NCBI RefSeq assembly: GCF_036588685.1
Contig: NC_086379.1
Coordinates: forward strand, 58,838,001-58,902,000
DNA: 64,000 nt
Reading direction: 5' to 3'
Origin: Mytilus trossulus
Taxonomy: Eukaryota
Part shown: in pieces, positions 1 to 64,000 of the stretch
Layout of the letters: every line of letters begins with the position of its first letter
Numbering within the stretch: position 1 is the stretch's first letter
Translations under genes and position numbers: made by a program
The notes under the pieces: model-generated
The model's input: only the letters and a program-made list of their open reading frames with translations
Database searches by the model: none
Told to the model about the DNA's origin: nothing

Positions 1-1976
1 TAGTTTGTAACAGAAGAAAAACAGTGTTTGCATATATCTGAATTTTTAGCTAAATCATCAGGGGTCAAATTTTTGTCTTGAAAGTAGTATGGTAATTTGT
101 CCATCTTTTCTAACCTCAATTTGCATTTTCTCTTTACAATAAAGTTACATATATTGCATTTGTCATATCAAGATTCAAACCTTGTAGCCTGCAAAAAATG
201 AGAATCATAAAGAAAAATCTCAAATCCTTTATAATCAGCTATATTTGTAGCAAAAAGAGAATTTATTCAAGGAATGGGTGAGGGACGAAAATGAGATATG
301 TCAGGGGAGCACATCTGTAGAGAATGTAAGGTGCATGGAACCTTTTTCTTATTGATAATTGGTACATCTTGCTCAATTCTCTTTGTGCTGGCTGCCCTCT
401 ACGACTTAAGAAAACAAGCCTTGCAAATACAGTCATTTTCCATAAGTTCATATTTTTGTTGTATATAATTTATAACTATGTCAGATTGTTGAAGTCTGTG
501 ATTAGTTGAAATCATCTTTTTCTTTTCATGAGTACTACAATTATTCAGGTTAGCTTTGGGAACATATTTTAAGCTGCTTCCAATATTAGAAACTGGACAC
601 AACTGAACAGTAGTACAATGTTTAGCCTTTGGTCTCTAAATGTGTTTGGACTTTCTGTAAGGTTCTGTTTTAGCAATTGGATTATTTACTGCTTCCGTTA
701 GTTTAGTATCAATATTTTTTGTTGTTGACTTTTAAGAGGAGAATTAAAAATTATTACGATATTTCTTGATGCCCATTTTGTCAACTTGGTTTATGAGGGG
801 TGGAAAATCCCCCACGTTGAACTGAAATAGCATTTTAAATAGAGTCGATAGGTATTTTTTTTAAACCAAAAAAAAATAGTATTTCAGAAGTATCAAATTT
901 TACATTCAATATAAAATAGAATTATATCATAACAGAGACATATCAGAGCCAAAACCAAATTTAAATATTAAACCACACACACAATGATGTCGAAAAACAG
1001 TATCACACTGTTCTGTTTTACTTGAGATAAAGGAACTTTCTTTAAAACCACCACTACTATATTATATATATATATACGATCAGATTTTAAAACTGAATTA
1101 CATTAAGTGTAAACGTGTTCAATTATTAAACAAAGACGAAAGTTAAGGAGAAAACTTTACAAGTTTTGAGAGCAACCAAAAACTCGGCAGCAGATTATGC
1201 CAAATGACATGTACGTCAGAAAAGAACGCTGTTGACAAATTACGTGTAGCGTTCTTTTTACTGTGAAAGTTACGGTGTTAGTGCGATTGATTGGGTTTAA
1301 TGGGAAAGTTTATGATAGTACATGAACGTGTTCGCAAACCGGTGAGAACCTTTCTAACCAACCACACTACCCACCAGACCAGACACCAACAACGAACCAA
1401 AGAGAACTTCACATGAAATATAAACGCTAAAGATAAATTAATTACTATAGTACTGCTACAACAACTGCATATCACCAAGACATAGTTTCAAGGTCGGCGC
1501 CAAGTCTCTTTATACGTGTGTGTGTGTAAGTCGGATAGGCTTTTCATATGTAATGTTATCAATTATCAGATCAGTCTTTAGTTTGATGTTCTGAATGGAA
1601 ACACAAAATCGTTTCAAGTGTATAATAACTTTTATTATTAACCAGACATAATATTGAAAACAACTGGACCATGGATTAACAGCAATAAATCTCTTCAAAC
1701 AACAATTAACAATAGTCCGTATAGATTCGACAAACAGGTAATAATACTCTAAAACAGTTACACCAAAAACCCACATTCAGGAAACAGATTATATCAGCAA
1801 CTCTCCATATAAATACATGTAAAGTACTACACAAATAAACAAGTCACTATTTTCGTAACTCTCTTTTTATAATATAAAAAGATGTATAAATAGCCACCCT
1901 AACTATTCAAAACAAACGGCCACTTTTGCCGAGTTGACGCACCTTTCTCTTATTTAAAGTTAAAATTCATTATTAA

Positions 1977-3477
1977 CCCTTTCCCATTCAGGCATTTTTG
2001 ACCTTTACTTGTTTAAATGACATTCGCATCAATGGTCATACATATGTCATGTTGGGCTCAAATGAAAGATAATTGGTAAAATATTTAAAAAAAATAAAGT
2101 TTAAAGATAATTTGTCATTTTTTGGTCACGTGAGTGTTGGACAAAAAGTAAAAAAATACGAAATCCTTGGTCAAAAAGTCGTGCAGAGACATATTGGTAC
2201 GCTAATAGGGCCAGGTTTTGGTGGAAACACAATGCCTCGAGACTATTGAAGCCATATAAGTTATCATAGTGGTATAAAAAGACGAATAACGTGCTATATG
2301 TCTTGAAATATAGTTGTCCGAAACATTCAAAATAACAGATTTTGGCCACTCTTTTTGTCCAATTTCAAACTTGGACCCTAGTTATTTGTCTAATTCGTTT
2401 TCAATCAATCAACAACCTAAATTTGTTTTTATGAAGGAAAAATTCATTGAATTACCAATGCTAGCTTGATCTGGGACACCCTTGACCGAGCCCCATGGAG
2501 CAAAGAGGGGGGCAATTTGGCACACACCTTCTTTTAAAAAAAAATAGTAGGTTTTCTTTTTGAAATTGAAAGTTAAGTTAAATTTAATATAGGAAATTAT
2601 TTTCCAACTCCTGCAGTGGGATTCGAATCTCAATCTCAGCGTCTTGGGATAGATCAGCGCACCACTGCGCAACTGGCATTGTAATGAATTTATTGAAATT
2701 TAAGTACTAAAGTCAACTACTACTGAAGAAATTTAAAAAAAAATAATAATGTAAAGATTCTCACCCACTTTGTTTTCCTTTTGGAATTGTGTGTTCGGAG
2801 GATAATTTTTTGTTGCCAAATGCATGATTTTTACGCAAATCTAGGAGGAATCCGCTCTTTAAATTGTAAATTTTTCATTGAAATATACATGCTCCTTTAT
2901 TCAAACAAAAGTATTTTCAACTTTATCATACCGCAACACTTACGAAACCATGTTTTGTAACATCTATTTCAACTTTGCAAAAAAATTTCAGAATATTTTA
3001 GTGGTTTTTGTCTCTTTTCTCATAATATCTTTAAGAAATGACTTCGGATTTTTAGCGCATTTCAAGTTTGTGATTGCGCTGTTACACTAAAAATTACATT
3101 TGCTTCAAGTGTACAAGTTAGAACTATTAGTTTAATACTATTCTTTAAAAACTCACTGCACAGTTATTGAAAAAAGTCATAAATCGTTTTAAAAGAGCAG
3201 TTTTCTTTGAACTTCTTTTTGAGAATATTCCTCAAATTTCGAAGAATAATAAATGTTTTTTACAAAAAAATTACACATCAGTTAGGGGCGTCTTGTTTAT
3301 TAACTAATAATGATAGAGGGTTGATACACATTTAATCGCATTGCTGGTTATCTGCGGATTAATTTAAGCCCTTCACCACATCTGTACGTCATCAAATTGC
3401 GATGGAACAAGTCTAATTGCCCCCAAAAAATCTTGAAATTGGCTCCGGTAAGCTGTACCGGTGTGAATTGGAGAGGG
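1977..3477. mobile_element. Non-autonomous piggyBac-type DNA transposon (1.5 kb)
   Basis: TTAA|CCCTTTCCCATTCA at the left end and TGAATTGGAGAGGG|TTAA at the right end (12/14 inverted match), with TTAA on both sides. No transposase ORF. Confidence 0.7.
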
Positions 3478-3680
3478 TTAAACTTTATTCTCAAATCTTA
3501 GAATCTTTAGAAAACAAGAACGGTAGTAAAATTCTGGCCTCCGTATAAAACTAGAAACTAGAACAATTATATATGAACTGCATGAATAGTTAAACTGCTG
3601 CTTTAGAAAAACTGTACCTTGAAAGTTATGAGACAAGTTTATTTTACTGCTATCCGGAACTAGGGACAAGCTGGAACTTA

Positions 3681-4674
3681 AGCTGGGGTCACACATTCAC
3701 GATTTTTACTACCGTTCTTGATAGGACCATTCCCGATTAAAATTTATTAAAAGTCTGATCAAGATCCTGTGAATCGTGGATGGAAATTCAAACTTAAATT
3801 AAAATTTGTAAAAAAAATAATTTGATCACGACAACAATCAGATAGTATTCAGGAAGCACCGATATTCAACCGTTTCTAAGCGAATTAGTCCCGATAATAC
3901 CGTTCTGAATCCGCTTCTAATCCGATTTGTATTTTTCGCCAGGTCAAATTCGACCGAGTCTGTCACGACTGCGTCCCGACTCTACCGAATGTTATCCGAC
4001 TGAGATCAGACAGTGACCGGACAGTAAACCGACGCTGACGGAAGTTATCCGTTCGAAAACTGTCGGCATATTCGGGATGATCAAGTACTGTCGGAACGTA
4101 ATCCTATCATAGTCCGCTCTATCGCATTGCAAACGGCTTTGTCTGGTCTCCGTCGTATTGTATTCTGTAATTGTCGGGACTCTGACGTGGGTATCATTGA
4201 CGAATTTCGTATTAATAACGGGACTGTTTCGGAACGGTTTCGGCAAAAACCGGTTCGCAATCGACAAGATCTGGATGCAATCTGGACTCAATCGGCAGAA
4301 AAACAACTATGAAAAATTACTCCTGATCATTCCCGTTCCACAGGACACCGTCCAGAATACACAAGACATTGTTCGGAATTCGATCCGATACAGCAGAATC
4401 TGTCACGACATAGCCACGATTGTAATCCGACTAGACAAAATCGGCTGAGTTGCCCCGAATGTTACGGGACGCACCTAACTGTCGGGATGCTTTGCCGAAC
4501 TATTCGGACCCTTCCCGATCCGTAGGAATCTGTTACGAACTAAAACGAATGCGTTCAGACAATGATAGGACATTCCAGATAATTTAGGATACTAATCCGA
4601 CTTTTTCACTTTTCGTGTCGTATTGCTGTCTGATCTCAATCGGGAGCAATAATCGGCAATGTGTGAACCCCGCA
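3681..4674. mobile_element. PIF/Harbinger-like MITE (~1 kb, GC-richer, CCGA/TCGG-rich interior)
   Basis: Imperfect TIRs GCTGGGGTCACACATTCACGATT / AATCGGCAATGTGTGAACCCCGC. TTA flanks at 3678-80 and 4675-77. Sharp GC shift at both ends. Confidence 0.7.
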
Positions 4675-6385
4675 TTACATAACATACTATCAATCTTACG
4701 CTAGTGTTGTTATTGCGCGTGAGAGAAATTCCAAATATGGGCGAAATCAATGACCTAATAAGGAAACTTCCATATAAGGTTCATATCTTTGCACTTAATG
4801 TCTTAGAAACACGACATCATACCAGCCCTTTTACTGTGAAAGGTGCGCAACGTCGGTGCAAAAATAGTTCGTAAGAAGATATTACAATAATCAGAATAAA
4901 ACTCTATTCTACATAAATCTTACATAAAATGCTCTTAAGACATTTATCTCTATATTGAAAAACATACAAAAATATAATTACAACATGGTCAAGACAGTCT
5001 TCAAATTATACTATTGCTCAGTATTTTCATTATATTTATCACAACACGTGACTTCCGGTTAACGCCAAAGTAAAAGTAACGTACATTTTATTACAAGCTA
5101 CCGGTCTTAAAACCATGCTTTCTGTTACTCAGGAACTTACAATATAAAAACATTTATACAATACATAGGTAATTATGACATAAAGTACACACCCTCCTTG
5201 CTATATATAATAATACTAAGTACAGTTGTGGTAGAGACATAGACAAACAATGTCAACCTAATTAAATTAAAACATGCAATCTCCATAATTCATAAAGTTT
5301 TCACAAGGTTTGGTAAACAATACTTCCCAAACAAATGAACAATATCAATAATTTGCGCACAACTGTTTTCTGAAATCGTCACATTACCCCCTCCTTACAA
5401 AAAGTGGGTTATTTACAAACAAAAACGATAACTGTCGCTACCTCATATCACATAGATAAACTTTGTTATACATATAAATAGTAAATAACATTATGACAAT
5501 TTCAATAGATAATAAAATAATACTATTTGACCTATTTAAAAGTTGTAATGGTTTCCACTTTTAATTATAACCACTCATTTACTGCTATAATACAATAACC
5601 CATATACATTTAAACTACAATTTTCTTTATTAATTCCCCCCTTATTTTTAACTTAAGTTATGCAATTTTGAACAATAGATATTATAAACGTACATAAGTT
5701 CTTAGTGATTTCGTGATAAGCATATCACTACTAGAGTGTCCACTAAGTATCTTCTTCATCCGGATAGTAGTTGAGATCTTGATGTAATATAATGTAACTA
5801 ATGGAATTATAAACTAGTATACAAATCAAATGGTATAAGCACCTTTATTGTTATTACATTTCAATTTTTTTTTTAAATACAGTTAGTTCTTAAACCATGA
5901 CATTTCTATAACAGGAACTATACCTGTGACTAAAAGTTAAGTATTTCAAATTTTAAAGTTTTAAATCCTGAAATACAATTTAAAATAGCATATCAATTTC
6001 AGATATATTACCAATGTTTAATCGAACGATAGACTTGGTCTACAACCAACACCAATACTACATGTTTGGGTAGTTGGTGTTTGGGTATCTTTGGTATGGA
6101 TCTCCTTATAATTGGGATCAGTAACATAGGTCGAAGTCAATTCGTATACAGTTCCGTCCGGTAGGTCAGAAAGTAACGTGGGGGGTTCCCGAATTCCACT
6201 TATTTGACAGTTTTTTTTTACCTACGTTTATTTATTCTTCGGACAAATGTTTTCATTGTGTTTATTTTGTAGATGTATCATTGTTAACTAAATGGTTTCA
6301 CCACTTAAATTTAATTTTGAATCGATATGGAATCATAGAAAAAAAAGTTGGTCTCAACTAACCTCCTAGCCATCAATGAAATGAA

Positions 6386-6826
6386 TAAAGTCATCATAGA
6401 TACCAGGAGTAAATTGTGTATACGCCAGACGCGCGTTTCGTCTACAAACGACTCATCAGTAACACTCGAATCCAAAAAAGTTAAAAACGCCAAATAAAGT
6501 ACGAAGATGAAGAGCATTGAGAACCAAAATTCCTAAAAGTTTTGCCAAATACAGCTAAGGTAATCTATGCCTCAGGTAGAAAAGCCTTAGTATTTCAAAA
6601 AAATCAAAAATTTGTGAACAGTAAATTTATAAATATAACGATATCAAAAAATTAATGACAGTTCATGTCAGCACAAAACGTGCTGACTACTGGGCTTGCG
6701 ATACCCTCGGGGCAAATAAATCTCCACCAGCAGTGGAATCGACCCACTGGTTGTAAACAAACTTATCATAGATACCAGGACTAAATTTAGTATACGCAAG
6801 ACGAGCGTTTCGTCTACAAACGACTC
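6386..6826 (-). mobile_element. Hammerhead-containing retrozyme-like repeat (family A), about 1.2 tandem units of 372 nt
   Basis: TCATAGATACCAGGA...GACGCGCGTTTCGTCTAC recurs 372 nt apart. The same family occurs at 9.1k, 27.3k, 28.6k, 36k and 57.1k. Confidence 0.85.
6423..6464 (-). ncRNA. Minimal type I hammerhead ribozyme
   Basis: Minus strand reads UGUUA-CUGAUGA-GUC(GUUUGUA)GAC-GAAA-CGCGC-GUC-UGGCG. Core is intact and helix III is palindromic. Confidence 0.8.
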
Positions 6827-6833
6827 AAATCCA

Positions 6834-6920
6834 CACGACGGGTGCCGTATACGGTGCAGGAAATGCGTACCCTTCCGGAGCACCTCATTTCACTCCCGGT
6901 TTTTAGTGGAGTTCGTGTTG
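6834..6920 (+). repeat. Conserved structured motif of the PLE-associated 3' region (GGGTGC...TACCCTTCCGGAGCACCT)
   Basis: Homologous to copies at 15.6k (+), 27.5k (-), 47.0k (-) and 47.7k (-), with compensatory changes. Confidence 0.7.
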
Positions 6921-9020
6921 TTTCTTAATTATTATTATAACTGTTGATGTAAATGTCCTTTGGTTTTGTGAGAATTTGTTTATTCCTTGGTGTTGATTGT
7001 TAATTTCTGTAATGAGGAGTAATCAAATTTCACCCATGCATAAATTCGCATCCTCAAAAGTCTTATAACAGAGCTTTTGTTTAATTTCTTCAGATGATTT
7101 GAACAATGAAGTTGAGAATGGAAGTTGATATTTATAGTCCATGCTTTCATTTCGTTTTTTTTAAATGGATACTTGTAACATATTGTATTTGCTAATTTTA
7201 AAAATACTAGGAATATATTGCTGCGGTGATTGAATTTGTAATTGGTCTTGTTGAGTTGATAATCTGGATTTAGAATGTTCGGTTTTTGGTTCCGCTTGTG
7301 TCCAAATATATGGTAACGAGATGTCTACAAGAGTGGCGATGCCACTGTCACGGCAGCTGTGTGTATCAACGGCGAAAAAAATAGCAACGATACCATTACC
7401 TCAAATTTCTGGCATGCTAGTGAGTATTGCATCGTGGGAAAAGTTGAGATTGAAATATCGTTGTGGAAGACTGTGAGGATGGCAGGTTCTCGGAAGAAGT
7501 TATTGATGATTCTCAAGCAGAAGAAGAAAGAGGTGGTGTGTGAGTCGTAATATTGGAAAAATGGACAAATACTCCTGATTAATGTGCCGATGATGGTTTT
7601 TGTAGAATTTCACAAAATAGTAGAAATGGTGATATATTGATAGAAGATAGAGGGTGCTGAAAGACTGTCATAGATACTATCGTACGGAGATTGGACGCCA
7701 TTATTTTGTCTATCACTGTGAAGGCCGATGATAAGTTGTTGTCGGTTTCAATAACACTCTCAAACTCTGCAAAGATTGGTAAGATAGTATCTTCTTCGTC
7801 AATGAGATCATCTTTCATGGCATCATCCAAAAATATTTGACAAATTTCATGCATATCGCTTTTTTCATTATGTACTGGCTTGGCGGCTTTCCATGCTAAG
7901 TTAAACAATATCTCGCTATGGGTCTATTTTCATCTGACAGAAGTAAAAGTAGCCGTATTTTCGAAAAGTACAATAGTGTTCTAATCTATTCTGAATTAAT
8001 AGCAACTCATTTAGACCCTCGTAGTAAAAAGACTAATAAAAACGATTTAAAAATTACGAGTAAATTTCAAGCTATAGAAATGAATTGAAAATTATCTCAA
8101 TAACCCGTCGAGATGGTCATCTTATCTGAAAAACTACAACCGACTCTTCTCAGGCGATCAGGTAGAACCGACGTATTGGAATCCACTGCCTCGCCTAAAC
8201 TACCTTAATATTTTTGTTTATATTTATTGTCCACTTTATTTCTATCTCGGAAAGGTACCTGCTTTGTATATCCGGAAGTAACCACAAACATTTTGGAAAA
8301 AAACGCTTCCGTTTGCCTTCTAAAACTAGAGGCCATAATTAACGAGAAAACTATATGCAGCGGTATCTCCTCAACCGTTATCGACTCAGCTTTCAGACAG
8401 TGATGCGTTTCAGACACAACGCGTCCGTGTGCCTTCAACATCACATCGAGTTCTACTACTCTTCTGCCTTCCATTCAAGTATTGTTTTTGTTAAGATCGA
8501 TACTTTCTTCGTCTATAGTTATTTCACAACCAATTTCAGTTAAATTATTTGTATGCTTGTCATGGTCTTGTAAATTCGGCTTTGGAAACAGGTGTTTCTT
8601 ATGGTAATTTTTACGTATGCCTTTTATATTTCTGAATCAATTATTGTTGTTAGTCAGAAAAGAGTTATCTACCTGGTTTATGGTACCATATAAAAAAAGA
8701 AACACAATAGTACATAATTAGTTCAGCGGCCCCACAAAGAATTGTTTCCCTTTGTCCATTCCTACTCAAAATGGTTTTAACATTTAACGATGCGTGGTAT
8801 TGATCGCCTTTCTTATAAACTTAGAAATGCAGAGTTTGGTAAACTACGGTTGCCGTTATTGATAGTCGCATGTAAAGACAAACCAAAGTAACAAAAAACC
8901 CATACTTCGATTTATAATGGAATGAATTTAAACTGGTGACTTAGATGGCGAGTTGTCTCATTGGCATTTACACCACATTTTCTTATATCATTAACCCTGT
9001 ACGAATCACACCGACTTCAG

Positions 9021-9452
9021 ATAAGCTGTATTTGATGCAACGTTTAGGAATTTTTAGTCCTCAATGCTACAAACGACTCATCAGTAACACTCGAATCCAA
9101 AAAAGTTAAAAACGCCAAATAAAGTACGATGATGAAGAGCATTGAGAACCAAAATTCCTAAAAGTTTGCCAAATACAGCTAAGGTAATATATGCCTCAGG
9201 TAGAAAAGCCTTAGTATTTCAAAAAAATCAAAAAATTGTGAACAGTAAATTTATAAATATAACGATATCAATGACAGTTCATGTCAGCACAAAACGTGCT
9301 GACTACTGGGCTTGCGATATCCTCGGGGCAAATAAATCTCCATCAGCAGTGGCATCGACCTACTGGTTGTAAACAAACTTATCATAGATACCAGGACTAA
9401 ATTTAGTATACGCAAGACGCGCGTTTCGTCCAAAACGACTCGAATCCACACG
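9021..9452 (-). mobile_element. Retrozyme family A copy with a short inverted fragment at its left edge
   Basis: 9067-9452 is near-identical to 6440-6838. 9021-9066 is a + orientation piece of the same family. The two hammerhead halves sit at opposite ends of the unit. Confidence 0.8.
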
Positions 9453-10960
9453 ACAGATTTAGGTTTAAGTCACATGGCACCAAATCGAAATGGCTGATTG
9501 ACGGCTAGACTTATTTAAAAATATAACTGAAATGACGTCATCGATAACACCTATTTATTCATCAAAGCTTAGAAAATGTATACTAGTAAAATTTAAATAA
9601 ATTTGTTATTCCCACACAAATTAATTAAGTCACTGAAATTGCACGGCTTTAACAGCTAACATGATAATGCAACTCGTGTTTTCATTGTTTCTCGCAAACA
9701 TCAGACAAGAGTATGCCACTGCAACACTGGTAATTTGCCTTAAATTAACTTTTGTTTCATCTTTCACACATACTAATACAAGTGTTTTAAGTAAATGTGG
9801 ACTATGTGTGTTCAAGAATACAAGTAAATGCGGACTATTGGTATTCAAGAATGCAAGTCAATTTTTATTGAATATTAAAGTACAATAGTAGAAAGAAAAA
9901 CGCGTTTAAAAAATTTCAACAATACAAGTAAGTAATGGTGTCTTTGCTAGATGCACACAATTGATTTTTAAGTCTGTTTCTTTGTTTGAATGTGTTTCCT
10001 GCAAAGTTTAAGTCTCTTGTCGATTTTCAAGTATTCTGGCCTTAAGCATCACTGGTGAGACATATATTGTCCAAATATGCATATTGGGTTATATAATGCG
10101 TACTGTTACTGATTGGTCTTCATCGTAAATATTCTATTTTGTCTAAAAGTAAGAGAACAATCGTGTTTGAAATTATTGTTTAAAAAAGTAATTTCCAATG
10201 TAATAAAGGAGAGTACTTATTCTGGCAGATAGAAATGTTAAAAGTTCTGAAACTACCAATAATGTATATGGTATGTACCAGGCTGTTAGTGTTTTATTTT
10301 AAATGTTTATAGATTTTGCTTATTGCTAAAGGTGGTGTGACCTTTAGGTTGTTTGGATCTTTTTCAAATGAGCTCTACAGATAGTTGTCTCATGAGCAAT
10401 CATGCAACATCTTCTTATTTTTTTTTACTGAAATTCCATTTGAGAAAATGTGACCTCAACATGCTAAATTTATGATGTTGATAGAACCGTGATTTCATGT
10501 TTTGAATGATGCACATGAATATGTCTTGATCACTTAGCATGCTTGCATAGTCATAATCTGTATTACTCGTTAAATTGAGCAGCTTCAATAATTTTTTTGC
10601 CCCATCATGAATTTAAAAATTTACATCTTCAGCATCTTTTTCTTCTGTGTACAAATGACAAGAGAGTTAATGATCATTTGAATTCGAACCACTTGCATTT
10701 TGCGCTTTTTTGCTGAAAATATGAACGATCACTGAAACAATGAAAACGAAATGGTTGTTAAAAGTTTTTCATAGACATCGACGACTAAGTGTGCAATATT
10801 TGCCCTTTTATTGAACATGTACACCTGTATACATGTTTTTTTGAAAATTTCATTTTGTGTGCAAGTGAAATATTTATTGTACAAATGACAAATTTTTATT
10901 CTTACTCTCATATATATGACTGTTTATCGACATATATTTTACTGTAAGAGTTGAGAGTAT

Positions 10961-11175
10961 TCACATCTAGAACTTGACAATGAGGGTCGGTTGGAAACAA
11001 AACTTTACGACAGAAGAGATGATTTCGGCTTCCCAATTGTTAACTTTCCATTTATATGTAGCAACATTCCAGCAGCGCTTACATACGGCGTATATATCTA
11101 CCAATTGATACGATATTTCCGGGCTTTAATTTCCTATTACGATTTCCTTGATAGAGGGTTGCTGCTTACAAGAGT
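10961..11175 (+). pseudogene. Penelope-like retroelement RT C-terminal fragment
   Basis: Translation HLELDNEGRLETKLYDRRDDFGFPIVNFPFICSNIPAALTYGVYIYQLIRY matches the PLE RT thumb motif YDKRDDF.F.IVNFP...SNIP...YGVY.SQLIRY. Confidence 0.85.
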
Positions 11176-14100
11176 TGGTTGAACGTAATACAAAAACCGT
11201 TCCACAGATGATTTCAAATATGTTATACATGTCTAAACTTAAATCCACAACAAATTACAATATATGTGCCAAAATACCTGAACACTAAAATCCAGATAAG
11301 TGAAAATCCACTGTTCGCCACCGGCTATAATTTGAAAGTGACGACTACTTTCTGAAAATGTTTCTTATACGACGTCACTGAAGACACGCTAACATAGTGC
11401 ACGTGTACATTAATATGAAAGTGAACCAAAGTGACGGTTCTAGTAGACAAGTATGATTTTGGACCATTCAAACATTATAAAAAGGATAAATATGGAATTA
11501 AATACGATGCTTTAAAAACTTGTAATTGTTTTGTAACTATGAAAGATTATTCCAAGCAAGTGTGCAACAATGAAAAGATGTACGACCTAGTTTCGCGGAA
11601 AATACACGGGAAATTTGAATGAAATGTTTTTATTAAAAGAATACTGTCAATAATCGTGGCACAACACCGCACCACTTAAAGAAAAAAAATAGACTGCCCC
11701 TAGAATTGACATATTAAACATTAAATGAATGCTCAAATTTCAACATAAATAGCATACATATATAGCAGCAAAATAAAAGTCTCTTTATTAGTATTTTAAT
11801 CAAATCAAAAAGTTCTTTCTATTTTCTTGATTTAACGACACCAACAGAACTTCTTCTGATCTTCTTAGAGGATTTGGGCTGAGTCCCGGTTTTACTGTTT
11901 TGGAGTTTTTTCACTTCTTCTTGAAGAGCTGTCTTCCTTTTTTTCAGTTTTTCTATAAAATTACCAAACCGATGCACTAAAATGCATGCTCTTCTAAGTC
12001 TTTACGTTGATTACATTTCTACCAAATTATTTCCTTATTCCAAAATTTATTTATCTTTGGGATCAATGTTTATTTTCGCAATTTCAATCACTTCTTCTTG
12101 TATAAATATTTTGTCATTTATTCATGTTAATTCAAATTCAGTAAGGTCATCACCAACATTATTCAATCGTAAATGTATACCACTTATAGTTAATGTATTA
12201 TGCAGCCTTCACTACATGCTTTCAAAATAAAGGTACTTTTGATTGAGTTAATCCATTTCAATTGATTTTTTAAAGTGCGTCTTTCTTTATTGTGATGTTG
12301 AACTTTTATGTTCCCTCTATCATCTTTTCAAGCACATGAAATTTGTAAAATTCACATGAAATTTCTAAAATTTACGTGTGGTCAAGAATTATTCAAAGAG
12401 TCAGTCTTGTTCAACTTGGTCTGATAACTAAATAATTAAGTTTTATAAATGTTCATAGTTTATGATGGATGCACGATTTTCGGCAGCTATATTATGAATT
12501 GAAGCAAGTGTGGTGTTAGTATTATAATATACAGTGAATAAGTGCATTTCTAGTACCAAAATATAATGTGCTAAGTTGAAAAATATATTCTGCATGTGGA
12601 ACATAATGTTTATGTTTAGCGTTAAAGAACCAACAAAAGCAGCTTAATTAAAAGTGTTCTGCACGTTAAAAGATAGCTGGATTTAATGAATAAACATAAA
12701 AAGACATTTAACGATTTATCACATTTACTATGAATCAGAAAAATAGTGTTTAAGTTAATATTATAAGATAGCATCAAACAGGAATAAAATACTATGTCAT
12801 TCAAAAAAACGTGAAATGCATTCTTTAACTTTTCGAATAAATAAGAATAATTCCTTCTACTTAATATCAAAGGGAATATATATTAAAGAATTTACAGTAA
12901 AGCCATGTTTATGTAAAATAAGGAAGTATAGTTATTGCAGATAAATTATACCGATAGGTATTCGACCCAGACAATACGTAGATACTTTGATTAGTCCTCA
13001 ATTAAGCATTCTTTGTTCGTATGTTATAAAAATTTACCACCCCACAATTTATCGGAAATAGTTCTTGTAATTTAAGACACAAACATAAGTATGCTTATAA
13101 CTTGAATTTGCTGATTAAGTATCTAATACTGTAAATAATGTTTAGGGTTTCTTCCAAGGGAAGTCTTGTCAAGTGAACTTAGTTTTTATTCGCGTCTGAT
13201 AAGTTGTATTTCGAAATAAAAACGTGATTTTAATTTTGAAATTATGTCGGACAAGACATATATCAACCAATATATATAAATACCAGCAATCTATTAACAT
13301 AGTTTCTGAAAAAGTGGAACGCAAACAACATTGAATGCTACTTTGAACCCGGTATAGAACTCAATACTAAAAATCATTAGAAACGGGTACATTGACACAC
13401 AAACAAACTATTGTGTTGTTGCCTCATAATGTTTTTATTGTTCCAAAGATTGCTCACCCTATACAAAACAACATGTACGCTTTAAAGCAATCAATTTGTT
13501 AAAACTAGCACAGCCTGTTTCACATGCCGTGGCCATTTAAGTTAAAATCGGCGCTGATTATTTTTGGAAGATTGTAGAGGACAAATTAATTCGAGTACCC
13601 GGACCGAACTGAGTGAAATCAAATGTCTCGTCCTGTTATCTGGGCCTTTGCATCGAAATTTATCAGATAATTTCACTCGTTCATGTTAATCAATATTGCA
13701 CACTTTAACTCCACAAAAACATAAAGTTTGTGAAATACACACCTTTTGGAAATTGAGTCCATTGGAACGGATAAAAGTATATATAACAAATATACCGACT
13801 TCGACGGAAAGTTCAAATCGGAAAGTCTCTTTTTAAATGCATAATAAAAAGCTCAAACACACCAATAGACCGAAAAACAACTGTCGTATTACCGCCTTGG
13901 TACAGTAATTTCCGTATGTAGAAAATAGTGTTTGAATCTGATTTTACACCAAGAAAAACCTTACACTTCGATGAAAGTTGCTTAAAATTCCGCTAAATTG
14001 TCTTTGTATGAGCAGGAAATCTTCACAAGACCAAATGAATAATTATCAAGAATTCAGTATCTCGAAACGTCATGGATAGTCAAAGAAGAAATGACTTGTA

Positions 14101-14824
14101 CATTGCAGAAAAGTATAAGTATCTCAGGCATTTGTTGCGTATCAATATTTTGAATAAAAGGAGGACATGCTGGCACCATAAAAATTGTTTTTTATTGTAT
14201 TGCAAAAATGCTGTCCATTGTATTGAACATTGAATCCTGACATAAAAAATTATTAACTATAAGGGTATATTGATTTACAAATTAAAGTGCACATATGGTC
14301 AGTTTTGGTTGATTCGGTCAAATAATTTTGTTGTACAAACAGCATGAGGTATCAAAACACAAATTTTAATGTATCAATATTTTGAATAAAAGGAGGACAT
14401 GCTGGCATGCTTAATTTATGCGAACAAAATTTTGTAGTCATGTGTTTAAATGAATTAAATTATTGCTGATTGTGGCTGCATAGTTCAAGAATGTATAACT
14501 AACAAGGACGTATACAACTAAAATCAAATATACGTCTTTTCAAAGATATACATGTACATAATAAAGTGCAAATATGGTTGAATTTGATAGGTATCGGAAT
14601 ACATATTCAGTACCCGTTATCATTATAACCAAGATCGTTTTAATAATTGATAGATTGTCAGATCACACATAAATTTGGGTTACAAGCAACGTTTTATGCG
14701 TACTTTATTTTCAAATATTTGTATTTAATCCTGTTTATATAACGGAAGTATTAATTTTACTTTATTTTCAATGTTTATACTACGAAATAAAGTTATTAAA
14801 AAAATATTTTTAAGAAATCGATGA

Positions 14825-15245
14825 AGAGCGGTCCTGGTTACAAGTTAACTAAGTGTTGAGCAGACCAGTCAAAAGTTAACTTGGGAACAGGTCTGGTTTT
14901 GACTGGATTTTTCAAAGCAAAAGTTAACTTATGTTAACTTTGTGGCAGGACTGGTTTCGAGGTTTACTTTACGGCAGGACTGGTTCCGAAGTTAACTTAT
15001 GTTAACTTATAACAGGACTGGGTCGAAGTTAACTTATATCAATAGCGGACCTGTTTCCAAGTTAGCTTTTTGGCAGACATAAAAACAGTCCCAGAACCAA
15101 GTCCGCTTTTCAAGCTAACTAAATTTTGGTCCTAGGACTGGTCAGAGCAGTCCTAAATCTGGTCATAGGTTAACTTTGACCAGTCCAAATGACTGCTGAT
15201 CAAGTTAAGTTGCTGTACAGGTTAGGACTGCACCCATCTGTAGGA
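14825..15245. repeat. Array of AAGTTAACTT palindromes alternating with GGACTGG/CCAGTC motifs
   Basis: About 11 copies of (AA)GTTAACT(T) or one-mismatch variants within 420 bp. Confidence 0.7.
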
Positions 15246-15389
15246 TAGCTAGATGATAATCCTTTAATTGTTTAAAATACTTTAAAATTGACAAGAACCC
15301 TTCAAATGGTCTATAGGTTTCGCCTATTTTTATGAACAATAATAGGTTTTCGAAGTACTCACGTAGGTACACCGAAAATGACGTGACAC

Positions 15390-15792
15390 ATGGTGATGTT
15401 GAGATCCCTTGGTAAATTTTTCGGACGCCATCACGAGTTGGTTGACCGTTATGGAATTACCGTTTCACAGATGAAATCGGATATGTTCCTTACGTCGTAA
15501 CTACACTCGCCTTCCCTTTAATAAATGTGACCTACAGAATTAGACTATTGAATGGATTTGTTATAACATGAGCAATGCGACAGGTGCCACATGTAGAGCA
15601 GGGTTTGCTTACCATCCCAGAGCACCTGAGATCACCCCTAGTTTTTGTTTGGGTTCGTGTTTTTAGTTTTACTATGTTATCATGGTTATGTCATGTGAAC
15701 TTTTTTTTGTCTTCTTCAATTTTAGCCATGGCGTTGTCATTTTATTTTCAATTTATGAGTTTGACTGTCCCTCCGGTATCTTTCTTTCCCTC
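15390..15792 (+). mobile_element. PLE 3' end fragment (end of RT plus 3' region)
   Basis: Translation KFFGRHHELVDRYGITVSQM, then the GGTGCC...AGCACCTGAGATCACCCC motif and the GTCCCTCCGGTATCTTTC tail. Homologous to 47575-48106 (-). Confidence 0.75.
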
Positions 15793-16406
15793 TACTTCAA
15801 TAATGGTAAGTATTGGTAACGTAATGTTGATTGTTATTGTACAAATACAAATAGATTGAAAACGAAAGTGTCGAGTTATAAATAGCACACGGTGGTTTTA
15901 CTGGTACATAAGTCTGTTATATTTTCATCCTTTGTTAAGTCCTTTGGTGAGGTATGGTTTTTGTTTGCTTTATTTTCACTAAAGAACTGTAATTGTTTGT
16001 TGTGTATTGATCCCAGCTTTCGCCATGTTTATAGTGATGGTAATTCTCTGGGTGGTATGTTTTCTCTTCTGGGTGGAATCAGAAAAAATGAGGCAAAAGT
16101 GTGACGAGCATGGTCAAAAATAAAAATATTTTTTGGGGTTCAGAATTTGTCTCACCACATTCACCATATCATTTATTTTATGAAACTTAAGTGTCCAGAC
16201 AAAGCATTAAGACATTCAATAACTAACAAAATCAGTAATTTGAACAAATACAACTAAACATATACACATGCTTTACATCAATTAAGAATACATTAAAAGC
16301 ATAAACATATTTCCTATTAATGCCAGGTTGATTAAGGAACATTTGGATACCAAATTCTCTATACATTATCGCCATCAATTTGAAAAAAATCCTGTTTTAG
16401 CACTTT

Positions 16407-16835
16407 ATAGATATAGGAAGATGTGGTGTGAGTGCCAATGAGACAACTCTCCATCCAAATAACAATTTAAAAATTAAACCATTATAGGTTAAAGTACGGC
16501 CTTCAACACGGAGCCTTGGCTCACACCGAACAACAAGCTATAAAGGGCCCCAAAATTACTAGTGTAAAACCATTCAAACGGGAAAACCAACGGTCTAATC
16601 TATATAAACAAAATGAGAAACGAGAAACACGTATATATTACAAAAACAAACGACAACTACTGTACATCAGATTCCTGACTTAGGACAGGTGCAAACATTT
16701 GCAGCGGGATTAAACGTTTTAATGGGCCCAAACCTTCTCCCTTTTTCTGAAACAATAGCATAACATCACAACATATAAAAACATACGATAAAATATCAAT
16801 TAGCAGACTTAACTCAATCAAAAAACGTATGATTA
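16407..16835 (-). mobile_element. Twister-motif-bearing short retroposon-like repeat nested in the Sola element
   Basis: Near-identical reverse complement of 51980-52401. Related copies or fragments at 50.0k and 57.0-58.1k. Confidence 0.85.
16667..16750 (-). ncRNA. Twister ribozyme-like motif (type P5 permutation)
   Basis: Reverse complement of the 52065-52148 motif, with all core elements retained. Confidence 0.65.
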
Positions 16836-17338
16836 CACAAAGAACGAATAAATTTGATCTGCGATATCTGAGTACAAATGCACAGTTAATTAAATATTAG
16901 AGACAAACAGTCATGACCAAAAGGCTATCAAACAAATTCAAACACACTGAGAAATATTTAACCAATCAATTTATGTATGGCAGATTATGAATGACCTGGT
17001 TATAAAAGTTTAAATACAGAAAAAAATTACTTAAGAATATTAACAAAAACACCTTTCCATTAAAGACGCAACTTTTGGTAACAATCAGCAAAAAAAAATA
17101 TACCAATATAGGCTACACTTTTAAAGTAATCATCTTTTTAGAAAAGCATCCATTTCTGGGATTTTGTCACACTCCTGACATATTTGACACATATCATATA
17201 TATCAAAAAATATATAATATGAATGCATTTATCACATGTTGGAAGAAAAGTATCAAAAACCAGCAGGCAATTCTATCGAAATTTCATGAAATTATTGAAT
17301 ATATAGAATATGTTCTCTTTTTTTTTTAAACAACATAA

Positions 17339-18282
17339 GGGTGGAATCAGAAAAAATGAAGATTTTAACATATTGGGGCATATTGTTTCCCTCATTATAT
17401 TTAGGAAAGTAAATTAAATGTCAAACCAACAAGTTCAATACCAGCTAACTTGCAGCCAAATTTCATTTAGATATCTTGTACCAGCCAAAAGTTTTATTAA
17501 AAAAAACATGTCAAATTTGTCAGGAGTGTGACGCTTTTTGTGTGACAGGATTTTCTTTTAATAATTTACATGTTGAGTAAAAATTATTATGATGAATGCA
17601 TGTATATGAAGATGGTTTATAATCATTCTTCAATACTAGGTTTTGTAGATTATAGATTGGTGTTATCATTGCACAAATATTATGTAAATAAATATACATT
17701 GTGAAAAGGTATGTACCAAAAATTAATATTGGCAAAATTTGATAATTTCTAAATTAAAGTGTTATGGTTGTATTTTAAAGGAGTATTTGTGTGTAAAACT
17801 GGTAAGTATTTAATGTATACATGTATAAGCTATCCATAAAAGGCTATACAGACATCATGAGGTGCATAATTCACATATTGGATTAACTTCTATACAAGCA
17901 CCCAAAAATTGTCAGGAGTGACAACTGTCTTTAAAAATGTACCAAATTTATATAATGCTTTTCATCTTACATTGTTATTTATTTTTCAGAAGCACCTGTT
18001 CCATAGAGAAGAAAAACATTTATTGCAGCTGTGATAATCTATATGTTGAATCTACACACTTGTTTTTTAGATGTCAGGAGTGTGACACTTTTTTTATACA
18101 TTCAATGACATATATTGTTTAAATTTTAATTACATATTCAAAAAAATGATCCATTGTTACTTGGTGTCACAATTTTGATAGAAGAAGGTTAGTAAACATG
18201 TTTTGTGTGATTTCTAAGACACATGGATAATATTTATTTAGTAATAATTCATTTATGCAACTAATTGTCACCATAACATGTT
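17339..18282 (+). repeat. Left long inverted repeat (~944 bp) of the Sola-like element
   Basis: Near-perfect reverse complement of 19682-20621. The ORF track shows mirrored 71-aa ORFs at 17520 and 20226. Confidence 0.95.
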
Positions 18283-18360
18283 AGGATTACAACCTTGAAC
18301 AAAAAGTAAATGCCCTCAACCAATTAGGAACAATCCTTGATGTGGAGACCAAGATTTCAG

Positions 18361-19446
18361 TCAGGGATTTGTCGGATTTGTCCCTGTGTAAATAGTGATG
18401 GGGGGTTCATACCAGTTGACAACAGAGTATATTCCACAGTTGTTACAGTCTCGATCACTGCATTTCCTCTCTGGAAAAACGCACACCTGTCTGCAGCTGA
18501 GATTGAGGGGTTTGAAGTTCTTTGGTACCATTTTTCGAAAGGTTGTAAACTTCCGGGGAAATTCAGGGTGTAACTCCATAAATCTGCTGAAAGCTTCTCT
18601 CTTACTGCACAGGAGATGATGTTTAGCAACCACTTCACCATTAATCAAGACTGTGTCTTTTTTGTTTGGCATAATCCTAGAGTGTACCTCTAGAAATCGT
18701 TCTACCCTCGGTTCCCAAATATCATAAAGGACTCTTATTTTATATAATCTTTTTACTTGTTGTGCCTTTCTGGTCTTGTATTGTTGAAGGGTTTTTTTAT
18801 TCTTCCAAATAGACTCTGGTATTGACTTGTCATCAGCAAATGCAAGTGATCTTTTAGCCTTTTCTGTATGTGAGCTTGGTCTTCCTGCTCCAGTAATATT
18901 AAGGATATTGCTGATGTCACTTTCTGTATTACCTTCTAGCAGACCTTTTTGCCTTCGAGGTGTGGCATTCTTAATGATATGTTTCATGGTACTAGCCCAT
19001 GCTGTAGGCCTAGGGCTTTCTGGAAGAATTTTCCTTGCTCTTTCTGCACGCTTTCTTAGTGCAGGACCAGAGGAATAGTTTCTCACCCGACTTTGCTTAG
19101 GGTCTTTTGTCTCTGTATTATTGCAACCTTCTTTCTTCTTTTGTTCAGCTCTCCTTTTTCTACTTGCTTGTTTCCATTTTCTCTGTTTTATTTTAAAGTC
19201 ATCATTAAATTCTGCATCCAATATTCTTTTTCTTTTCTGTTTTTCTTTGTAGGCTTTGTTTTGATTTTTCTTTTTTTTCTGTACCTTTTCAAGTTGTCTT
19301 TGATTATTTTGAATTCTTTGCTGGTATTGTCTAGTCCTCTCTTTTGATGTCTGTTTTCCATTGCTCTGGTTTTGGTTGGGTCTATTTTGTACCAGTCTTG
19401 TTGATTTTCTAAATGCTGGTAGTTTCACTATAAGCTTCTTCATCAT
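18361..19446 (-). pseudogene. Truncated Sola2-like transposase N-terminal region (361 aa ORF)
   Basis: Basic coiled N-terminus, then F.ELHP.F...FTTFRK..PK......RQVCV and C.DRDCNNCG Cys motifs resembling Sola2-type transposases. No catalytic DDD domain before the TIR. Confidence 0.6.
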
Positions 19447-19681
19447 TTACATTAACTTATACTGAAAAAAATGCAAATGGTTATCTCCTTTCCTATTTTG
19501 TCTATTTTATGGCAGGAGTGTGACAAATTATGCCTTAAACAGAATTGCATTTAAAAGCTAAATTTGTATAAATTCCAAAAGAGATGATTGTGTACCAGAA
19601 GGATATTGACATTTCCTTAAATATTCAAGCTATTTTTAATCTATAATTTACATTTTTCATTTATATATTGAGATAAATGTC

Positions 19682-20621
19682 AACATGTTATGGTGACAAT
19701 TAGTTTCATAAATGAATTATTACTAAATAAATATTATCCATGTGTCTTACAAATCACAAAACATGTTTACTAACCTTCTTCTATCAAAATTTTGACACCA
19801 AGTAACAATGGATCATTTTTTTGAATATGTAATTAAAATTTAAACATTGTCATTGAATGTATAAAAAAAGTGTCACACTCCTGACATCTAAAAATCAAGT
19901 GTGTAGATTCAACATATAGATTATCACAGCTGCAATAAATGTTTTTCTTCTCTATGGAACAGGTGCTTCTGAAAAATAAATAACAATGTTAAAGATGAAA
20001 AGCGTTATATAAATTTGGTACATGTTTAAAGACAGTTGTCACACTCCTGACATTTTTGGGTGCTTGTATAGAAGTTAATCCAATATGTGAATTATGCACC
20101 TCAGGATGTCTGTATAGCCTTTTATGGATAGCTTATACATGTATACAATAAATACTTACCAGTTTTACACACAAATACTCCTTTAAAATACAACCATAAC
20201 ACTTTAATTTAGAAATTATCAAATTTTGCCAATATTAATTTTTGGTACATACCTTTTCACAATGTATATTTATTTTCATAATATTTGTGCAATGATAACA
20301 CCAATCTATAATCTACAAAACCTAGTATTGAAAAATGATTATAAACCATCTTCATATACATGCATTCATCATAATAATTTTTACTCAACATGTAAATTAT
20401 TAAAAAAAAATCCTGTCACACAAAAAGCGTCACACTCCTGACAAATTTGACATGTTTTTTTAATAAAACTTTTGGCTGGTACAAGATATCTAAATGAAAT
20501 TTGACTGCAAGTTAGCTGGTATTGAACTTGTTGGTTTGACATTTAATTTACTTTCCTAAATATAATGGGGGAAACAATATGCCCCAATATGTTAAAATCT
20601 TCATTTTTTCTGATTCCACCC
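19682..20621 (-). repeat. Right long inverted repeat (~940 bp) of the Sola-like element
   Basis: Reverse complement of 17339-18282. Confidence 0.95.
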
Positions 20622-23609
20622 TTCTGTTAAATATCCAATCGCATAGCTGTTGATTATTTTGCTGTGGTTTTGAGAATTCACGGTAATATTCAGGTAAGTT
20701 AAAAGATCATTTTCCAAAATGTTTGGTGTACTGTTATTCTTTCCCGTTAGGTTACGGTTGGTTTGCCGGGGATAACTTTAAAGGTTATTTTTTTGAAAAG
20801 TTCCGTTTGCACACTTCGAAAGCTGGCATTCATTTTTTTAATTTGGTCGTTCCTGATGTTTCAGTGTAATTGTCTCCGTCTGGTACAGGTTTCAGGTTTT
20901 TCACGGAGTGTTTTTAATTTTTTATTTCATAGTGAAGTTTGCGTCACATATATTATAGTTGTAATCTTGGCTGTGTCTTCATGGAAGTAGTTTCCGCGGC
21001 ATACCAAATTCCTTGGGTTCTGAGTACTTGTATTCAAATCAATAGAAAGTACCTTTTGTATGAGGGATGGTGGGAAAGTCTGGTCGGAATAACAAATACA
21101 ACACTTAAACAAATCCTGGGAAGATCCAAAGCTTATGAGTTCGTGTCCGCGCAGATCCGACGTATATATAAATACGACTTTTCAGACGATTAAGGCAGTG
21201 CTCAACACATGGAATTATTGTCTATTTTAACTAGTTTAATAAACCACAATCGTTACTAGGTTCATAACCCCAATTTTGTATATTTAAAACTTTACCAATT
21301 AACCTTAAGTGTTTGCATGTAACTTCTAATACATTCTCCATTTTGACATTCCAATATTAAAGTCAAAGGGTGTCTTTAGACTGTCTTCTCGATCTTTGAT
21401 ATATATTTAGGATATTTATGACTGATAAACTACATTTTTAATGTATAGCTATCTTTGGATAATGAAATGAAGGCTTATTTTCCTGTCGCAATACTTTATG
21501 TTGTATGAATATAACAATCAAACTGGTAAAACTTAAAAAAACAAATCAAAGAAAATTTGGGTCATTTCCATGATGTAAAATTGAAGCAGCTATTATTTAA
21601 TAAGAAGAAAAAAACACTGAATAACAATGAAATATGATTAAAAACGTCTGTCAATTGATAGGTACACTTTTAATTTAATTTTGGTATATATGATGAGTTT
21701 ATTTACATGATGATGATGAATCCCTTGTATCCTCATCAATTTTGGATAAATAGAAAATATGGAAAAAATTAAACGGGCAATATCGGGTACTTATTCGTTA
21801 TAAGAAAAACATCATAGATTCACTTTTTTTTTTTTACAAAAGATCTTGAAATTTAAGACGGAAACAAGAAACATATTCCATTGAAACGTGTTACCTACCT
21901 AGAACAAAAATTAGGTTTATGAAAGAAATGACATGTAATGAAAGAGAAAATACACACTACGACTTCTTTACACGCGTTTCAGTATACAGCGATGCATAAT
22001 AGTATCCGTCGTGCGTACAAATGGTATAATGAAAAGAAATATCCTGGTTTATCATATAATTTGAATGATAATATTAACAGGATACGTGAGCAAATATAAC
22101 ACGAATAGAAAATTGAAAAACAGAATTGTAATCAAAAGTTCTAGACACTCCGGTTAAATATAATAGATTTCGGGCTTCACTGGGGCTATGGACTATGAAC
22201 TCGTGTTTTTTGTGATTGTCATTAATACCCCTTCGCCCGACAGCTCAGGAGATATATAACAGTGACGGAGAATATGAGTCCATATTTCCGTTAGATCCCC
22301 AGATAGCGTATTGAGAAATACTAGTAGGTGGGTTGCACGGTATAATATTTGATATTGAATTAAAAATTGTGATGGATATTGTATAGCAATATGTATAATT
22401 CAAATTATTATCATGGTATGAATTGGATCTCAGAATTGTTGGTATGAAATTGCTTCACCGCAGAATTACCTTAACAAGTCCACTTTCTCCATGTTTCGAA
22501 ATAAAACTAGGGGAAGTTAACCTTTTTAAGATTTTAAATATAAGACCAAAGTCGTTAAATTACAAAAAAAAACAGACTTTTCTGGAGTGCTTAGTTGACA
22601 GTTATTAACCATTATAAAGTATAAAGTGTAAAGCCCGGAAAACATTTAACTAGCATGTGGACTTTTATGCGACATTTAATCGTTGTAAGCTGAAAATATG
22701 TTACTGTATTTATGTTGAGAACGGAAATTATCAAATCTTTAACAGACTTCATCCTGTTTAAAATTGATTTCATAGAATTTGAATACTTCATACAGTCTAA
22801 GTCAAATAACCTACTATTGATAGACGGAATTGAAAAAAAAATACCAAGTCACTGTTATATTTTTTGGGTAAAAAACATATGGTTATGTAGGATTTGTTTG
22901 AAGAACTAATTCCAGGCGGACATGTAACAGTTAATATTGATCCGTCATGAAAAATAATTGGAAAATCGAGATATCTTCAAACCATATTGAAGATAAAATA
23001 CGAGAAGCATAACCGCTTTGTATGCTATATCCATAGCATTGTTGGTTATCAAGGTTATTATAAGAAAAAATATTCTGACAGACATTCTTTAAAATGACAC
23101 AAATGAAAAAAAATATATACAACTGTGTCTTGCAATGGGAACATTACATATCCAAGATCCATTTTTGTTTGTTTAGATTTTCATCTTATGATTTTAGACT
23201 GATGGTAAAATATGAAAGACTATTCGACCTGCGGTGACAAAGTGACGATTAATCGTCTCAATAAATAAACTTCAGTTCCAACATGAAAACGTGGTTATAG
23301 TTATTGGAATGATAGTTACTTATATATATATATCGATTATCCACTTTTTGGCAGTTATTATTCCGCTGAAAACGTATTCTTCTTTTTTTGCAACAACAAA
23401 AAAGAGAGTATTGTTTAACTAGATGGTTGTGTAGTGAAAAGTTGACCTATTTAAAACTAGACAAAGTGATGCCTCCGCACTCCACTCTGAGGTAACTGTA
23501 ATATAACAAAGTTAATGTAGAAATTTCTTTGATATACTATTGTGTCTGGGAGACACAATTGATGCCCTGCCGATGGAAAGTGATATTTTTAAATAACTAT
23601 AACATTTAA

Positions 23610-24090
23610 AAAGTAAAAACACAAACATACTGAACTCCGAGGAAAAATCAAAAAGGAAAATCCAAAATCAAAAGTCCAAAAACATCAAACGAATGGATAA
23701 CAACTGTCATATTCCTGACTTGGTACAGGCATTTTCTAATGTAGAAAATGGTGGATTGAACCTGGTTTTATAGCTAGCTAAACCTCTCACTTGTATGACA
23801 GTCGCATCAAATTCCATTACATTGTCAACGATGCATGAACAAAACAAACATACTCAAAGAGTAAAAATGTCAAAAATAGGGGTACAGCAGTCAATATAGT
23901 GTTATAATCTTAATATCACTATTAAAACAACAAATGTAACGAAGAAGCACAAAAAGGCATACATCATATTTAACATACTCATTTTGCTTTTCTTATACGA
24001 CCTAATTAATCTATGTACAGTTAGGATAGAAGGTTTTCAGTACTGGTGTAAAATTGTGCGTTTGAAATTCGCACAGGTAGACATAAAAAT
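23610..24090 (-). mobile_element. Dispersed short repeat family carrying a twister-like motif
   Basis: Reverse complement homolog of 40165-40640. Fragments at 13.8k, 31.6k, 40.0k, 44.7k and 47.3k. Confidence 0.8.
23703..23802 (-). ncRNA. Twister ribozyme-like motif (GGU/ACC, AC/GU variant)
   Basis: Minus strand reads ACUGUCAUA..GUGA-GA-GGU-UUAGCUAGCUAUAAAACCAGGUU-CAA-UCC-AC-CAUUUUCUA..UAGAAAAUG-CCUG-UACCAAGU-CAGG..UAUGACAGU. Confidence 0.55.
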
Positions 24091-24489
24091 AATTTTAACC
24101 GCTTATAACTCAAAAAAAGACGAAGCTCAACTACCTCCCAAAAGAGCAAATAGTATTAAAAAAATAAACCCTGACCACATGCACACCTTCAATACATAAA
24201 CAAACAGCCAACAAAGTGAAAACTTCCTAGCATTAAAACTACAGAAAGATTTATCTGGAAACGCTCCTCTTATGCAAGTAAATACTCCAACAAATGGTGA
24301 AAAAGTTAATCAATCTCCTAAAATGAGGAAATATTATAATAATAAAAACTCAGTTAATATATCTCTTTAAACATGAGCAGCAAAATCATTTTAACACTAA
24401 AACACAGAAGCAATAGTTATATCATTATAAAAAGTAATTGCTATAGCATCAGACTTTTACCACTATAATAGTTACACTAATATTCTGGC

Positions 24490-26150
24490 CTAAGGAGATT
24501 TCCTGTCCGAAACTGCAGACATCCATGGGATGTCTAAAGCTTCGGTCAGCAGGTGTGTAGTAGAGGTAACATCATCATTTTTCAAGAGATTACAGAATAT
24601 AAAATTGCCAAGGGGCAATGCAGGAATTGATGCAGTGAAGGAGGGATTCTACAAAATAGGAAGATTTTCTAACGTGGTGGGAGATGTAGATGGTACGGTC
24701 ATTCCAATACAGAGACCACATGAGGATGAGGATGACTATGTTTGTAGAAAAAGGTTCCCAGCAATAAATGTTCAGGCTATTGTTAACTCTAATTTAAGGT
24801 AAAACAAGAATATGTCTCCCAACGACCACATTATTTAGCTCCTCAATTACCTCTTTCATTTACACAATTAAAATTTGTCAAAGCCAGCCATATTTCGGCA
24901 CAAATATTTAACTGACAACTTAATGAATAAGAGTACAAAGTCACATGTTCCAGTGACTTTAAACTAACTTAAACAAAACACCAAAAACATATGAAATCGA
25001 CATGTTAAGTGAACCGTAAATTTATTTCAAAACACTAAAATGGGAAATACACTAAATAGTCCACATAAAATAAGCAAGGTTCTCAGTTTATTAAAACATA
25101 GTTCATTAGTAGTTACTTTTTTTACATGTTTGTTCGTTTATTTCTTTTTTAATAGATTATCAAGGACAACAAAACTTTAGGTCAGTGTATAACACTACAA
25201 CTTTTGTGAATATATTATTTTTTTTATATGCAAATTCAATTAATTTGACACACATTTATGTTTTAAACATTACTTTTAAAATAAAAAAGTAAACCAATAA
25301 TGCAATTTTTCAGATTTTCAAAAACAGCTGTAAGGCGGTCAAGGGAAACTCATGATTCATTCATGTGACAAAATCAAGTGTTTCAGCTTACATTGAACAA
25401 ATACAAAACAGTTAGTTGCTAGGTGACCCAGGCTACCCAATATAGAAATGGCTGATGGCACCACTGCTAAATACAGCAAATGAACAAGAAGTTAGATTTA
25501 TGACAGCGCACTGCAAGACAAGAAATGTCATTCAAAGATCTGTTGGTGTGTTAAAAGTCAAGGTTAAGGTGAGAATAACCATATTGCTGTACTGTATAAT
25601 AAAAAAAAAACATTGATACGGTGCAAACAAATGATATATGCTCCAGTATACAATGTTTTCTAATATAAAAAAAAAAATTAAGAATGGAAATGGGGAATGT
25701 GTCAAAGAGACAACAACCCGACCAAAATAAAAAACAACAGCAGAAGGTCACCAACAGGTCTTCAATGTAGCGAGACATTCCCGCACCCGGAGGCGTCCTT
25801 CAGCTGGCCCCTAAACAAATATATACTAGTTCAGTGATAATGAACGCCATACTAATTTCCAAATCGTACACAAGAAACTAAAAACATGAATCAAATAATC
25901 AAATACATCTGTGTTAAATTATTCATATTATTCACAGGTGTTTGCATAAAACTGATCGATACTTGCCATACAAGCCACCAAAATCTGTCAAAATAATAAG
26001 TAACTGCTTTTGCACAATAAGTGCATAGAGGATGGAGTGCCACTTTTGAATTTTGAAGATGGAGGAAATGACGCCGAGATTGAACATCATATTAAAATAC
26101 ATGTAAATCACAACCGTGATGCACAGACCATCAGAAAGACTAAGTAACCA
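24490..26150 (+). pseudogene. PIF/Harbinger (HARBI1-like) DDE transposase pseudogene with three visible exons
   Basis: Exon ending 24798 (VVGDVDGTVIPIQRP...YVCRK...INVQ). Exon 25314-25568 (THDSF...LLGDPGYP..WLMAP...AHCKTRNVIQR). Exon starting 25938 (CLHK...LHN). Canonical GT/AG sites. Contains stops and frameshifts. Confidence 0.85.
25680..25885 (-). repeat. Short dispersed repeat inserted in intron 2 of the Harbinger pseudogene
   Basis: Ends on the minus strand in GGGTTGTTGTCTCTTTGACACATTCCCC plus a T-rich tail, a variant of the shared terminal hairpin. Confidence 0.55.
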
Positions 26151-27317
26151 ATTTTAAACTTATTTCATTTGTTGATTTTACTTTGCAAAACATTTTGAAC
26201 TAAATTTCTATCTTTTTATTTCAATTCTCCATAAAAAACTTTAATAAAGAAAAACAAAATGGTAAGCAATTCTAATAAATATAAACTTGCTATCCTATAA
26301 CATATTCAGAGCTTACACATAAATAAGTCTTAATCTGCTTATGACTATGTCTAAATTTTATACAAGAAATATTTGAACAGAATAAAAAAGTTTAAAATAT
26401 TGACTCCTATAACCACACAAATGAGGGAAAAAAATCTTATATTTAGTAAAAATGTTCAATAACACAATTCAATATAGATAGCTCAGGTCCTTGTGAAGTC
26501 TTGTATAGAGGTTAACGATGTCATAGGTAGTGGCACATTCGCCACCTATTAAAATTACGTCTTTTCATAAACATAAATAGAACTAAACAAGTCTGTAATT
26601 TTCTGACTTAAATTAAAATGAAAACACATTTTTTTAATAAATATTTTTTTGACTTCTGTAACTTATTTGGTTTATAATTCATCAAGTGTGTCTGCTGTGT
26701 CTGGCAGTAAATATGTTAATCTTGCCAATGAGAACTAGATGAAAAAATTTAAAGCATGTCTTGTTTTTAATTAATTTGCATCTTATGAGCTCTATTAAGA
26801 GTTACACAAAAAATAAAAGTTATTGACACCCTTTTTGATAAAAAAAAAAACAACAAAAAAACCTTTGAGTCTTGACATCTGCAAAGTGATAAGGTATCAT
26901 CATAGAATAATTGTACATGTCAATTACACGAAAGGTATAAAACATACATTTCTCAGTTCCCAGTTTCTGATTTTAATAGCAACATAAAAGAATCTTAGAA
27001 TAAACCTGGTAACTCAACATACCCCCTATACTTGTAATAAAAATCTATGAGTAGTTATTTCAAAGCAACACTCATATAGAGCTACTTAGATATTGGCAAC
27101 ATAGTTTTCAAAAAGGGACTTATCCCCTTGGTATTTTAAAAATCCAGGATAAGTTTGCACCATACTCACTATTTGGTTTAAATAAATGTACATCATCAAA
27201 CACACCAATATTATTCATTACATGATGCACAGTTCTCAAACGTGTCATCCAAGATGTTATGAACCGTTCTTGATTAGATAAACCTATAATAGATAGCAGG
27301 ACTAAATTTTGTATATT

Positions 27318-27359
27318 CGCAGGACGCGCGTTTCGTCTACAAAAGACTCATCAGTGACC
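27318..27359 (-). ncRNA. Minimal hammerhead ribozyme (core intact, helix I weakened) in a family A fragment (27278-27395)
   Basis: CUGAUGA-GUCU(UUUGU)AGAC-GAAA-CGCGC-GUC on the minus strand. Confidence 0.7.
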
Positions 27360-27395
27360 CTCGAATCCAAAAAAAGTTTTAAAGGCCAAATAAAA

Positions 27396-27665
27396 ATAGG
27401 ACGAAAGATATCAAAGGGACAGTCAAATTCAAAAATCTAAAATAAACTGACAACGCCATGGCTAAAAATAAAAAAGGCAAACAATAGTACACATGGCACA
27501 ACATAGAAAACTCAAGAATAAACAACACGATCCCACCAACAACTAGGGGTGATCTCAGTGCTCCGGAAGGGTAAGCAGATTCTGCTCCACATGTGGCACC
27601 CGTCGTGTTGCTTATGTGATAACAAATCCGGTAAATAGTCTAATTCGGTAGGTCACATTCATGAA
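27396..27665 (-). mobile_element. PLE-type 3' region fragment
   Basis: Homologous to 15520-15790 and 47575-47830. Confidence 0.75.
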
Positions 27666-29057
27666 AGTTGAATAGTTCAGTCTAAGATTTAACCTCAAAC
27701 TAATTGCAACAGAAAATGTTTTAGTTCTAATCTATAGCATTATGCTCTTTGTATACACAGAAAAATTCCCATAAAATCTAATTAGAGGAAAACTCAAAAT
27801 CAGCATTTTTCTTTCCTATATAGGTTAACTTTGAAAGGGGAGAAAACTCTTGCAAATAGGAGTCTTTTTTTGGTTGTTGTTCTTGAAATTTATGTAAAGT
27901 ATGATACTTTGATTGGGTTATAAGTTTGTACTTGACTAAATTATATAATCTTCTGCTCATAAAATGTACAAAATCGAAGAGGTTTTAAATGAATTGCAAA
28001 TTTGCAGCTTTGTAACCATTTTAAAAAAAATAATGTGAAAATTTGGTATTGTTTATATCTGTATATTATGTTTTTTCAGCAAATTCTTTATCTAAAGAAA
28101 CTTTAAACCACAAAAAAAAGAATGCATGCTAAATTATTCAATAAATGGTCAACTTATGAATTACGCAATCTAGATTATAGCTTGATAAAATATATGAAAA
28201 CACCATAAGATTTGTTTTTTTTATACTCTTAAGACCGCTAATAAATCAAGAATCAATACATTCTGATGAATAGAAGCGGTAAAGTTATAATATTGTATCA
28301 ATTTTGTTGATATAAAATTGATACTTCTACCTTTTTTGCAAGAGTTATCTCCCTTTTCAATGCAAATCTCCATATGAATTTTAAATGGCGATTTTTAGTC
28401 TTCCTCAAGTTAGATTGTATGGGACTTTTTTCTGTGTATATTTGGGGTATAATGCTAAAGATTTGAACTTTGAAATCTTCTGTTGCAATTACTTTCGGGT
28501 TAGGGTCAAATGTATGCTAGATTGACTGGACTATAAGAGCATTGTGGACCACAATTCCTAAAAATACAGCTAGGGTAATCTATGCCTGAGGTAGAAAAGC
28601 CTTAGTATTTCAAAAAATTCCAAATTTTGTAAACAGTTAATTTATAAATATAACCATATCAATGATAATTCATGTCAGCACAAAAGCTTGTTATACCCTC
28701 GGGGAAATAAATCTCCACTAGAATGATTATAATTTTAAACAATACACTGAAACAACCAAAATGATCAGTCTTTTTCTGTATGTGATGAACATACCTATTA
28801 TAGTGACGTACACATTGAATGCAGGGTTCGGGCTTTCTCTTAGGATGTGTCATAAAAAAAACCATCTTCGACATACTCTTTTTTTTTATTTTTGAAGGTA
28901 TTTGGGTTTCAACCAAGTGACCCCCCGATATGCCAATAGATTTTCTGCATCTGGTTGCAGACTTTTTTATATGTCGCCAAGTGTTGTGCTAGAGGACTCC
29001 GCATATTTCAAATGGTATTGACTTTCTTATTCTCCTTTTATCAGTAGTTTTACTTAA

Positions 29058-30291
29058 GGCCACACCAATTTGGTTACTTGTTCGACGGACCCGCTCGCAC
29101 GTGTTTTTTTCTAAACAGATTTTTTTTTATATTTTCCCGCTTCCCGCATCCGGAAACAAAATCGTGTCTTTATCCCGCATCGGTTTTTTCGATTTTTTTT
29201 TTATAAAAACTCAATTAAATCGCCAGAGCGTTTTAGTCAACGTCAAATTGCAATGATTGTACTGTTTATATCTAAAACACAGATTTCTTCTTTCTCAGAT
29301 TACAGTCAAAAACAAATAATTTCAACAAGTAATCATGCCGATTTTTGTCGTAAGAATTCAGGACTCACAAGGAGGGGAGGTGTTGCCGTCCACGGCAATA
29401 CCGTTTGCCGGTGGCAGTTTTGTTGAACTGTTTACGTATTGCGTCGGAATTAAAAAAAATCAGCCTATTATCTAACAATGTTACAGCAGTGCATTTGAAA
29501 GAGAGTATGACGTCAGACCACATAGCGGCCGATAACGCTGACATGGACGTTTTGTATCTAACAAACAGCATTGTGTATGTTGACATATATAATTGTTTAC
29601 TTTAAATACATTGTATTGTACTTTGTCTAGGCTTTGGATTGTAGGCTGTATGTTGACAAATAATTGTTAACTTTAAATACATTGTATTGTACTTTGATTG
29701 AGAGTTGTCTCATTGGGACTTGTACTACATCCTATTTATATCAACATGACAAAAAGATAACACCAAAAACAATAGAGACACAGAAAACCAACATGTAATA
29801 CAAAAAAATTGAAAGTACAACCATTAATGAACAGCATGAACCCCAAACACTGGGTAAACTCAGGTTTTCGGAAAGGATAAACAGTTCCTGATTCTTGCAA
29901 GACACTGCTGTGTTTCTAGCGACATCATGTAGATAATTTATAAGGCAGTTGAAGTTATTCATTTATTCAGTTCAACATCTGATATCATCATGATCATCAG
30001 AAAGTAATGGTAATACAAGTCATAAATATGCTGAAATTAAACGTGGAGCAGTTGAGAAATTTAGCAAATGTCAATGTAAAAGTGGTAATTCTAGTTTCAT
30101 ACCATTTTTTTTTGTCAGGATCTTTGATTTATGTTTATAAAAAAAAAATTAATCGCTCGCCTTTACTTTTCAAGCTTCGCCTCAAAAAATTTCAAATTCA
30201 TTTCTTTTTTATTTAAATTTTCAAATCGCTCGTTCGCCCCAATTTCTGAAGTGGAAAAATCCGTAGAACAAGAAATTAAATTGGTGTGGCC
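29058..30291. mobile_element. MITE with GG...CC termini and TAA TSD (Zator- or Harbinger-like)
   Basis: 31-bp TIR GGCCACACCAATTT.(G/A)TT.CTTGTTC.ACGG at both ends. TAA at 29055-57 and 30292-94. Confidence 0.85.
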
Positions 30292-30733
30292 TAAAGTCGG
30301 AGTTTCCGTGGAGCCTGTTGCTATTGCTGACTTTCTATTCTCATCAGTTATTTTAGTTAGTATTGACTTTCTAGTTCCCTTTTTATCTGTGGTTTTGCTT
30401 TTGACCGCTTTTTGTCCTCTTGTGTCTAACCTAACATCCTATTTTAATGGTATATCATACAAATGTTAACGTTAGTACAAAAGTAATGGGAATGTTCAGC
30501 TTTCATTTATTTGCATATGAATGGCATAGCAATATTCTTCAAAACACATACCATTCCATGATTAAAACTGACGAATAAGCTTGATGACATATAGACAATA
30601 TCTATTAAGTGTTTTTTTAAGTATCAACTGTATTTGGAGGAGGCTAAAAAAAACGGGTGTAATACGAGCTTTAGTATCAATTCCACATTGTTTTAAGATT
30701 GTAACACAGTGATGACTGCTGTAACCATTCTTT

Positions 30734-31575
30734 TAGTCCGAGATTACTCTGACGTCCGACGGCTGTTTTGCCAGACAAGCTTGGGCCGTGGGACGTCAGA
30801 GCTTGTTCCATATCAAAAAGTGGATATTTGCCCACCCAAAATAGATGCGCTGCCTCCTCGCTTTTTGAGCCGACTGAGGTCCTTGGAATTATATAAATCG
30901 GGCTTCAAATCTCTTAATTTTTCATTTATCTCTCCATTTATGTAAGTTTCACCTACCTGCCAACCCTTTATTTTCTGATAATTAGACAGTTTTCACAGTG
31001 ACCTATGATTTATGCATTTCAAAGATTATCACGTGACCCCGAGAAAACAGTGCAAACGACCATAATGTAACACCTCGTTCATTTACGATGCAAGTTACCT
31101 AAATGTCCGAGAGCTTCCGAATTGTATCGTGGTCGGAACTAAATGCTAATTACCGATCTCCTTTAAAGGAGGTAATAACACGTGGTTGCTTCTAAATGTT
31201 AAACATCGATCTCCTATAAAGAAAGTAAAACAATATAAATATTTGCATATTTGAGTCTCGAGGCCACGAACTCTCTCGTAACTTGACGTCCATTTGAAAG
31301 TGAAAGTCAAAATGCGGAAATCGATTGGTCTATGTGAAAACTGTTAAAATATAGAAAAATAAAGGTTGGCAGGTAGGTGAAAGTTACATAAATGAAGAGA
31401 TTGAAGCCCGATTTATATATTTCTAAGGCCCTCAGTCGGCTTTAGAAGCGAGGAGGCAGCGCATCTATTTTGGGTGGGCAAATATCCACTTTTTGATATC
31501 GGACAAGCTCTGACGTCCCACGGCCCCAGCTTGTCTGGCAAAATAGCCGTCGGACGTCAGAGTAATCTCGTACTA
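30734..31575. mobile_element. Non-autonomous Academ(H)-like element with ~245 bp TIRs
   Basis: TAG...CTA termini. TIRs at 30734-~30978 and ~31352-31575. Flanks CCATTCTTT / CCATATTTT are consistent with a decayed 9-bp TSD. Confidence 0.75.
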
Positions 31576-31839
31576 CCATATTTTGTGCTATAAAACGTGT
31601 TCAATTTACCATTTTTTACATTTGAAAATACCTGTACCAAGTCAAGAATTTGGCAGTTGTTGTCCCTTTGTTTAATCTGTTTTGTCATTTGATTTTGACA
31701 TGTGATTAGGGACTTTTCGATTGAGTTTTCCTCGGAATTCAATATTTTGTAATTTCACTTTCCACTGCGATTTGCTAGTCTTTTGTCTTTGTTCAAATCA
31801 CCTTTTTTTTCGATTTATTTCATCGTTATTATGTGTAAA

Positions 31840-32480
31840 AAATGTGGTATGATTGCCAATGATACAACTCTAGCACAAGAGACCAAAATTACACAGAAAT
31901 TAACTACTGTAAACTCATCATAGATAAAAGGACTAAATTTAGTATATAAGCCAGACGCGCGCCTCGTCCACTACAGGGGACCGTACGGCTTTCAACAATG
32001 AGCAAAGCCCAATTTGTAAAGCGAGCTATAATAGGCCCTAAATGAAAATGTAAAAGAATACAAACGAGAAAACTAACGGCCTTATTCATGTTAAAAAAAA
32101 CAAATATGTAACACCTTAACGAACGACAACCACAAAAAAAAACAGGCTCCTGGCTTGGGATAGGCATATACATCCAGAATGTGTCGGGGTTAAACATAAC
32201 CCAACCGTCATCTAACCTATGACAGTGGTATAACAGTACAACATAAAAACAACTAAAATAATCAGTTGAAAAAGGCTTTTATCAGATTGATAAAAAATAA
32301 AAGTAGACGTGGACGCTAGTTCAAAGCCTCTAACAACTTATAAAAAATCGTGCATCTAAGACTAAATTGTTAATCCGTACATATCCATCATCTAATGGAC
32401 TTAACAGTCGGAATAACATGACCTGTAGCAATGCCAAGATTCAGGTAATGTCAGATTGTAGATCCATTAATGTGTATATG
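31840..32480 (-). mobile_element. Short retroposon-like repeat with a degenerate twister motif and an inserted hammerhead fragment
   Basis: Terminal AATGTGGTATGATTGCCAATGA motif. Minus-strand CCUA-UCCCAAGC-CAGG at ~32149-32164. Family A fragment at 31909-31970. Confidence 0.65.
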
Positions 32481-34304
32481 TAATGTTTTCCTTCCCCAAC
32501 AATTTGTTTGTTATACCACATTCCAGATTATTTGGGGTATTGTTCATAGCGCAAAATAAAAGGTACTTTTTTGTGCCCTTAAGCCTGAAGGTCGCTTTGT
32601 GAATGATTAATTTAAATCAACACCTTTAATATATTTTATCCTTGAATTCAATCAAATAACGAAATACTCAAAAGCTAGACCTCGAATAATTTCATAAGGG
32701 TGCCAAATATTAAATAAAAATTGGCATATGAAGCCAAATAATTGGATGTTTACTGATTTTTAATAACTACTCCATTTTATGTTTTTGAAAAGAAAATGTC
32801 TACTTGTTCCAAGTGTACTTCCACTGCACGGAAAGACAATTCTTTGGCTGGAAGAATTGCAAGTCAAAATTGACATTTTTTCCCTCAAAGAATCATTTAA
32901 ATGGCTCAGCGAATACCGTTAAAATAATGCTGTTTACAAACGCACATACTATATTTGTTTGGCTTGGTTTTTTTAGGATTACACGTGTCGCTTCTCGTAG
33001 CCAAAAATAAATTTAGTTATCAAACCATCTAATATTCAATTTTACTTGTGGGTTGGAGGTACCAAGGAGATTATTTTAAAATAAGAGATTATATCATCAT
33101 TTTAAAACGTTGTTGGTTAGAATGAATGTTGTAACATTTTTGTCCTCTGTTGTAATTGTATGTCCATATGTGTGATATTTTAAAGTTCTATCAATGCTTC
33201 TTAACATTCAACTTATTGAGGATGGATGATATTCATCACTTTCCGGCCTTTTATCTGACCGTAAACAAGATATTTGCTAGTTCCGCATCAAATTCTTTTA
33301 TCTGACCGTAAACAAGAAATTTGCTAATTCCACATCAAATCTGAGGTTGGAACTTGGTGAATTTATCTGTTCTAAATAATGGTCAGAATCCTAGAACCTG
33401 TCACGAGTCACAGGCAGTTTGTTCACCGTGTTTTGATTATGTTGGCCATCTAAAATTCATAACCTCACTTTCATCCATTGAAGAAAAGATGTGTTGAAGT
33501 GTTGGCTTCTAGATAGGGGATTTGATGATTGTTCGCTAAATACCTGAGTGAGTTTCCGTATGTTTGAAAATTATGTGATTCATTGTTTGGTGCAAATGCT
33601 TCAGCTGTTATTTCTGATGTGGGTGAATAAATTTCTGAAAGTATTACTTAGTACTCTTACAATTCTGTGTCATCAACAGGTTGATTTATATGGAGCAAAG
33701 CTTTTGATAACTGATCATCGTATATTTCACCCTCAATCTGATCCATATTGTCCAAATCGAACTATGAACCCTCAAGACATAAATAGAAACGTCGTTCGTT
33801 TTCCAAAGCAAAACTGAAGCGCACGACAAATAATGAATATATGATATATGAAATATAAAAATTAAAAAATAACAAAATATTTCTATATATTTTTTTTTCA
33901 TATTGCTCTTCAAACATGTTTGAAAACAAACAGAATGTTAATTAATCTATATTTTTGTACCTTTTCATAATATAACAAGTTGAACTAATCTGCTAATAGT
34001 GACAAAAAAAATTGTATGAAAAAGTAAATGTTTAAATGTTTGCTGAAAGTTTAATACCTTCGAGCCTCTTTAACCAGAATGCAACTGTGTCACTTATTTT
34101 CAAGGCGGTTAAAGGCAATACTTTTATATTGTAGCACTTTCTCCCATTGCACTAACCTATTTACCTATGTTTGCAAGAAATGAAGCAAGCCAAGTTGTCT
34201 ATAATTATAAATTTTCTTGAAATATCACAGGTACAATGGGTAGATGCCGCCGTGTATGTAAATAATATATTGTCATTTACGTTAATACGTATTATGGAAG
34301 GAGG

Positions 34305-34770
34305 CACATAAATGACCATATAATTGATATTAATGTCAACACCCAAGTGCTGACAAATGGGTTCGTGATACCATCGGGGACGAAACGTCCACCGCAGTGG
34401 AATCGACCTAGTGGCGTAAATTATTATCAAAGGTACAAGGCTTATAATTTAATACGCCAGACGCGCGTTTCGTCTAAATAACTCATCAGTGACGCTCAAA
34501 TCACAATAGTTATGAAGCAAAACAAGTACAATGTTGAAGAGGACCAAAAAGTTATGCCTAGGATAAGGAAATCCTTAGTTTTTCGGAAAATTCAAAGTTT
34601 TGTAAACCGGAAATTTAAAATATGACCATATAATATTGGTATTCATGTCAACACCGAATCGCTGACTACTGCGTTTGTGATACCATCGGGAACAAAACGT
34701 CCACAAGCAGTGGCATCGACCTAGTGGTGTTAATTATTATCAAAGGTTACATGCTTATAATTTAATACGC
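34305..34770 (-). mobile_element. Retrozyme-like tandem repeat (family A', unit about 315 nt)
   Basis: ATCGACCTAGTGG..AATTATTATCAAAGG..CTTATAATTTAATACGC recurs about 315 nt apart, with a hammerhead in between. Confidence 0.8.
34455..34494 (-). ncRNA. Minimal type I hammerhead ribozyme
   Basis: CGUCA-CUGAUGA-GUU(AUUUA)GAC-GAAA-CGCGC-GUC-UGGCG. Helix I CGUCA/UGGCG pairs fully. Confidence 0.8.
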
Positions 34771-35935
34771 AAAATGCGAGGTCCGTCTCATAGAAAAGTG
34801 ATAAATAATGTAACCTAATAAGTAAACTATGTGTAACTTGTCATTATGACAATTGTTAAGAGATCGTCTATAAATATTAAGAGAAACAGACTCCACATCA
34901 AAACTCGTGTATAACGATATTTCTCCACCACTTTTAACAGTTAAATTTGAATTATATAAAAACATCGGCTAGCTTCGGGCTTTATATATTAAAATGTAAC
35001 TGTCTGGGTGTGAACATCGAATCACAATTTGCGCAGTGGTGGAATCTATATTTCTCTTATGTTTACTGCCGAAGAAGTTCTGTTGACCAGATTTATGCAT
35101 CCTAAGTCAATCGTTTGAGTTTTCATATATGCTCGTTTAAGACAGTTTCTACTCTTTGACCACCTTTCTGTTCCTTTCATCAACATATACCAACCTGCAA
35201 TGGTTACTCACACACTGCTACCATATCACTACACATAGATTTAGATGCTTTAAAAGGTATGATTATCGGGTAGTCTTAAATTAAATGTTACATCATGATG
35301 TATATTAATAAAAATGTTAAAAATCGGTCATATGTACCTAGAATGTACTGTTAGAGAACTGAAAGAAAATAGTTTTTCACACTTAGTAAACAAATCTGAT
35401 GGTTTTTGTTTGTTCTTTCCTGATGATAGATTACTGGATATTATACGTCTAGACCCTTCTATTCAAATACTAAATCACAAATTATGTTCTAATAAGTTTA
35501 ATGCAAGTGATTATGTTGAGGAATTATTTTGTATTTTCCCTTTTTGAATTGATGATCTGTTATCGGGCCATGAACAAAGGTAGTCTTGTCTGGTACAAAG
35601 ATTTAGCACAAATAATCCTTTATTTTTACAAGTTCAGAATGTGTCTGGAATCTTCAATGTGAAATTATCCAATAGTTACTATTTTAGGTTAATAATGGTA
35701 TCGGGAATTTATTAACCGACCACTTGTTACAGATGAAACGACATAAAAGGACACTTGTTACATTTATTGAAGGATGTCTTACTAATACGTGTCGAGTACA
35801 TCTAAAATAGCATTTTAGTCTTTCAATATAATAATGTGGTTCCTTACAATTAATCTCTGTCATACAAAATCATTGTTGCAATGGTATTTTTTTTCTGCTA
35901 TAGATATAGTCAGATGTGGTATGATGATTTATTTT

Positions 35936-36322
35936 CAACCACTGGGTCGATATTTATTTCACATAGGGTATCACAAGCCCAGTATAGCACTTTCTGTGCT
36001 GACAAAAAAGTCATGACATAAATTATCATTGATATTGTTATATTTATAAATCAACTGTCTTCAAAACTTTGATTTTTTTGAAATACTAAGGCTTTTCTAC
36101 CTCAGGCAGAGATTACCTTAGCTGTATTTGGAAACACTTGTAGGAATTTTGGATTTCAATGTTCTTCAACTTTGTACTTTATTTGGCTTTTTTTGGCTTT
36201 TTTTTTTTTTTTTTTTTTTTAACTTTTTAGGATTCGAGCGTCACAGATGAGTCTTTTGAAGACGAAACGCGCGTCTGGCGTATATATATAAAATTTAGTC
36301 GTGGTATCTATGATGAGTTTAT
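35936..36322 (+). mobile_element. Retrozyme family A monomer with a mutated hammerhead (36239-36280, CAGAUGA)
   Basis: CGTCA-CAGATGA-GTCTT(TTG)AAGAC-GAAA-CGCGC-GTC-TGGCG. The body is the reverse complement of 6386-6760. Confidence 0.85.
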
Positions 36323-36974
36323 AAGTATCACTGTGTATGACATTTATTCGTACAGACAATGTCATGAACACCTACAATTTATTGTATCCAAGTGGAAACT
36401 GTCTTGTCTAAGCATGACTGAATCGCATATTGGTTTATTCAAACTGTCCGTTCTCTAGATCTTAAGCCTACTTCATTGACATACCTGACAGAAAGCATCA
36501 GTGTCACAAAATTTGAAAGGTATATAACTGATATTATCTACTGTTACCAATACTAATCGACCAATCGTTATTGAATGGAAGTTTCAAAGATTAACACTTT
36601 CCCCGTGATTTTTTATCCATACCGAATTTTAAACATCGTGACAAATTATTTAGGAATACTATTACTGTTGTTCGTCACATTCAGAATACAATTACCCTAC
36701 TTATAAAGACCAACCGCGCATCTCCTTTACCAAATTTAAAACCTGCTATCTTGGACGATTTTTTTGTTAAACCTCTGAGCAGCCCATTCGACTTCTATTT
36801 CCAGAATATTTCTTGCAGATTTGAATCAAACAATTTCATCCATTCGCTCATTCAACGTTGTTCACGTGACAGATAAATTGAAATAAAATGAATTTCGGCT
36901 TTAATTGAACTTAAGATTAAAATTTACAATTTGTTTTTTCTTGGTCATTTTTACTTTAAACAGACCAATATAAG

Positions 36975-37510
36975 ATAACACTTTTATATATTTGGATGAT
37001 GTATTAGCTCTCTTTGATGACTTTAGTGCACCAAAAAGATTCAATCTGTCGAATTGACTTCAACAAAACTAAAACTAACAATGACCACTGGATATCTATA
37101 TATTAAACCAGGAGCTTAATAACAAAACTAGTTATAAAAAGATGATTATTCCTTTTCTTTTGTTAATAATTCATTTTTTATATGGTGCAGTATCTTAATA
37201 TGCTGTCTGTGTATCTCAACTTGTTTGATTCGCTCGTATATGTTACAACGGATTTGATTTATACGAAAGAAATATTTGTTTTACTGAAACATTAATACAC
37301 CAGGGTTTTCAAAATAACAAAAATACATGTATTGTCGAAATGCGCATCTGGTGCAACAAAATTGGTACCGTTGATTTTATTACGAAACTTTATCATCAGT
37401 TTAAGGACATATTAAGTAAATATAAGTTCGTTCAAAAATGACGGCATTCACCCCAAACTTTTAAAGACTTATTCAGAAGGGATATAGTTACCATACTTTT
37501 GTCGTGTAAT
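36975..37510 (+). pseudogene. Highly decayed PLE RT fragment of a second family
   Basis: Across frameshifts reads TF.YLDDVLAL, KDDYSF, VSQLV.FAR, TETLIHQGF. Interrupted by a family C hammerhead fragment at 37325-37380. Confidence 0.6.
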
Positions 37511-37748
37511 TAAGGATTTTATATGATGTTATTATCATTGATTCACAGATATCAAATGTGACGTAATTTTTGTGCCTTTTCACCTCTTCGTATGTGACGT
37601 CATTTTTATGATTTTTTGCATTAACTAAGTCGGGTGTGTCTATTTTTCTTTGTTGGTCTCAGCATTATGTATTCGGGTTTTGTTTTCTGTAATTATTTAA
37701 TACTTCAGCTTCATATGTAAATCTTTTATATTCATTTGATAAAATGTA

Positions 37749-38582
37749 CTGTTTGCATAGCATAAATTGTTCTAAATAATAAGGATATTCTTATCCCAAG
37801 CATAAAAACATAGCCGTATTTGACACAACCTTTTTCAACTTTTAATCTTCAGTGCTGTACAACTTTGTACTTTTTCACATTCCATCTTTTATATCTGGGC
37901 GTCACTGGTGAGTCTTGTGTGGACGAGGCGGGTTTTGGCGTATTGAATTTTAAACCTGATGCTTTTTGTTATAGATCTTTTAATCATATGATTCTTTGCC
38001 TAATACGTTCTCCTATTTATTTGTATTGTAGTCATGTAATTTAATGTTGTCATTCCAATGTTATATTTAACATTGTCATTAAAGTGCGAGGTTTGCCATG
38101 CCACAAAATCAGGTTCAACCCACCATTTTTATCTTTAAAAATGTCCTGTACCTAGTCAGGAAAATGGCCATTGTTATATCGTAATTCGTGTCTGTGTGTG
38201 TAACATTTTCACCTTGTGTTTCCGTTGTGTCGTTTGTTTTCTCTAATATTTGAGTGTGAATTCACATTACTATAAGACGTGTCACGGTATTTTTCTATCC
38301 CAAATTCATGTTTTTGGTTTTGATGTTATATTTGTTATTCTTATCGGATTTTGTCTAATGCTTAGTCCGTTTTTGATGCGTTTTGTTATTTGATTTTGCC
38401 ATGTGATTATGGACTTTCCGTATTGATTTTCCTCTGAGTTCAGTATTTTTGTGATTTTAATGTTGTGTCGTTGTTCTCTTATATTTAATGCGTTTCCCTC
38501 AGTGGTAGTTTGTTAACCCAATTTTGTTTTTTTCCAAATATTTACGAGTTTTGAATAGCGGTATACTACTGTTGCCGTTATT
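37749..38582 (+). mobile_element. Composite repeat (family B): degenerate hammerhead followed by a twister-like motif
   Basis: Highly similar to 42695-43461. Hammerhead remnant at 37899-37940, twister-like motif at ~38074-38170. Confidence 0.8.
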
Positions 38583-39566
38583 TATATGGTCTTTGCATCG
38601 GAAATAAACATATTTATCCCAAAACCAGTTGTTGGGATGATACGGGTTATGTTCTTTTCAAACACTTTATGATGGCATGATACTTAACCCCTAACGGGAC
38701 AAGTTTGAATGAGGTCTGAAGCTGGTATGTAAGTTACTGCTAGTAGTCCTTTGCTTAGTTGAGTGGAACCCTTACACGTTCGTCCAGCTGTAAGATTAAC
38801 GTTCGGTTCCGCATTTCTTGTTCATCTAAATTGTATAACTCATTGCGTAATGCTATCACCTACAATCACAGACAGACGTTGAATTCGGGAAGTGAGTCGC
38901 TACATTTCGTACTGATGTTGTTTGTCATCTTAAAAACGTGTTTTATTGTTCTTTCATTTGTTTTTGTTCTATTTGTAATATTACTTTTACTGTTGGATTG
39001 ATTTATGTGATATCTATTTAACGTGGCTCGGTACTTATACATCCCGTCAATTTGTTTGTGTTGTCTTTCATTTTTTGGTGGTTTGTTTTGTATATTGGAC
39101 TTTTTGTATTTCTTTGGTTCCTATAACTTGACTCTGTACTTAAAAATATTCAATCAGTATGATATTATTTATTTTATGAATTACAAAATACGTTGAGCCA
39201 CAAACGTCAAAATCATTCAATCGCGCAGAAGAATGTGTGGGTTTTTTTTGGAAAAAAAAGTTTGTTTCACCCTCAGCTGCCACTTTATGTAATGCTAAAG
39301 TTGAAAGAAAAAAATTGTTTTCGACTTGTCGCGAAAAAAATAGATTGCGGTGGGGAAAAAAAAATTGTCCAGAAAAAAAACATACCCCCCCCCCCCCCCC
39401 CCCCCCCCGAAAATCAAATGGTTGCTGCCTTACACGATGATAACTGCTGTACCCATATTTTTGACTTTTATTTTTTGTATCTTTTTAGTTAAAGCATCAT
39501 TGTAAATATAACGGAATTTAACGAGACTTTTATATAAGCTTTGGATTTCAAATATGTTGGCCACGA

Positions 39567-39610
39567 GCATTACTGAAGAGACATGTATTGTCGAAATGCG
39601 CATCTGGTGC
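39567..39610 (+). ncRNA. Minimal type I hammerhead ribozyme (AUC cleavage triplet)
   Basis: GCAUUA-CUGAAGA-GACA(UGUAU)UGUC-GAAA-UGCGC-AUC-UGGUGC. All helices pair and helix III contains the palindrome UGCGCA. Confidence 0.85.
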
Positions 39611-39898
39611 AGAAAAATTGGTACCGTTAATTTTAATACTACCACTTGGTCGATGTCTCTGCTGGTGGACTGTTAGTCCCCGAGGGTTTCACCAGCCCAG
39701 CCATATGAAAATGAGGAGGTTTTTTTGTGTTATTTAAACTTGCTGTAACATAATGTTTGAAATTATGATTAATGAAGGAATGTATCTCCCTCATGCAAAG
39801 CTCTGAATCCTGTCAAGGATTTGGCTATACTTTTTGAACCTTTTGGTTTACAGCTCTTCGTCTTTTATATAAGCTTTGAATTTCAAAGATTTTGGTCG

Positions 39899-39936
39899 CT
39901 GAAGAGACATGTATTGTCGAAATGCGCATCTGGTGC
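39899..39936 (+). ncRNA. Second family C hammerhead (core intact, 5' arm of helix I deleted)
   Basis: Core identical to 39573-39610, but the upstream GCATTA is missing. Confidence 0.65.
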
Positions 39937-40164
39937 AGGGAAATTGGTACTGTTAATTTTATTTGATCATCAAAGTGAGAGGGTTAGCGCTATAGGTTTA
40001 ATCCACCATTTTCTACATTTGAAAATGCCTGTACCAAGTCAAGAATATGACAGTTCTTGTCCATTCGTTTTTATGTGTTTTGTTGTTGGATTTTGCCGTG
40101 TGATTATGGACTTTCCGAATTGATTTTCCTCTAAGTGCAGTATTTTTGTGATTTTACTTCTAGA

Positions 40165-40640
40165 CTTTAACCTGTGCGAATTACAAACGCGCATTTTTAC
40201 ACCAGTACTGAAAACCTACCATCCTTTATGGGTGGATTTTACTTTTTAAAAAAAATTCGTGTAATATAGCAAAAAAAGAATGTTAAACTTGATGTAAGCC
40301 TTTTTGTGCTTTTTCGTTACATTTGTTGTTTTTATAGTGATTAAGATGATAACACAATGTTGACTGATGTACCCCTATTTTTGACATGTTTACTTATTGT
40401 GTCTGTTTGTTTTGTTCACGCATCGTTGCCAATGTTATGGAATTTGATGCGACTGTCATACAAGTGAGAGGTTTAGCTAGCTATAAAACAAGGTTCAATC
40501 CATCATTTTCTACATAAGACATGTCTGTACCAAGTCAGGAATATGATAGTTGTTATCCATTCGTTTGATGTGTTTGAACTTTTGATTTTGCCATTTGATT
40601 TGGGACTTTCCTTTTTTAATTTTCCTCTGAGTTCAGTATT
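40165..40640 (+). mobile_element. Dispersed repeat with a twister-like motif at 40452-40550
   Basis: Reverse complement homolog of 23610-24090. Confidence 0.8.
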
Positions 40641-42694
40641 TTTGTGTTTTTACTTTTTTATAACTTAGAAGTTTTAATAGTTTTTTGTTTCCACAGTCTT
40701 ACTTTAGTTTACCTCGTTCACATTTTATGAAATAAAACACAATACTTAGATCCAAACCTTGCCGACAGATTCTCATTTGGGTAGTAAGTAAATAACCGTT
40801 CTAGAGGAATACCCTTTGAATTTTTTTATAAATTTCTAACTAAAGTTTAGCTCCTTTTAATTTTATGAAAATCGTGCACAATTGTTTTAAAGCAAACTTG
40901 AGCGCGGCTACTATTCTTCTGTTGTTTGTCAACTAATATTTAGTTGTAGGGCTTTTGCTCAAATTCAAGTATTTTTGGAAAATCATTAGCAACTTTGAGG
41001 GTTGGTTTTGTTTTTTAAAACATAATAAATTTGAAGCAAAACGAGTATGATATTTAAATTTTTTTTAAAAGTGATGTTTATTTTTGAAAGATTTATAATT
41101 ATTCATTGAACTTCCGAGTTAAAATGACCCGAAAATTAATTTCTTCTTCTTTGTAACCTCCATAGGAACGATCAGATACAGATGTTTTGTTGTTTTTAAA
41201 TTAGATCCAGTTTTACTAGTGGAAACATAAATATGTCCCTGGGAAATAGTGAGACAACACTGTTGTTTAATCTTACGGTTTGTAATTGTGTTCATAAAAC
41301 CTCTTCAACGATTCAATTAAAATTTTGAGTGAACATTAAACTGCCTTAACAGTTTTTATGACAGTAATAATGTCCTATCAAGAAAGAACATGTGTAAGAT
41401 ACAAGCTTAAGAATAGCGGATTAACTGTGATTAAATATCATTGTCATGAGAAATCGTTATACCAATTATCAAAAAGAGAGAGAAAAAAATCAGAAGGAAA
41501 CCTAAATCAACAAGCTTTACATTCAATACAGATTATAACAAATTTATTGCATAATAAAATAACCTTTTACCTTGAACTTTCTTAGGGATATTAAAACATA
41601 TCTCCATCAATAGTGTAACAAGGTTTCTACTTATGAGGCATTCATGTCATCATTCTCACTGGAATCAACTTTTTTTTGTATCTTTGTAACTTTTCAGTTG
41701 GTCTAAAATACTATATGTAAAACGAGTAAACAACCATTCACATCCTTTTTATTAAGATCAGGCGCCTGCACTACTACAATTTCACATATAATGCAAGTTT
41801 TCAAAATCTTATTCAGCAGTGTTACTCTTTGATAAAAAAGGTTTATCGTGATTTAACATTTTATAACATGTTATTATGAAATTAAATTAAATACCGCTTT
41901 AGGTCAGAAATTAAATGAAATAAACACATATTTAAATCAATGTATTGCTAAGGACTTGAGCGTTTACACGGGATGCCAAAATAGCATATGGCAAAACCAA
42001 AGGTACTTTATTTGAATGATTTGCAACACGTGACTTTGTCCCTTTTGATCAAATTACTTCCCTTAGATTAAGTCGGATAATCCAGTCCTTTTCCGTCATG
42101 TACCTAAAACTAATGTATCTTTAAAAACTCCCTATGGCGGAAATTTACTAAATTGCTAAGTAATTTTAATGGAAAATTATTAAAATTTGACTTTTTACGA
42201 AATGGGAAGGTTGAAATCAACATCTTTTTAAAAGAATTTGCCTGAAAACGTAAGAAAGCAGGTAAGTAAAAAGTTATTTAAATTTAAAATTCAACCTACA
42301 AGGTGTTTTCCTATATGCGAACAAATCATGAACAAAATCTTCATGCATGTGTGTTTCTGTCTTCAATCTTGCTATTTTACGATTTACTGCATTTTGATTG
42401 ATCTTAATATATCAATTACACAACGGTTAAGCTTCCGATTTTCTAAACTTAAAAGACCGAAAGATTTCCGAGTATACAATGACCATTGGTACACGGACAG
42501 AAGCCTAAATCATGTAAAATTCACCTTATGCCAACAAATTATTCATTCTACATAGGTATTTGTATATTGACATTTTTATTTTAAGGGCTTATATAATATT
42601 ATTGTAAAGGCTTCCGTCATGATAAGGCAAAATGGCCGCTATGCAAATTTGCAAATAACCCAAATTTTGCAATATGGTTTAAATTTTGCAATTT

Positions 42695-43461
42695 CTGTTT
42701 GCATAGCATAAAGTGTTCTTAGTGATAAGGATGTTATTATCCAAGCATAAAAACATAGCCGTATTTGACACAACCTTTTTCAACTTTTGATCTTCAGTGC
42801 TGTACAACTTTGTACTTTTTTCACTTTCGAACTTTTATATCTGGGCGTCACTGGTGAGTCTTGTGTGGACGAGGCGCGTTTTTGGCGTATTGAATTTTAA
42901 ACCTGATGCATTTTGTTATAGATCTACTAATCATGTGTTTCTTTGTCTAATACGTTCTCCTATTTATTTGTATTGTAGTCCTGTAATATTATTTTGTCAT
43001 TTCAATGTTATATTTAACATTGCCATTAAAGTGCGAGGTTTGACATGCCACAAAATCAGGTTCAACCCACCATTTTTATCTTTAAAAATGTCCTGGGCCA
43101 AGTCAGGAAAAATGGCCATTGTTATATTATAGTTCTTCTCTGTGTGTGTAACATTTTAATGTTGTGTTTCCGTTGTGTCGTTTGTTTTCTCGTATATTTA
43201 AGTGAATTCACATTACTATAAGACGTGTCACGGTACTTTTCTATCCCAAGTTCATGTATTTGGTTTTGATGTTATATTTGTTATTCGCATCAGATTTTGT
43301 CTAATGCTTTGTCCGTTTCTTTGAGTGTTACATTTTAATGTTGTGTCGTTGTTCTCTTATATTTAATGCGTTTTCCTCAGCTTTAGTTTGTTACCCCAAT
43401 TTTGCTATTTGTCCGAAGATTTACGAGTTTGAACAGCGGTATACTACTGTTGGCTTTATTC
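42695..43461 (+). mobile_element. Composite repeat family B, second copy
   Basis: Hammerhead remnant at 42846-42887 and twister-like motif at ~43021-43118. Aligns with 37749-38582. Confidence 0.8.
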
Positions 43462-43601
43462 AAACTTCCATATCAAATTTTTGTTTTATAGTATTCTAGC
43501 ACACCATAGATAAAATATACCTGGGAGACGTTTAGAATGCATTAGTCAATAACATAGCAAAAAAAGTTCGTGGTCATTGAAAAGAAAAAATGAAATTAGT
43601 A

Positions 43602-44694
43602 CAGAGACGTGCCAAAAGTATTCGGTCACATTGGCGTCTTGTTCATGTTGTTAAAGATGACTGACTTTTAAATGGCCTTGCCCCACGTCTTTCACTTCAC
43701 TGCATGTACTAATATTTTAGCGTTGTGCATCACATGGGCTACCGTCTTGTGACGTTTGATGTCGTCTGCCATTATAATTTAAAAACAAGTACAATAACAA
43801 GTTGGGTAGAAAAGGTCAGGAACTGTCAACTGATGTCAAAAACGTGATTGTGGATTGTTCCAGAAAGGGGTTTCTCGTCAGAAAATTTCTGACATACTTA
43901 AAATTCCCAGGTCAGCAGTTATTGACATGTATGGAAATTGTTAGGCACAGGTTCTGTGGAGAATATACAAAGAAGTGGCCGACCATTATTTGTAAAACTT
44001 CGCGACTAACGCAAGCTAGAACGCATTGTAAAGACAAGTCGGAGGAGTTATTTGTGTGACATGACAAACCAGGTTTAATGAAGAAAGTTGTGTTCCCGTG
44101 TCTAAATATACCATTCAACACCATTTACATAAACATGGGTATCACAGGTGTTAATAAGAAAAAAAATTGTTATCAGGGAAGTCAATTGGAAAAAGAGACT
44201 TGCGTGGTGTTTGCGTATGAGACGAAGGGTGGAGACCGGACCTTGTTCAACCCAGGACATCACAAACAAAATATCAAGTCATGATTTATAGTTGTATTGG
44301 CTGGAATGGCGTAGGTTCACTTACTACTGTAGCAGGCAATATAAATTAATGCTGCTAAATATCAAGAAATACTTGATGAACATCTATTGTGGCCAGTGTT
44401 AGCAATGCATTTTCCAGGAGGAAATTATCTTTTCCAGGATGACAATGCCACTGTCTATCGTGCACAGTTCACCCAAGAGTTTATAGCTCGGAGGGAATAA
44501 ACGGTATGAGCTTGCCTGTACAGGATATTAAATGTATTGAAGCTCAAAGGATATTTAACCAAGTATTAAAGTTAAATTTTTATTGTTGTATGTCATTGGT
44601 TGGATTATTTACAGCACAATCATGAACTTTGCAACTTTCGTTTTGAAACATAAACACGCCGCCATTGTGACCGAATACGTTTTGTACGTCTCTG
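43602..44694 (+). mobile_element. Decayed Tc1/mariner (Tc1-like) transposon
   Basis: TA|CAGAGACGT..CAAAA.GTATTCGGTCACA TIRs at both ends with a TA TSD. Frameshifted transposase: GRKGQELSTDVK (HTH start), CIGWNGVG, NAAKYQEIL, YLFQDDNA. Confidence 0.9.
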
Positions 44695-47574
44695 TATATG
44701 ACACTGTCTTACAATGAAGAGGTTTATCTTGAAATACAACCAGGTTTATCCCTCCATTTCTACATCAGAAATGCTGTACCAGTTGTCTTACAATCGTATG
44801 ATGTGTGTGAGCTTTTGATTTTTTCATTTCACATTCTGATTTGAATATACTAGAGTTCAGTATTTTGGAGTTTTCATACTTTTTATACCTCGGAAGTTAC
44901 ATTATATTTTTCACAATTCATTCTTTACGAAATTTCAATAATCTAAAACCACATTCCAAGACTTGCACATTCAGATGTCTATAAATGATGTCTTTGTTTT
45001 TTATTATTTTTTTTTTATAAAGTTCTTGCATCTCATTATATCTTATGAGATTTGAGATTCATGGATTTATTAATATTTAAAGAGATGTGGTATGATTGGC
45101 AATTCGACAATTATCAACTTAATATAACATACGTTCAAATCACTTTACTAACAAACGAAATATGACAGACATGAACAACGGCAACTACTGGACTACTCCT
45201 GACTTATTACTGGCACATACAATGTAAAGAATGTGGTCGGGTAAACATATAATAATGAACGGTTTTTTTTAGCGTATAAACCCCCTCCATTATTAACCTG
45301 GGGCAGTGATGTAACTAACAGTGCTCCATATTAAGGACAAGCTATAACAATAACTTGCAATTGGCTTTTCTAAAAAGATAGGTACTTCTGAAGCAAGAGG
45401 ACCTGTCACATATATACTCATTGTCATATAAATTTTTTAAAATGCACTTCTGGTCACTTCGCCTCTGATTGTGTTTTTAGGGGTAACACGACAGGTGTCA
45501 TACGTAGAACAGGATCTGCTAAAAATTATTAGCACTATACGTGTAGCATACTCAAAACCACAAACACATGATTGCATTTGCTCTAATCTCTTTTTTTTAA
45601 ATGTGCATTAAAATTTGCCACTGGACGTTAGGCAAGATGCAATCGTTCAATTAAACTTTCATTCAAAAAGAAGTTATAAACAGCGATGATATATTGTGTA
45701 GGTTAATAAATTGCCCTTTCAATAAAATCGATAAATAGTATGTACTATGTGAACAGTCATTACAGTATATTTTCTTAGAAATGAGGGACGAATTACCAAA
45801 TGGACAGTCAAACTCATAAATCTAAAACAAACTGACAACGCCATGGCTAAAAATGAAAAAAAAACAGAAAAACAATTGTACACATGCCACAACATAAAAA
45901 ACTAAAGAATAAACAACACGAACCCCACCAAAAACCATATAGAAAGATACATGTGCATTGTGTAGACATCAAACGAATATGATAATGAAGTTTATTACAT
46001 AAAAGTTGTCTGAAGCATGTAAATTTGCTTCAGCTGCGTTCGTATCTTATGTGATTATTTGTTTATTTTTAACGAAAACTGTTTGATAAATCATGTGCAA
46101 TCGCAACATATGTATCAGTAGCACATGCATACTATAATGTTGGAAGACAATCTGATACGTAATTAAGACTGAGTAATTGTCATATAATGATTATAATATA
46201 CTTTGAACCCCAAATCCTTTGGGTTGAGACATTTGTAAAACAAATAAAAGTACAGTACTATGAGTTTGTTAACACGCAGATGTCAATCAAGAATTGGGGA
46301 CCTTCACTTGGTGAATGTATGGAAATGGCTCTTATATTGTGCAGTCACACTGGTGGTTTAGGTATTACTTTTTAACAATTGTCTACACCTACAGTTGAGC
46401 ACGACTTCGACAGGTAAGATGTGAGGTGTCGTCTCAAAAATAAAAAGTGAACATAATACTATTCATCATTATTGGATGTATTGCTTGAAATTAATTTGAT
46501 TGGCAATGATACAATTTTCTACCGTTGTCCAAAAAACATGGAATTTTTTTTTAAATTTAGAATAAAGACGATTAACTTTAAAAAAGAAGAGAAACAAATC
46601 GATCTCTGATCGTCTTAAAGGGAATCACTTATGAAAACGAAGAACAAAATGTTACATAATTAACTAAACAGTTAATATAGTTTTATTGACCAAATCAACA
46701 TTATCAAATCTAGAAAAGGGATATAGTTTGCCTCCAATGAGTTGATTATCGGCATTTATTTTTTTATATTATCGTCTTTTGTCTATAATGACGACACTCA
46801 AACGATTAACTGCAATTGGCTTTATCCTACAATAATTGAATATCAAATTTTAATGGTCAGCTAGTACTTTAAAGGGGCATCAATTATGAAATTCATGTTC
46901 ACAGATAGATTTGACCAAAAATCTAATATTTGATTTATCACATACAAAACGTCTCAGTAAAAATGAAAGGAAACAAGACAACTAAAGACTAAGCAACACG
47001 AACCCCAACAAACACTTGGGGTGATCTCAGGTGCTCCGGAAGGGTAGGCGTATTCTGCTCCAAATGTGGATATTATTTTTTCTTAACTCATGATTGCATC
47101 TGCACGTGTATTAGTATAAAAAGCATTAAAGTTACATTCGTCCATTAAAATCAGGCTAAAAATACAAGCTTTTAAGCACTTCATTGAAGTTTGTTTTTTT
47201 CATTTGAATGTTGAATGAAGCCTGAATGAATATTTGAGCTACTATACTTTTATTTTTGTGTAGCTATTTACAGCAAAACAGTTGACAAAAAGTAAAAATC
47301 ACAAAAAAACTGAACTCCGAGGAAAATTCAAAACGGACAGTCCATAATCAAAAAACAAATTAAAAAGCTCAAACACATCGAACGAATGAATGAAAACTGT
47401 CATATTCCTGACTTTGTACTGGAATTTTCTTATGCAGAAAACGGTGACTTGAACCTGGTTTTAAAGCTAAGAAAAAATCTGAATTGTGTGACAGTCGCAT
47501 CAAATTCCATTATATTGACAACAAAATTGTCTGGCACTGTGTTTATTATTTAACAGGTTAACAACATAAGTAAA

Positions 47575-48106
47575 AGAGGGACAGTCAAACTCATAAATTG
47601 AAAATAAACTGACAACGCCTGGCTAAAATTGACAGAAGACAATCAAACAATAGAACACATGGCACAACATAGAAAACTAAAGAATAAGCAACACGAACCC
47701 CAACAAAAAATAGTTTGATCTCAGGTGTTCCTGAAGGGTTAGCCGAAACTGCTCCACATGTAGCACCCGTCGTGTTGCTTATGTTATAAAATCCGGTAAA
47801 TAGTCTTATTCGGAAGGTCACATTCATCATATCCGATATCATTTGTGAAACATTATTCCATAACGGGCAACCAACTCGTGATAGCGTCCTTTAAATGTAC
47901 GCAGGGATGATTTCAACTTCACCATTTAGAACTCTTGGTTTAATAGCTTTTTTGTGAGCAGCATTCCTCTCTCAAGAAAATCATGATAGGAAATGCAAGC
48001 ACTGGAATATCGTATCAATTGGGGCATATATACCCCTTATGCAGGTGCTGCTGGAATGTTGCTACTTAGAAATGGAGGGTCACAATTGGAAAGCTGAAAT
48101 CATCTC
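47575..48106 (-). mobile_element. PLE RT C-terminus plus 3' region
   Basis: Minus strand reads DDFSFPIV..FLSSNIPAAPA.GVY..QLIRYS.ACISYHDFLERG.LLTKKLLNQ, followed by the structured 3' motif. Confidence 0.8.
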
Positions 48107-49301
48107 AGATAATTTACAGATTATGTTATTGCTTTTACAACCTGCAATATAAAATTGTGATCTGTCAGCTACCATAAAACAATTGGGTCTTTGGGTAGAA
48201 TTATTTTTAATGCAAATGCAAGTGAACAAAACACACTTAAGTTTAAGCTGTAAAACTACTGCATCTCTTTTCTTTAGTGTTGTTTCTTATTAATTATTTA
48301 TAAATGTTGATGTAAATGTTTTTTGGGTTTTTGAGTCTTACTTTACTCCTTGGTTTTGATTGCTATTGACTTCCTACCAAAGGTTAGTTTAGGGGCCTGG
48401 TGAGTTATTTTCGTTCTTTGTGATCAGCGCATTTTCGCTATCATTATCCGTTCTCATATAGATTTTTATATATATATATATTCGTGATCCGTGATCATGG
48501 AAATTTATTTTCTGTGAATCGTAATCGACAAATAATCAACTCGTTGATCATGATAGGACCGCCCCATCAGACCCCTCTTAGTTGTTATCTGGACTCACAG
48601 GCTTTCTTCGCAAGAAAGTGGCACTTAGTGCTGAATGTGGCGTTAAAACAGCAATCCATAAATCATTCAATCTCACAATGTAACGGTTATCTACCCAATA
48701 ACCCCCTACAGATTGCCAGCAACCTTTATATCAGAACTTAACTAATGAGTTTATTGTAAATGGTCTGGTTCTTGCATATATGGACATTAATCCAGACTAT
48801 TATAAAGGATCATATCAAAACAGTACATTATATATGTTTTAATTTACCATTGTTTTAAAATCCTAAGTTGTATTCTTGAAATCTAGCAATATCTTCTCGT
48901 AACAATTTAACTAAATGTCACCGTTCTGTACATTTTAACAACAATAAAAGCTAAATCTACATTTACAGTTGCAAACATGTCAGATATGGTCTGCATTAAT
49001 CTGAATAAATATAGCTATTGAAAGCGTTTTCAAAATATTAATTTTGACCAAAACGCCTAGCTTTCATGGTGTTGAAATTTACAAATTGACCCTGCATGTG
49101 TTTACCTAGCCACGAAGCTATATCTTAGAATCACTGGTAAAAGCGTGTTCGTATTAATTTATACAGTCACTTTTTCGGAGTATGAAGTTTATGAACTACG
49201 AACGACTGGTGCATTTAAACCACAATATGTGATAAGATAGATTGACATATCACTGTCTAAAAGCACTAAATGAAATTTGGAATACCAAATATTAACAATA
49301 T

Positions 49302-49649
49302 TCACACAGAATTAGATCCTGATTGCGATCCCGAATGGCCATTTCTAGTGCTCAATGTCATTGTCATCGTATGTTCTTCAAGAAGAGAGTTTGTTCTTCT
49401 AGCTTTCTTGCAACAACATGTCGCAAATATTTTATAAAATCCTCGACGAAATGTTTTATTCATCCAGACATATACAAACGGGTTGTAACAGGCATGACTC
49501 ATCGCAAGCCAGAATGAGGTATTCCATATCAGTTTTGTGTATTCCTGCTCGTAAAGCCTAGGATCATAGTCTCCTACTAATGTTACAATATGAATCGGTA
49601 GCCAACACATTCCATAAACAAGTACCACAATTATCATCATCTTTACCAT
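49302..49649 (-). CDS. Luqin/RYamide-type neuropeptide GPCR, last coding exon (TM6-TM7, C-tail)
   Basis: MVKMM..CWLP..WLAMSHACYNPFVY..CCCKK. AG acceptor at 49651-49650 joins the upstream exon in phase 0. Confidence 0.93.
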   Translation of the reverse strand: MVKMMIIVVLVYGMCWLPIHIVTLVGDYDPRLYEQEYTKLIWNTSFWLAMSHACYNPFVYVWMNKTFRRGFYKIFATCCCKKARRTNSLLEEHTMTMTLSTRNGHSGSQSGSNSV

Positions 49650-50719
49650 CTGTAATTATAAATATTGATATACATTATAAATTCATCATGATTCCAAACT
49701 TACATTATCTATGTACTTTGAGTACATGTTGCTCATTAAAGTTTGAATTACCAATACTTTAGACGATCGATATAATCTTCAACATATGAAACTTATTGTC
49801 TATCCTTAAAAACAAGTTATTGTTTAATTTAAGTTTACATGTTCTAGGAGATATTTGAGGGACATTTGACTATGCGTCATTATATTCGTGAAGAATTAAT
49901 GTTCATTGGTAAATGTTTATCATGAATTTAACAAAACACATATTTTGAGTCTTGCATATTGATTTTGTCGATATAACGAAATTTTAATCCACGAAACATG
50001 TCTAACATAGATACAGGAAGATGTGGTATGAGTGCCAATGAGACAATTCTCCCTCCAAGTAACAATTTATAAAAGTAAACCATTATAGGTCAAGGTATGG
50101 CCTTCAAAACGGAGCCTTACATGCTTACTTGAGTCTATTAACGGAAGAACTCGTAACAGACCTAATCAACAACTGTGTCCCTAAAATCATGCGGAAGTTC
50201 ATTGATATTCGACTCCACAAGAACACTACAAACAACTGAAATGTTTAGGAATATCCATATGACGAAGTTATGATGAGGTATGGTTTGAACTTTTTTTTTC
50301 TCTGGAAATAAGAAATTAAGTAACATTCTTTCAAAATAGTTAATTTTATTGATATGCAAGTACGATGAAATACTCTGAATACTTTTTAAGCAGACATTTT
50401 AATGTTGAAATAACTAAGGTCTTATTGGTGTCATAAACTTGTTAAATTTGACAAATTTGTTTAAATATACAATTTTACTCATTGTTTTTGCAACATAAGA
50501 TAATAACCAAGGGGTCTTAAACAAAAATATAGTTTAGCATGATAAACATCGTTGTTAGAAGATATGCTATATACAGCAACAACAATGTTTCACATAAATT
50601 ATGTTGATATATTATTTGGGTGTGTATGGCTATCTTTGATATATTAATGACAATTAAAAAACTGGAGCTTTCTTGCAAGTTTTTGCAATTGCGCATCAAG
50701 TTCAAATAGTTTAAAGCTC

Positions 50720-51012
50720 AAGGAGCTACTATTTGATTTTTATTGGGGGTAGGAGCTGCTGGGTGTAGGTTCTACGATGAACAATGTTGTCCTGTATTGT
50801 TTATTCAGTTGTAATCTGGTCCTGCATTCTTATTTTCACTTCAATCGGTTCTGCCTTTTTTTATTAGTTTATCCTGACTTTCGTTTTAAATTAATTGTTA
50901 TTTGCAAAGTGTCTCATCCTTTCTTTTTTTTAAGTCAAACGTCCTGTTCTGCCTTTTTTCTTCAAATTTCACCCTAGCCTCCCCCTCCTTAAAAACAAAT
51001 GGTAACTCCCTT
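50720..51012. mobile_element. Small MITE remnant in the GPCR intron
   Basis: Inverted ends AAGGAGCTACTATTTG / CAAATGGTAACTCCCTT. Confidence 0.5.
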
Positions 51013-51979
51013 ACAGATGAAGGATGTTATTTTTTACATTTAGTTTTGCTTTTATAAATGTTAAAACAACCTGACTCAATTGAACACTTCATATTCCGAC
51101 CTTTTGTTACTTTTACAACATCTGTATTGACCTTCTTAGTACATGACAGATCAAAAGAATTAGCTTATTAGGCCAAATTCTATTTGAAAATCAATGCAGA
51201 ATATTATTACATAAATTTTGTGTTATAGGTATTATGCAAACGAGAGGCGAAAGATACCAGAGGGGCATTCAATCTCATTAATCAAAAATATAAGCCGACA
51301 ATGACATAGAGAAAAAAAGACATAGTCAAACAATTGTACACAAAACACAAAATAGAAAAATAAAGACTAAATAACATGAACCCCACCAAAAACCGGTGGT
51401 AATTTATTAATAGTACTGATTGAGGTTTGTAAATAATTTAATATACAAGACACGCGTTGACGCCCAGATCAAAATACTTTTTTATAAAGCCAAACAAGTA
51501 CAAAGTTCAAGAGCATTGAGGCCCCAAAAGTTGTGTCCAATACGGTTAAGGTAATCTATTCTTGTAACTGATAACTATTCACATATTCGTACTTAGTGGC
51601 AGGATGCATGTTTCTATATTTCATTGATAATATGATTTCTCAGCATGTTGTTAAATGACAAGAGTATTAGGATAATGTCTCATAAAAGTGTTTGTATTCA
51701 ATTTTCATGAACGTATAAAACCCATATTTAAAAAAAAGATGTCATTTCATTTCCTAAGAAAAATACACAATTCATCTGTCAAAACATTGTTAATGTAGAG
51801 TCTATGGTATGCCTGTTATATTAAACCAGGATGTTTTCTTTTAAATTATCTAACTATTTTAGCTAATAATTTGCGATCTGATAGACGGTCAGATATCAAT
51901 AAAAAAAGAAAATAGAAAAAACCTTTGTTGTGTAAAAATCTGTAATCTTTAGTCACGAAAATTCATTGGAAACGGTCTT

Positions 51980-52401
51980 TAATCATACGTGTTTTGATTG
52001 AGTTAAGTCTGCCAATTGATATTTTATCGTGTGTTTTTCTATGTTGTGATGTTATGCTATTGTTTCAGAAAAAGGGAGAAGGTTTGGATCCATTAAAACG
52101 TTTAATCCCGCTGCAAATGTTTGCACCTGTCCTAAGTCAGGAATCTGATGTACAGTAGTTGTCGTTTGTTTATGTAATATATACGTGTTTCTCGTTTTGT
52201 TTATATAGATTAGACCGTTGGTTTTCCCGTTTGAATGGTTTAACACTAGTAATTTTGGGGCCCATTATAGCTTGTTGTTCGGTGTGAACCAAGGCTCCGG
52301 GTTGAAGGCCGTACTTTAACCTATAATGGTTTACTTTTTAAATTGTTATTTGGATGGAGAGTTGTCTCATTGGCACTCAGACCACATCTTCCTATATCTA
52401 T
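51980..52401 (+). mobile_element. Twister-motif-bearing short repeat in the GPCR intron (antisense to the gene)
   Basis: Near-identical to the reverse complement of 16407-16835. Ends in GAGAGTTGTCTCATTGGCACTCAGACCACATCTTCCTATATCTAT. Confidence 0.85.
52065..52148 (+). ncRNA. Twister ribozyme-like motif (type P5 permutation)
   Basis: P5 UCAGA/UCUGA. P2' GGGA-GA-AGG. UAA-UCCC-GC. P3 UGCAAA/UUUGCA. P4 CCUG-UCCUAAGU-CAGG. Confidence 0.7.
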
Positions 52402-53720
52402 TTATAACAGAATTACTTTTTACGTGTTTATCACATAATGACTATGCATAAATTTGAGGCAACAGTAGTTTACCGATGTTCAAATTAAGTACGGTGACCT
52501 ATAGTTGTTAATTTTGTGTCATTTTGGTATCTTGTGGAGAGTTGTCTCATTGGCAATCAGTTGTTGATTAGGTTTGTTACGAGTTCTTCCGTTTATAGAT
52601 ACAAAATAAAGGAAAATACAATAGGAACGAGACAAGGTGCGTCGGTAGAAAGCCTCTGATGCATGCATGCATCTTTCAATATACAAATCCACACCAGTCA
52701 AAATGTCCCAATTGGGAATAAGACACAATGTAATGTCCAGATCAGACGGTTATTCTGGTAACTAAATACTGCGATCACATGTCGCTAGTTAGTTGAAAAC
52801 CAATAGGTGATTCGTTTAGGTGATCATTGTAAATTTGGAATCGTCATTTTTGTTATGGATTTTAGTATGCAATGGTTCATTTTACTTTATTCATAGTATT
52901 TGTTTTCCTTCACACGCTTATATTTATTACATGTATGACCTTGCAGGTAATTTGCATCTTCTATTTCTATTTGTATAGTAACGGTAATTGAGATGATAAT
53001 GTCGCTCTTTCAAATGAAGACTTGAAAAAGTGTGTTTTGCGTAGAAATATTGAAAGATTTGATAATATTGCAAAATCTTCAATGTTATGATTTAACATGG
53101 AATATTGCACTTGTTAACTTATCTAATACTTTTTTCTATGCATGTTGAATTGACGTTTGTTTTTTGTTGCACTTCAGTGTTCTGTTGGTTCGTAGTTTTC
53201 CTCTTGCAGTTGATGTGTTTCTCTCAGTTTAAGTTTGTAACCTGAATTTGTTTTCTCCAAATCGATTTATGACTTTTGAACAGCGGACATGTATTAATGT
53301 TGCCTTAGTTTATTCAACTTTGGCCTAAGATCACAGTAGTCTTTTTCGGTTATGGACTTATTATGAAGTACTGGATCTTTATTCTGTCGCTACGTAATTC
53401 ATCGGTAAAGCTCGACTTAAAACAGTTTCACAGCAATTGAATACAATTTCTTTTCCTTAAAATTTGTATAACAGATAAAATGTGTACGAAAATATATAGA
53501 ATTTAGCTTACTCTGACTGTTTTTTTAGTTGAAGAGAATGTGTTTGAGCGTTTTATTTTGTTTAATAGCTACTGTAGAACCACGATTATGCAAACATGAC
53601 TAATTAAAAATATCCTTGGTGGTTTCTCGTTACTGCTTAATTTGATTATTGCAAATTATGATTACAACGTGCATAAAAAACCAACTCAGAAATGGTTATA
53701 GCCGGTTATAAATTCTTTAC

Positions 53721-54464
53721 CTTTCTCTTTGAATTCGCTAATCGTTCATCTCTCATCGGGACAGCTTCACCTGGTGTTTTCTTTATCCATATAATGTAAC
53801 CTATTCTACTATAGGTACAAGCTAGAGCCATTAGAGGAATAAAATACTGAAGCAGCAAGATAACCAGACTATATACAGATCTGTTCATATCTCCTGTAAA
53901 AACCTCAATACACTGGCCCTTAGGACATTGATCGGTGTCATTTGAATATAAAATTTTAGATGTTATGGCAGTCGGTAAAGGCACAGCGGCAGACATAATC
54001 CATACACATATCAGTACTAATACCACACCTTTGTTAGTTATTTTTGGTCGTAGCGGATGTAAAATAGCTATGTATCTGTCAATACTCATTGCTAGCATTG
54101 TCAACGCACTAGAAAATACAGCAACAACTTGAATGTAAGTTCCCAGTGGGCAGGTGAATGATCCGAACGGCCAATAATGAAATATCAGATTTGCCATAAT
54201 TGTTATAGGCAACATTAATGCTTTGATGATATCGCTAAAGGCAAGATTTAATAGAAATAAATTGGTAACACTGCGCATTCTGTGATCATTAATTATAAGG
54301 TAGCACACAACGCCATTTCCAAATATAGCCACAATTAGAACAACACTGTACATAATGAGAAGAAAGCTCTCCCACGGACCGATCTCAGATATACAAACAT
54401 CGTCTATATCAATTACAGGAAAAGATTTGTCTGTGCTGTTCTCCATGGTGTGATGTTCTATCAT
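53721..54464 (-). CDS. Luqin/RYamide-type neuropeptide GPCR (rhodopsin class), coding exon TM1-ICL3; spliced protein about 363 aa
   Basis: GN in TM1, LAFSD in TM2, WPFG..C, DRY, YFIPL. ICL3 PGEA...RD.RL..SKRK|MVKMM is typical of RYamide/luqin receptors. GT donor at 53720. Confidence 0.92.
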
Positions 54465-55904
54465 TACAGTACTTTTATCCTGAAGAAATACAAATAATTT
54501 GCAGTTAGTATGAAATTAATCTGTGATGAATATTATGAAGTACATTTCTTTTTACGTACATAATTTACATTGAACAAGGAAACGTTGTCATTTTATTGCA
54601 ATCTGTTGTCAGTTGATATGCATGATTGGTCTTTCAATAGTAAGTAAACAATTGTATAAAAAATTAACTCATGTAAATATATGTTTGAACAAATATTTTG
54701 CTATAGACATGCAGGTAAATATGCCGTTGACATGGCATTATGGCATTGGAATGTTTGCCTGTAAACACGAACTCGAGTACAATACACCTATACTAAACGT
54801 TTTCTAGTAGAAAAAAAGTGCACCGTTCGTACATTAAAGCCCTGTAGACTATCGTAGTATAACCGTATATATTAAAAACATGTGGTGGCTGTTAAACCAT
54901 AAATTTATCTGATTAATTTTTTTTAAATGTTTTGAAACCGACACATTTTTGTTTTACCCCCTCTTCGGTGTTTTATTCAATTTCGGGCTTTCAAATTCTT
55001 TGTCTTCGAGCATTACTAAAGAGCCATTAATTGTCGTATTGTGCATCTGGTGCAATAAAATTGGTACTGTGTGTGTTATTAAAACTGCAGGAATGTATCA
55101 TTCAACAATGTTTAGTACGAAAACATTCACCTGCCCGTTCAGCACATTAAATATTCATCAATATTAGTGCATTCAGTTGATAAATATGCTTTTGTTTTAT
55201 TGATAAATTATATACATATACATATTCTGTATATTAGTTAAATGAATTCGAATTACAATTGATATCGCAAATTAATCACGTTATAACATATACATGGTAA
55301 TTTTCGTAAAAATTATCGACACGCGGATTATTTTCTGAAACATAATCTGACCAGTCACTAAATTGTTGGTTTTTTTTAATTACCAACATACAGTATTAAA
55401 ACTGGTTTAAAACTATATTGATGCTTCATAGAGGCAAAAGTGTCACTGTTGTTCAAAATTCATGAATCGATTGAGAGAAAACAAATCCGGGTTATAAACT
55501 AAAACCGAGAGAAACACATCACCTATAACAGGAAACAACGAAACAACAGAAACTGAAGTTCAACAAAAACAAACAACAACGCAACTTACATGTAAACGAA
55601 CTATGACATAAAAACTGCCATATTCTTGACTTGGTAAAGGACATTTTAAGATAAAAAAAAAATGGTGGGTCCAAGCTGGTTTTGTAGTAAGCCAAACCTC
55701 CCGCTTAATGGCAATGTTGGAAATACCACTAAAATGACAACATTTAATAAAATTCAATATTGCCTCCGTGGTTATTTATTGAGACATGAATGTAAAAAGA
55801 CAATTACAGTTTCATGTATATACATTAAAATTAAAGATAGAAAGAAAGCCTGAGAAAAACGTCGAAACTTGTCAAATTGATGAACAGTTACAATCCAAAG
55901 ATAG

Positions 55905-56100
55905 ACATGTTTTTCAACAGACTGTCGGCATTCCATTAGGAACCAATTGTGTCCCTCTTCTTGCCGACTTGTTTTATTATAATGAGGCATACTTCATACG
56001 GGAACTTCTTAGGAAGAAAGTTAAGAAACTGGCAAAATCCTTTGACTTTACTTTCCGCTATATAGATTACTGTCTCTCTGGTATCTTTCGCCCCTCTTTC
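55905..56100 (+). pseudogene. PLE RT core fragment
   Basis: VFQQTVGIPLGTNCVPLLADLFYY...FTFRYID (RT motifs 4-5) fused directly to the GGTATCTTTCGCCCCTCT 3' tail. Confidence 0.85.
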
Positions 56101-57111
56101 AACTATTATATTTAACTAATGCAAGCAAAATAAGACTTATAGTGAAAAAAAACAATGGTGTCTTAATCAGCTGATAAAACCTGGTGAATGTTTTTCGTCC
56201 ATCTATATTTTCGGTTCTTTGTATAAATATATTCCACTGTTGTTCAAATATGTTAAAAAGGTCCCTTTAGAATGAATCTTTAACGAATATTTCAAATCCT
56301 CAGTCCTGAAAACAAATCGCTGTTTGCCGTCGATATTGAAATGACAAACTTGAAACACAAATAAAAGATCTTGGAAAAATCTTTCCGATTGCAAAAAAAT
56401 AAAATAAAAATTGGGCTTTCTAGATCAATTTAATTTACTTGTTCTTGTGCATATTCCATTAAACTGTCATGAAAACCATTTAAAATAACTGAATAATCTA
56501 TACTATACAATATTAAAAACATGTAAATTAAACGACTCAAGTCCTACAAAGACCATCTTGTAGGGAAATGCCGTCAAAGGTACAATATGTTATTTTTTCA
56601 GAATTGATATAATGTCACTTATATAACTCGACTTAAAAGTCGGTTAAACAAAGCAAACATTATGAAATTATTCTTTTCATTTACATGTAATACAGCTGTC
56701 GGTGTCAGCCCCATTAAGCTATACAATGTAGACAACAGAAACTATCAAGACATGTAAGGAAAAATAAATTACTTAAAATAAGTAGTTAAAGCAAAAGCAA
56801 AAAGAAACGCCGTCGGAAAAAAGAAAAGATTGTTGCCGCTAAGTGAAACTTTTTTTTTGAACAATTTTATGGAACAAATTTCATGAATTCTTATATAATT
56901 TCTTATTGATTGTTTTACAGATGACGGAGGGAATTTTAACAAGGCCAAAGCAAATTTATATTATTTGTCTCATTTCCGAATTAATCTTCTGTGCACAGCT
57001 TGCTATTGACGAAACGGCTTATAGATATAAGAAGATGTGATATAAGTGCCAATGAGACAACTCTCTATACAATAAACTCAACATAGATATCAGGACTAAA
57101 TATTGTATATA

Positions 57112-57153
57112 CGCCTGACGCGCGCTTCGTCTACAAAAGACTCATCAGTGACG
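57112..57153 (-). ncRNA. Hammerhead (GAAA to GAAG variant) in a family A fragment (57073-57215)
   Basis: CGUCA-CUGAUGA-GUCU(UUUGU)AGAC-GAAG-CGCGC-GUC-AGGCG. Confidence 0.6.
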
Positions 57154-57308
57154 CTCGAATACAAAAAAGTTAACAAGGCCAAATAAAGTACGAAGTTAAA
57201 GAGCATTGAGGACCATGCAAAAGTCACAATTTGCAAAAGTAAACCATTATAGGTCAAAGTACGGTTTTGAACACGGAGCCGTGGCTAATACTGAACAGCA
57301 AGATATAA

Positions 57309-57964
57309 GGTAGCAATAAACAGTTAGGAAAAAATAATAAAATGTGCCCTTATGAATTTAAACATTCCCTTTTCATTGCTTTCTTGCAATATCAAGCTTA
57401 CTGTTTGTGTCATATATGGGCATATGTATGTAATCAGAATCTTCCATAGATTTTATTTCCAGTATATAAAATGGTAAAATATTATTTCTTTTTGGTGTAT
57501 CCATGGCAACAATCTGCATTTAATTGTTATAAAATATTGCAAAAGGGGGGGGGGGGAAGATGTCACATATTTCCCCAAAATTTGTCTAAAAGTAAAATTT
57601 CAATCGCTTGAAGTAATACCTTTTCTGAAACTGTGTACATATATCATTCAGCAAATCCAATGAAAATCGTCTCATATTTTTGTAAAATTGGGTCAAAAAC
57701 TTCGTGTAGAAAAAGAGTGTTTGTAAACAGTAAATTAATTTCTGGACCGACGGCCGGTCTAGCTATGAAAATACGGACTGTCAAACAGAAAACAGCCCAT
57801 AAAACATGTAAAAAAATCATCTTGATGCTCTTATAAACCATCTTTGAAGCCTAAATTAGCACTCATCTGTCTAAAAATGAATTTTATTACACAATAACTT
57901 TCCTATTTGAAAAATACACAGGGGCCATAATGCGAAACTAAACTCCTAACTGTGTATTGCTACC
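57309..57964. mobile_element. MITE with GGTAGC TIRs and TAA TSD
   Basis: TIRs GGTAGCAATAAACAGTTAGGA / TCCTAACTGTGTATTGCTACC. Removing it plus one TAA restores the host repeat seen uninterrupted at ~16535 (AAGCTATAAAGGGCCCC). Confidence 0.9.
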
Positions 57965-60900
57965 TAAAGGGTCCCCAAATGAACTCAAACCGGACACCCA
58001 ACGATTTAATCTATAAAAACGAATAATGAGGGGGAAAAACCATTGTGAACAACATCAACAACCACTGAACATCAGGTTCCTGACTTGTAAATGAAAAAAA
58101 AAACCATCAACAGACAACAATTTCGTCTCACCTACATGTTAAAATTGTATCAAAATTTTGATAAAGAAATTATAATATAAATCTTATCAAGTGTGCATTA
58201 TTAGAAATATATAGATTATGTAACATTATCTACAACTTCGAAGAGTTTATACTAAACTTTGCTTAAGTGAAATTTTTTTTTTTATCATTAACATGCATTC
58301 ACAAATTGATAGCTCTTAAACACGAAGATGTCGATCAAACATCAACGAAAGTAGGAACAGCTTTGTTGTCAAACTGAAGAAAACGAAACACATACAGTAG
58401 CCATCATCAGCACAGTTGCCCTTATTCATTTTGCTTTATAACCTGAGAATTAGTGAGATTTTTTATTCATTATATGCCTTTATTTTGCAAAATTATTCTT
58501 TCGTTTAATCTTTATATACAATTGATAATAATGCGGATTCTGAACGTTAATCTATGAGCTATCAACAATTATATATGTATGTGTAACAAGCACATATTCA
58601 TACCAATTTATAAAATATCATAAGCACAAGTAACATCAACAGAACATCGCGACACTAATTGTAACAGCAATTGATGCAAAGTAATTGTAGAGTCATAGTT
58701 CAGAGAAAATCCAAAAAGTAAATATTTGTTAAACACTGATACTAGTAAAAGTTCCATCATGTTTTTATTTCTTTCTATGGATAATCATTATCGATATCGT
58801 TTCCTACATCGTATTGTTAAGAGTTCCTGCTTATGACCAATCTATGTAGGCTTTGTTAGCTCTGTCAATACCAATCAATGGCTGCCACTACCATGACTGA
58901 TCTGGTTGATCATCTTTTGTGTATTTGTATTGTATATAATAAACTTACACTTTTCAATCGCGTATTTGGGACACATTCGAGTAGGTCATTGATTTTTTTA
59001 CTGTCAGTAAATATGTCAAAAAAGAAAATGAGATTTGAAAAATTATTAGGATTGAGATAACTTAATTAAATCGACTTGTGGATACCAGTTCAATTTCATG
59101 TTTAAATATACAATTGTAATAAACCAACAAAAGTGTTAATATTAATTTCGTATCGGAAGTTTTAATCAAATTACATGGTTGTTTTTGTAATTTGTTGTAT
59201 AAAAACCATTTGAAACATGCGGACACGAGAAAGAGTTACTTTAGAATGCCATTAATGTAGGGTGAACAATTCATTGAAGTACAAATGATTTAGGATGGAC
59301 AATAGAAACAGTAATGAATTGCTTTATATCCGCCAAATATAATAAAGACAAATTCTTAATCGTGTTAAAAGTTTACAATACTTAAATGCATTGGACATTT
59401 CTACTTGTAGTACTGAGAAACTAATAAACAACAAAACAGATTGTTAGACGCCTACATCGAAATGACTGCTATCAAAATCATTCATTAAGGGTTTACTTGA
59501 AAGGATTTTGAGATAAACAGTCCCACCTTCATTTAAGCTAACTGGATGATGTTATAGCTAAATAAAGAAATTGTATGGTCTCATATGTATTTCATCTTTT
59601 TATTATTACTATCTTACTTCAAACTTCCACTTATTTCTAAGCTTATATGAACTTTTGTATTGTATAAACAGAATTTTATTGTATAAACGCTTTGAATCTT
59701 TTACTATCGAATCAACGATGATTTTGTTTTGATCATTTCCTAAGTGCAGAAATCTCAGACTGACTTCAGACTTTGACAAACACACATTTTGCTTTGAAAT
59801 ATTTATTATTACCTCTCTACGATATTTATTATAATTTAGTTCTAAACCCATAAATTCAAATTCCAGGGAAGGCAATTATGATATACAACAAATTTGTAAA
59901 ATTTTGCTTTTTTGTATACGAACCTTGATTTGTTTTACTTATTCAGCAAAATCAACTTAGTGTTTATGCAGTTTCAGCTTCTCTAACTTACACATAAGAC
60001 TTATAGTGTAAAAACAATGGTGTCTCAATCAGCTGATACATGTAGAACCTGGTGTATGTTTTCAGTAACAACAAGAAGTCTATATTATAAAGTATTGTAT
60101 AGTGATGTTTATATACCTATCTGTTTGATGTGCTATTATTACGATAATATCTCTTTAAGAATTTCATACCAATTCTTGAATGTGATGAGACCGTTAGAAT
60201 TTTGCCTTGGTTTACATCTAGATGTTACATGTTGCCAAACTACTTGCATAACATATGTAAACACTTATCGATTTCAATACATATATATTCATGCGTGATA
60301 GACCTACGTATGTATCAGGGATATGTTTTAAGAACGTTCACATTGAAAAGGGGAAAATTGAGAATTGTAATGTTTTTTTTTACATTTTTACGATAAATTG
60401 ACGGAATCGTGACACTTTTTATGTTTTCTTGTGTATCATATACGAAACACATTCAGAGCATTAATCGTGTCTTGTTAAAAACAATTTAAAAAATAATCTA
60501 TCATGTCGCATTTTTGTTCAACCCGAGAAACCTTGTCAACGAAGTAGTTTTTAATTTGATTCTTTGTAAAATCCTCTTATTATTGCAATCTTTGAAATCT
60601 CATTTGAATTAATAGGCTATTTGTTTTCTGTGGAAATTACATCTTTCTTCTGATTTATTGTGAGAAGTCGATATCCGTATTTACTTTGTGAAATATATAT
60701 CTTCCTAAAAATCTCCATTTTTCAGTGTAGGTTTTCACCCTTAACAGCAAATACAGAAGACTTTTTATATGGACTACTTTTTTCAATCTCCATACTTATC
60801 TTTTTAATTAAATGTCTTTCTTTATATTCTAATAACGACATAAAGGTTTCTGTAATGGCCACTTAAAGGTTTTCAGGGTTGCATTAATGACGATTTGATG

Positions 60901-63169
60901 TTATCTGAATTATTTTATCAAACGAGTGATTAAGCATCGCACATTCATAAAAGAAGCAAAATAAAAACTCATCCATGTGATGTCATTTTGACGTCTATTG
61001 AATATATATATATATATAACATCACGCATGCCTGCAGACGACATTTATATTAGTGTAATGATTTGTTGTCTGAATGTGAATGTTTTTCGATTTAAAGAAA
61101 TATTGGATGTAGTTATTTTTTTATAGTATTGCTTAAATCACATTAATAGATGTTTAGAGCCCAAAATATCACCGCGCTTTTGTTATTGGATAAAACATGA
61201 TGTCTTTTCTGCTTTAATGGTGTTGTTGAATTTGTATCTCATTGATGCATGCTTCATATATGCTTTAATTTAATTAAAGAAGACTAAAAAATGCTTTACA
61301 TTATATCGCACTGCGTCAGATCATAGATTTAATGGTCAGATTGATTGTAGTCAATTTGCATAATCTTTTACATCGATAATGATAAATATTTTCATCGAAG
61401 AATAAGATTAAGAATTGTCGTTATAAATCTTCACTAGGTTTGTACTTCACTGCCAAAAGTAGTCCACAATTTTGAATCACGTATGTTCAATTTTAATAAG
61501 GCCATGGAAGGTCAAAATCTTGATAATTTAAAATTTCGAAGATCTTTTTTCATGTACCATTCAGAGTCTTTGATCCTGTAATGCCCTTACATAAATAGAA
61601 ATAGAAAGAGATGTAAGATCAAAGTCAACGAGCTAGTAACCCACGACACATATAACAAAAACAAACCCCAACAGTTAAGCAGAATTATAGAAATAACATA
61701 TGACCGGTTCAGATTAATTAAGTTGCTAACTGTCGTGACAATTGGAAAAAAAATACGAACTTTTATAAATACAATTCATGTAGATGTAATTAGCAAAGTT
61801 TGTTTTCGCTTTGATGTCGTTCAATGCTTACCGGAAATAGTTAGGGGTTATATATTATTTTTATAAAGTTGGTCTTTACAGCACACCTGATTGTTCATTC
61901 GGTTATCTGTAATTTCATAAATGTTTAAATTTAAGATTGTTTTCTTGGTTGCAATCAAAGCATATCATCTATTTGTTTTTATTATTTGTTATACTTATAG
62001 AAACATCATCTCAGCGCTCGTTGTGCACTAAATCGCATATAATGTACGCTATTAAATATTCCTTTGTTCAAGAAGAATTTATTTTACAGTAAACGGTGCG
62101 AAACTGTCAACAAATGAAGCAATTAATATCACCGTAAGATAATCAGACACGAGTAAATGAAGTTATACAAATGAACGTATCTGGTACCATATTAAATAAA
62201 TGGTTACTGCACAACACATTGACACAATAAATATCAAAATTAATATTTATAATTAACTAGATTAATGTGTGCGGTCATGAAATCAGAATATAATTATCCT
62301 ATCATTCTTTCTTTCAGGAGGTAATTTGTTTAAAAACTTAAAGAAATTTGTATCAGATAGTCGGAACTGCTTCAATGATTCACACAAGCACTGTCGTCAT
62401 CGCAGGTACAATGAATAATCAAAAGCAGCATAAAAGTCCTTCAAGTGCTGTTTAAAATAGAAACTTAATTAGTTTGCACCAATAAACCATTGAAAAATGT
62501 CAGAAACAAACTTAAGAACCGTACTTGTAAATATTACATTTGCTATCCTGTAAAGTATAAACTCCAATAAATCCAAGGCTTTCGTTGGATACGAGTCATT
62601 AAATTCTTAGTTTTATAGTTGTGTCTCTTCATTTTAACCGATATCTTTTCAATGCACTCCTCCGATTTATATTTTTTATAGACACAGAGATTTATAGTAA
62701 TATGAAGAACTTTTATGCTACTTCTCATTTATTGTACAATTGTACATGCAATTATGGCAATGATTTGTGTAAAACGTTGTAGCATTCCCCATTATCTAAT
62801 ACCGATTTCTTTTATGTTTTTAAACAAATTAGCACCTGAATGAAGCATGATATGACACATTATAATTAAATGCTCATCACCACTTTACTTTGTATTTATT
62901 TATTTGTGATAATCTGTCATATCCGTCATTTTTTCATGAATGTGAAAGACTACTGATACATCTGAAGTAGTAACTATCAATACTAGTATAGTAAAATTGC
63001 ATCCATGTTCAGCTGTTATAAAAAAGATGTAGTATAATGTATTTATTATTACGAGAATCATAAAAGTAGTGGTAAATTAAAGGTTGAAGACCAATTTACT
63101 TGTGAATATGTTTAAATAATTCGACATGCGATTGAACTTGATTGTAGTTTCATATTCTTAAGTTAAAAA

Positions 63170-63372
63170 AAACATGCTCAAATATACAAGTACATGAATT
63201 AGGCCGTTAGTTTTCTCGTTTGAATTATTTGGGGCCTTTTATATTTGACTATGCGGTATTGGCTTTGCTCATTGTTGAAGGCCGTGGGTGCGTATAGTTG
63301 TTAATTTCTGTGTCATTTTGGTCTCTTGTGGAAAGTTGTTTCATAAGCAATCATACCTTATCTTCTTTTTAA
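63170..63372 (+). repeat. Short retroposon-like repeat 3' fragment
   Basis: Reverse complement homolog of 31840-32100. Ends in a variant of the shared terminal hairpin. Confidence 0.65.
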
Positions 63373-64000
63373 TATAGTAGTAAAATTGACTGTAAAAGAT
63401 TGAGACAAGTACATGCGTCAGATAAAAGTTCTTAGAAATTAGTATTAACATATGAGAACCCGTCTTTATATCTTACTTGGTTGAGATTTTAGCTTCCAAG
63501 AGTCTATAATTAACTTGTTTACAGTCTCCGTTTGCAAAATGAATTCTTTCAGTTTACAAAACAAGTATTTTTTTTCAACATTATTATTAAGTATGGGGAA
63601 AACAAATGTATTAAATTTCAAGGTTGTATAATAACACGAAGTAAAAAAAAAATTATAAAACAGGGTGGAATAAATGAAAATGACAACCTGGCGTCAAATC
63701 GCTACCAGTCTGCACATGACTGTATATTCATATTGCTCGAGCGTTAATACTTCTAATCATAGCATTTATAGGTATAAATTCAATTATGTTGGAAGTCTCG
63801 TTATTTAACAAAACTAAGGTAGACACAAGAAAGAAAAAACTGAAAGTAGATGTCAATTCTATGATCAAAATTGAGACTTCCGAAATGACATTTTACATAG
63901 GTTTCCAGTTGTTGGTTGTGTTTTCCTTGTCTAACGCAATGAATGCAGAATATTTCTGTAATACTTTTCCCAATACACGCAATGATTAAAAAACAAAAAA

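Follow-up and report, generated by a model that had tools for sequence, protein, structure and literature searches.

An undescribed RNA family with two predicted inter-copy palindromic helices in the 3' UTR of Naiad Penelope-like elements, a candidate dimer-activated ribozyme

New small self-cleaving ribozyme classes are rare and have mostly come out of bacterial data. The repeats of Penelope-like elements (PLEs) carry dimeric hammerheads with a palindromic helix III and low activity in vitro (Cervera and de la Pena 2014, PMC4209133), and in a lizard PLE the hammerhead requires protein for cleavage and is not needed for in-vitro insertion (PMC11167929). The Naiad clade of PLEs has a diagnostic layout, i.e. 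an N-terminal GIY-YIG domain, a CxC motif, DKA and a C-terminal RT; its members insert as partial tandems and many of their 3' ends are 5'-truncated (Craig et al. 2021, PMC8557442). Hammerheads and SECIS elements were sought in that work, canonical hammerheads were reported as absent from Naiads, and their role was left unclear (PMC8557442). The motif analysed here occurs in 12 of the consensus sequences of that paper and is undescribed in the passages of it that were accessible.

The window, i.e. the whole stretch of DNA that was analysed, comprises 64,000 nt of the Mytilus trossulus genome (NC_086379.1, positions 58,838,001 to 58,902,000). The original prediction had located copies of a structured RNA at 6834, 15575, 27525-27610, 47.0k and 47.7k and a partial one at 45485, all of which were recovered by BLAST, a five-copy profile and a covariance model, together with three further fragments. 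In total, the window holds four whole copies, one without its 5' strands and four fragments:

6833-6918, plus strand: copy containing all elements named in the original prediction; motif size about 90 nt
15575-15660, plus strand: whole copy, starting 85 nt past the RT C-terminal fragment 15390-15497
27525-27608, minus strand: whole copy, P2 3' strand short by one base
47691-47775, minus strand: whole but decayed copy, downstream of the RT fragment 47854-48075
46996-47069, minus strand: copy whose P1 and P2 5' strands are gone
45484-45522, plus strand: fragment, 5' half only
29817-29890, minus strand: strongly decayed fragment, newly recovered
51349-51404, minus strand: fragment, newly recovered
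45893-45936, minus strand: fragment, newly recovered

The core descriptor has 0 occurrences in 100 shuffles of the window, and the copy at 47.0k, which was left out of model building, scores an E-value of 6.5e-16 in the covariance-model search (E-values being rough). The motif had been predicted to lie just downstream of the RT C-terminus, and the RT C-terminal fragments 15390-15497 and 47854-48075 are indeed located on the strand of the motif and end 85-86 nt upstream of it. The 5' end of the 6834 copy abuts an opposite-strand hammerhead retrozyme fragment and is cut off there. As this copy has G6867 and C6886 where 12 of 12 published families have U and G, i.e. two changes at otherwise fixed positions, it is probably dead or decayed. 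A duplication with 95% identity (6442-6839 versus 9067-9454) ends 7 nt into the P1 strand of the motif, and the junction between retrozyme and motif is older than this duplication. Retrozyme units carrying a type I hammerhead with a palindromic stem III, measuring about 372 nt and of the sort known from mussels, are found at 6385-6827 (minus strand), and further ones at 9067-9454, 27278-27394, 34312-34788, 35939-36322 and 57071-57215. Moreover, 17332-18282 and 19682-20628 form a 950-bp inverted repeat with 97% identity, a probable DNA transposon or inverted insertion.

The window itself contains RT fragments and no full Naiad ORF. With a 75-aa RT fragment from the window as query 844 proteins were obtained, and P0054, with 994 aa the longest among the matches listed, is 76% identical to that fragment. 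P0054 has GIY-YIG at 129-169 and RVT_1 at 786-848, each below the Pfam cut-offs, as well as the CxC motif and DKA in place of DKG, and its RT is C-terminal. Thus, based on the diagnostic domain layout of this homologue, the host of the motif is a PLE of the Naiad clade, and the window resembles the 3' ends of Naiad_Mgal and the published mussel retrozyme. A metagenome scan that covered 23 of 64 parts yielded at least 122 loci with 124 pattern matches, 119 copies of which entered the palindrome tallies. An RT C-terminus is located 42-171 nt upstream on the same strand in 35 of the 124 matches and on the opposite strand in one, with none in the remaining 88, and the 3' end of the element follows about 125-135 nt past the motif. 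As a same-strand RT C-terminus lies upstream and the element end downstream, the motif is a sense-strand 3' UTR element, which tandem insertion sets into both pseudo-LTRs. At one locus (L007) two copies are 191 nt apart, i.e. a partial tandem; arrays of the retrozyme type were not encountered for the motif. The three GC-rich metagenome matches L040, L071 and L096, none of which scored in the model search, were discarded as chance before counting. In viral contigs, five matches to a 17-mer in unrelated context were regarded as chance and the core descriptor had no match.

Published families were assessed by eye and with manual tallies: of the 54 Naiad consensus sequences in supplement S5 of PMC8557442, 36 were inspected over their final 400-600 nt, and the file was additionally searched for CGGGTG as far as the pearl-oyster entry. 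Within this portion of the supplement the motif is present in at least 12 of the 54 families, representing Cnidaria (Clytia Chem-1 and Chem-2), Mollusca (the bivalve families CGi, Sglo, Olur, Tgra and Pmar), Hemichordata (Skow-1, Skow-2, Pfla-1 and Pfla-2) and Chordata (one fish, Cmel). Its order is P1, CGGGUG, a 10-nt palindrome, 1-2 nt, CAGR, 4 nt, GCUYAC-Y, 2-3 nt, a 6-8-nt palindrome, CACCYG, 5 nt, P3 and P1. Covariation was evaluated in an alignment (A1) of 25 copies that were picked for diversity, with intact palindromes favoured. In the 6834 copy, all on the plus strand, the parts are:

6833..6838, plus strand: P1 5' strand, partner of 6913-6918; two-sided changes at 5 of 7 P1 pairs in A1
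6839..6844, plus strand: P2 5' strand, with the sequence CGGGUG in each of the 12 published families
6845..6854, plus strand: palindrome 1, 10 nt, predicted inter-copy duplex; two-sided changes at 5 of 5 pairs in A1, including the innermost
6856..6872, plus strand: core (G)CAGR-N4-GCUYAC-Y, invariant across families and similar to twister-sister L1; G, not U, at 6867 in this copy
6874..6879, plus strand: palindrome 2, 6-8 nt, predicted second inter-copy duplex; sequence varies, self-complementarity is kept
6881..6886, plus strand: P2 3' strand CACCYG, its final G changed to C in this copy
6887..6891, plus strand: junction strand, free in sequence, 5 nt long in 12 of 12 published families
6892..6912, plus strand: P3 hairpin with variable loop; two-sided changes at 3 of 5 pairs in A1
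6913..6918, plus strand: P1 3' strand, pairing with the P1 5' strand in A1

In A1 90% of the cells are paired, as compared with 83% in shuffles and 34-46% in slid controls, and 14 of 29 pairs show two-sided changes. The covariation shows a P1-P2-P3 fold with a 5-nt junction on the sense strand, in which P1, P3 and both palindromes covary. Thus, the outer stem, the covarying palindrome and the hairpin ACUCC/GGAGU versus ACCCC/GGG(G/A)U of the original prediction all hold, the latter being P3, and a second covarying palindrome joins the first. The stem GGGUGC/GCACCU is borne out as a pairing, P2 being 99% paired in A1, but not as a covarying one, as neither P2, which is partly fixed by the search pattern, nor the core has a single two-sided change. 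The stretch UACCCUUCCGGA, predicted to be near-invariant, is so in mussel-type copies only; across phyla just YAC-Y is kept, and its last 6 nt are the second palindrome. Similarly, the hairpin GCA..UGC is present in 6833-6918, but its A-U pair is broken in 4 of 13 families.

Both palindromes are kept in 12 of 12 published families, three of which have a G-U pair in one of them (by eye). Among the 119 unselected copies palindrome 1 is perfect in 43, with eight distinct sequence types, and each of its five pairs is Watson-Crick in 86-108 copies. The mean self-complementary run in 113 copies is 3.2 at the centre of palindrome 1 and 1.8 at palindrome 2, compared with at most 1.24 elsewhere. Palindrome 2 reads UCCGGA or UCGCGA in metagenome loci and CCUAGG, CCAUGG, UUCGAA, UGGCCA, GGUACC or GUCGAC in published families. 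As the innermost pair of palindrome 1 occurs in all four Watson-Crick forms in A1 and could not be used by any hairpin, the helix must form between two copies; going by this covariation down to the innermost pair, the two palindromes must join two copies rather than close as hairpins.

This dimer pairing, which the covariation shows directly, would also suit a dimerisation or protein-binding signal that is not catalytic, with the palindromes joining the pseudo-LTR copies or two genomes and the Naiad RT reading the core for the choice of template or start. As would suit a surface read by a protein, the sequences of P2 and the core do not vary, and a PLE protein is a predicted dimer that begins reverse transcription inside an AC-rich stem-loop (PMC11167929). 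Nevertheless, closely related bivalve Naiads do without the motif, which would be odd for an RT-binding site, and we regard such a signal, the strongest of the competing explanations, as rather unlikely. At the level of DNA, perfect palindromes are symmetric and might fold, in the cDNA or the target, into hairpins or cruciforms that the GIY-YIG endonuclease recognises, and PLE endonucleases cut near the ORF-pLTR junction (PMC11167929). However, where only one side of a pair has changed, the sense strand retains a G-U pair (22 of 25 copies at one P2 pair, for example), which would be C-A on the other strand, and the palindromes are free to vary, unlike a protein site, rendering a DNA-level element the most improbable of the explanations considered here.

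The structure is based on covariation and not on energy, as single-copy folding of the sense strand of five copies is no better than that of shuffles (z -0.2 to -2.4). Both RNAalifold, which finds P2 only, and single-copy folding recover little of it, and the homodimer cofold energy is better than in shuffles for just one of nine copies, with a program that cannot build both palindromic helices together. A pseudoknot of the 5-nt purine loop with the pyrimidine run was dropped, as the oyster, Clytia and hemichordate families demand a different register. An alternative pairing, GGGUG:YACYC, is possible in 113 of 120 copies and 12 of 13 families, and CAGR can pair with CCYG. To judge from these complementarities, the alternative pairing could be an off or an on state, and it can account for the invariance of the core in a non-catalytic way. 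Being open in nearly all copies and pseudoknotted, it would fit a 3'-end element for stability or translation that acts as a nuclease block or switches between GGGUG:CACCY and GGGUG:YACYC and involves no cutting, as would the fixed geometry of the three-way junction and the distance of about 125-135 nt to the 3' end of the element. Such an element leaves the two obligate inter-copy helices and the exchange with hammerhead and twister motifs (see below) unexplained, and is very unlikely.

The original prediction could not fit the motif to hammerhead, HDV, twister or pistol, and the Rfam search it had proposed agrees. In the whole window Rfam gives nothing credible at the motif and matches five hammerheads, and with two isolated copies no family model, including hatchet, glmS, VS and the other Rfam ribozymes, is matched up to an E-value of 10. 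Among 122 copies the hammerhead boxes CUGANGA and GAAA are found in none on either strand. Of patterns for further known motifs, a twister L4-like one (guided by the Rfam twister-P1 consensus) occurs in one of 122 copies, the pistol linker and loop B of the hairpin ribozyme in one sense copy each, a relaxed HDV-like descriptor in five sense and no antisense copies and a SECIS pattern in three sense copies; twister, pistol and hairpin ribozyme have no Rfam match either. As in the HDV-like ribozymes of R2 and RTE elements, the strands of the alternative pairing follow the order of P1, P2 and P4, with CA preceding the final one; in contrast to them, P1 would be 5 bp long, and P3/L3 and P1.1 are missing.

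The closest resemblance in sequence is to loop L1 of twister-sister (PMC5660989). GCAGR and GCUYAC of the motif resemble G5-C6-A7-A8-G9 and G59-C60-U61-C62^A63, with the 5'-to-3' order preserved, and by eye all 13 families match C6, A7, G59, C60, U61 and A63 and 11 of them G5, with G9 replaced by A in three of 13. GCARR-N4-GCUYA is present in 72 of 122 copies, which is partly fixed by the search pattern, whereas exact GCAAG..GCUCA is found in none of the 122. The motif differs in having G at A8 in all families, C at position 64 and just 4 nt between the strands, so that neither the A8-U61 pair nor the P2 helix and multi-way junction of twister-sister can be recognised. It also lacks the long P1 and P2 helices flanking the loop as well as the SL4 loop (U30-G31-C32-A33-A34), which docks A7; UGCAA is present in eight of 122 sense copies and is not conserved. 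Since SL4 is missing, A8 is G and the strands are 4 nt apart, the motif is not a member of the twister-sister family. The minimal twister-sister-like ribozymes LINE-1 and OR4K15 consist of that L1-type loop alone and cleave at C^A (PMC11620745), and the motif is a near-match in sequence to such a minimal internal loop (5 + 6 nt), the long flanking stems of which would need the dimer. In the twister-sister register a pair closing the 4-nt linker is possible in 11 of 13 families, compared with 9 of 13 for the A-U pair, a weak difference given the purine/pyrimidine bias. We consider it doubtful that (G)CAGR and GCUYAC form a twister-sister-like L1 site cut at Y^A; in the 6834 copy, the predicted cut would be between 6868 and 6869.

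The invariant GCUYAC (6864-6870, all copies) also reads as the 5' splice-site-like GURAGC in antisense, and on the sense strand it resembles a branch-point consensus; both are probably coincidences.

Closely comparable are the dimeric minimal type I hammerheads of PLE pseudo-LTRs and retrozymes, which share with the motif the location in the terminal repeat of a PLE and a palindrome whose inability to form a hairpin implies pairing of tandem copies. The motif differs from them in the absence of CUGANGA and GAAA boxes, in a second palindrome and in an additional three-way junction. We favour, with moderate confidence, the view that it is an undescribed, dimer-activated self-cleaving RNA of the Naiad 3' UTR. 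Since Naiads insert as partial tandems, a read-through transcript would carry one copy of the motif in each pseudo-LTR. The 10-nt and the 6-8-nt palindrome, being unable to close as hairpins, would join the two copies, and the paired copies would create the active site, much like dimeric PLE hammerheads joined through their palindromic helix III. Cuts at both copies would finally trim the transcript to unit length. In 5,556 RNA reads of one raw RNA run no pile-up of read ends was seen at the motif, nor at the hammerhead control in the same stretch, and the 5' ends of 32-72 unselected fragments, a small sample, do not cluster at the predicted cut.

A comparison of the Naiad families points to an exchange at this position. 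In the stretches covered, 36 family 3' ends comprise 12 with this motif, seven with a twister-like motif and at least nine with hammerhead core boxes, the rest, several of them incomplete, having nothing recognisable, and no end has two kinds of motif. In Mgal, Bpla, Mphi and Chem-3 the 3' UTR is complete and devoid of the motif, and in Clytia alone Chem-1 and Chem-2 contain this motif, Chem-3 hammerhead boxes and Chem-4 the twister-like motif. Naiad-1_Chem has been given an HHR_core flag by its authors, with its place unstated in the portion accessible (PMC8557442). In the window, the twister-like motif is found at:

23700-23790, 13892-13962 and 47287-47522, minus strand: twister-like motif
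40468-40545, 38088-38165, 31631, 40028, 43035 and 44719, plus strand: twister-like motif

It seems to be a circularly permuted twister in which P1 is replaced by two palindromes and which forms the 3' end of another Naiad family. It shares with the motif the position in the element and the succession of a 10-12-nt palindrome and a further palindrome, and differs in having twister P4/L4 and a covarying T2 (AC/GU versus CC/GG across Mgal, Bpla, Mphi, Scon and Mmer, in the parts of the consensus sequences covered). The best Rfam match of one window copy is twister-P1, with an E-value of 0.098 and far below threshold, and a second, more decayed copy gave no Rfam twister match, so the twister-like identity rests on inspection by eye and one sub-threshold match. 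Similar motifs occur in Chem-4 and Movir-1, and two SECIS-bearing clam Naiads have the twister-like motif near the 3' end, within the stretch covered. The literature searched, including the accessible parts of a large twister survey (PMC11662667), contained no paper linking twister to Naiads. The joint occurrence of both motifs at 47.3-47.8k was set aside, as two separate family 3' ends lie side by side there.

In the 3' UTR stretches covered, the Naiads of Acropora, Pomphorhynchus, Octopus, Euprymna and Eulimnadia as well as Morbakka-2 and Chem-3 have GAAA upstream of CUGANGA with long spacing; these look like permuted hammerheads that standard descriptors missed. Naiad-1 to -4_Chem have a further short 3' UTR motif around CCGAACCGGG right after the stop codon, irrespective of the ribozyme-like motif that follows. 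It is conceivable, and we propose it tentatively, that the motif represents a new ribozyme class, spread from cnidarians to fish and built only from two palindrome-joined copies, and that Naiads swap the hammerhead, the dimeric twister and this class as modules.

A different motif bears on RT recognition:

6705-6733, minus strand, and 39659-39685, plus strand: CTGCTGGTGGA..CCCCGAGG, a motif of the retrozyme and of Naiad 5' ends

In the consensus portions covered CTGCTGGTGGA..CCCCGAGG begins bivalve and hemichordate Naiads and is also present at the 5' end of fish ones. The hammerhead retrozyme of the window lacks the studied motif and contains this one, which in the tandem follows downstream of its hammerhead. 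The RT start site of the lizard PLE has the same placement relative to the hammerhead (PMC11167929). By analogy, this suggests that the RT signal is CTGCTGGTGGA..CCCCGAGG and that the studied motif occupies the ribozyme slot. As the hammerhead retrozyme shares this different motif with Naiad 5' ends and lacks the studied one, the RT-recognition half of the original prediction is weakened, and so is the dimerisation signal discussed above, while the motif stands as a fair, predicted ribozyme candidate in a PLE. CTGCTGGTGGA..CCCCGAGG itself is a candidate RT-recognition or promoter element, and its sharing hints that Naiads move mussel retrozymes.

Taken together, the structured RNA predicted for the 3' region of a PLE is conserved and fits no known family, with the refinements that the PLE is a Naiad and that there are two palindromes, both predicted to act between copies. 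The full texts searched, including the accessible part of a 2026 retrozyme preprint, contain no description of it, most subscription papers and the Repbase/Dfam notes being outside this scope. The motif is thus a real, undescribed RNA family with a predicted function, and its newness lies in the RNA family, whereas the likely role, the processing of PLE tandem transcripts, is of a known kind. If the ribozyme reading is true, one or another of three ribozymes would occupy the slot in every case, which would answer the point left by Craig et al. 2021 (PMC8557442) in the passages accessible; even without cutting, the motif is an undescribed RNA dimer motif conserved in four phyla.

Follow-up and report, generated by a model that had tools for sequence, protein, structure and literature searches.

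Two hammerhead ribozyme cores of identical sequence lie 326 nt apart in a 64,000-nt stretch of the Mytilus trossulus genome (contig NC_086379.1, hereafter the window). They raise the question whether this locus is a tandem retrozyme that still releases a 326-nt monomer, as a sequence-only reading had proposed, or a copy that no longer does so. Two hammerhead-bearing families were distinguished in the window, here called A and B, and the locus under study belongs to family B. Its features are summarized together with those of its surroundings in Table 1.

Table 1. Features of the family B locus and of the repeat that surrounds it (positions in the window)
Feature	Position	Strand	Description
Family B retrozyme insertion	39529-39963	+	~1.3 units; left end variable, right end family-typical
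First terminal repeat	39529-39635	+	Against 39864-39961: 90 identities, 8 mismatches, one 9-nt gap
Hammerhead 1	39567-39610	+	Complete type I fold cleaving after C39604; helices I, II and III of 6, 4 and 2 bp, the last closed by a GCGC loop
Stretch between sites	39605-39930	+	326 nt, 38% GC, non-coding
Conserved stem-loop region	39640-39700	+	77-78% identity to family A copies; adjoins common right end of insertions
Damaged segment	39701-39720	+	20 nt where family reads have ~35 nt including a UUCG hairpin
Second terminal repeat	39864-39963	+	End 31-33 nt past cleavage site
Hammerhead 2	39895-39936	+	Core, helices II and III and helix I 3' strand intact; site after C39930
Host dispersed repeat, left half	39433-39528	+	Matches the intact copies near 40345-40660 and 23605-23910 at 74/96 and 77/96 aligned bases
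Host dispersed repeat, right half	39967-40159	+	160/191 and 157/179 aligned bases identical to the intact copies
Host-repeat copies	39433-40159, 40352-40655, 23611-23902, 31599-31760, 38368-38459, 47290-47456, 13772-13930

The two hammerheads and the length of the unit

Both cores, which start on the + strand at 39573 and 39899, are of type I and display CUGAAGA, a GACA/UGUC helix II, GAAA, a palindromic helix III and AUC, with sites at C39604 and C39930. Identity between 39573-39611 and 39899-39937, which cover the core up to and including the 3' strand of helix I, was complete (39/39 nt). The hammerhead descriptor retrieved four matches in the window, the two of family B and two of family A on the - strand (34489 and 6459). 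Its chance expectation was a mean of 0.005 in 200 Markov simulations, a single one of which gave any match, so that the twin cores and AUC sites pointed out in the sequence-only reading are far above chance. Rfam searches at the gathering threshold gave no match over the whole window, missing all four descriptor hammerheads, and at E<=10 on 39300-40300 they returned five unrelated weak matches and no ribozyme.

Hammerhead 1 is complete. It carries U39571 in place of the family C, which turns a C-G into a U-G pair; C was encountered in 512 of the 533 reads of RNA run X21. In hammerhead 2 the 5' strand of helix I is deleted, 9 nt being missing behind 39895, and what remains is a fortuitous helix of 4 bp, three of them G-U. 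Among the indel rows listed, family reads restored these 9 nt either as one insertion (63/350 in X21, 25/257 in X22 and 19/91 in X24) or as a split insertion (162/261, 89/155 and 33/58, respectively). Li et al. 2026, in the available part of their work, define an active retrozyme copy by a complete hammerhead in two consecutive units; at this locus hammerhead 2 is devoid of the helix I 5' strand, and the first hammerhead alone is complete.

The spacing of the terminal repeats is 335 upstream of the 9-nt gap and 326 downstream of it. In the damaged segment, read depth dips between 39693 and 39715, and the sequences of the loose ends recorded at 39700 and 39721 overlap, together giving ~35 nt with the UUCG hairpin. 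Once the 9-nt and the net 15-nt losses are restored from the reads, the family unit amounts to 326 + 9 + 15 = ~350 nt, and the unit of family B would thus be ~350 nt, not 326. The spacing at the locus and this family length both lie within the 150-450 bp of head-to-tail units bounded by hammerheads in metazoan non-LTR retrozymes. The hairpin missing at 39701-39720 is present in both families (6660-6690 in family A) and its stem changes are compensatory, which suggests selection on RNA structure. The 326-nt monomer folds at -87.3 kcal/mol (z -2.70, with 2 of 100 shuffles as good), and the longest ATG ORF in the doubled unit reaches 26 aa in sense and 51 aa in antisense orientation.

These results modify the sequence-only reading on several points. 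Its functional 326-nt monomer is not supported, since that length is deletion-shortened, hammerhead 2 is broken and nearly all reads differ from the locus. The tandem organization stands for the two cores but not for an array: the element is a 1.3-unit insertion, and the four rows obtained with Tandem Repeats Finder on the window include none at 39529-39963. Likewise, all helices are indeed unlike those of family A with the fold kept, but the helix I GCAUUA/UGGUGC that it gave for the family is found at this locus in the first hammerhead alone.

Insertion into a dispersed repeat and the common right end

The family B element interrupts another dispersed repeat. The two host halves are consecutive parts of intact copies, and one host base separates the left half from the right. 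The empty site was also encountered: a joint from 39528 to 39967 with a single G between was displayed by six contigs of X16 and, in the three RNA runs, by 35, 27 and 24 reads, respectively. Bases 39964-39966 at the insertion junction are assignable to neither side. No target site duplication was found at the 39529-39963 insertion, where the longest shared word is a 6-mer missing from the empty site; according to the available passages of PMC7229834, a long duplication is an optional feature of retrozymes. Further family B fragments occur in the window at 37325, 54986 and 10025 and, together with the empty-site joints, they reveal the dispersed mobile copies by which retrozymes are recognized.

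The host repeat is ~310 bp long and abundant, its copies displaying a common right end and a varying left end, and it is transcribed on both strands. A run of 24 C at 39385-39408 is its left neighbour.

A common right end was also observed for the retrozyme copies. Among 15 aligned window ends, eight fell within a common zone past the cleavage site, two from family B (+31 and +35) and six from family A (+41 to +48); the others comprised one worn family B end at +23, two family A ends running into the next unit and four low-score alignments. Behind 39635, loose ends of low agreement were recorded in 147 reads of X22, 197 of X24 and 293 contigs of X16, and depth fell thereafter. The common ends are located directly before the stem-loop region 39640-39700, present in both families, which may be a candidate binding or start signal for a reverse transcriptase. 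Fixed at 31-48 nt past the site, the right end points to internal priming of the Penelope type. A linear monomer released by cleavage would terminate at the site itself, so that the template would have to span it, as a circle or an uncut multimer.

Internal initiation of reverse transcription, with a stem-loop downstream of the hammerhead, is documented for a Penelope-like element of Anolis, whose insertion in vitro took place without need for hammerhead cleavage (PMC11167929). As far as the available parts of the reports on Poseidon of Anolis (PMC11167929) and Naiad (PMC8557442) describe them, Penelope-like elements resemble family B in that they are partly tandem and truncated at the 5' side, end at a fixed position downstream of the hammerhead and have a stem-loop at the start point. 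Unlike family B, their own hammerheads are minimal or absent, and the family B locus is without ORF. The window's 12 longest ORFs (at least 110 aa) included no reverse transcriptase or GIY-YIG Pfam family and no autonomous partner element. The window also contains two exons of a rhodopsin-family G-protein-coupled receptor on the - strand (53706-54515 and 49302-49655, Pfam 7tm_1) and, at 18361-19446 (-), a 361-aa stop-to-stop frame matching no Pfam family, whose Atlas neighbours are unnamed eukaryotic proteins (0.92-0.94).

Family RNA and relation to published mussel retrozymes

RNA runs were chosen by species label, X21, X22 and X24 being mapped to the family B locus and X21, X23 and X24 to family A. 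On 39440-40100, they supplied 3121 (X21), 3037 (X22) and 1997 (X24) reads, of which 10, 6 and 25, respectively, were 99% alike to the locus, a scarcity that does not prove silence of the locus as the runs may come from another species or individual. At position 39807, reads unlike the window numbered 722/725 in X21, 510/518 in X22 and 152/156 in X24. Since almost no read matches the locus, the family RNA comes from other copies; embedded copies in other transcripts add to the family B reads. In the unit interior (39808-39830), first mates on the - versus the + strand were 589:162 in X21, 317:220 in X22 and equal in X24. The lean of X22 was reversed at 39532-39623 and the host repeat displayed a small opposite lean. 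For family A, which lies on the - strand, X21 and X23 showed the mirror-image excess and X24 showed none. The strand excess leans towards hammerhead-sense family RNA, in one study.

Upstream of 39527, reads carried on into the 3' portion of the unit itself (198 in X21, 92 in X24), a head-to-tail linkage that arises from circles or tandem transcripts alike. No 39930->39605 joint occurred among the 15 joints listed, and at the family level such a back-junction is not diagnostic, since a circle junction and tandem read-through give identical sequence. Read starts piled up at 39927, 3 nt before C39930, in all three RNA runs (45/198, 36/92 and 5/19), and this was the sole pile-up in 661 nt. Two places were listed for family A (6818 and 6672, X23), none at its site, a weak control given that the pile-up threshold was a fifth of local depth and depth is high at that site. 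As it lies 3 nt off the site and no counterpart was listed for family A, the pile-up at 39927 is at most a hint of self-cleavage in vivo.

A tRNA-derived SINE with a hammerhead would begin with a tRNA-like head carrying A and B boxes. ARAGORN reported no tRNA gene in the window. Words resembling the A and B boxes of RNA polymerase III were noticed at 39605-39612 and 39649-39658, with tRNA-like spacing. They overlap the helix I 3' strand and the stem-loop, and a run of seven T is found at 39720, within the unit. A bacterial promoter scan, irrelevant to the locus, gave three hits versus 2.9 expected.

The family B unit was collinear throughout with the family A copy at 6428-6799, with 218 identities over 319 aligned bases (68%) and an alignment score of 211, the maximum of 100 shuffles being 100. 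All three helices differ in sequence between the families, with pairing retained. Family A copies, compared by eye, match the 375-nt retrozyme of Mytilus galloprovincialis in the available text of PMC4918200 (Additional file 11). They are located at 6385-6835 (-), 9067-9450 (-), 34320-34850 (-) and 35939-36322 (+), the first two being 94.9% identical over 394 nt, and family A fragments were recorded at 27278, 28535, 31910, 42756 and 57071.

The available passages of PMC7229834 (Cervera and de la Pena 2020) report ~5000 type I hammerheads in M. galloprovincialis, forming two families with repeats of 350-390 bp. They further describe an element that self-cleaves slowly and whose circles are abundant, a 353-nt dimer construct and ligation by RtcB. 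As family B falls in this size range and is collinear with the published-type family A, it is most likely the ~350-nt family of that paper, the agreement with the 353-nt clone being one of size. In these passages and those on the 375-nt form (PMC4918200), the M. galloprovincialis retrozyme resembles family B by its type I hammerhead, two-pair helix III with tetraloop, unit of 350-390 once deletions are counted, low GC content, absence of coding capacity, self-pairing and abundant RNA. The locus differs from it in comprising 1.3 units, in its damaged second hammerhead and in the missing hairpin, at 68% identity to family A. The class proposed in the sequence-only reading, a second family of mussel non-LTR retrozymes, was thus upheld by the collinearity with family A, the resemblance of the latter to the published 375-nt element and the abundance of the RNA. 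Our literature search yielded no printed family B sequence and no fixed right end for mussel retrozymes; both could be present in supplementary material to the 2020 paper and the preprints.

Competing readings and significance

An alternative to an inactive copy is that the locus continues to produce an RNA of 326 nt, with the enzyme half of hammerhead 1 acting on site 2 through the palindromic helix III as a double hammerhead, or intact family RNAs doing so in trans, after which hammerhead 1 would cut its own site. The deletion took the enzyme-side strand alone and left the substrate side of site 2 intact. The cross form, for which the geometry of dimeric hammerheads was used, has a 6-bp helix I and an 8-bp palindromic helix III. 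Its forced-fold penalty on the locus transcript is the smallest of three (6.3 kcal/mol, versus 10.2 for hammerhead 1 and 16.3 for hammerhead 2, in models that ignore tertiary contacts and co-transcriptional folding), so that a 326-nt product is conceivable, with no reads supporting it. The cores also remained unchanged amid differing flanks (6/96 differences between the terminal repeats outside the deletion edge, 0/39 in the core bases; p ~0.04, post hoc), for which either chance or gene conversion may account. The available passages of PMC7229834 describe cleavage as dimers in amphibian retrozymes, namely the newt satellite and axolotl Rtz_331 and Rtz_353, to which family B is likened, by description, for its 330-350-nt unit, its type I hammerhead and a palindromic helix III loop permitting a dimeric fold; yet the amphibian elements form long tandem arrays and require dimers, unlike this locus. 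Moreover, all three forced forms lie above the free fold, the pairing probability of helix I was at most 0.0001 in local folds, locus-matching reads are nearly absent, as is the 39930->39605 joint among those listed, no promoter is known and the UUCG hairpin is lost. For Xenopus genomic dimers, eight of nine tested were without cleavage, as stated in the available part of bioRxiv 10.64898/2026.07.22.740005. On balance, we regard continued release of a 326-nt RNA as unlikely.

Other readings concern the nature of the element rather than its activity. The hammerheads could be passengers, either of a spread at the DNA level, by unequal crossover or excised DNA circles, or of a pseudo-LTR left behind by an autonomous Penelope-like element. 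The missing target site duplication and the cleavage-independent Penelope-like insertion in vitro (PMC11167929) are in keeping with this. So is the link of vertebrate retrozymes to pseudo-LTRs, which those of Xenopus resemble, in the available part of bioRxiv 10.64898/2026.07.22.740005, where mussels are unmentioned. We hold it to be very improbable, since in both families the right end is fixed and the left ends vary, and in view of the compensatory changes that distinguish all three helices of one family from those of the other, of reads that run head to tail into the unit and not into an ORF, and of a clean insertion into the host repeat. Family B might also represent an undescribed mussel family, neither of the two published. 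Its identity to family A is just 68%, and the available content of the 12 supplementary files of PMC4918200 holds only a family A-like element and no family B word. This appears quite unlikely against the two families of 350-390 bp and the 353-nt construct in the available passages of the 2020 paper (PMC7229834), the read-based unit of ~350 nt and the abundance of the family in DNA and RNA runs. Finally, the sequence-only reading had noted a twister-like motif after hammerhead 2, which would make the locus a composite of two hammerheads and a twister ribozyme. We rejected this candidate: the stretch is the start of the host-repeat right half, which in empty sites adjoins the left flank. Its likeness to the twister consensus is superficial, in short GA-GGG and GGUUUAAUCC words, and a descriptor without P1 matches the stretch, but it also matched 22 of 30 shuffles. 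With P1, the descriptor matched none of four test stretches, its sensitivity being 10/18 on true twisters and 1/7 on P5 controls, as it is weak on permuted types. At E<=10, Rfam gave no twister here or in an intact host copy, while 18 of 20 control loci (out of 133 fetched) were found. Compared with twister ribozymes as available in RF03160, RF02684 and the report on the T-variants of Schistosoma Perere-3 (PMC8501958), the likeness is limited to a few short words, and the stretch displays neither a covariance-model match nor a P1/P2/pseudoknot set. A composite element is thus extremely improbable.

We consider it likely that the locus is a worn copy, 1.3 units long and probably inactive, of a hammerhead repeat that is transcribed, most likely a ~350-nt mussel non-LTR retrozyme family, which was inserted in a dispersed repeat and whose hammerhead 2 likely lost its helix I arm afterwards. 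Circular RNA from this copy is probably scarce or absent. A Penelope-like reverse transcriptase may initiate internally at a constant position, 31-35 nt past the site and next to the stem-loop. On a circle or an uncut multimer it would then read through the cleavage junction, so that the product would exceed one unit, its right end being fixed and its left end variable. Such a 1.3-unit copy would have landed within the host repeat and decayed later, the helix I arm of hammerhead 2 included. Self-cleavage of multimers, ligation by a host ligase and accumulation of circles are carried over here from the published M. galloprovincialis element, and the family RNA would be supplied by intact copies elsewhere, likely not by 39529-39963.

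A bolder proposal combines a Penelope-like enzyme starting at one internal stem-loop with broken copies that stay in the cycle as an intact hammerhead half cuts the surviving site through the palindromic helix III. We see it as rather unlikely. If true, dead retrozymes would be parasites of live ones, and shortened, non-self-cleaving circles would exist.

The locus most likely represents an already known kind of element, one worn copy among thousands of the published one, and as a locus it is of small importance. It does call for caution in scans, since identical cores do not amount to two working ribozymes, nor does the spacing at one locus give the unit length of a family. The proposed Penelope-like mobilization becomes testable through the right end that copies have in common next to a conserved stem-loop, and the one-sided deletion offers a naturally occurring construct with which double-hammerhead cleavage of an invertebrate retrozyme could be tested.

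What the first reader, a model, noticed from the sequence alone, without database searches (positions are those of the whole stretch)
52065..52148. Twister ribozyme-like motif (type P5) embedded in several dispersed repeat families, with covarying pseudoknots
Seen: P5 (UCAGA/UCUGA), then GGGA-GA-AGG, then UAA-UCCC-GC, P3, and CCUG-UCCUAAGU-CAGG. Known: the twister core is UAA-P2-GC...P4 with an 8-nt loop UCCCAAGC...P2'-GA-GGG. Other families in the window keep both pseudoknots by compensatory change. The 3-bp knot is AGG/CCU at 52.1k and 16.7k and GGU/ACC at 23.7k, 40.5k and 38.1k. The canonical UCCCAAGC loop occurs at 32.15k. The 2-bp knot is GC/GU versus AC/GU. P3 and P5 differ completely in sequence between families yet still pair. 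About 10 intact or decayed copies lie in 64 kb (13.9k, 16.7k, 23.7k, 31.6k, 32.2k, 38.1k, 40.0k, 40.5k, 43.0k, 47.4k, 52.1k, 55.6k). Inference: a high-copy class of twister-carrying non-autonomous retroposons. I do not know of a description of these in bivalves. Predicted cleavage is between U52103 and A52104.
Basis: partly seen in the sequence, partly recalled or inferred. Interest (0 to 1): 0.92.

Follow-up and report, generated by a model that had tools for sequence, protein, structure and literature searches.

The report
Twister ribozyme fold in mussel Penelope-like retroelements
The 84-base stretch has the full fold and key bases of a rearranged "twister" self-cutting RNA, and it lies in the tail of a very abundant Penelope-like (Naiad-type) retroelement, a group reported to lack a ribozyme; cutting itself is not shown.

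Summary
Window 52065-52148 parses base by base as a type-P5 twister with a P3 hairpin, and every named core base is present.

Five repeat families keep P2, P3, P4, P5 and both pseudoknots through compensatory changes: 78-82% of cells are paired, against 23-43% with slid partners. The 3-bp knot is AGG/CCU, GGG/CCC or GGU/ACC.

Rfam does not call it (14-17 bits, far under the cut-offs), although its type-P5 model aligns family C in the same register.

Family A is not a SINE. It is the ragged, 5'-truncated 3' end of a long, young retroelement whose reverse transcriptase is closest to Naiad-type Penelope-like elements. The published description says Naiads lack hammerheads, and no held paper mentions a twister in them.

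The genome holds about 52,000 near-exact P4/L4 modules. P1 is replaced by palindromes that co-vary (GGATCC, GGGCCC, GGTACC), which hints at action as a dimer.

Raw RNA-seq shows transcription but no pile-up of ends at U52103/A52104, so self-cleavage is unproven.

This scan had already reached the Naiad-twister reading on other DNA of this genome; I re-tested it here.

The parts
51980..52405 (+). 5'-truncated copy (426 bp) of the 3' end of the family-A Naiad-like Penelope-like retroelement; it holds the flagged motif
   Evidence: 96% identical to L029:1355-1787. Every family-A copy ends at the same 3' point and starts at a different 5' point.
52057..52069 (+). P5 5' strand: outer CUAUUGU 52057-63, inner UCAGA 52065-69
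   Evidence: The MFE fold pairs it with 52144-48 and 52152-58. Own-family flanks pair at -13.7 kcal/mol, against -4.8 to -5.9 with other families' 3' strands.
52074..52077 (+). P2' (GGGA), pairs with P2 at 52106-09
   Evidence: Family C has GGGG with CCCC instead.
52078..52079 (+). G-A of L1, 3' strand. G52078 is at the position of the twister general base.
   Evidence: Position by alignment to the twister consensus. The role of this G is taken from PMC11662667.
52080..52082 (+). Pseudoknot strand AGG, pairs with CCU at 52131-33 in L4
   Evidence: 100% paired in 14 seed sequences, with two of three pairs changed on both sides. 84.6% paired in 33 unselected hits.
52083..52103 (+). Region in the place of P1. 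It forms no stable intramolecular helix next to the cleavage site. It holds two 8-nt palindromes, 52085-92 and 52096-52103.
   Evidence: The centre of the first palindrome co-varies genome-wide: AT 1101, GC 1344, TA 218, all others 83, out of 2746.
52103..52105 (+). U-A-A of L1, 5' strand. The predicted scissile bond is U52103/A52104.
   Evidence: Register agrees with the Rfam twister alignments. No read-end pile-up at this bond.
52106..52111 (+). P2 (UCCC) and the 2-nt pseudoknot strand GC, which pairs with GU at 52136-37
   Evidence: This knot is 88-96% paired. It is GC/GU in families A, C and D, and AC/GU in B and E.
52112..52125 (+). P3 hairpin
   Evidence: MFE fold. All four counted pairs change on both sides between families.
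52126..52141 (+). P4 (CCUG with CAGG) and the 8-nt loop L4, UCCUAAGU
   Evidence: P4 is 86-89% paired across copies.
52144..52158 (+). P5 3' strand: UCUGA 52144-48 and ACAGUAG 52152-58
16407..16970 (-). Second family-A tail (572 bp) with an intact twister module at 16655-16759. It carries the GGGCCC form of the palindrome.
23608..24078 (-). Family-B element with an intact module at 23699-23805 (knot GGU/ACC, 12-bp P5)
   Evidence: 101 bits.
40170..40658 (+). Family-B element, 84% identical to the 23.7k copy, with its module at 40449-40554
37749..38372 (+). Family-E element with its module at 38070-38175
42695..43318 (+). Family-E element (92% identical to 37749-38372) with its module at 43017-43123 and a hammerhead-related stretch at 42797-42904
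55610..55718 (-). Decayed family-E module
13876..13981 (-). Decayed B-like module
31561..31661 (+). 5'-truncated B-like module
32134..32226 (-). Decayed family-D module with a canonical UCCCAAGC loop
39960..40058 (+). Decayed B-like module
44700..44798 (+).
45183..45300 (-).
47392..47498 (-). Decayed B-like module

Best explanation
The stretch is the core of a circularly permuted twister ribozyme motif: type P5, with a P3 hairpin, and with P1 replaced by palindromes. It sits on the sense strand of the 3' untranslated region of a very young, very abundant Naiad-type Penelope-like retroelement. It lies about 800 nt after the ORF stop and about 260 nt before the element's 3' end. The window copy is a 426-bp 5'-truncated dead insertion of that tail.

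Shown here:
- the fold and every named core base;
- conservation of the fold by compensatory change across five families;
- the retroelement context;
- transcription.

Inferred:
- The RNA self-cleaves at U52103/A52104.
- It plays the part that hammerheads play in the pseudo-LTRs of canonical Penelope-like elements, cutting tandem or read-through transcripts to unit length.
- Because P1 is missing and is replaced by co-varying self-complementary stretches, it probably cuts efficiently only when two modules pair. This is what has been published for the minimal hammerheads of Penelope-like elements.

My odds: a selected twister fold in Penelope-like element tails, about 0.85; catalytically active in some setting, about 0.55.
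For: Sequence and register:
- Rfam's own models align in the same register: twister-P1 on the window copy and Twister-P5 on family C, 17.3 bits, E = 0.12.
- The cleavage-site A-A, the G after P2', the GC knot strand and the AAG of L4 are all present. PMC11662667 reports wobbles in the knots as tolerated and P1 and P2 imperfections as harmless.

Covariation:
- 82% of cells paired against 23-43% with slid partners; covariation score 0.30 against at most 0.12; 0 of 500 shuffles reach it.
- The same on 33 unselected hits: 78% against 25-38%.
- The 3-bp knot takes three complementary states.
- P5 strands pair only with their own family's partner.
- MFE folds recover P3, P4 and P5 in families A, B and C, with z = -2.65 and -4.41 for A and B.

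Context:
- One 3' end and ragged 5' ends.
- An upstream ORF with an RYLDD motif, at least 149 copies at 96-100% identity.
- Full-length relatives P0131 and P0056 carry, in order, an N-terminal GIY-YIG, a CxC motif, GxKF/Y, DKA and YIDD. This is the diagnostic Naiad layout of PMC8557442.

Abundance: 6,920 + 21,261 + 23,937 near-exact P4/L4 modules, with reversed controls at 0.

Palindromes at the P1 position in A, B and C have different sequences, and 97% of 2,746 family-A copies are palindromic.
Against: - No Rfam twister model reaches its gathering score: 14.4 and 17.3 bits against 67.2 and 37.6.
- There is no intramolecular P1.
- In families B and E, P2 is only 3 bp with a bulge and its register is ambiguous (61-64% paired).
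- The nested folds offer competing helices that would sequester the knot strand.
- Raw RNA-seq from four runs covers the site continuously, and no place has a fifth of molecules beginning or ending there. Most transcripts are therefore uncut in vivo.
- The families are related by descent, so the independent compensatory events are few. The structure was also read from these same sequences.
- The N-terminal half of this family's own ORF could not be fetched, so Naiad membership rests on relatives at 41-47% identity.
Confidence: 0.68

Rival explanations
1. It is a former ribozyme or ribozyme look-alike. The module is a conserved structured RNA of the retroelement's 3' UTR, for example a handle recognised by the element's reverse transcriptase or a dimerisation and packaging signal. 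It descends from, or converged on, the twister fold but no longer cuts.
For: - No end pile-up at the predicted site in four raw RNA-seq runs.
- P1 is absent and is replaced by palindromes.
- Genomic copies carry both halves of the module, so the RNA templates were uncut or rejoined.
- Rfam scores are sub-threshold.
Against: - Every base known to matter for catalysis is kept in families that have otherwise diverged to 65-70% identity. These include the A-A after the cleavage site and the G after P2', which a mere scaffold need not keep.
- 94% of twister candidates tested in bulk were active, and P1 was dispensable (PMC11662667).
Confidence: 0.25
2. One reading: a high-copy class of twister-carrying non-autonomous retroposons (SINE-like).
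For: - The two long family-B copies, 23608-24078 and 40170-40658, begin at the same point and are only about 470 bp.
- The family-E copies are about 620 bp and share both ends.
- Some families may therefore be short non-autonomous derivatives.
Against: - Family A, the family of the flagged copy, runs upstream into a reverse-transcriptase ORF and shows ragged 5' truncation.
- Family C likewise has a homologous ORF upstream of its module.
- There is no tRNA-like head in the window.
- Family-B copies also share one 3' end and have ragged 5' ends.
Confidence: 0.12
3. Chance resemblance of a repeat's conserved core to the twister consensus.
For: The Rfam scores (14-17 bits; E = 2.9 and 0.12 on short stretches) are what chance can give.
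Against: - Five helices and two pseudoknots are kept by changes on both sides across families; slid and shuffled controls fall far below.
- The register of all conserved bases matches Rfam's alignment.
Confidence: 0.03

Closest known systems
Type-P5 twister ribozyme (Rfam RF02684, clan CL00120; Roth et al. 2014 as cited in PMC8501958)
   Same: - Order of elements: P5, P2', G-A, 3-nt knot strand, P1 position, U|AA, P2, GC, (P3), P4 with an 8-nt loop N-CCN-AAG-N, P5.
- Both pseudoknots are present.
- The catalytic A and G are at the expected places.
   Different: - There is no P1 helix. About 20 nt with two palindromes stand in its place.
- The knot triplet is AGG/CCU or GGU/ACC in two families, not GGG/CCC.
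- The last L4 base is U, giving a G.U wobble.
- P3 and a long P5 are both present.
- The Rfam score is far under the cut-off.
Twister variants at the 5' end of Perere-3 (RTE) non-LTR retrotransposons of Schistosoma mansoni (PMC8501958)
   Same: A twister carried in thousands of copies by a retrotransposon, on the sense strand.
   Different: - There it is type P1, lies at the very 5' end, and processes the 5' terminus, with the target-site duplication forming P1.
- Here it is type P5 and internal to the 3' UTR.
- The carrier here is a Penelope-like element, not a LINE.
Minimal type-I hammerheads in pseudo-LTRs of canonical Penelope-like elements and animal retrozymes (PMC7761336, PMC7229834, PMC8557442)
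   Same: - A small self-cleaving motif near the 3' end of Penelope-like elements.
- The closing helix is weak and capped by a palindrome, so action as a dimer is expected.
- Such hammerheads also occur in this window.
   Different: It is a different ribozyme class. Naiads were reported to lack canonical hammerheads.
Naiad clade of Penelope-like elements (PMC8557442)
   Same: - Relatives of the ORF have the N-terminal GIY-YIG, KR-rich block, CxC, GxKF/Y, DKA and RT order.
- Heavy 5' truncation.
- Tens of thousands of 3' ends in a bivalve genome.
- No hammerhead in the 3' 1.2 kb.
   Different: The published description mentions no twister. This family's own N-terminal half was not seen here.

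Membership tests
Twister ribozyme (Rfam CL00120) | Score at or above the Rfam gathering cut-off for a twister model | tested here: not met
   - No hit at gathering score in the window.
- twister-P1 gives 14.4 bits against 67.2 on the window copy.
- Twister-P5 gives 17.3 bits against 37.6 on family C.
- The genome search gave no hit over the cut-off, but only 79 candidates were scored.
Twister ribozyme (Rfam CL00120) | Cleavage-site N-A followed by a second A, directly 5' of P2 | tested here: met
   U52103, A52104 and A52105 are followed by UCCC. Families A, C and D have UAA; B and E have CAA. PMC11662667 reports any base at N-1 as tolerated.
Twister ribozyme (Rfam CL00120) | P2 helix, with the conserved G (general base) and A directly 3' of P2' | tested here: met
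   GGGA with UCCC in family A and GGGG with CCCC in family C, each followed by G-A. In B and E, P2 is only 3 bp with a bulge.
Twister ribozyme (Rfam CL00120) | 3-bp pseudoknot between L1 3' strand and L4 | tested here: met
   AGG/CCU, GGG/CCC or GGU/ACC. 100% paired in 14 seeds and 84.6% in 33 hits, with two pairs changed on both sides.
Twister ribozyme (Rfam CL00120) | 2-bp pseudoknot between the dinucleotide after P2 and the end of L4 | tested here: met
   GC with GU (one G.U wobble) or AC with GU. 88-96% paired.
Twister ribozyme (Rfam CL00120) | P4 hairpin with a loop carrying the conserved A-A-G | tested here: met
   CCUG, then UCCUAAGU, then CAGG. P4 is 86-89% paired.
Twister ribozyme (Rfam CL00120) | P1 helix abutting the cleavage site | tested here: not met
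   No intramolecular helix joins 52083... to ...52102. The folds give only a 4-bp GUUU/AAAC stem set back from the site. PMC11662667 reports P1 as dispensable.
Twister ribozyme (Rfam CL00120) | Site-specific self-cleavage | tested here: inconclusive
   In four raw RNA-seq runs no place has a fifth of molecules beginning or ending; depth is continuous across 52103/52104. No biochemical test is possible with these tools.
Naiad Penelope-like element | Penelope/TERT-like reverse transcriptase with no endonuclease C-terminal to it | tested here: met
   An RYLDD motif lies 215 aa before the stop. There is no GIY-YIG in the last 254 aa. 15,465 relatives were found.
Naiad Penelope-like element | N-terminal GIY-YIG, CxC motif, and DKA instead of DKG | tested here: inconclusive
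   These are present, in the right order, in the full-length relatives P0131 and P0056.
Naiad Penelope-like element | Heavy 5' truncation with a common 3' end; very high copy number in bivalves | tested here: met
Naiad Penelope-like element | Partial tandems or pseudo-LTRs, and a terminal 30-40-bp tail | tested here: inconclusive
   RNA reads show a joint that goes back 51 nt at the 3' end, 52400 to 52350. Some copies are spaced about 2.3 kb apart. No full-length copy was inspected.
SINE / non-autonomous retroposon | Short unit with a fixed 5' end and an internal pol III (tRNA, 5S or 7SL) head | tested here: not met
   Family A has ragged 5' ends that run into an ORF. ARAGORN finds no tRNA-like sequence in the window.

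The most novel reading that the evidence does not exclude
Penelope-like elements need a self-cleaving ribozyme of some class. Naiads, thought to have none, swapped the hammerhead for a permuted twister whose P1 is supplied in trans by palindromes. That would make it the first natural twister that works only as a dimer, firing only on tandem (pseudo-LTR) transcripts or at high RNA concentration.
Probability: 0.3. Interest if true: 0.85.

Novelty: new variant of a known kind. Interest (0 to 1): 0.74.

Why it matters
The paper that defined Naiads stressed that they lack the hammerhead found in other Penelope-like elements, yet outnumber them in bivalves. It took this as a sign that the ribozyme may be dispensable or parasitic (PMC8557442).

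If Naiads instead carry a twister at the equivalent place, a ribozyme near the 3' end becomes a general, convergently maintained requirement of this retroelement class. That makes its still unknown role testable with two unrelated catalysts.

The finding would also:
- add tens of thousands of twister modules that current Rfam models miss;
- supply natural compensatory variants of both pseudoknots;
- provide a possible dimer-dependent twister.

Tried and rejected
- Rfam scans at gathering score on the window and the genome found nothing.
- A DNA search of the own genome with the 111-nt module found nothing, because very common words are skipped. Pattern counts were used instead.
After that I used only fully specified short patterns, for counts, and did not try to read letters by another route.
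Relatives' 3' UTRs in other species could therefore not be inspected.
- No supplementary files are held for PMC8557442 or PMC11662667.
- A metagenome scan with the 18-nt P4/L4 pattern returned 80 loci, none of which matched my covariance model. These are chance hits and give no cross-species evidence.
- The listing of cluster members gave no names for the relatives.
The palindrome statistics were redone by reference. The dimer co-fold was left out.
- A tRNA-derived SINE reading was considered, because GGTTCAATCC resembles a B box. I rejected it: no tRNA-like fold, and the stretch is the cleavage site plus P2.
- A circular-RNA junction was looked for in the read joints and none was seen. A religated U/A junction would be invisible anyway.

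Full report
**The observation**

In order:
- P5 UCAGA (52065-69), an A-rich linker, P2' GGGA (52074-77), G52078, A52079, AGG (52080-82);
- a 20-nt stretch (52083-52102);
- U52103|A52104 A52105, P2 UCCC (52106-09), GC (52110-11);
- a P3 hairpin (52112-25), P4 CCUG/CAGG around the loop UCCUAAGU (52126-41), AA, and P5 UCUGA (52144-48).

The minimum-energy fold recovers P2, P3, P4 and P5. It adds an outer P5 helix, 52057-63 with 52152-58 (z = -2.65).

A profile HMM and a covariance model built here each find 14 copies in the window.

**Is it a twister?**

Rfam does not call it:
- There is nothing at gathering score in the window or in the genome search (only 79 of about 26,700 candidates were scored).
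- In a permissive scan of 301 nt, twister-P1 reaches 14.4 bits.
- Family C, which has the canonical GGG/CCC knot, reaches 17.3 bits with the Twister-P5 model (E = 0.12 on 151 nt).
- In that family-C match, Rfam's alignment puts P2', GAGGG, a ~20-nt insert, UAA, P2, GC and the P4 loop in exactly the register of the hand parse.

The score is lost on the unpaired P1 region and the inserted P3.

Against the experimentally derived rules of PMC11662667 the motif passes:
- The A after the cut and the next A are present.
- The G after P2' (the general base) is present.
- Wobbles in the knots, and imperfections in P1 and P2, are tolerated.

**Covariation**

The module occurs in at least five families:

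| Family | Example | P2' with P2 | 3-bp knot |
|---|---|---|---|
| A | 52.1k, 16.7k | GGGA/UCCC | AGG/CCU |
| C | L023, L017 | GGGG/CCCC | GGG/CCC |
| D | 32.2k, L053 | not resolved (decayed copies) | GGG/CCC |
| B | 23.7k, 40.5k | 3 bp plus a bulge | GGU/ACC |
| E | 38.1k, 43.0k, L021 | 3 bp plus a bulge | GGU/ACC |

The 2-bp knot is GC/GU in families A and D and in one of three family-C copies. It is AC/GU in B, E and the other two C copies.

On 14 seed sequences:
- 82% of cells form standard pairs, against 23-43% when partners are slid.
- The covariation score is 0.30 against at most 0.12, and no shuffle of 500 reaches it.
- The 3-bp knot is paired in every sequence, and two of its three pairs change on both sides.
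- All four counted P3 pairs change on both sides.

On 33 hits from the window plus 209 kb of arbitrarily chosen genome, decayed copies included, the figures are 78% against 25-38%.

P5 differs completely between families. Yet each 5' strand pairs well only with its own family's 3' strand: -11 to -20 kcal/mol, against -3.5 to -10 in most cross-family combinations. The related families B and E cross-pair at up to -13 kcal/mol.

Caveats:
- The families are related, so the independent events are few.
- The structure was read from these same sequences.
- P2 in families B and E is weak and its register is ambiguous.

**What carries it**

Family A is not a short non-autonomous element.
- In 30 loci found with its 23-mer, every copy ends at the same 3' point and begins at a different one. 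The longest copies run off the loci 1.8 kb upstream.
- Those long copies contain the end of an ORF on the same strand, with an RYLDD reverse-transcriptase motif.
- The genome holds at least 149 copies of this ORF at 96-100% identity, mostly with a 482-aa open frame.

Of 15,465 relatives in the protein library, the full-length ones have the Naiad layout. P0131 (962 aa) and P0056 (996 aa) are 45-47% identical over the C-terminal 180 aa. They carry, in order, an N-terminal GIY-YIG, a CxC motif, GxKF/Y, DKA and YIDD; P0131 also has a KR-rich block. That is the diagnostic layout of Naiad Penelope-like elements (PMC8557442). There is no endonuclease after the reverse transcriptase.

Family C has a homologous ORF, 68% identical at the DNA level, upstream of its module. 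Family B copies also share one 3' end and have ragged 5' ends.

The window copy 51980-52405 is therefore a dead 5'-truncated tail. In the full element the module lies about 800 nt after the stop codon and about 260 nt before the 3' end.

Genome-wide, near-exact P4/L4 modules number:
- 6,920 of type A;
- 21,261 of type B/E;
- 23,937 of type C/D.

The reversed controls are all 0.

**Literature**

- PMC8557442 states that Naiads lack canonical hammerheads, dominate bivalve genomes, and leave abundant unclassified 3' ends. It never mentions twister.
- Searches for twister together with Penelope-like, Mytilus, bivalve, SINE or RTE found no paper placing a twister in a Penelope-like element.
- PMC11662667 lists bivalves among groups with twister candidates.
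- PMC8501958 shows type-P1 twisters at the 5' end of an RTE element in Schistosoma.
- PMC7761336 mentions unpublished truncated twisters at RTE 5' ends.

Earlier notes of this scan, on other DNA of this genome, had already proposed a twister fold in Naiad tails. I took that as a lead and tested it independently as described above.

**The P1 region**

Where P1 should be, each family has self-complementary stretches of different sequence:
- an 8-nt and a second 8-nt palindrome in family A;
- two 10-nt palindromes in family C;
- a 10-nt palindrome in family B.

Against shuffles, P is about 0.002-0.009.

In family A the centre of the first palindrome exists as AT (1,101 copies), GC (1,344) and TA (218). 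All 13 other dinucleotides together account for 83 of 2,746 copies. Neighbouring bases cannot pair within one strand, so this points to pairing between two molecules, or to a palindromic DNA site. The minimal hammerheads of canonical Penelope-like elements are likewise closed by a palindrome and are reported to act as dimers (PMC7761336). The geometry of a twister dimer is my inference only.

**Does it cut?**

Four raw RNA-seq runs with the same species label lay 2,400-3,500 reads each on the stretch, on both strands.
- Depth is continuous across 52103/52104.
- The tool lists no place where a fifth of the molecules begin or end.
- One strand channel has a shallow dip around 52069-52102. I do not count this as evidence.

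Most transcripts of these dispersed copies are therefore uncut in vivo. This fits a dimer or tandem requirement, or an inactive relic. Genomic copies contain both halves of the module, so the templates were uncut or rejoined.

**Verdict**

- The fold and its selection are well supported. The context is a Naiad-type Penelope-like element rather than a SINE.
- Catalysis is plausible but unshown.
- It is a new variant of a known ribozyme class in a new carrier. It bears directly on the open question of why Penelope-like elements carry ribozymes.

- The metagenome scan gave only chance hits.

Noticed in passing
L029:894-951 (+), G000 contig C1; not in the window: A SECIS_1-like hit (22.1 bits, gathering score 35, E = 0.2) lies about 250 nt after the ORF stop of the family-A element. 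The ORF's open frame is 482 aa in most copies. It therefore opens roughly where clam Naiads have an in-frame UGA, 8 aa after DKA (PMC8557442). This may be a selenoprotein-coding Naiad in this mussel.
   Followed up: partly
window 6422-6465 (-), 34454-34495 (-), 36238-36281 (+), 27317-27360 (-): Type-I hammerhead matches just under the Rfam cut-off (23-30 bits against 34), with a short palindromic helix III. They look like the minimal hammerheads of Penelope-like elements and retrozymes.
   Followed up: no
window 42797-42904 and the matching part of 37749-38372: Family-E elements carry a stretch homologous to the hammerhead-bearing repeats at 34438-34544 and 57109-57215. It lies about 130 nt upstream of their twister module, on the same strand, so relics of two ribozyme classes sit in one short element.
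   Followed up: partly
L002:1512-1596 (+), G000:C2 near 74857360: A different, type-P1-looking twister with a canonical CCGG-UCCCAAGC-CCGG hairpin and GGAG-GAGAG. It scores 30.5 bits (E = 7e-5; gathering score 67.2) and sits next to a truncated family-A tail.
   Followed up: partly
window 52088-52089: About 40-47% of RNA reads carry T-A here (the GGTACC form), but only 218 of 2,746 genomic 34-mers do. That subfamily may be over-represented in RNA, or the runs may come from a sister species with other proportions.
   Followed up: partly
window 52350-52400: RNA reads show a joint that goes back about 51 nt at the element's 3' end. This is a duplicated terminal tail, like the tail extension described for Penelope-like elements.
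   Followed up: no
G000:C1:1156737-1157135: The B-type P4/L4 23-mer recurs with a period of about 39 nt. This looks like a small satellite array derived from part of the twister module.
   Followed up: no
window 53706-54464 (-): An intact 252-aa ORF of a rhodopsin-family G-protein-coupled receptor (7tm_1, E = 5.5e-42). It is probably a host gene among the repeats.
   Followed up: no
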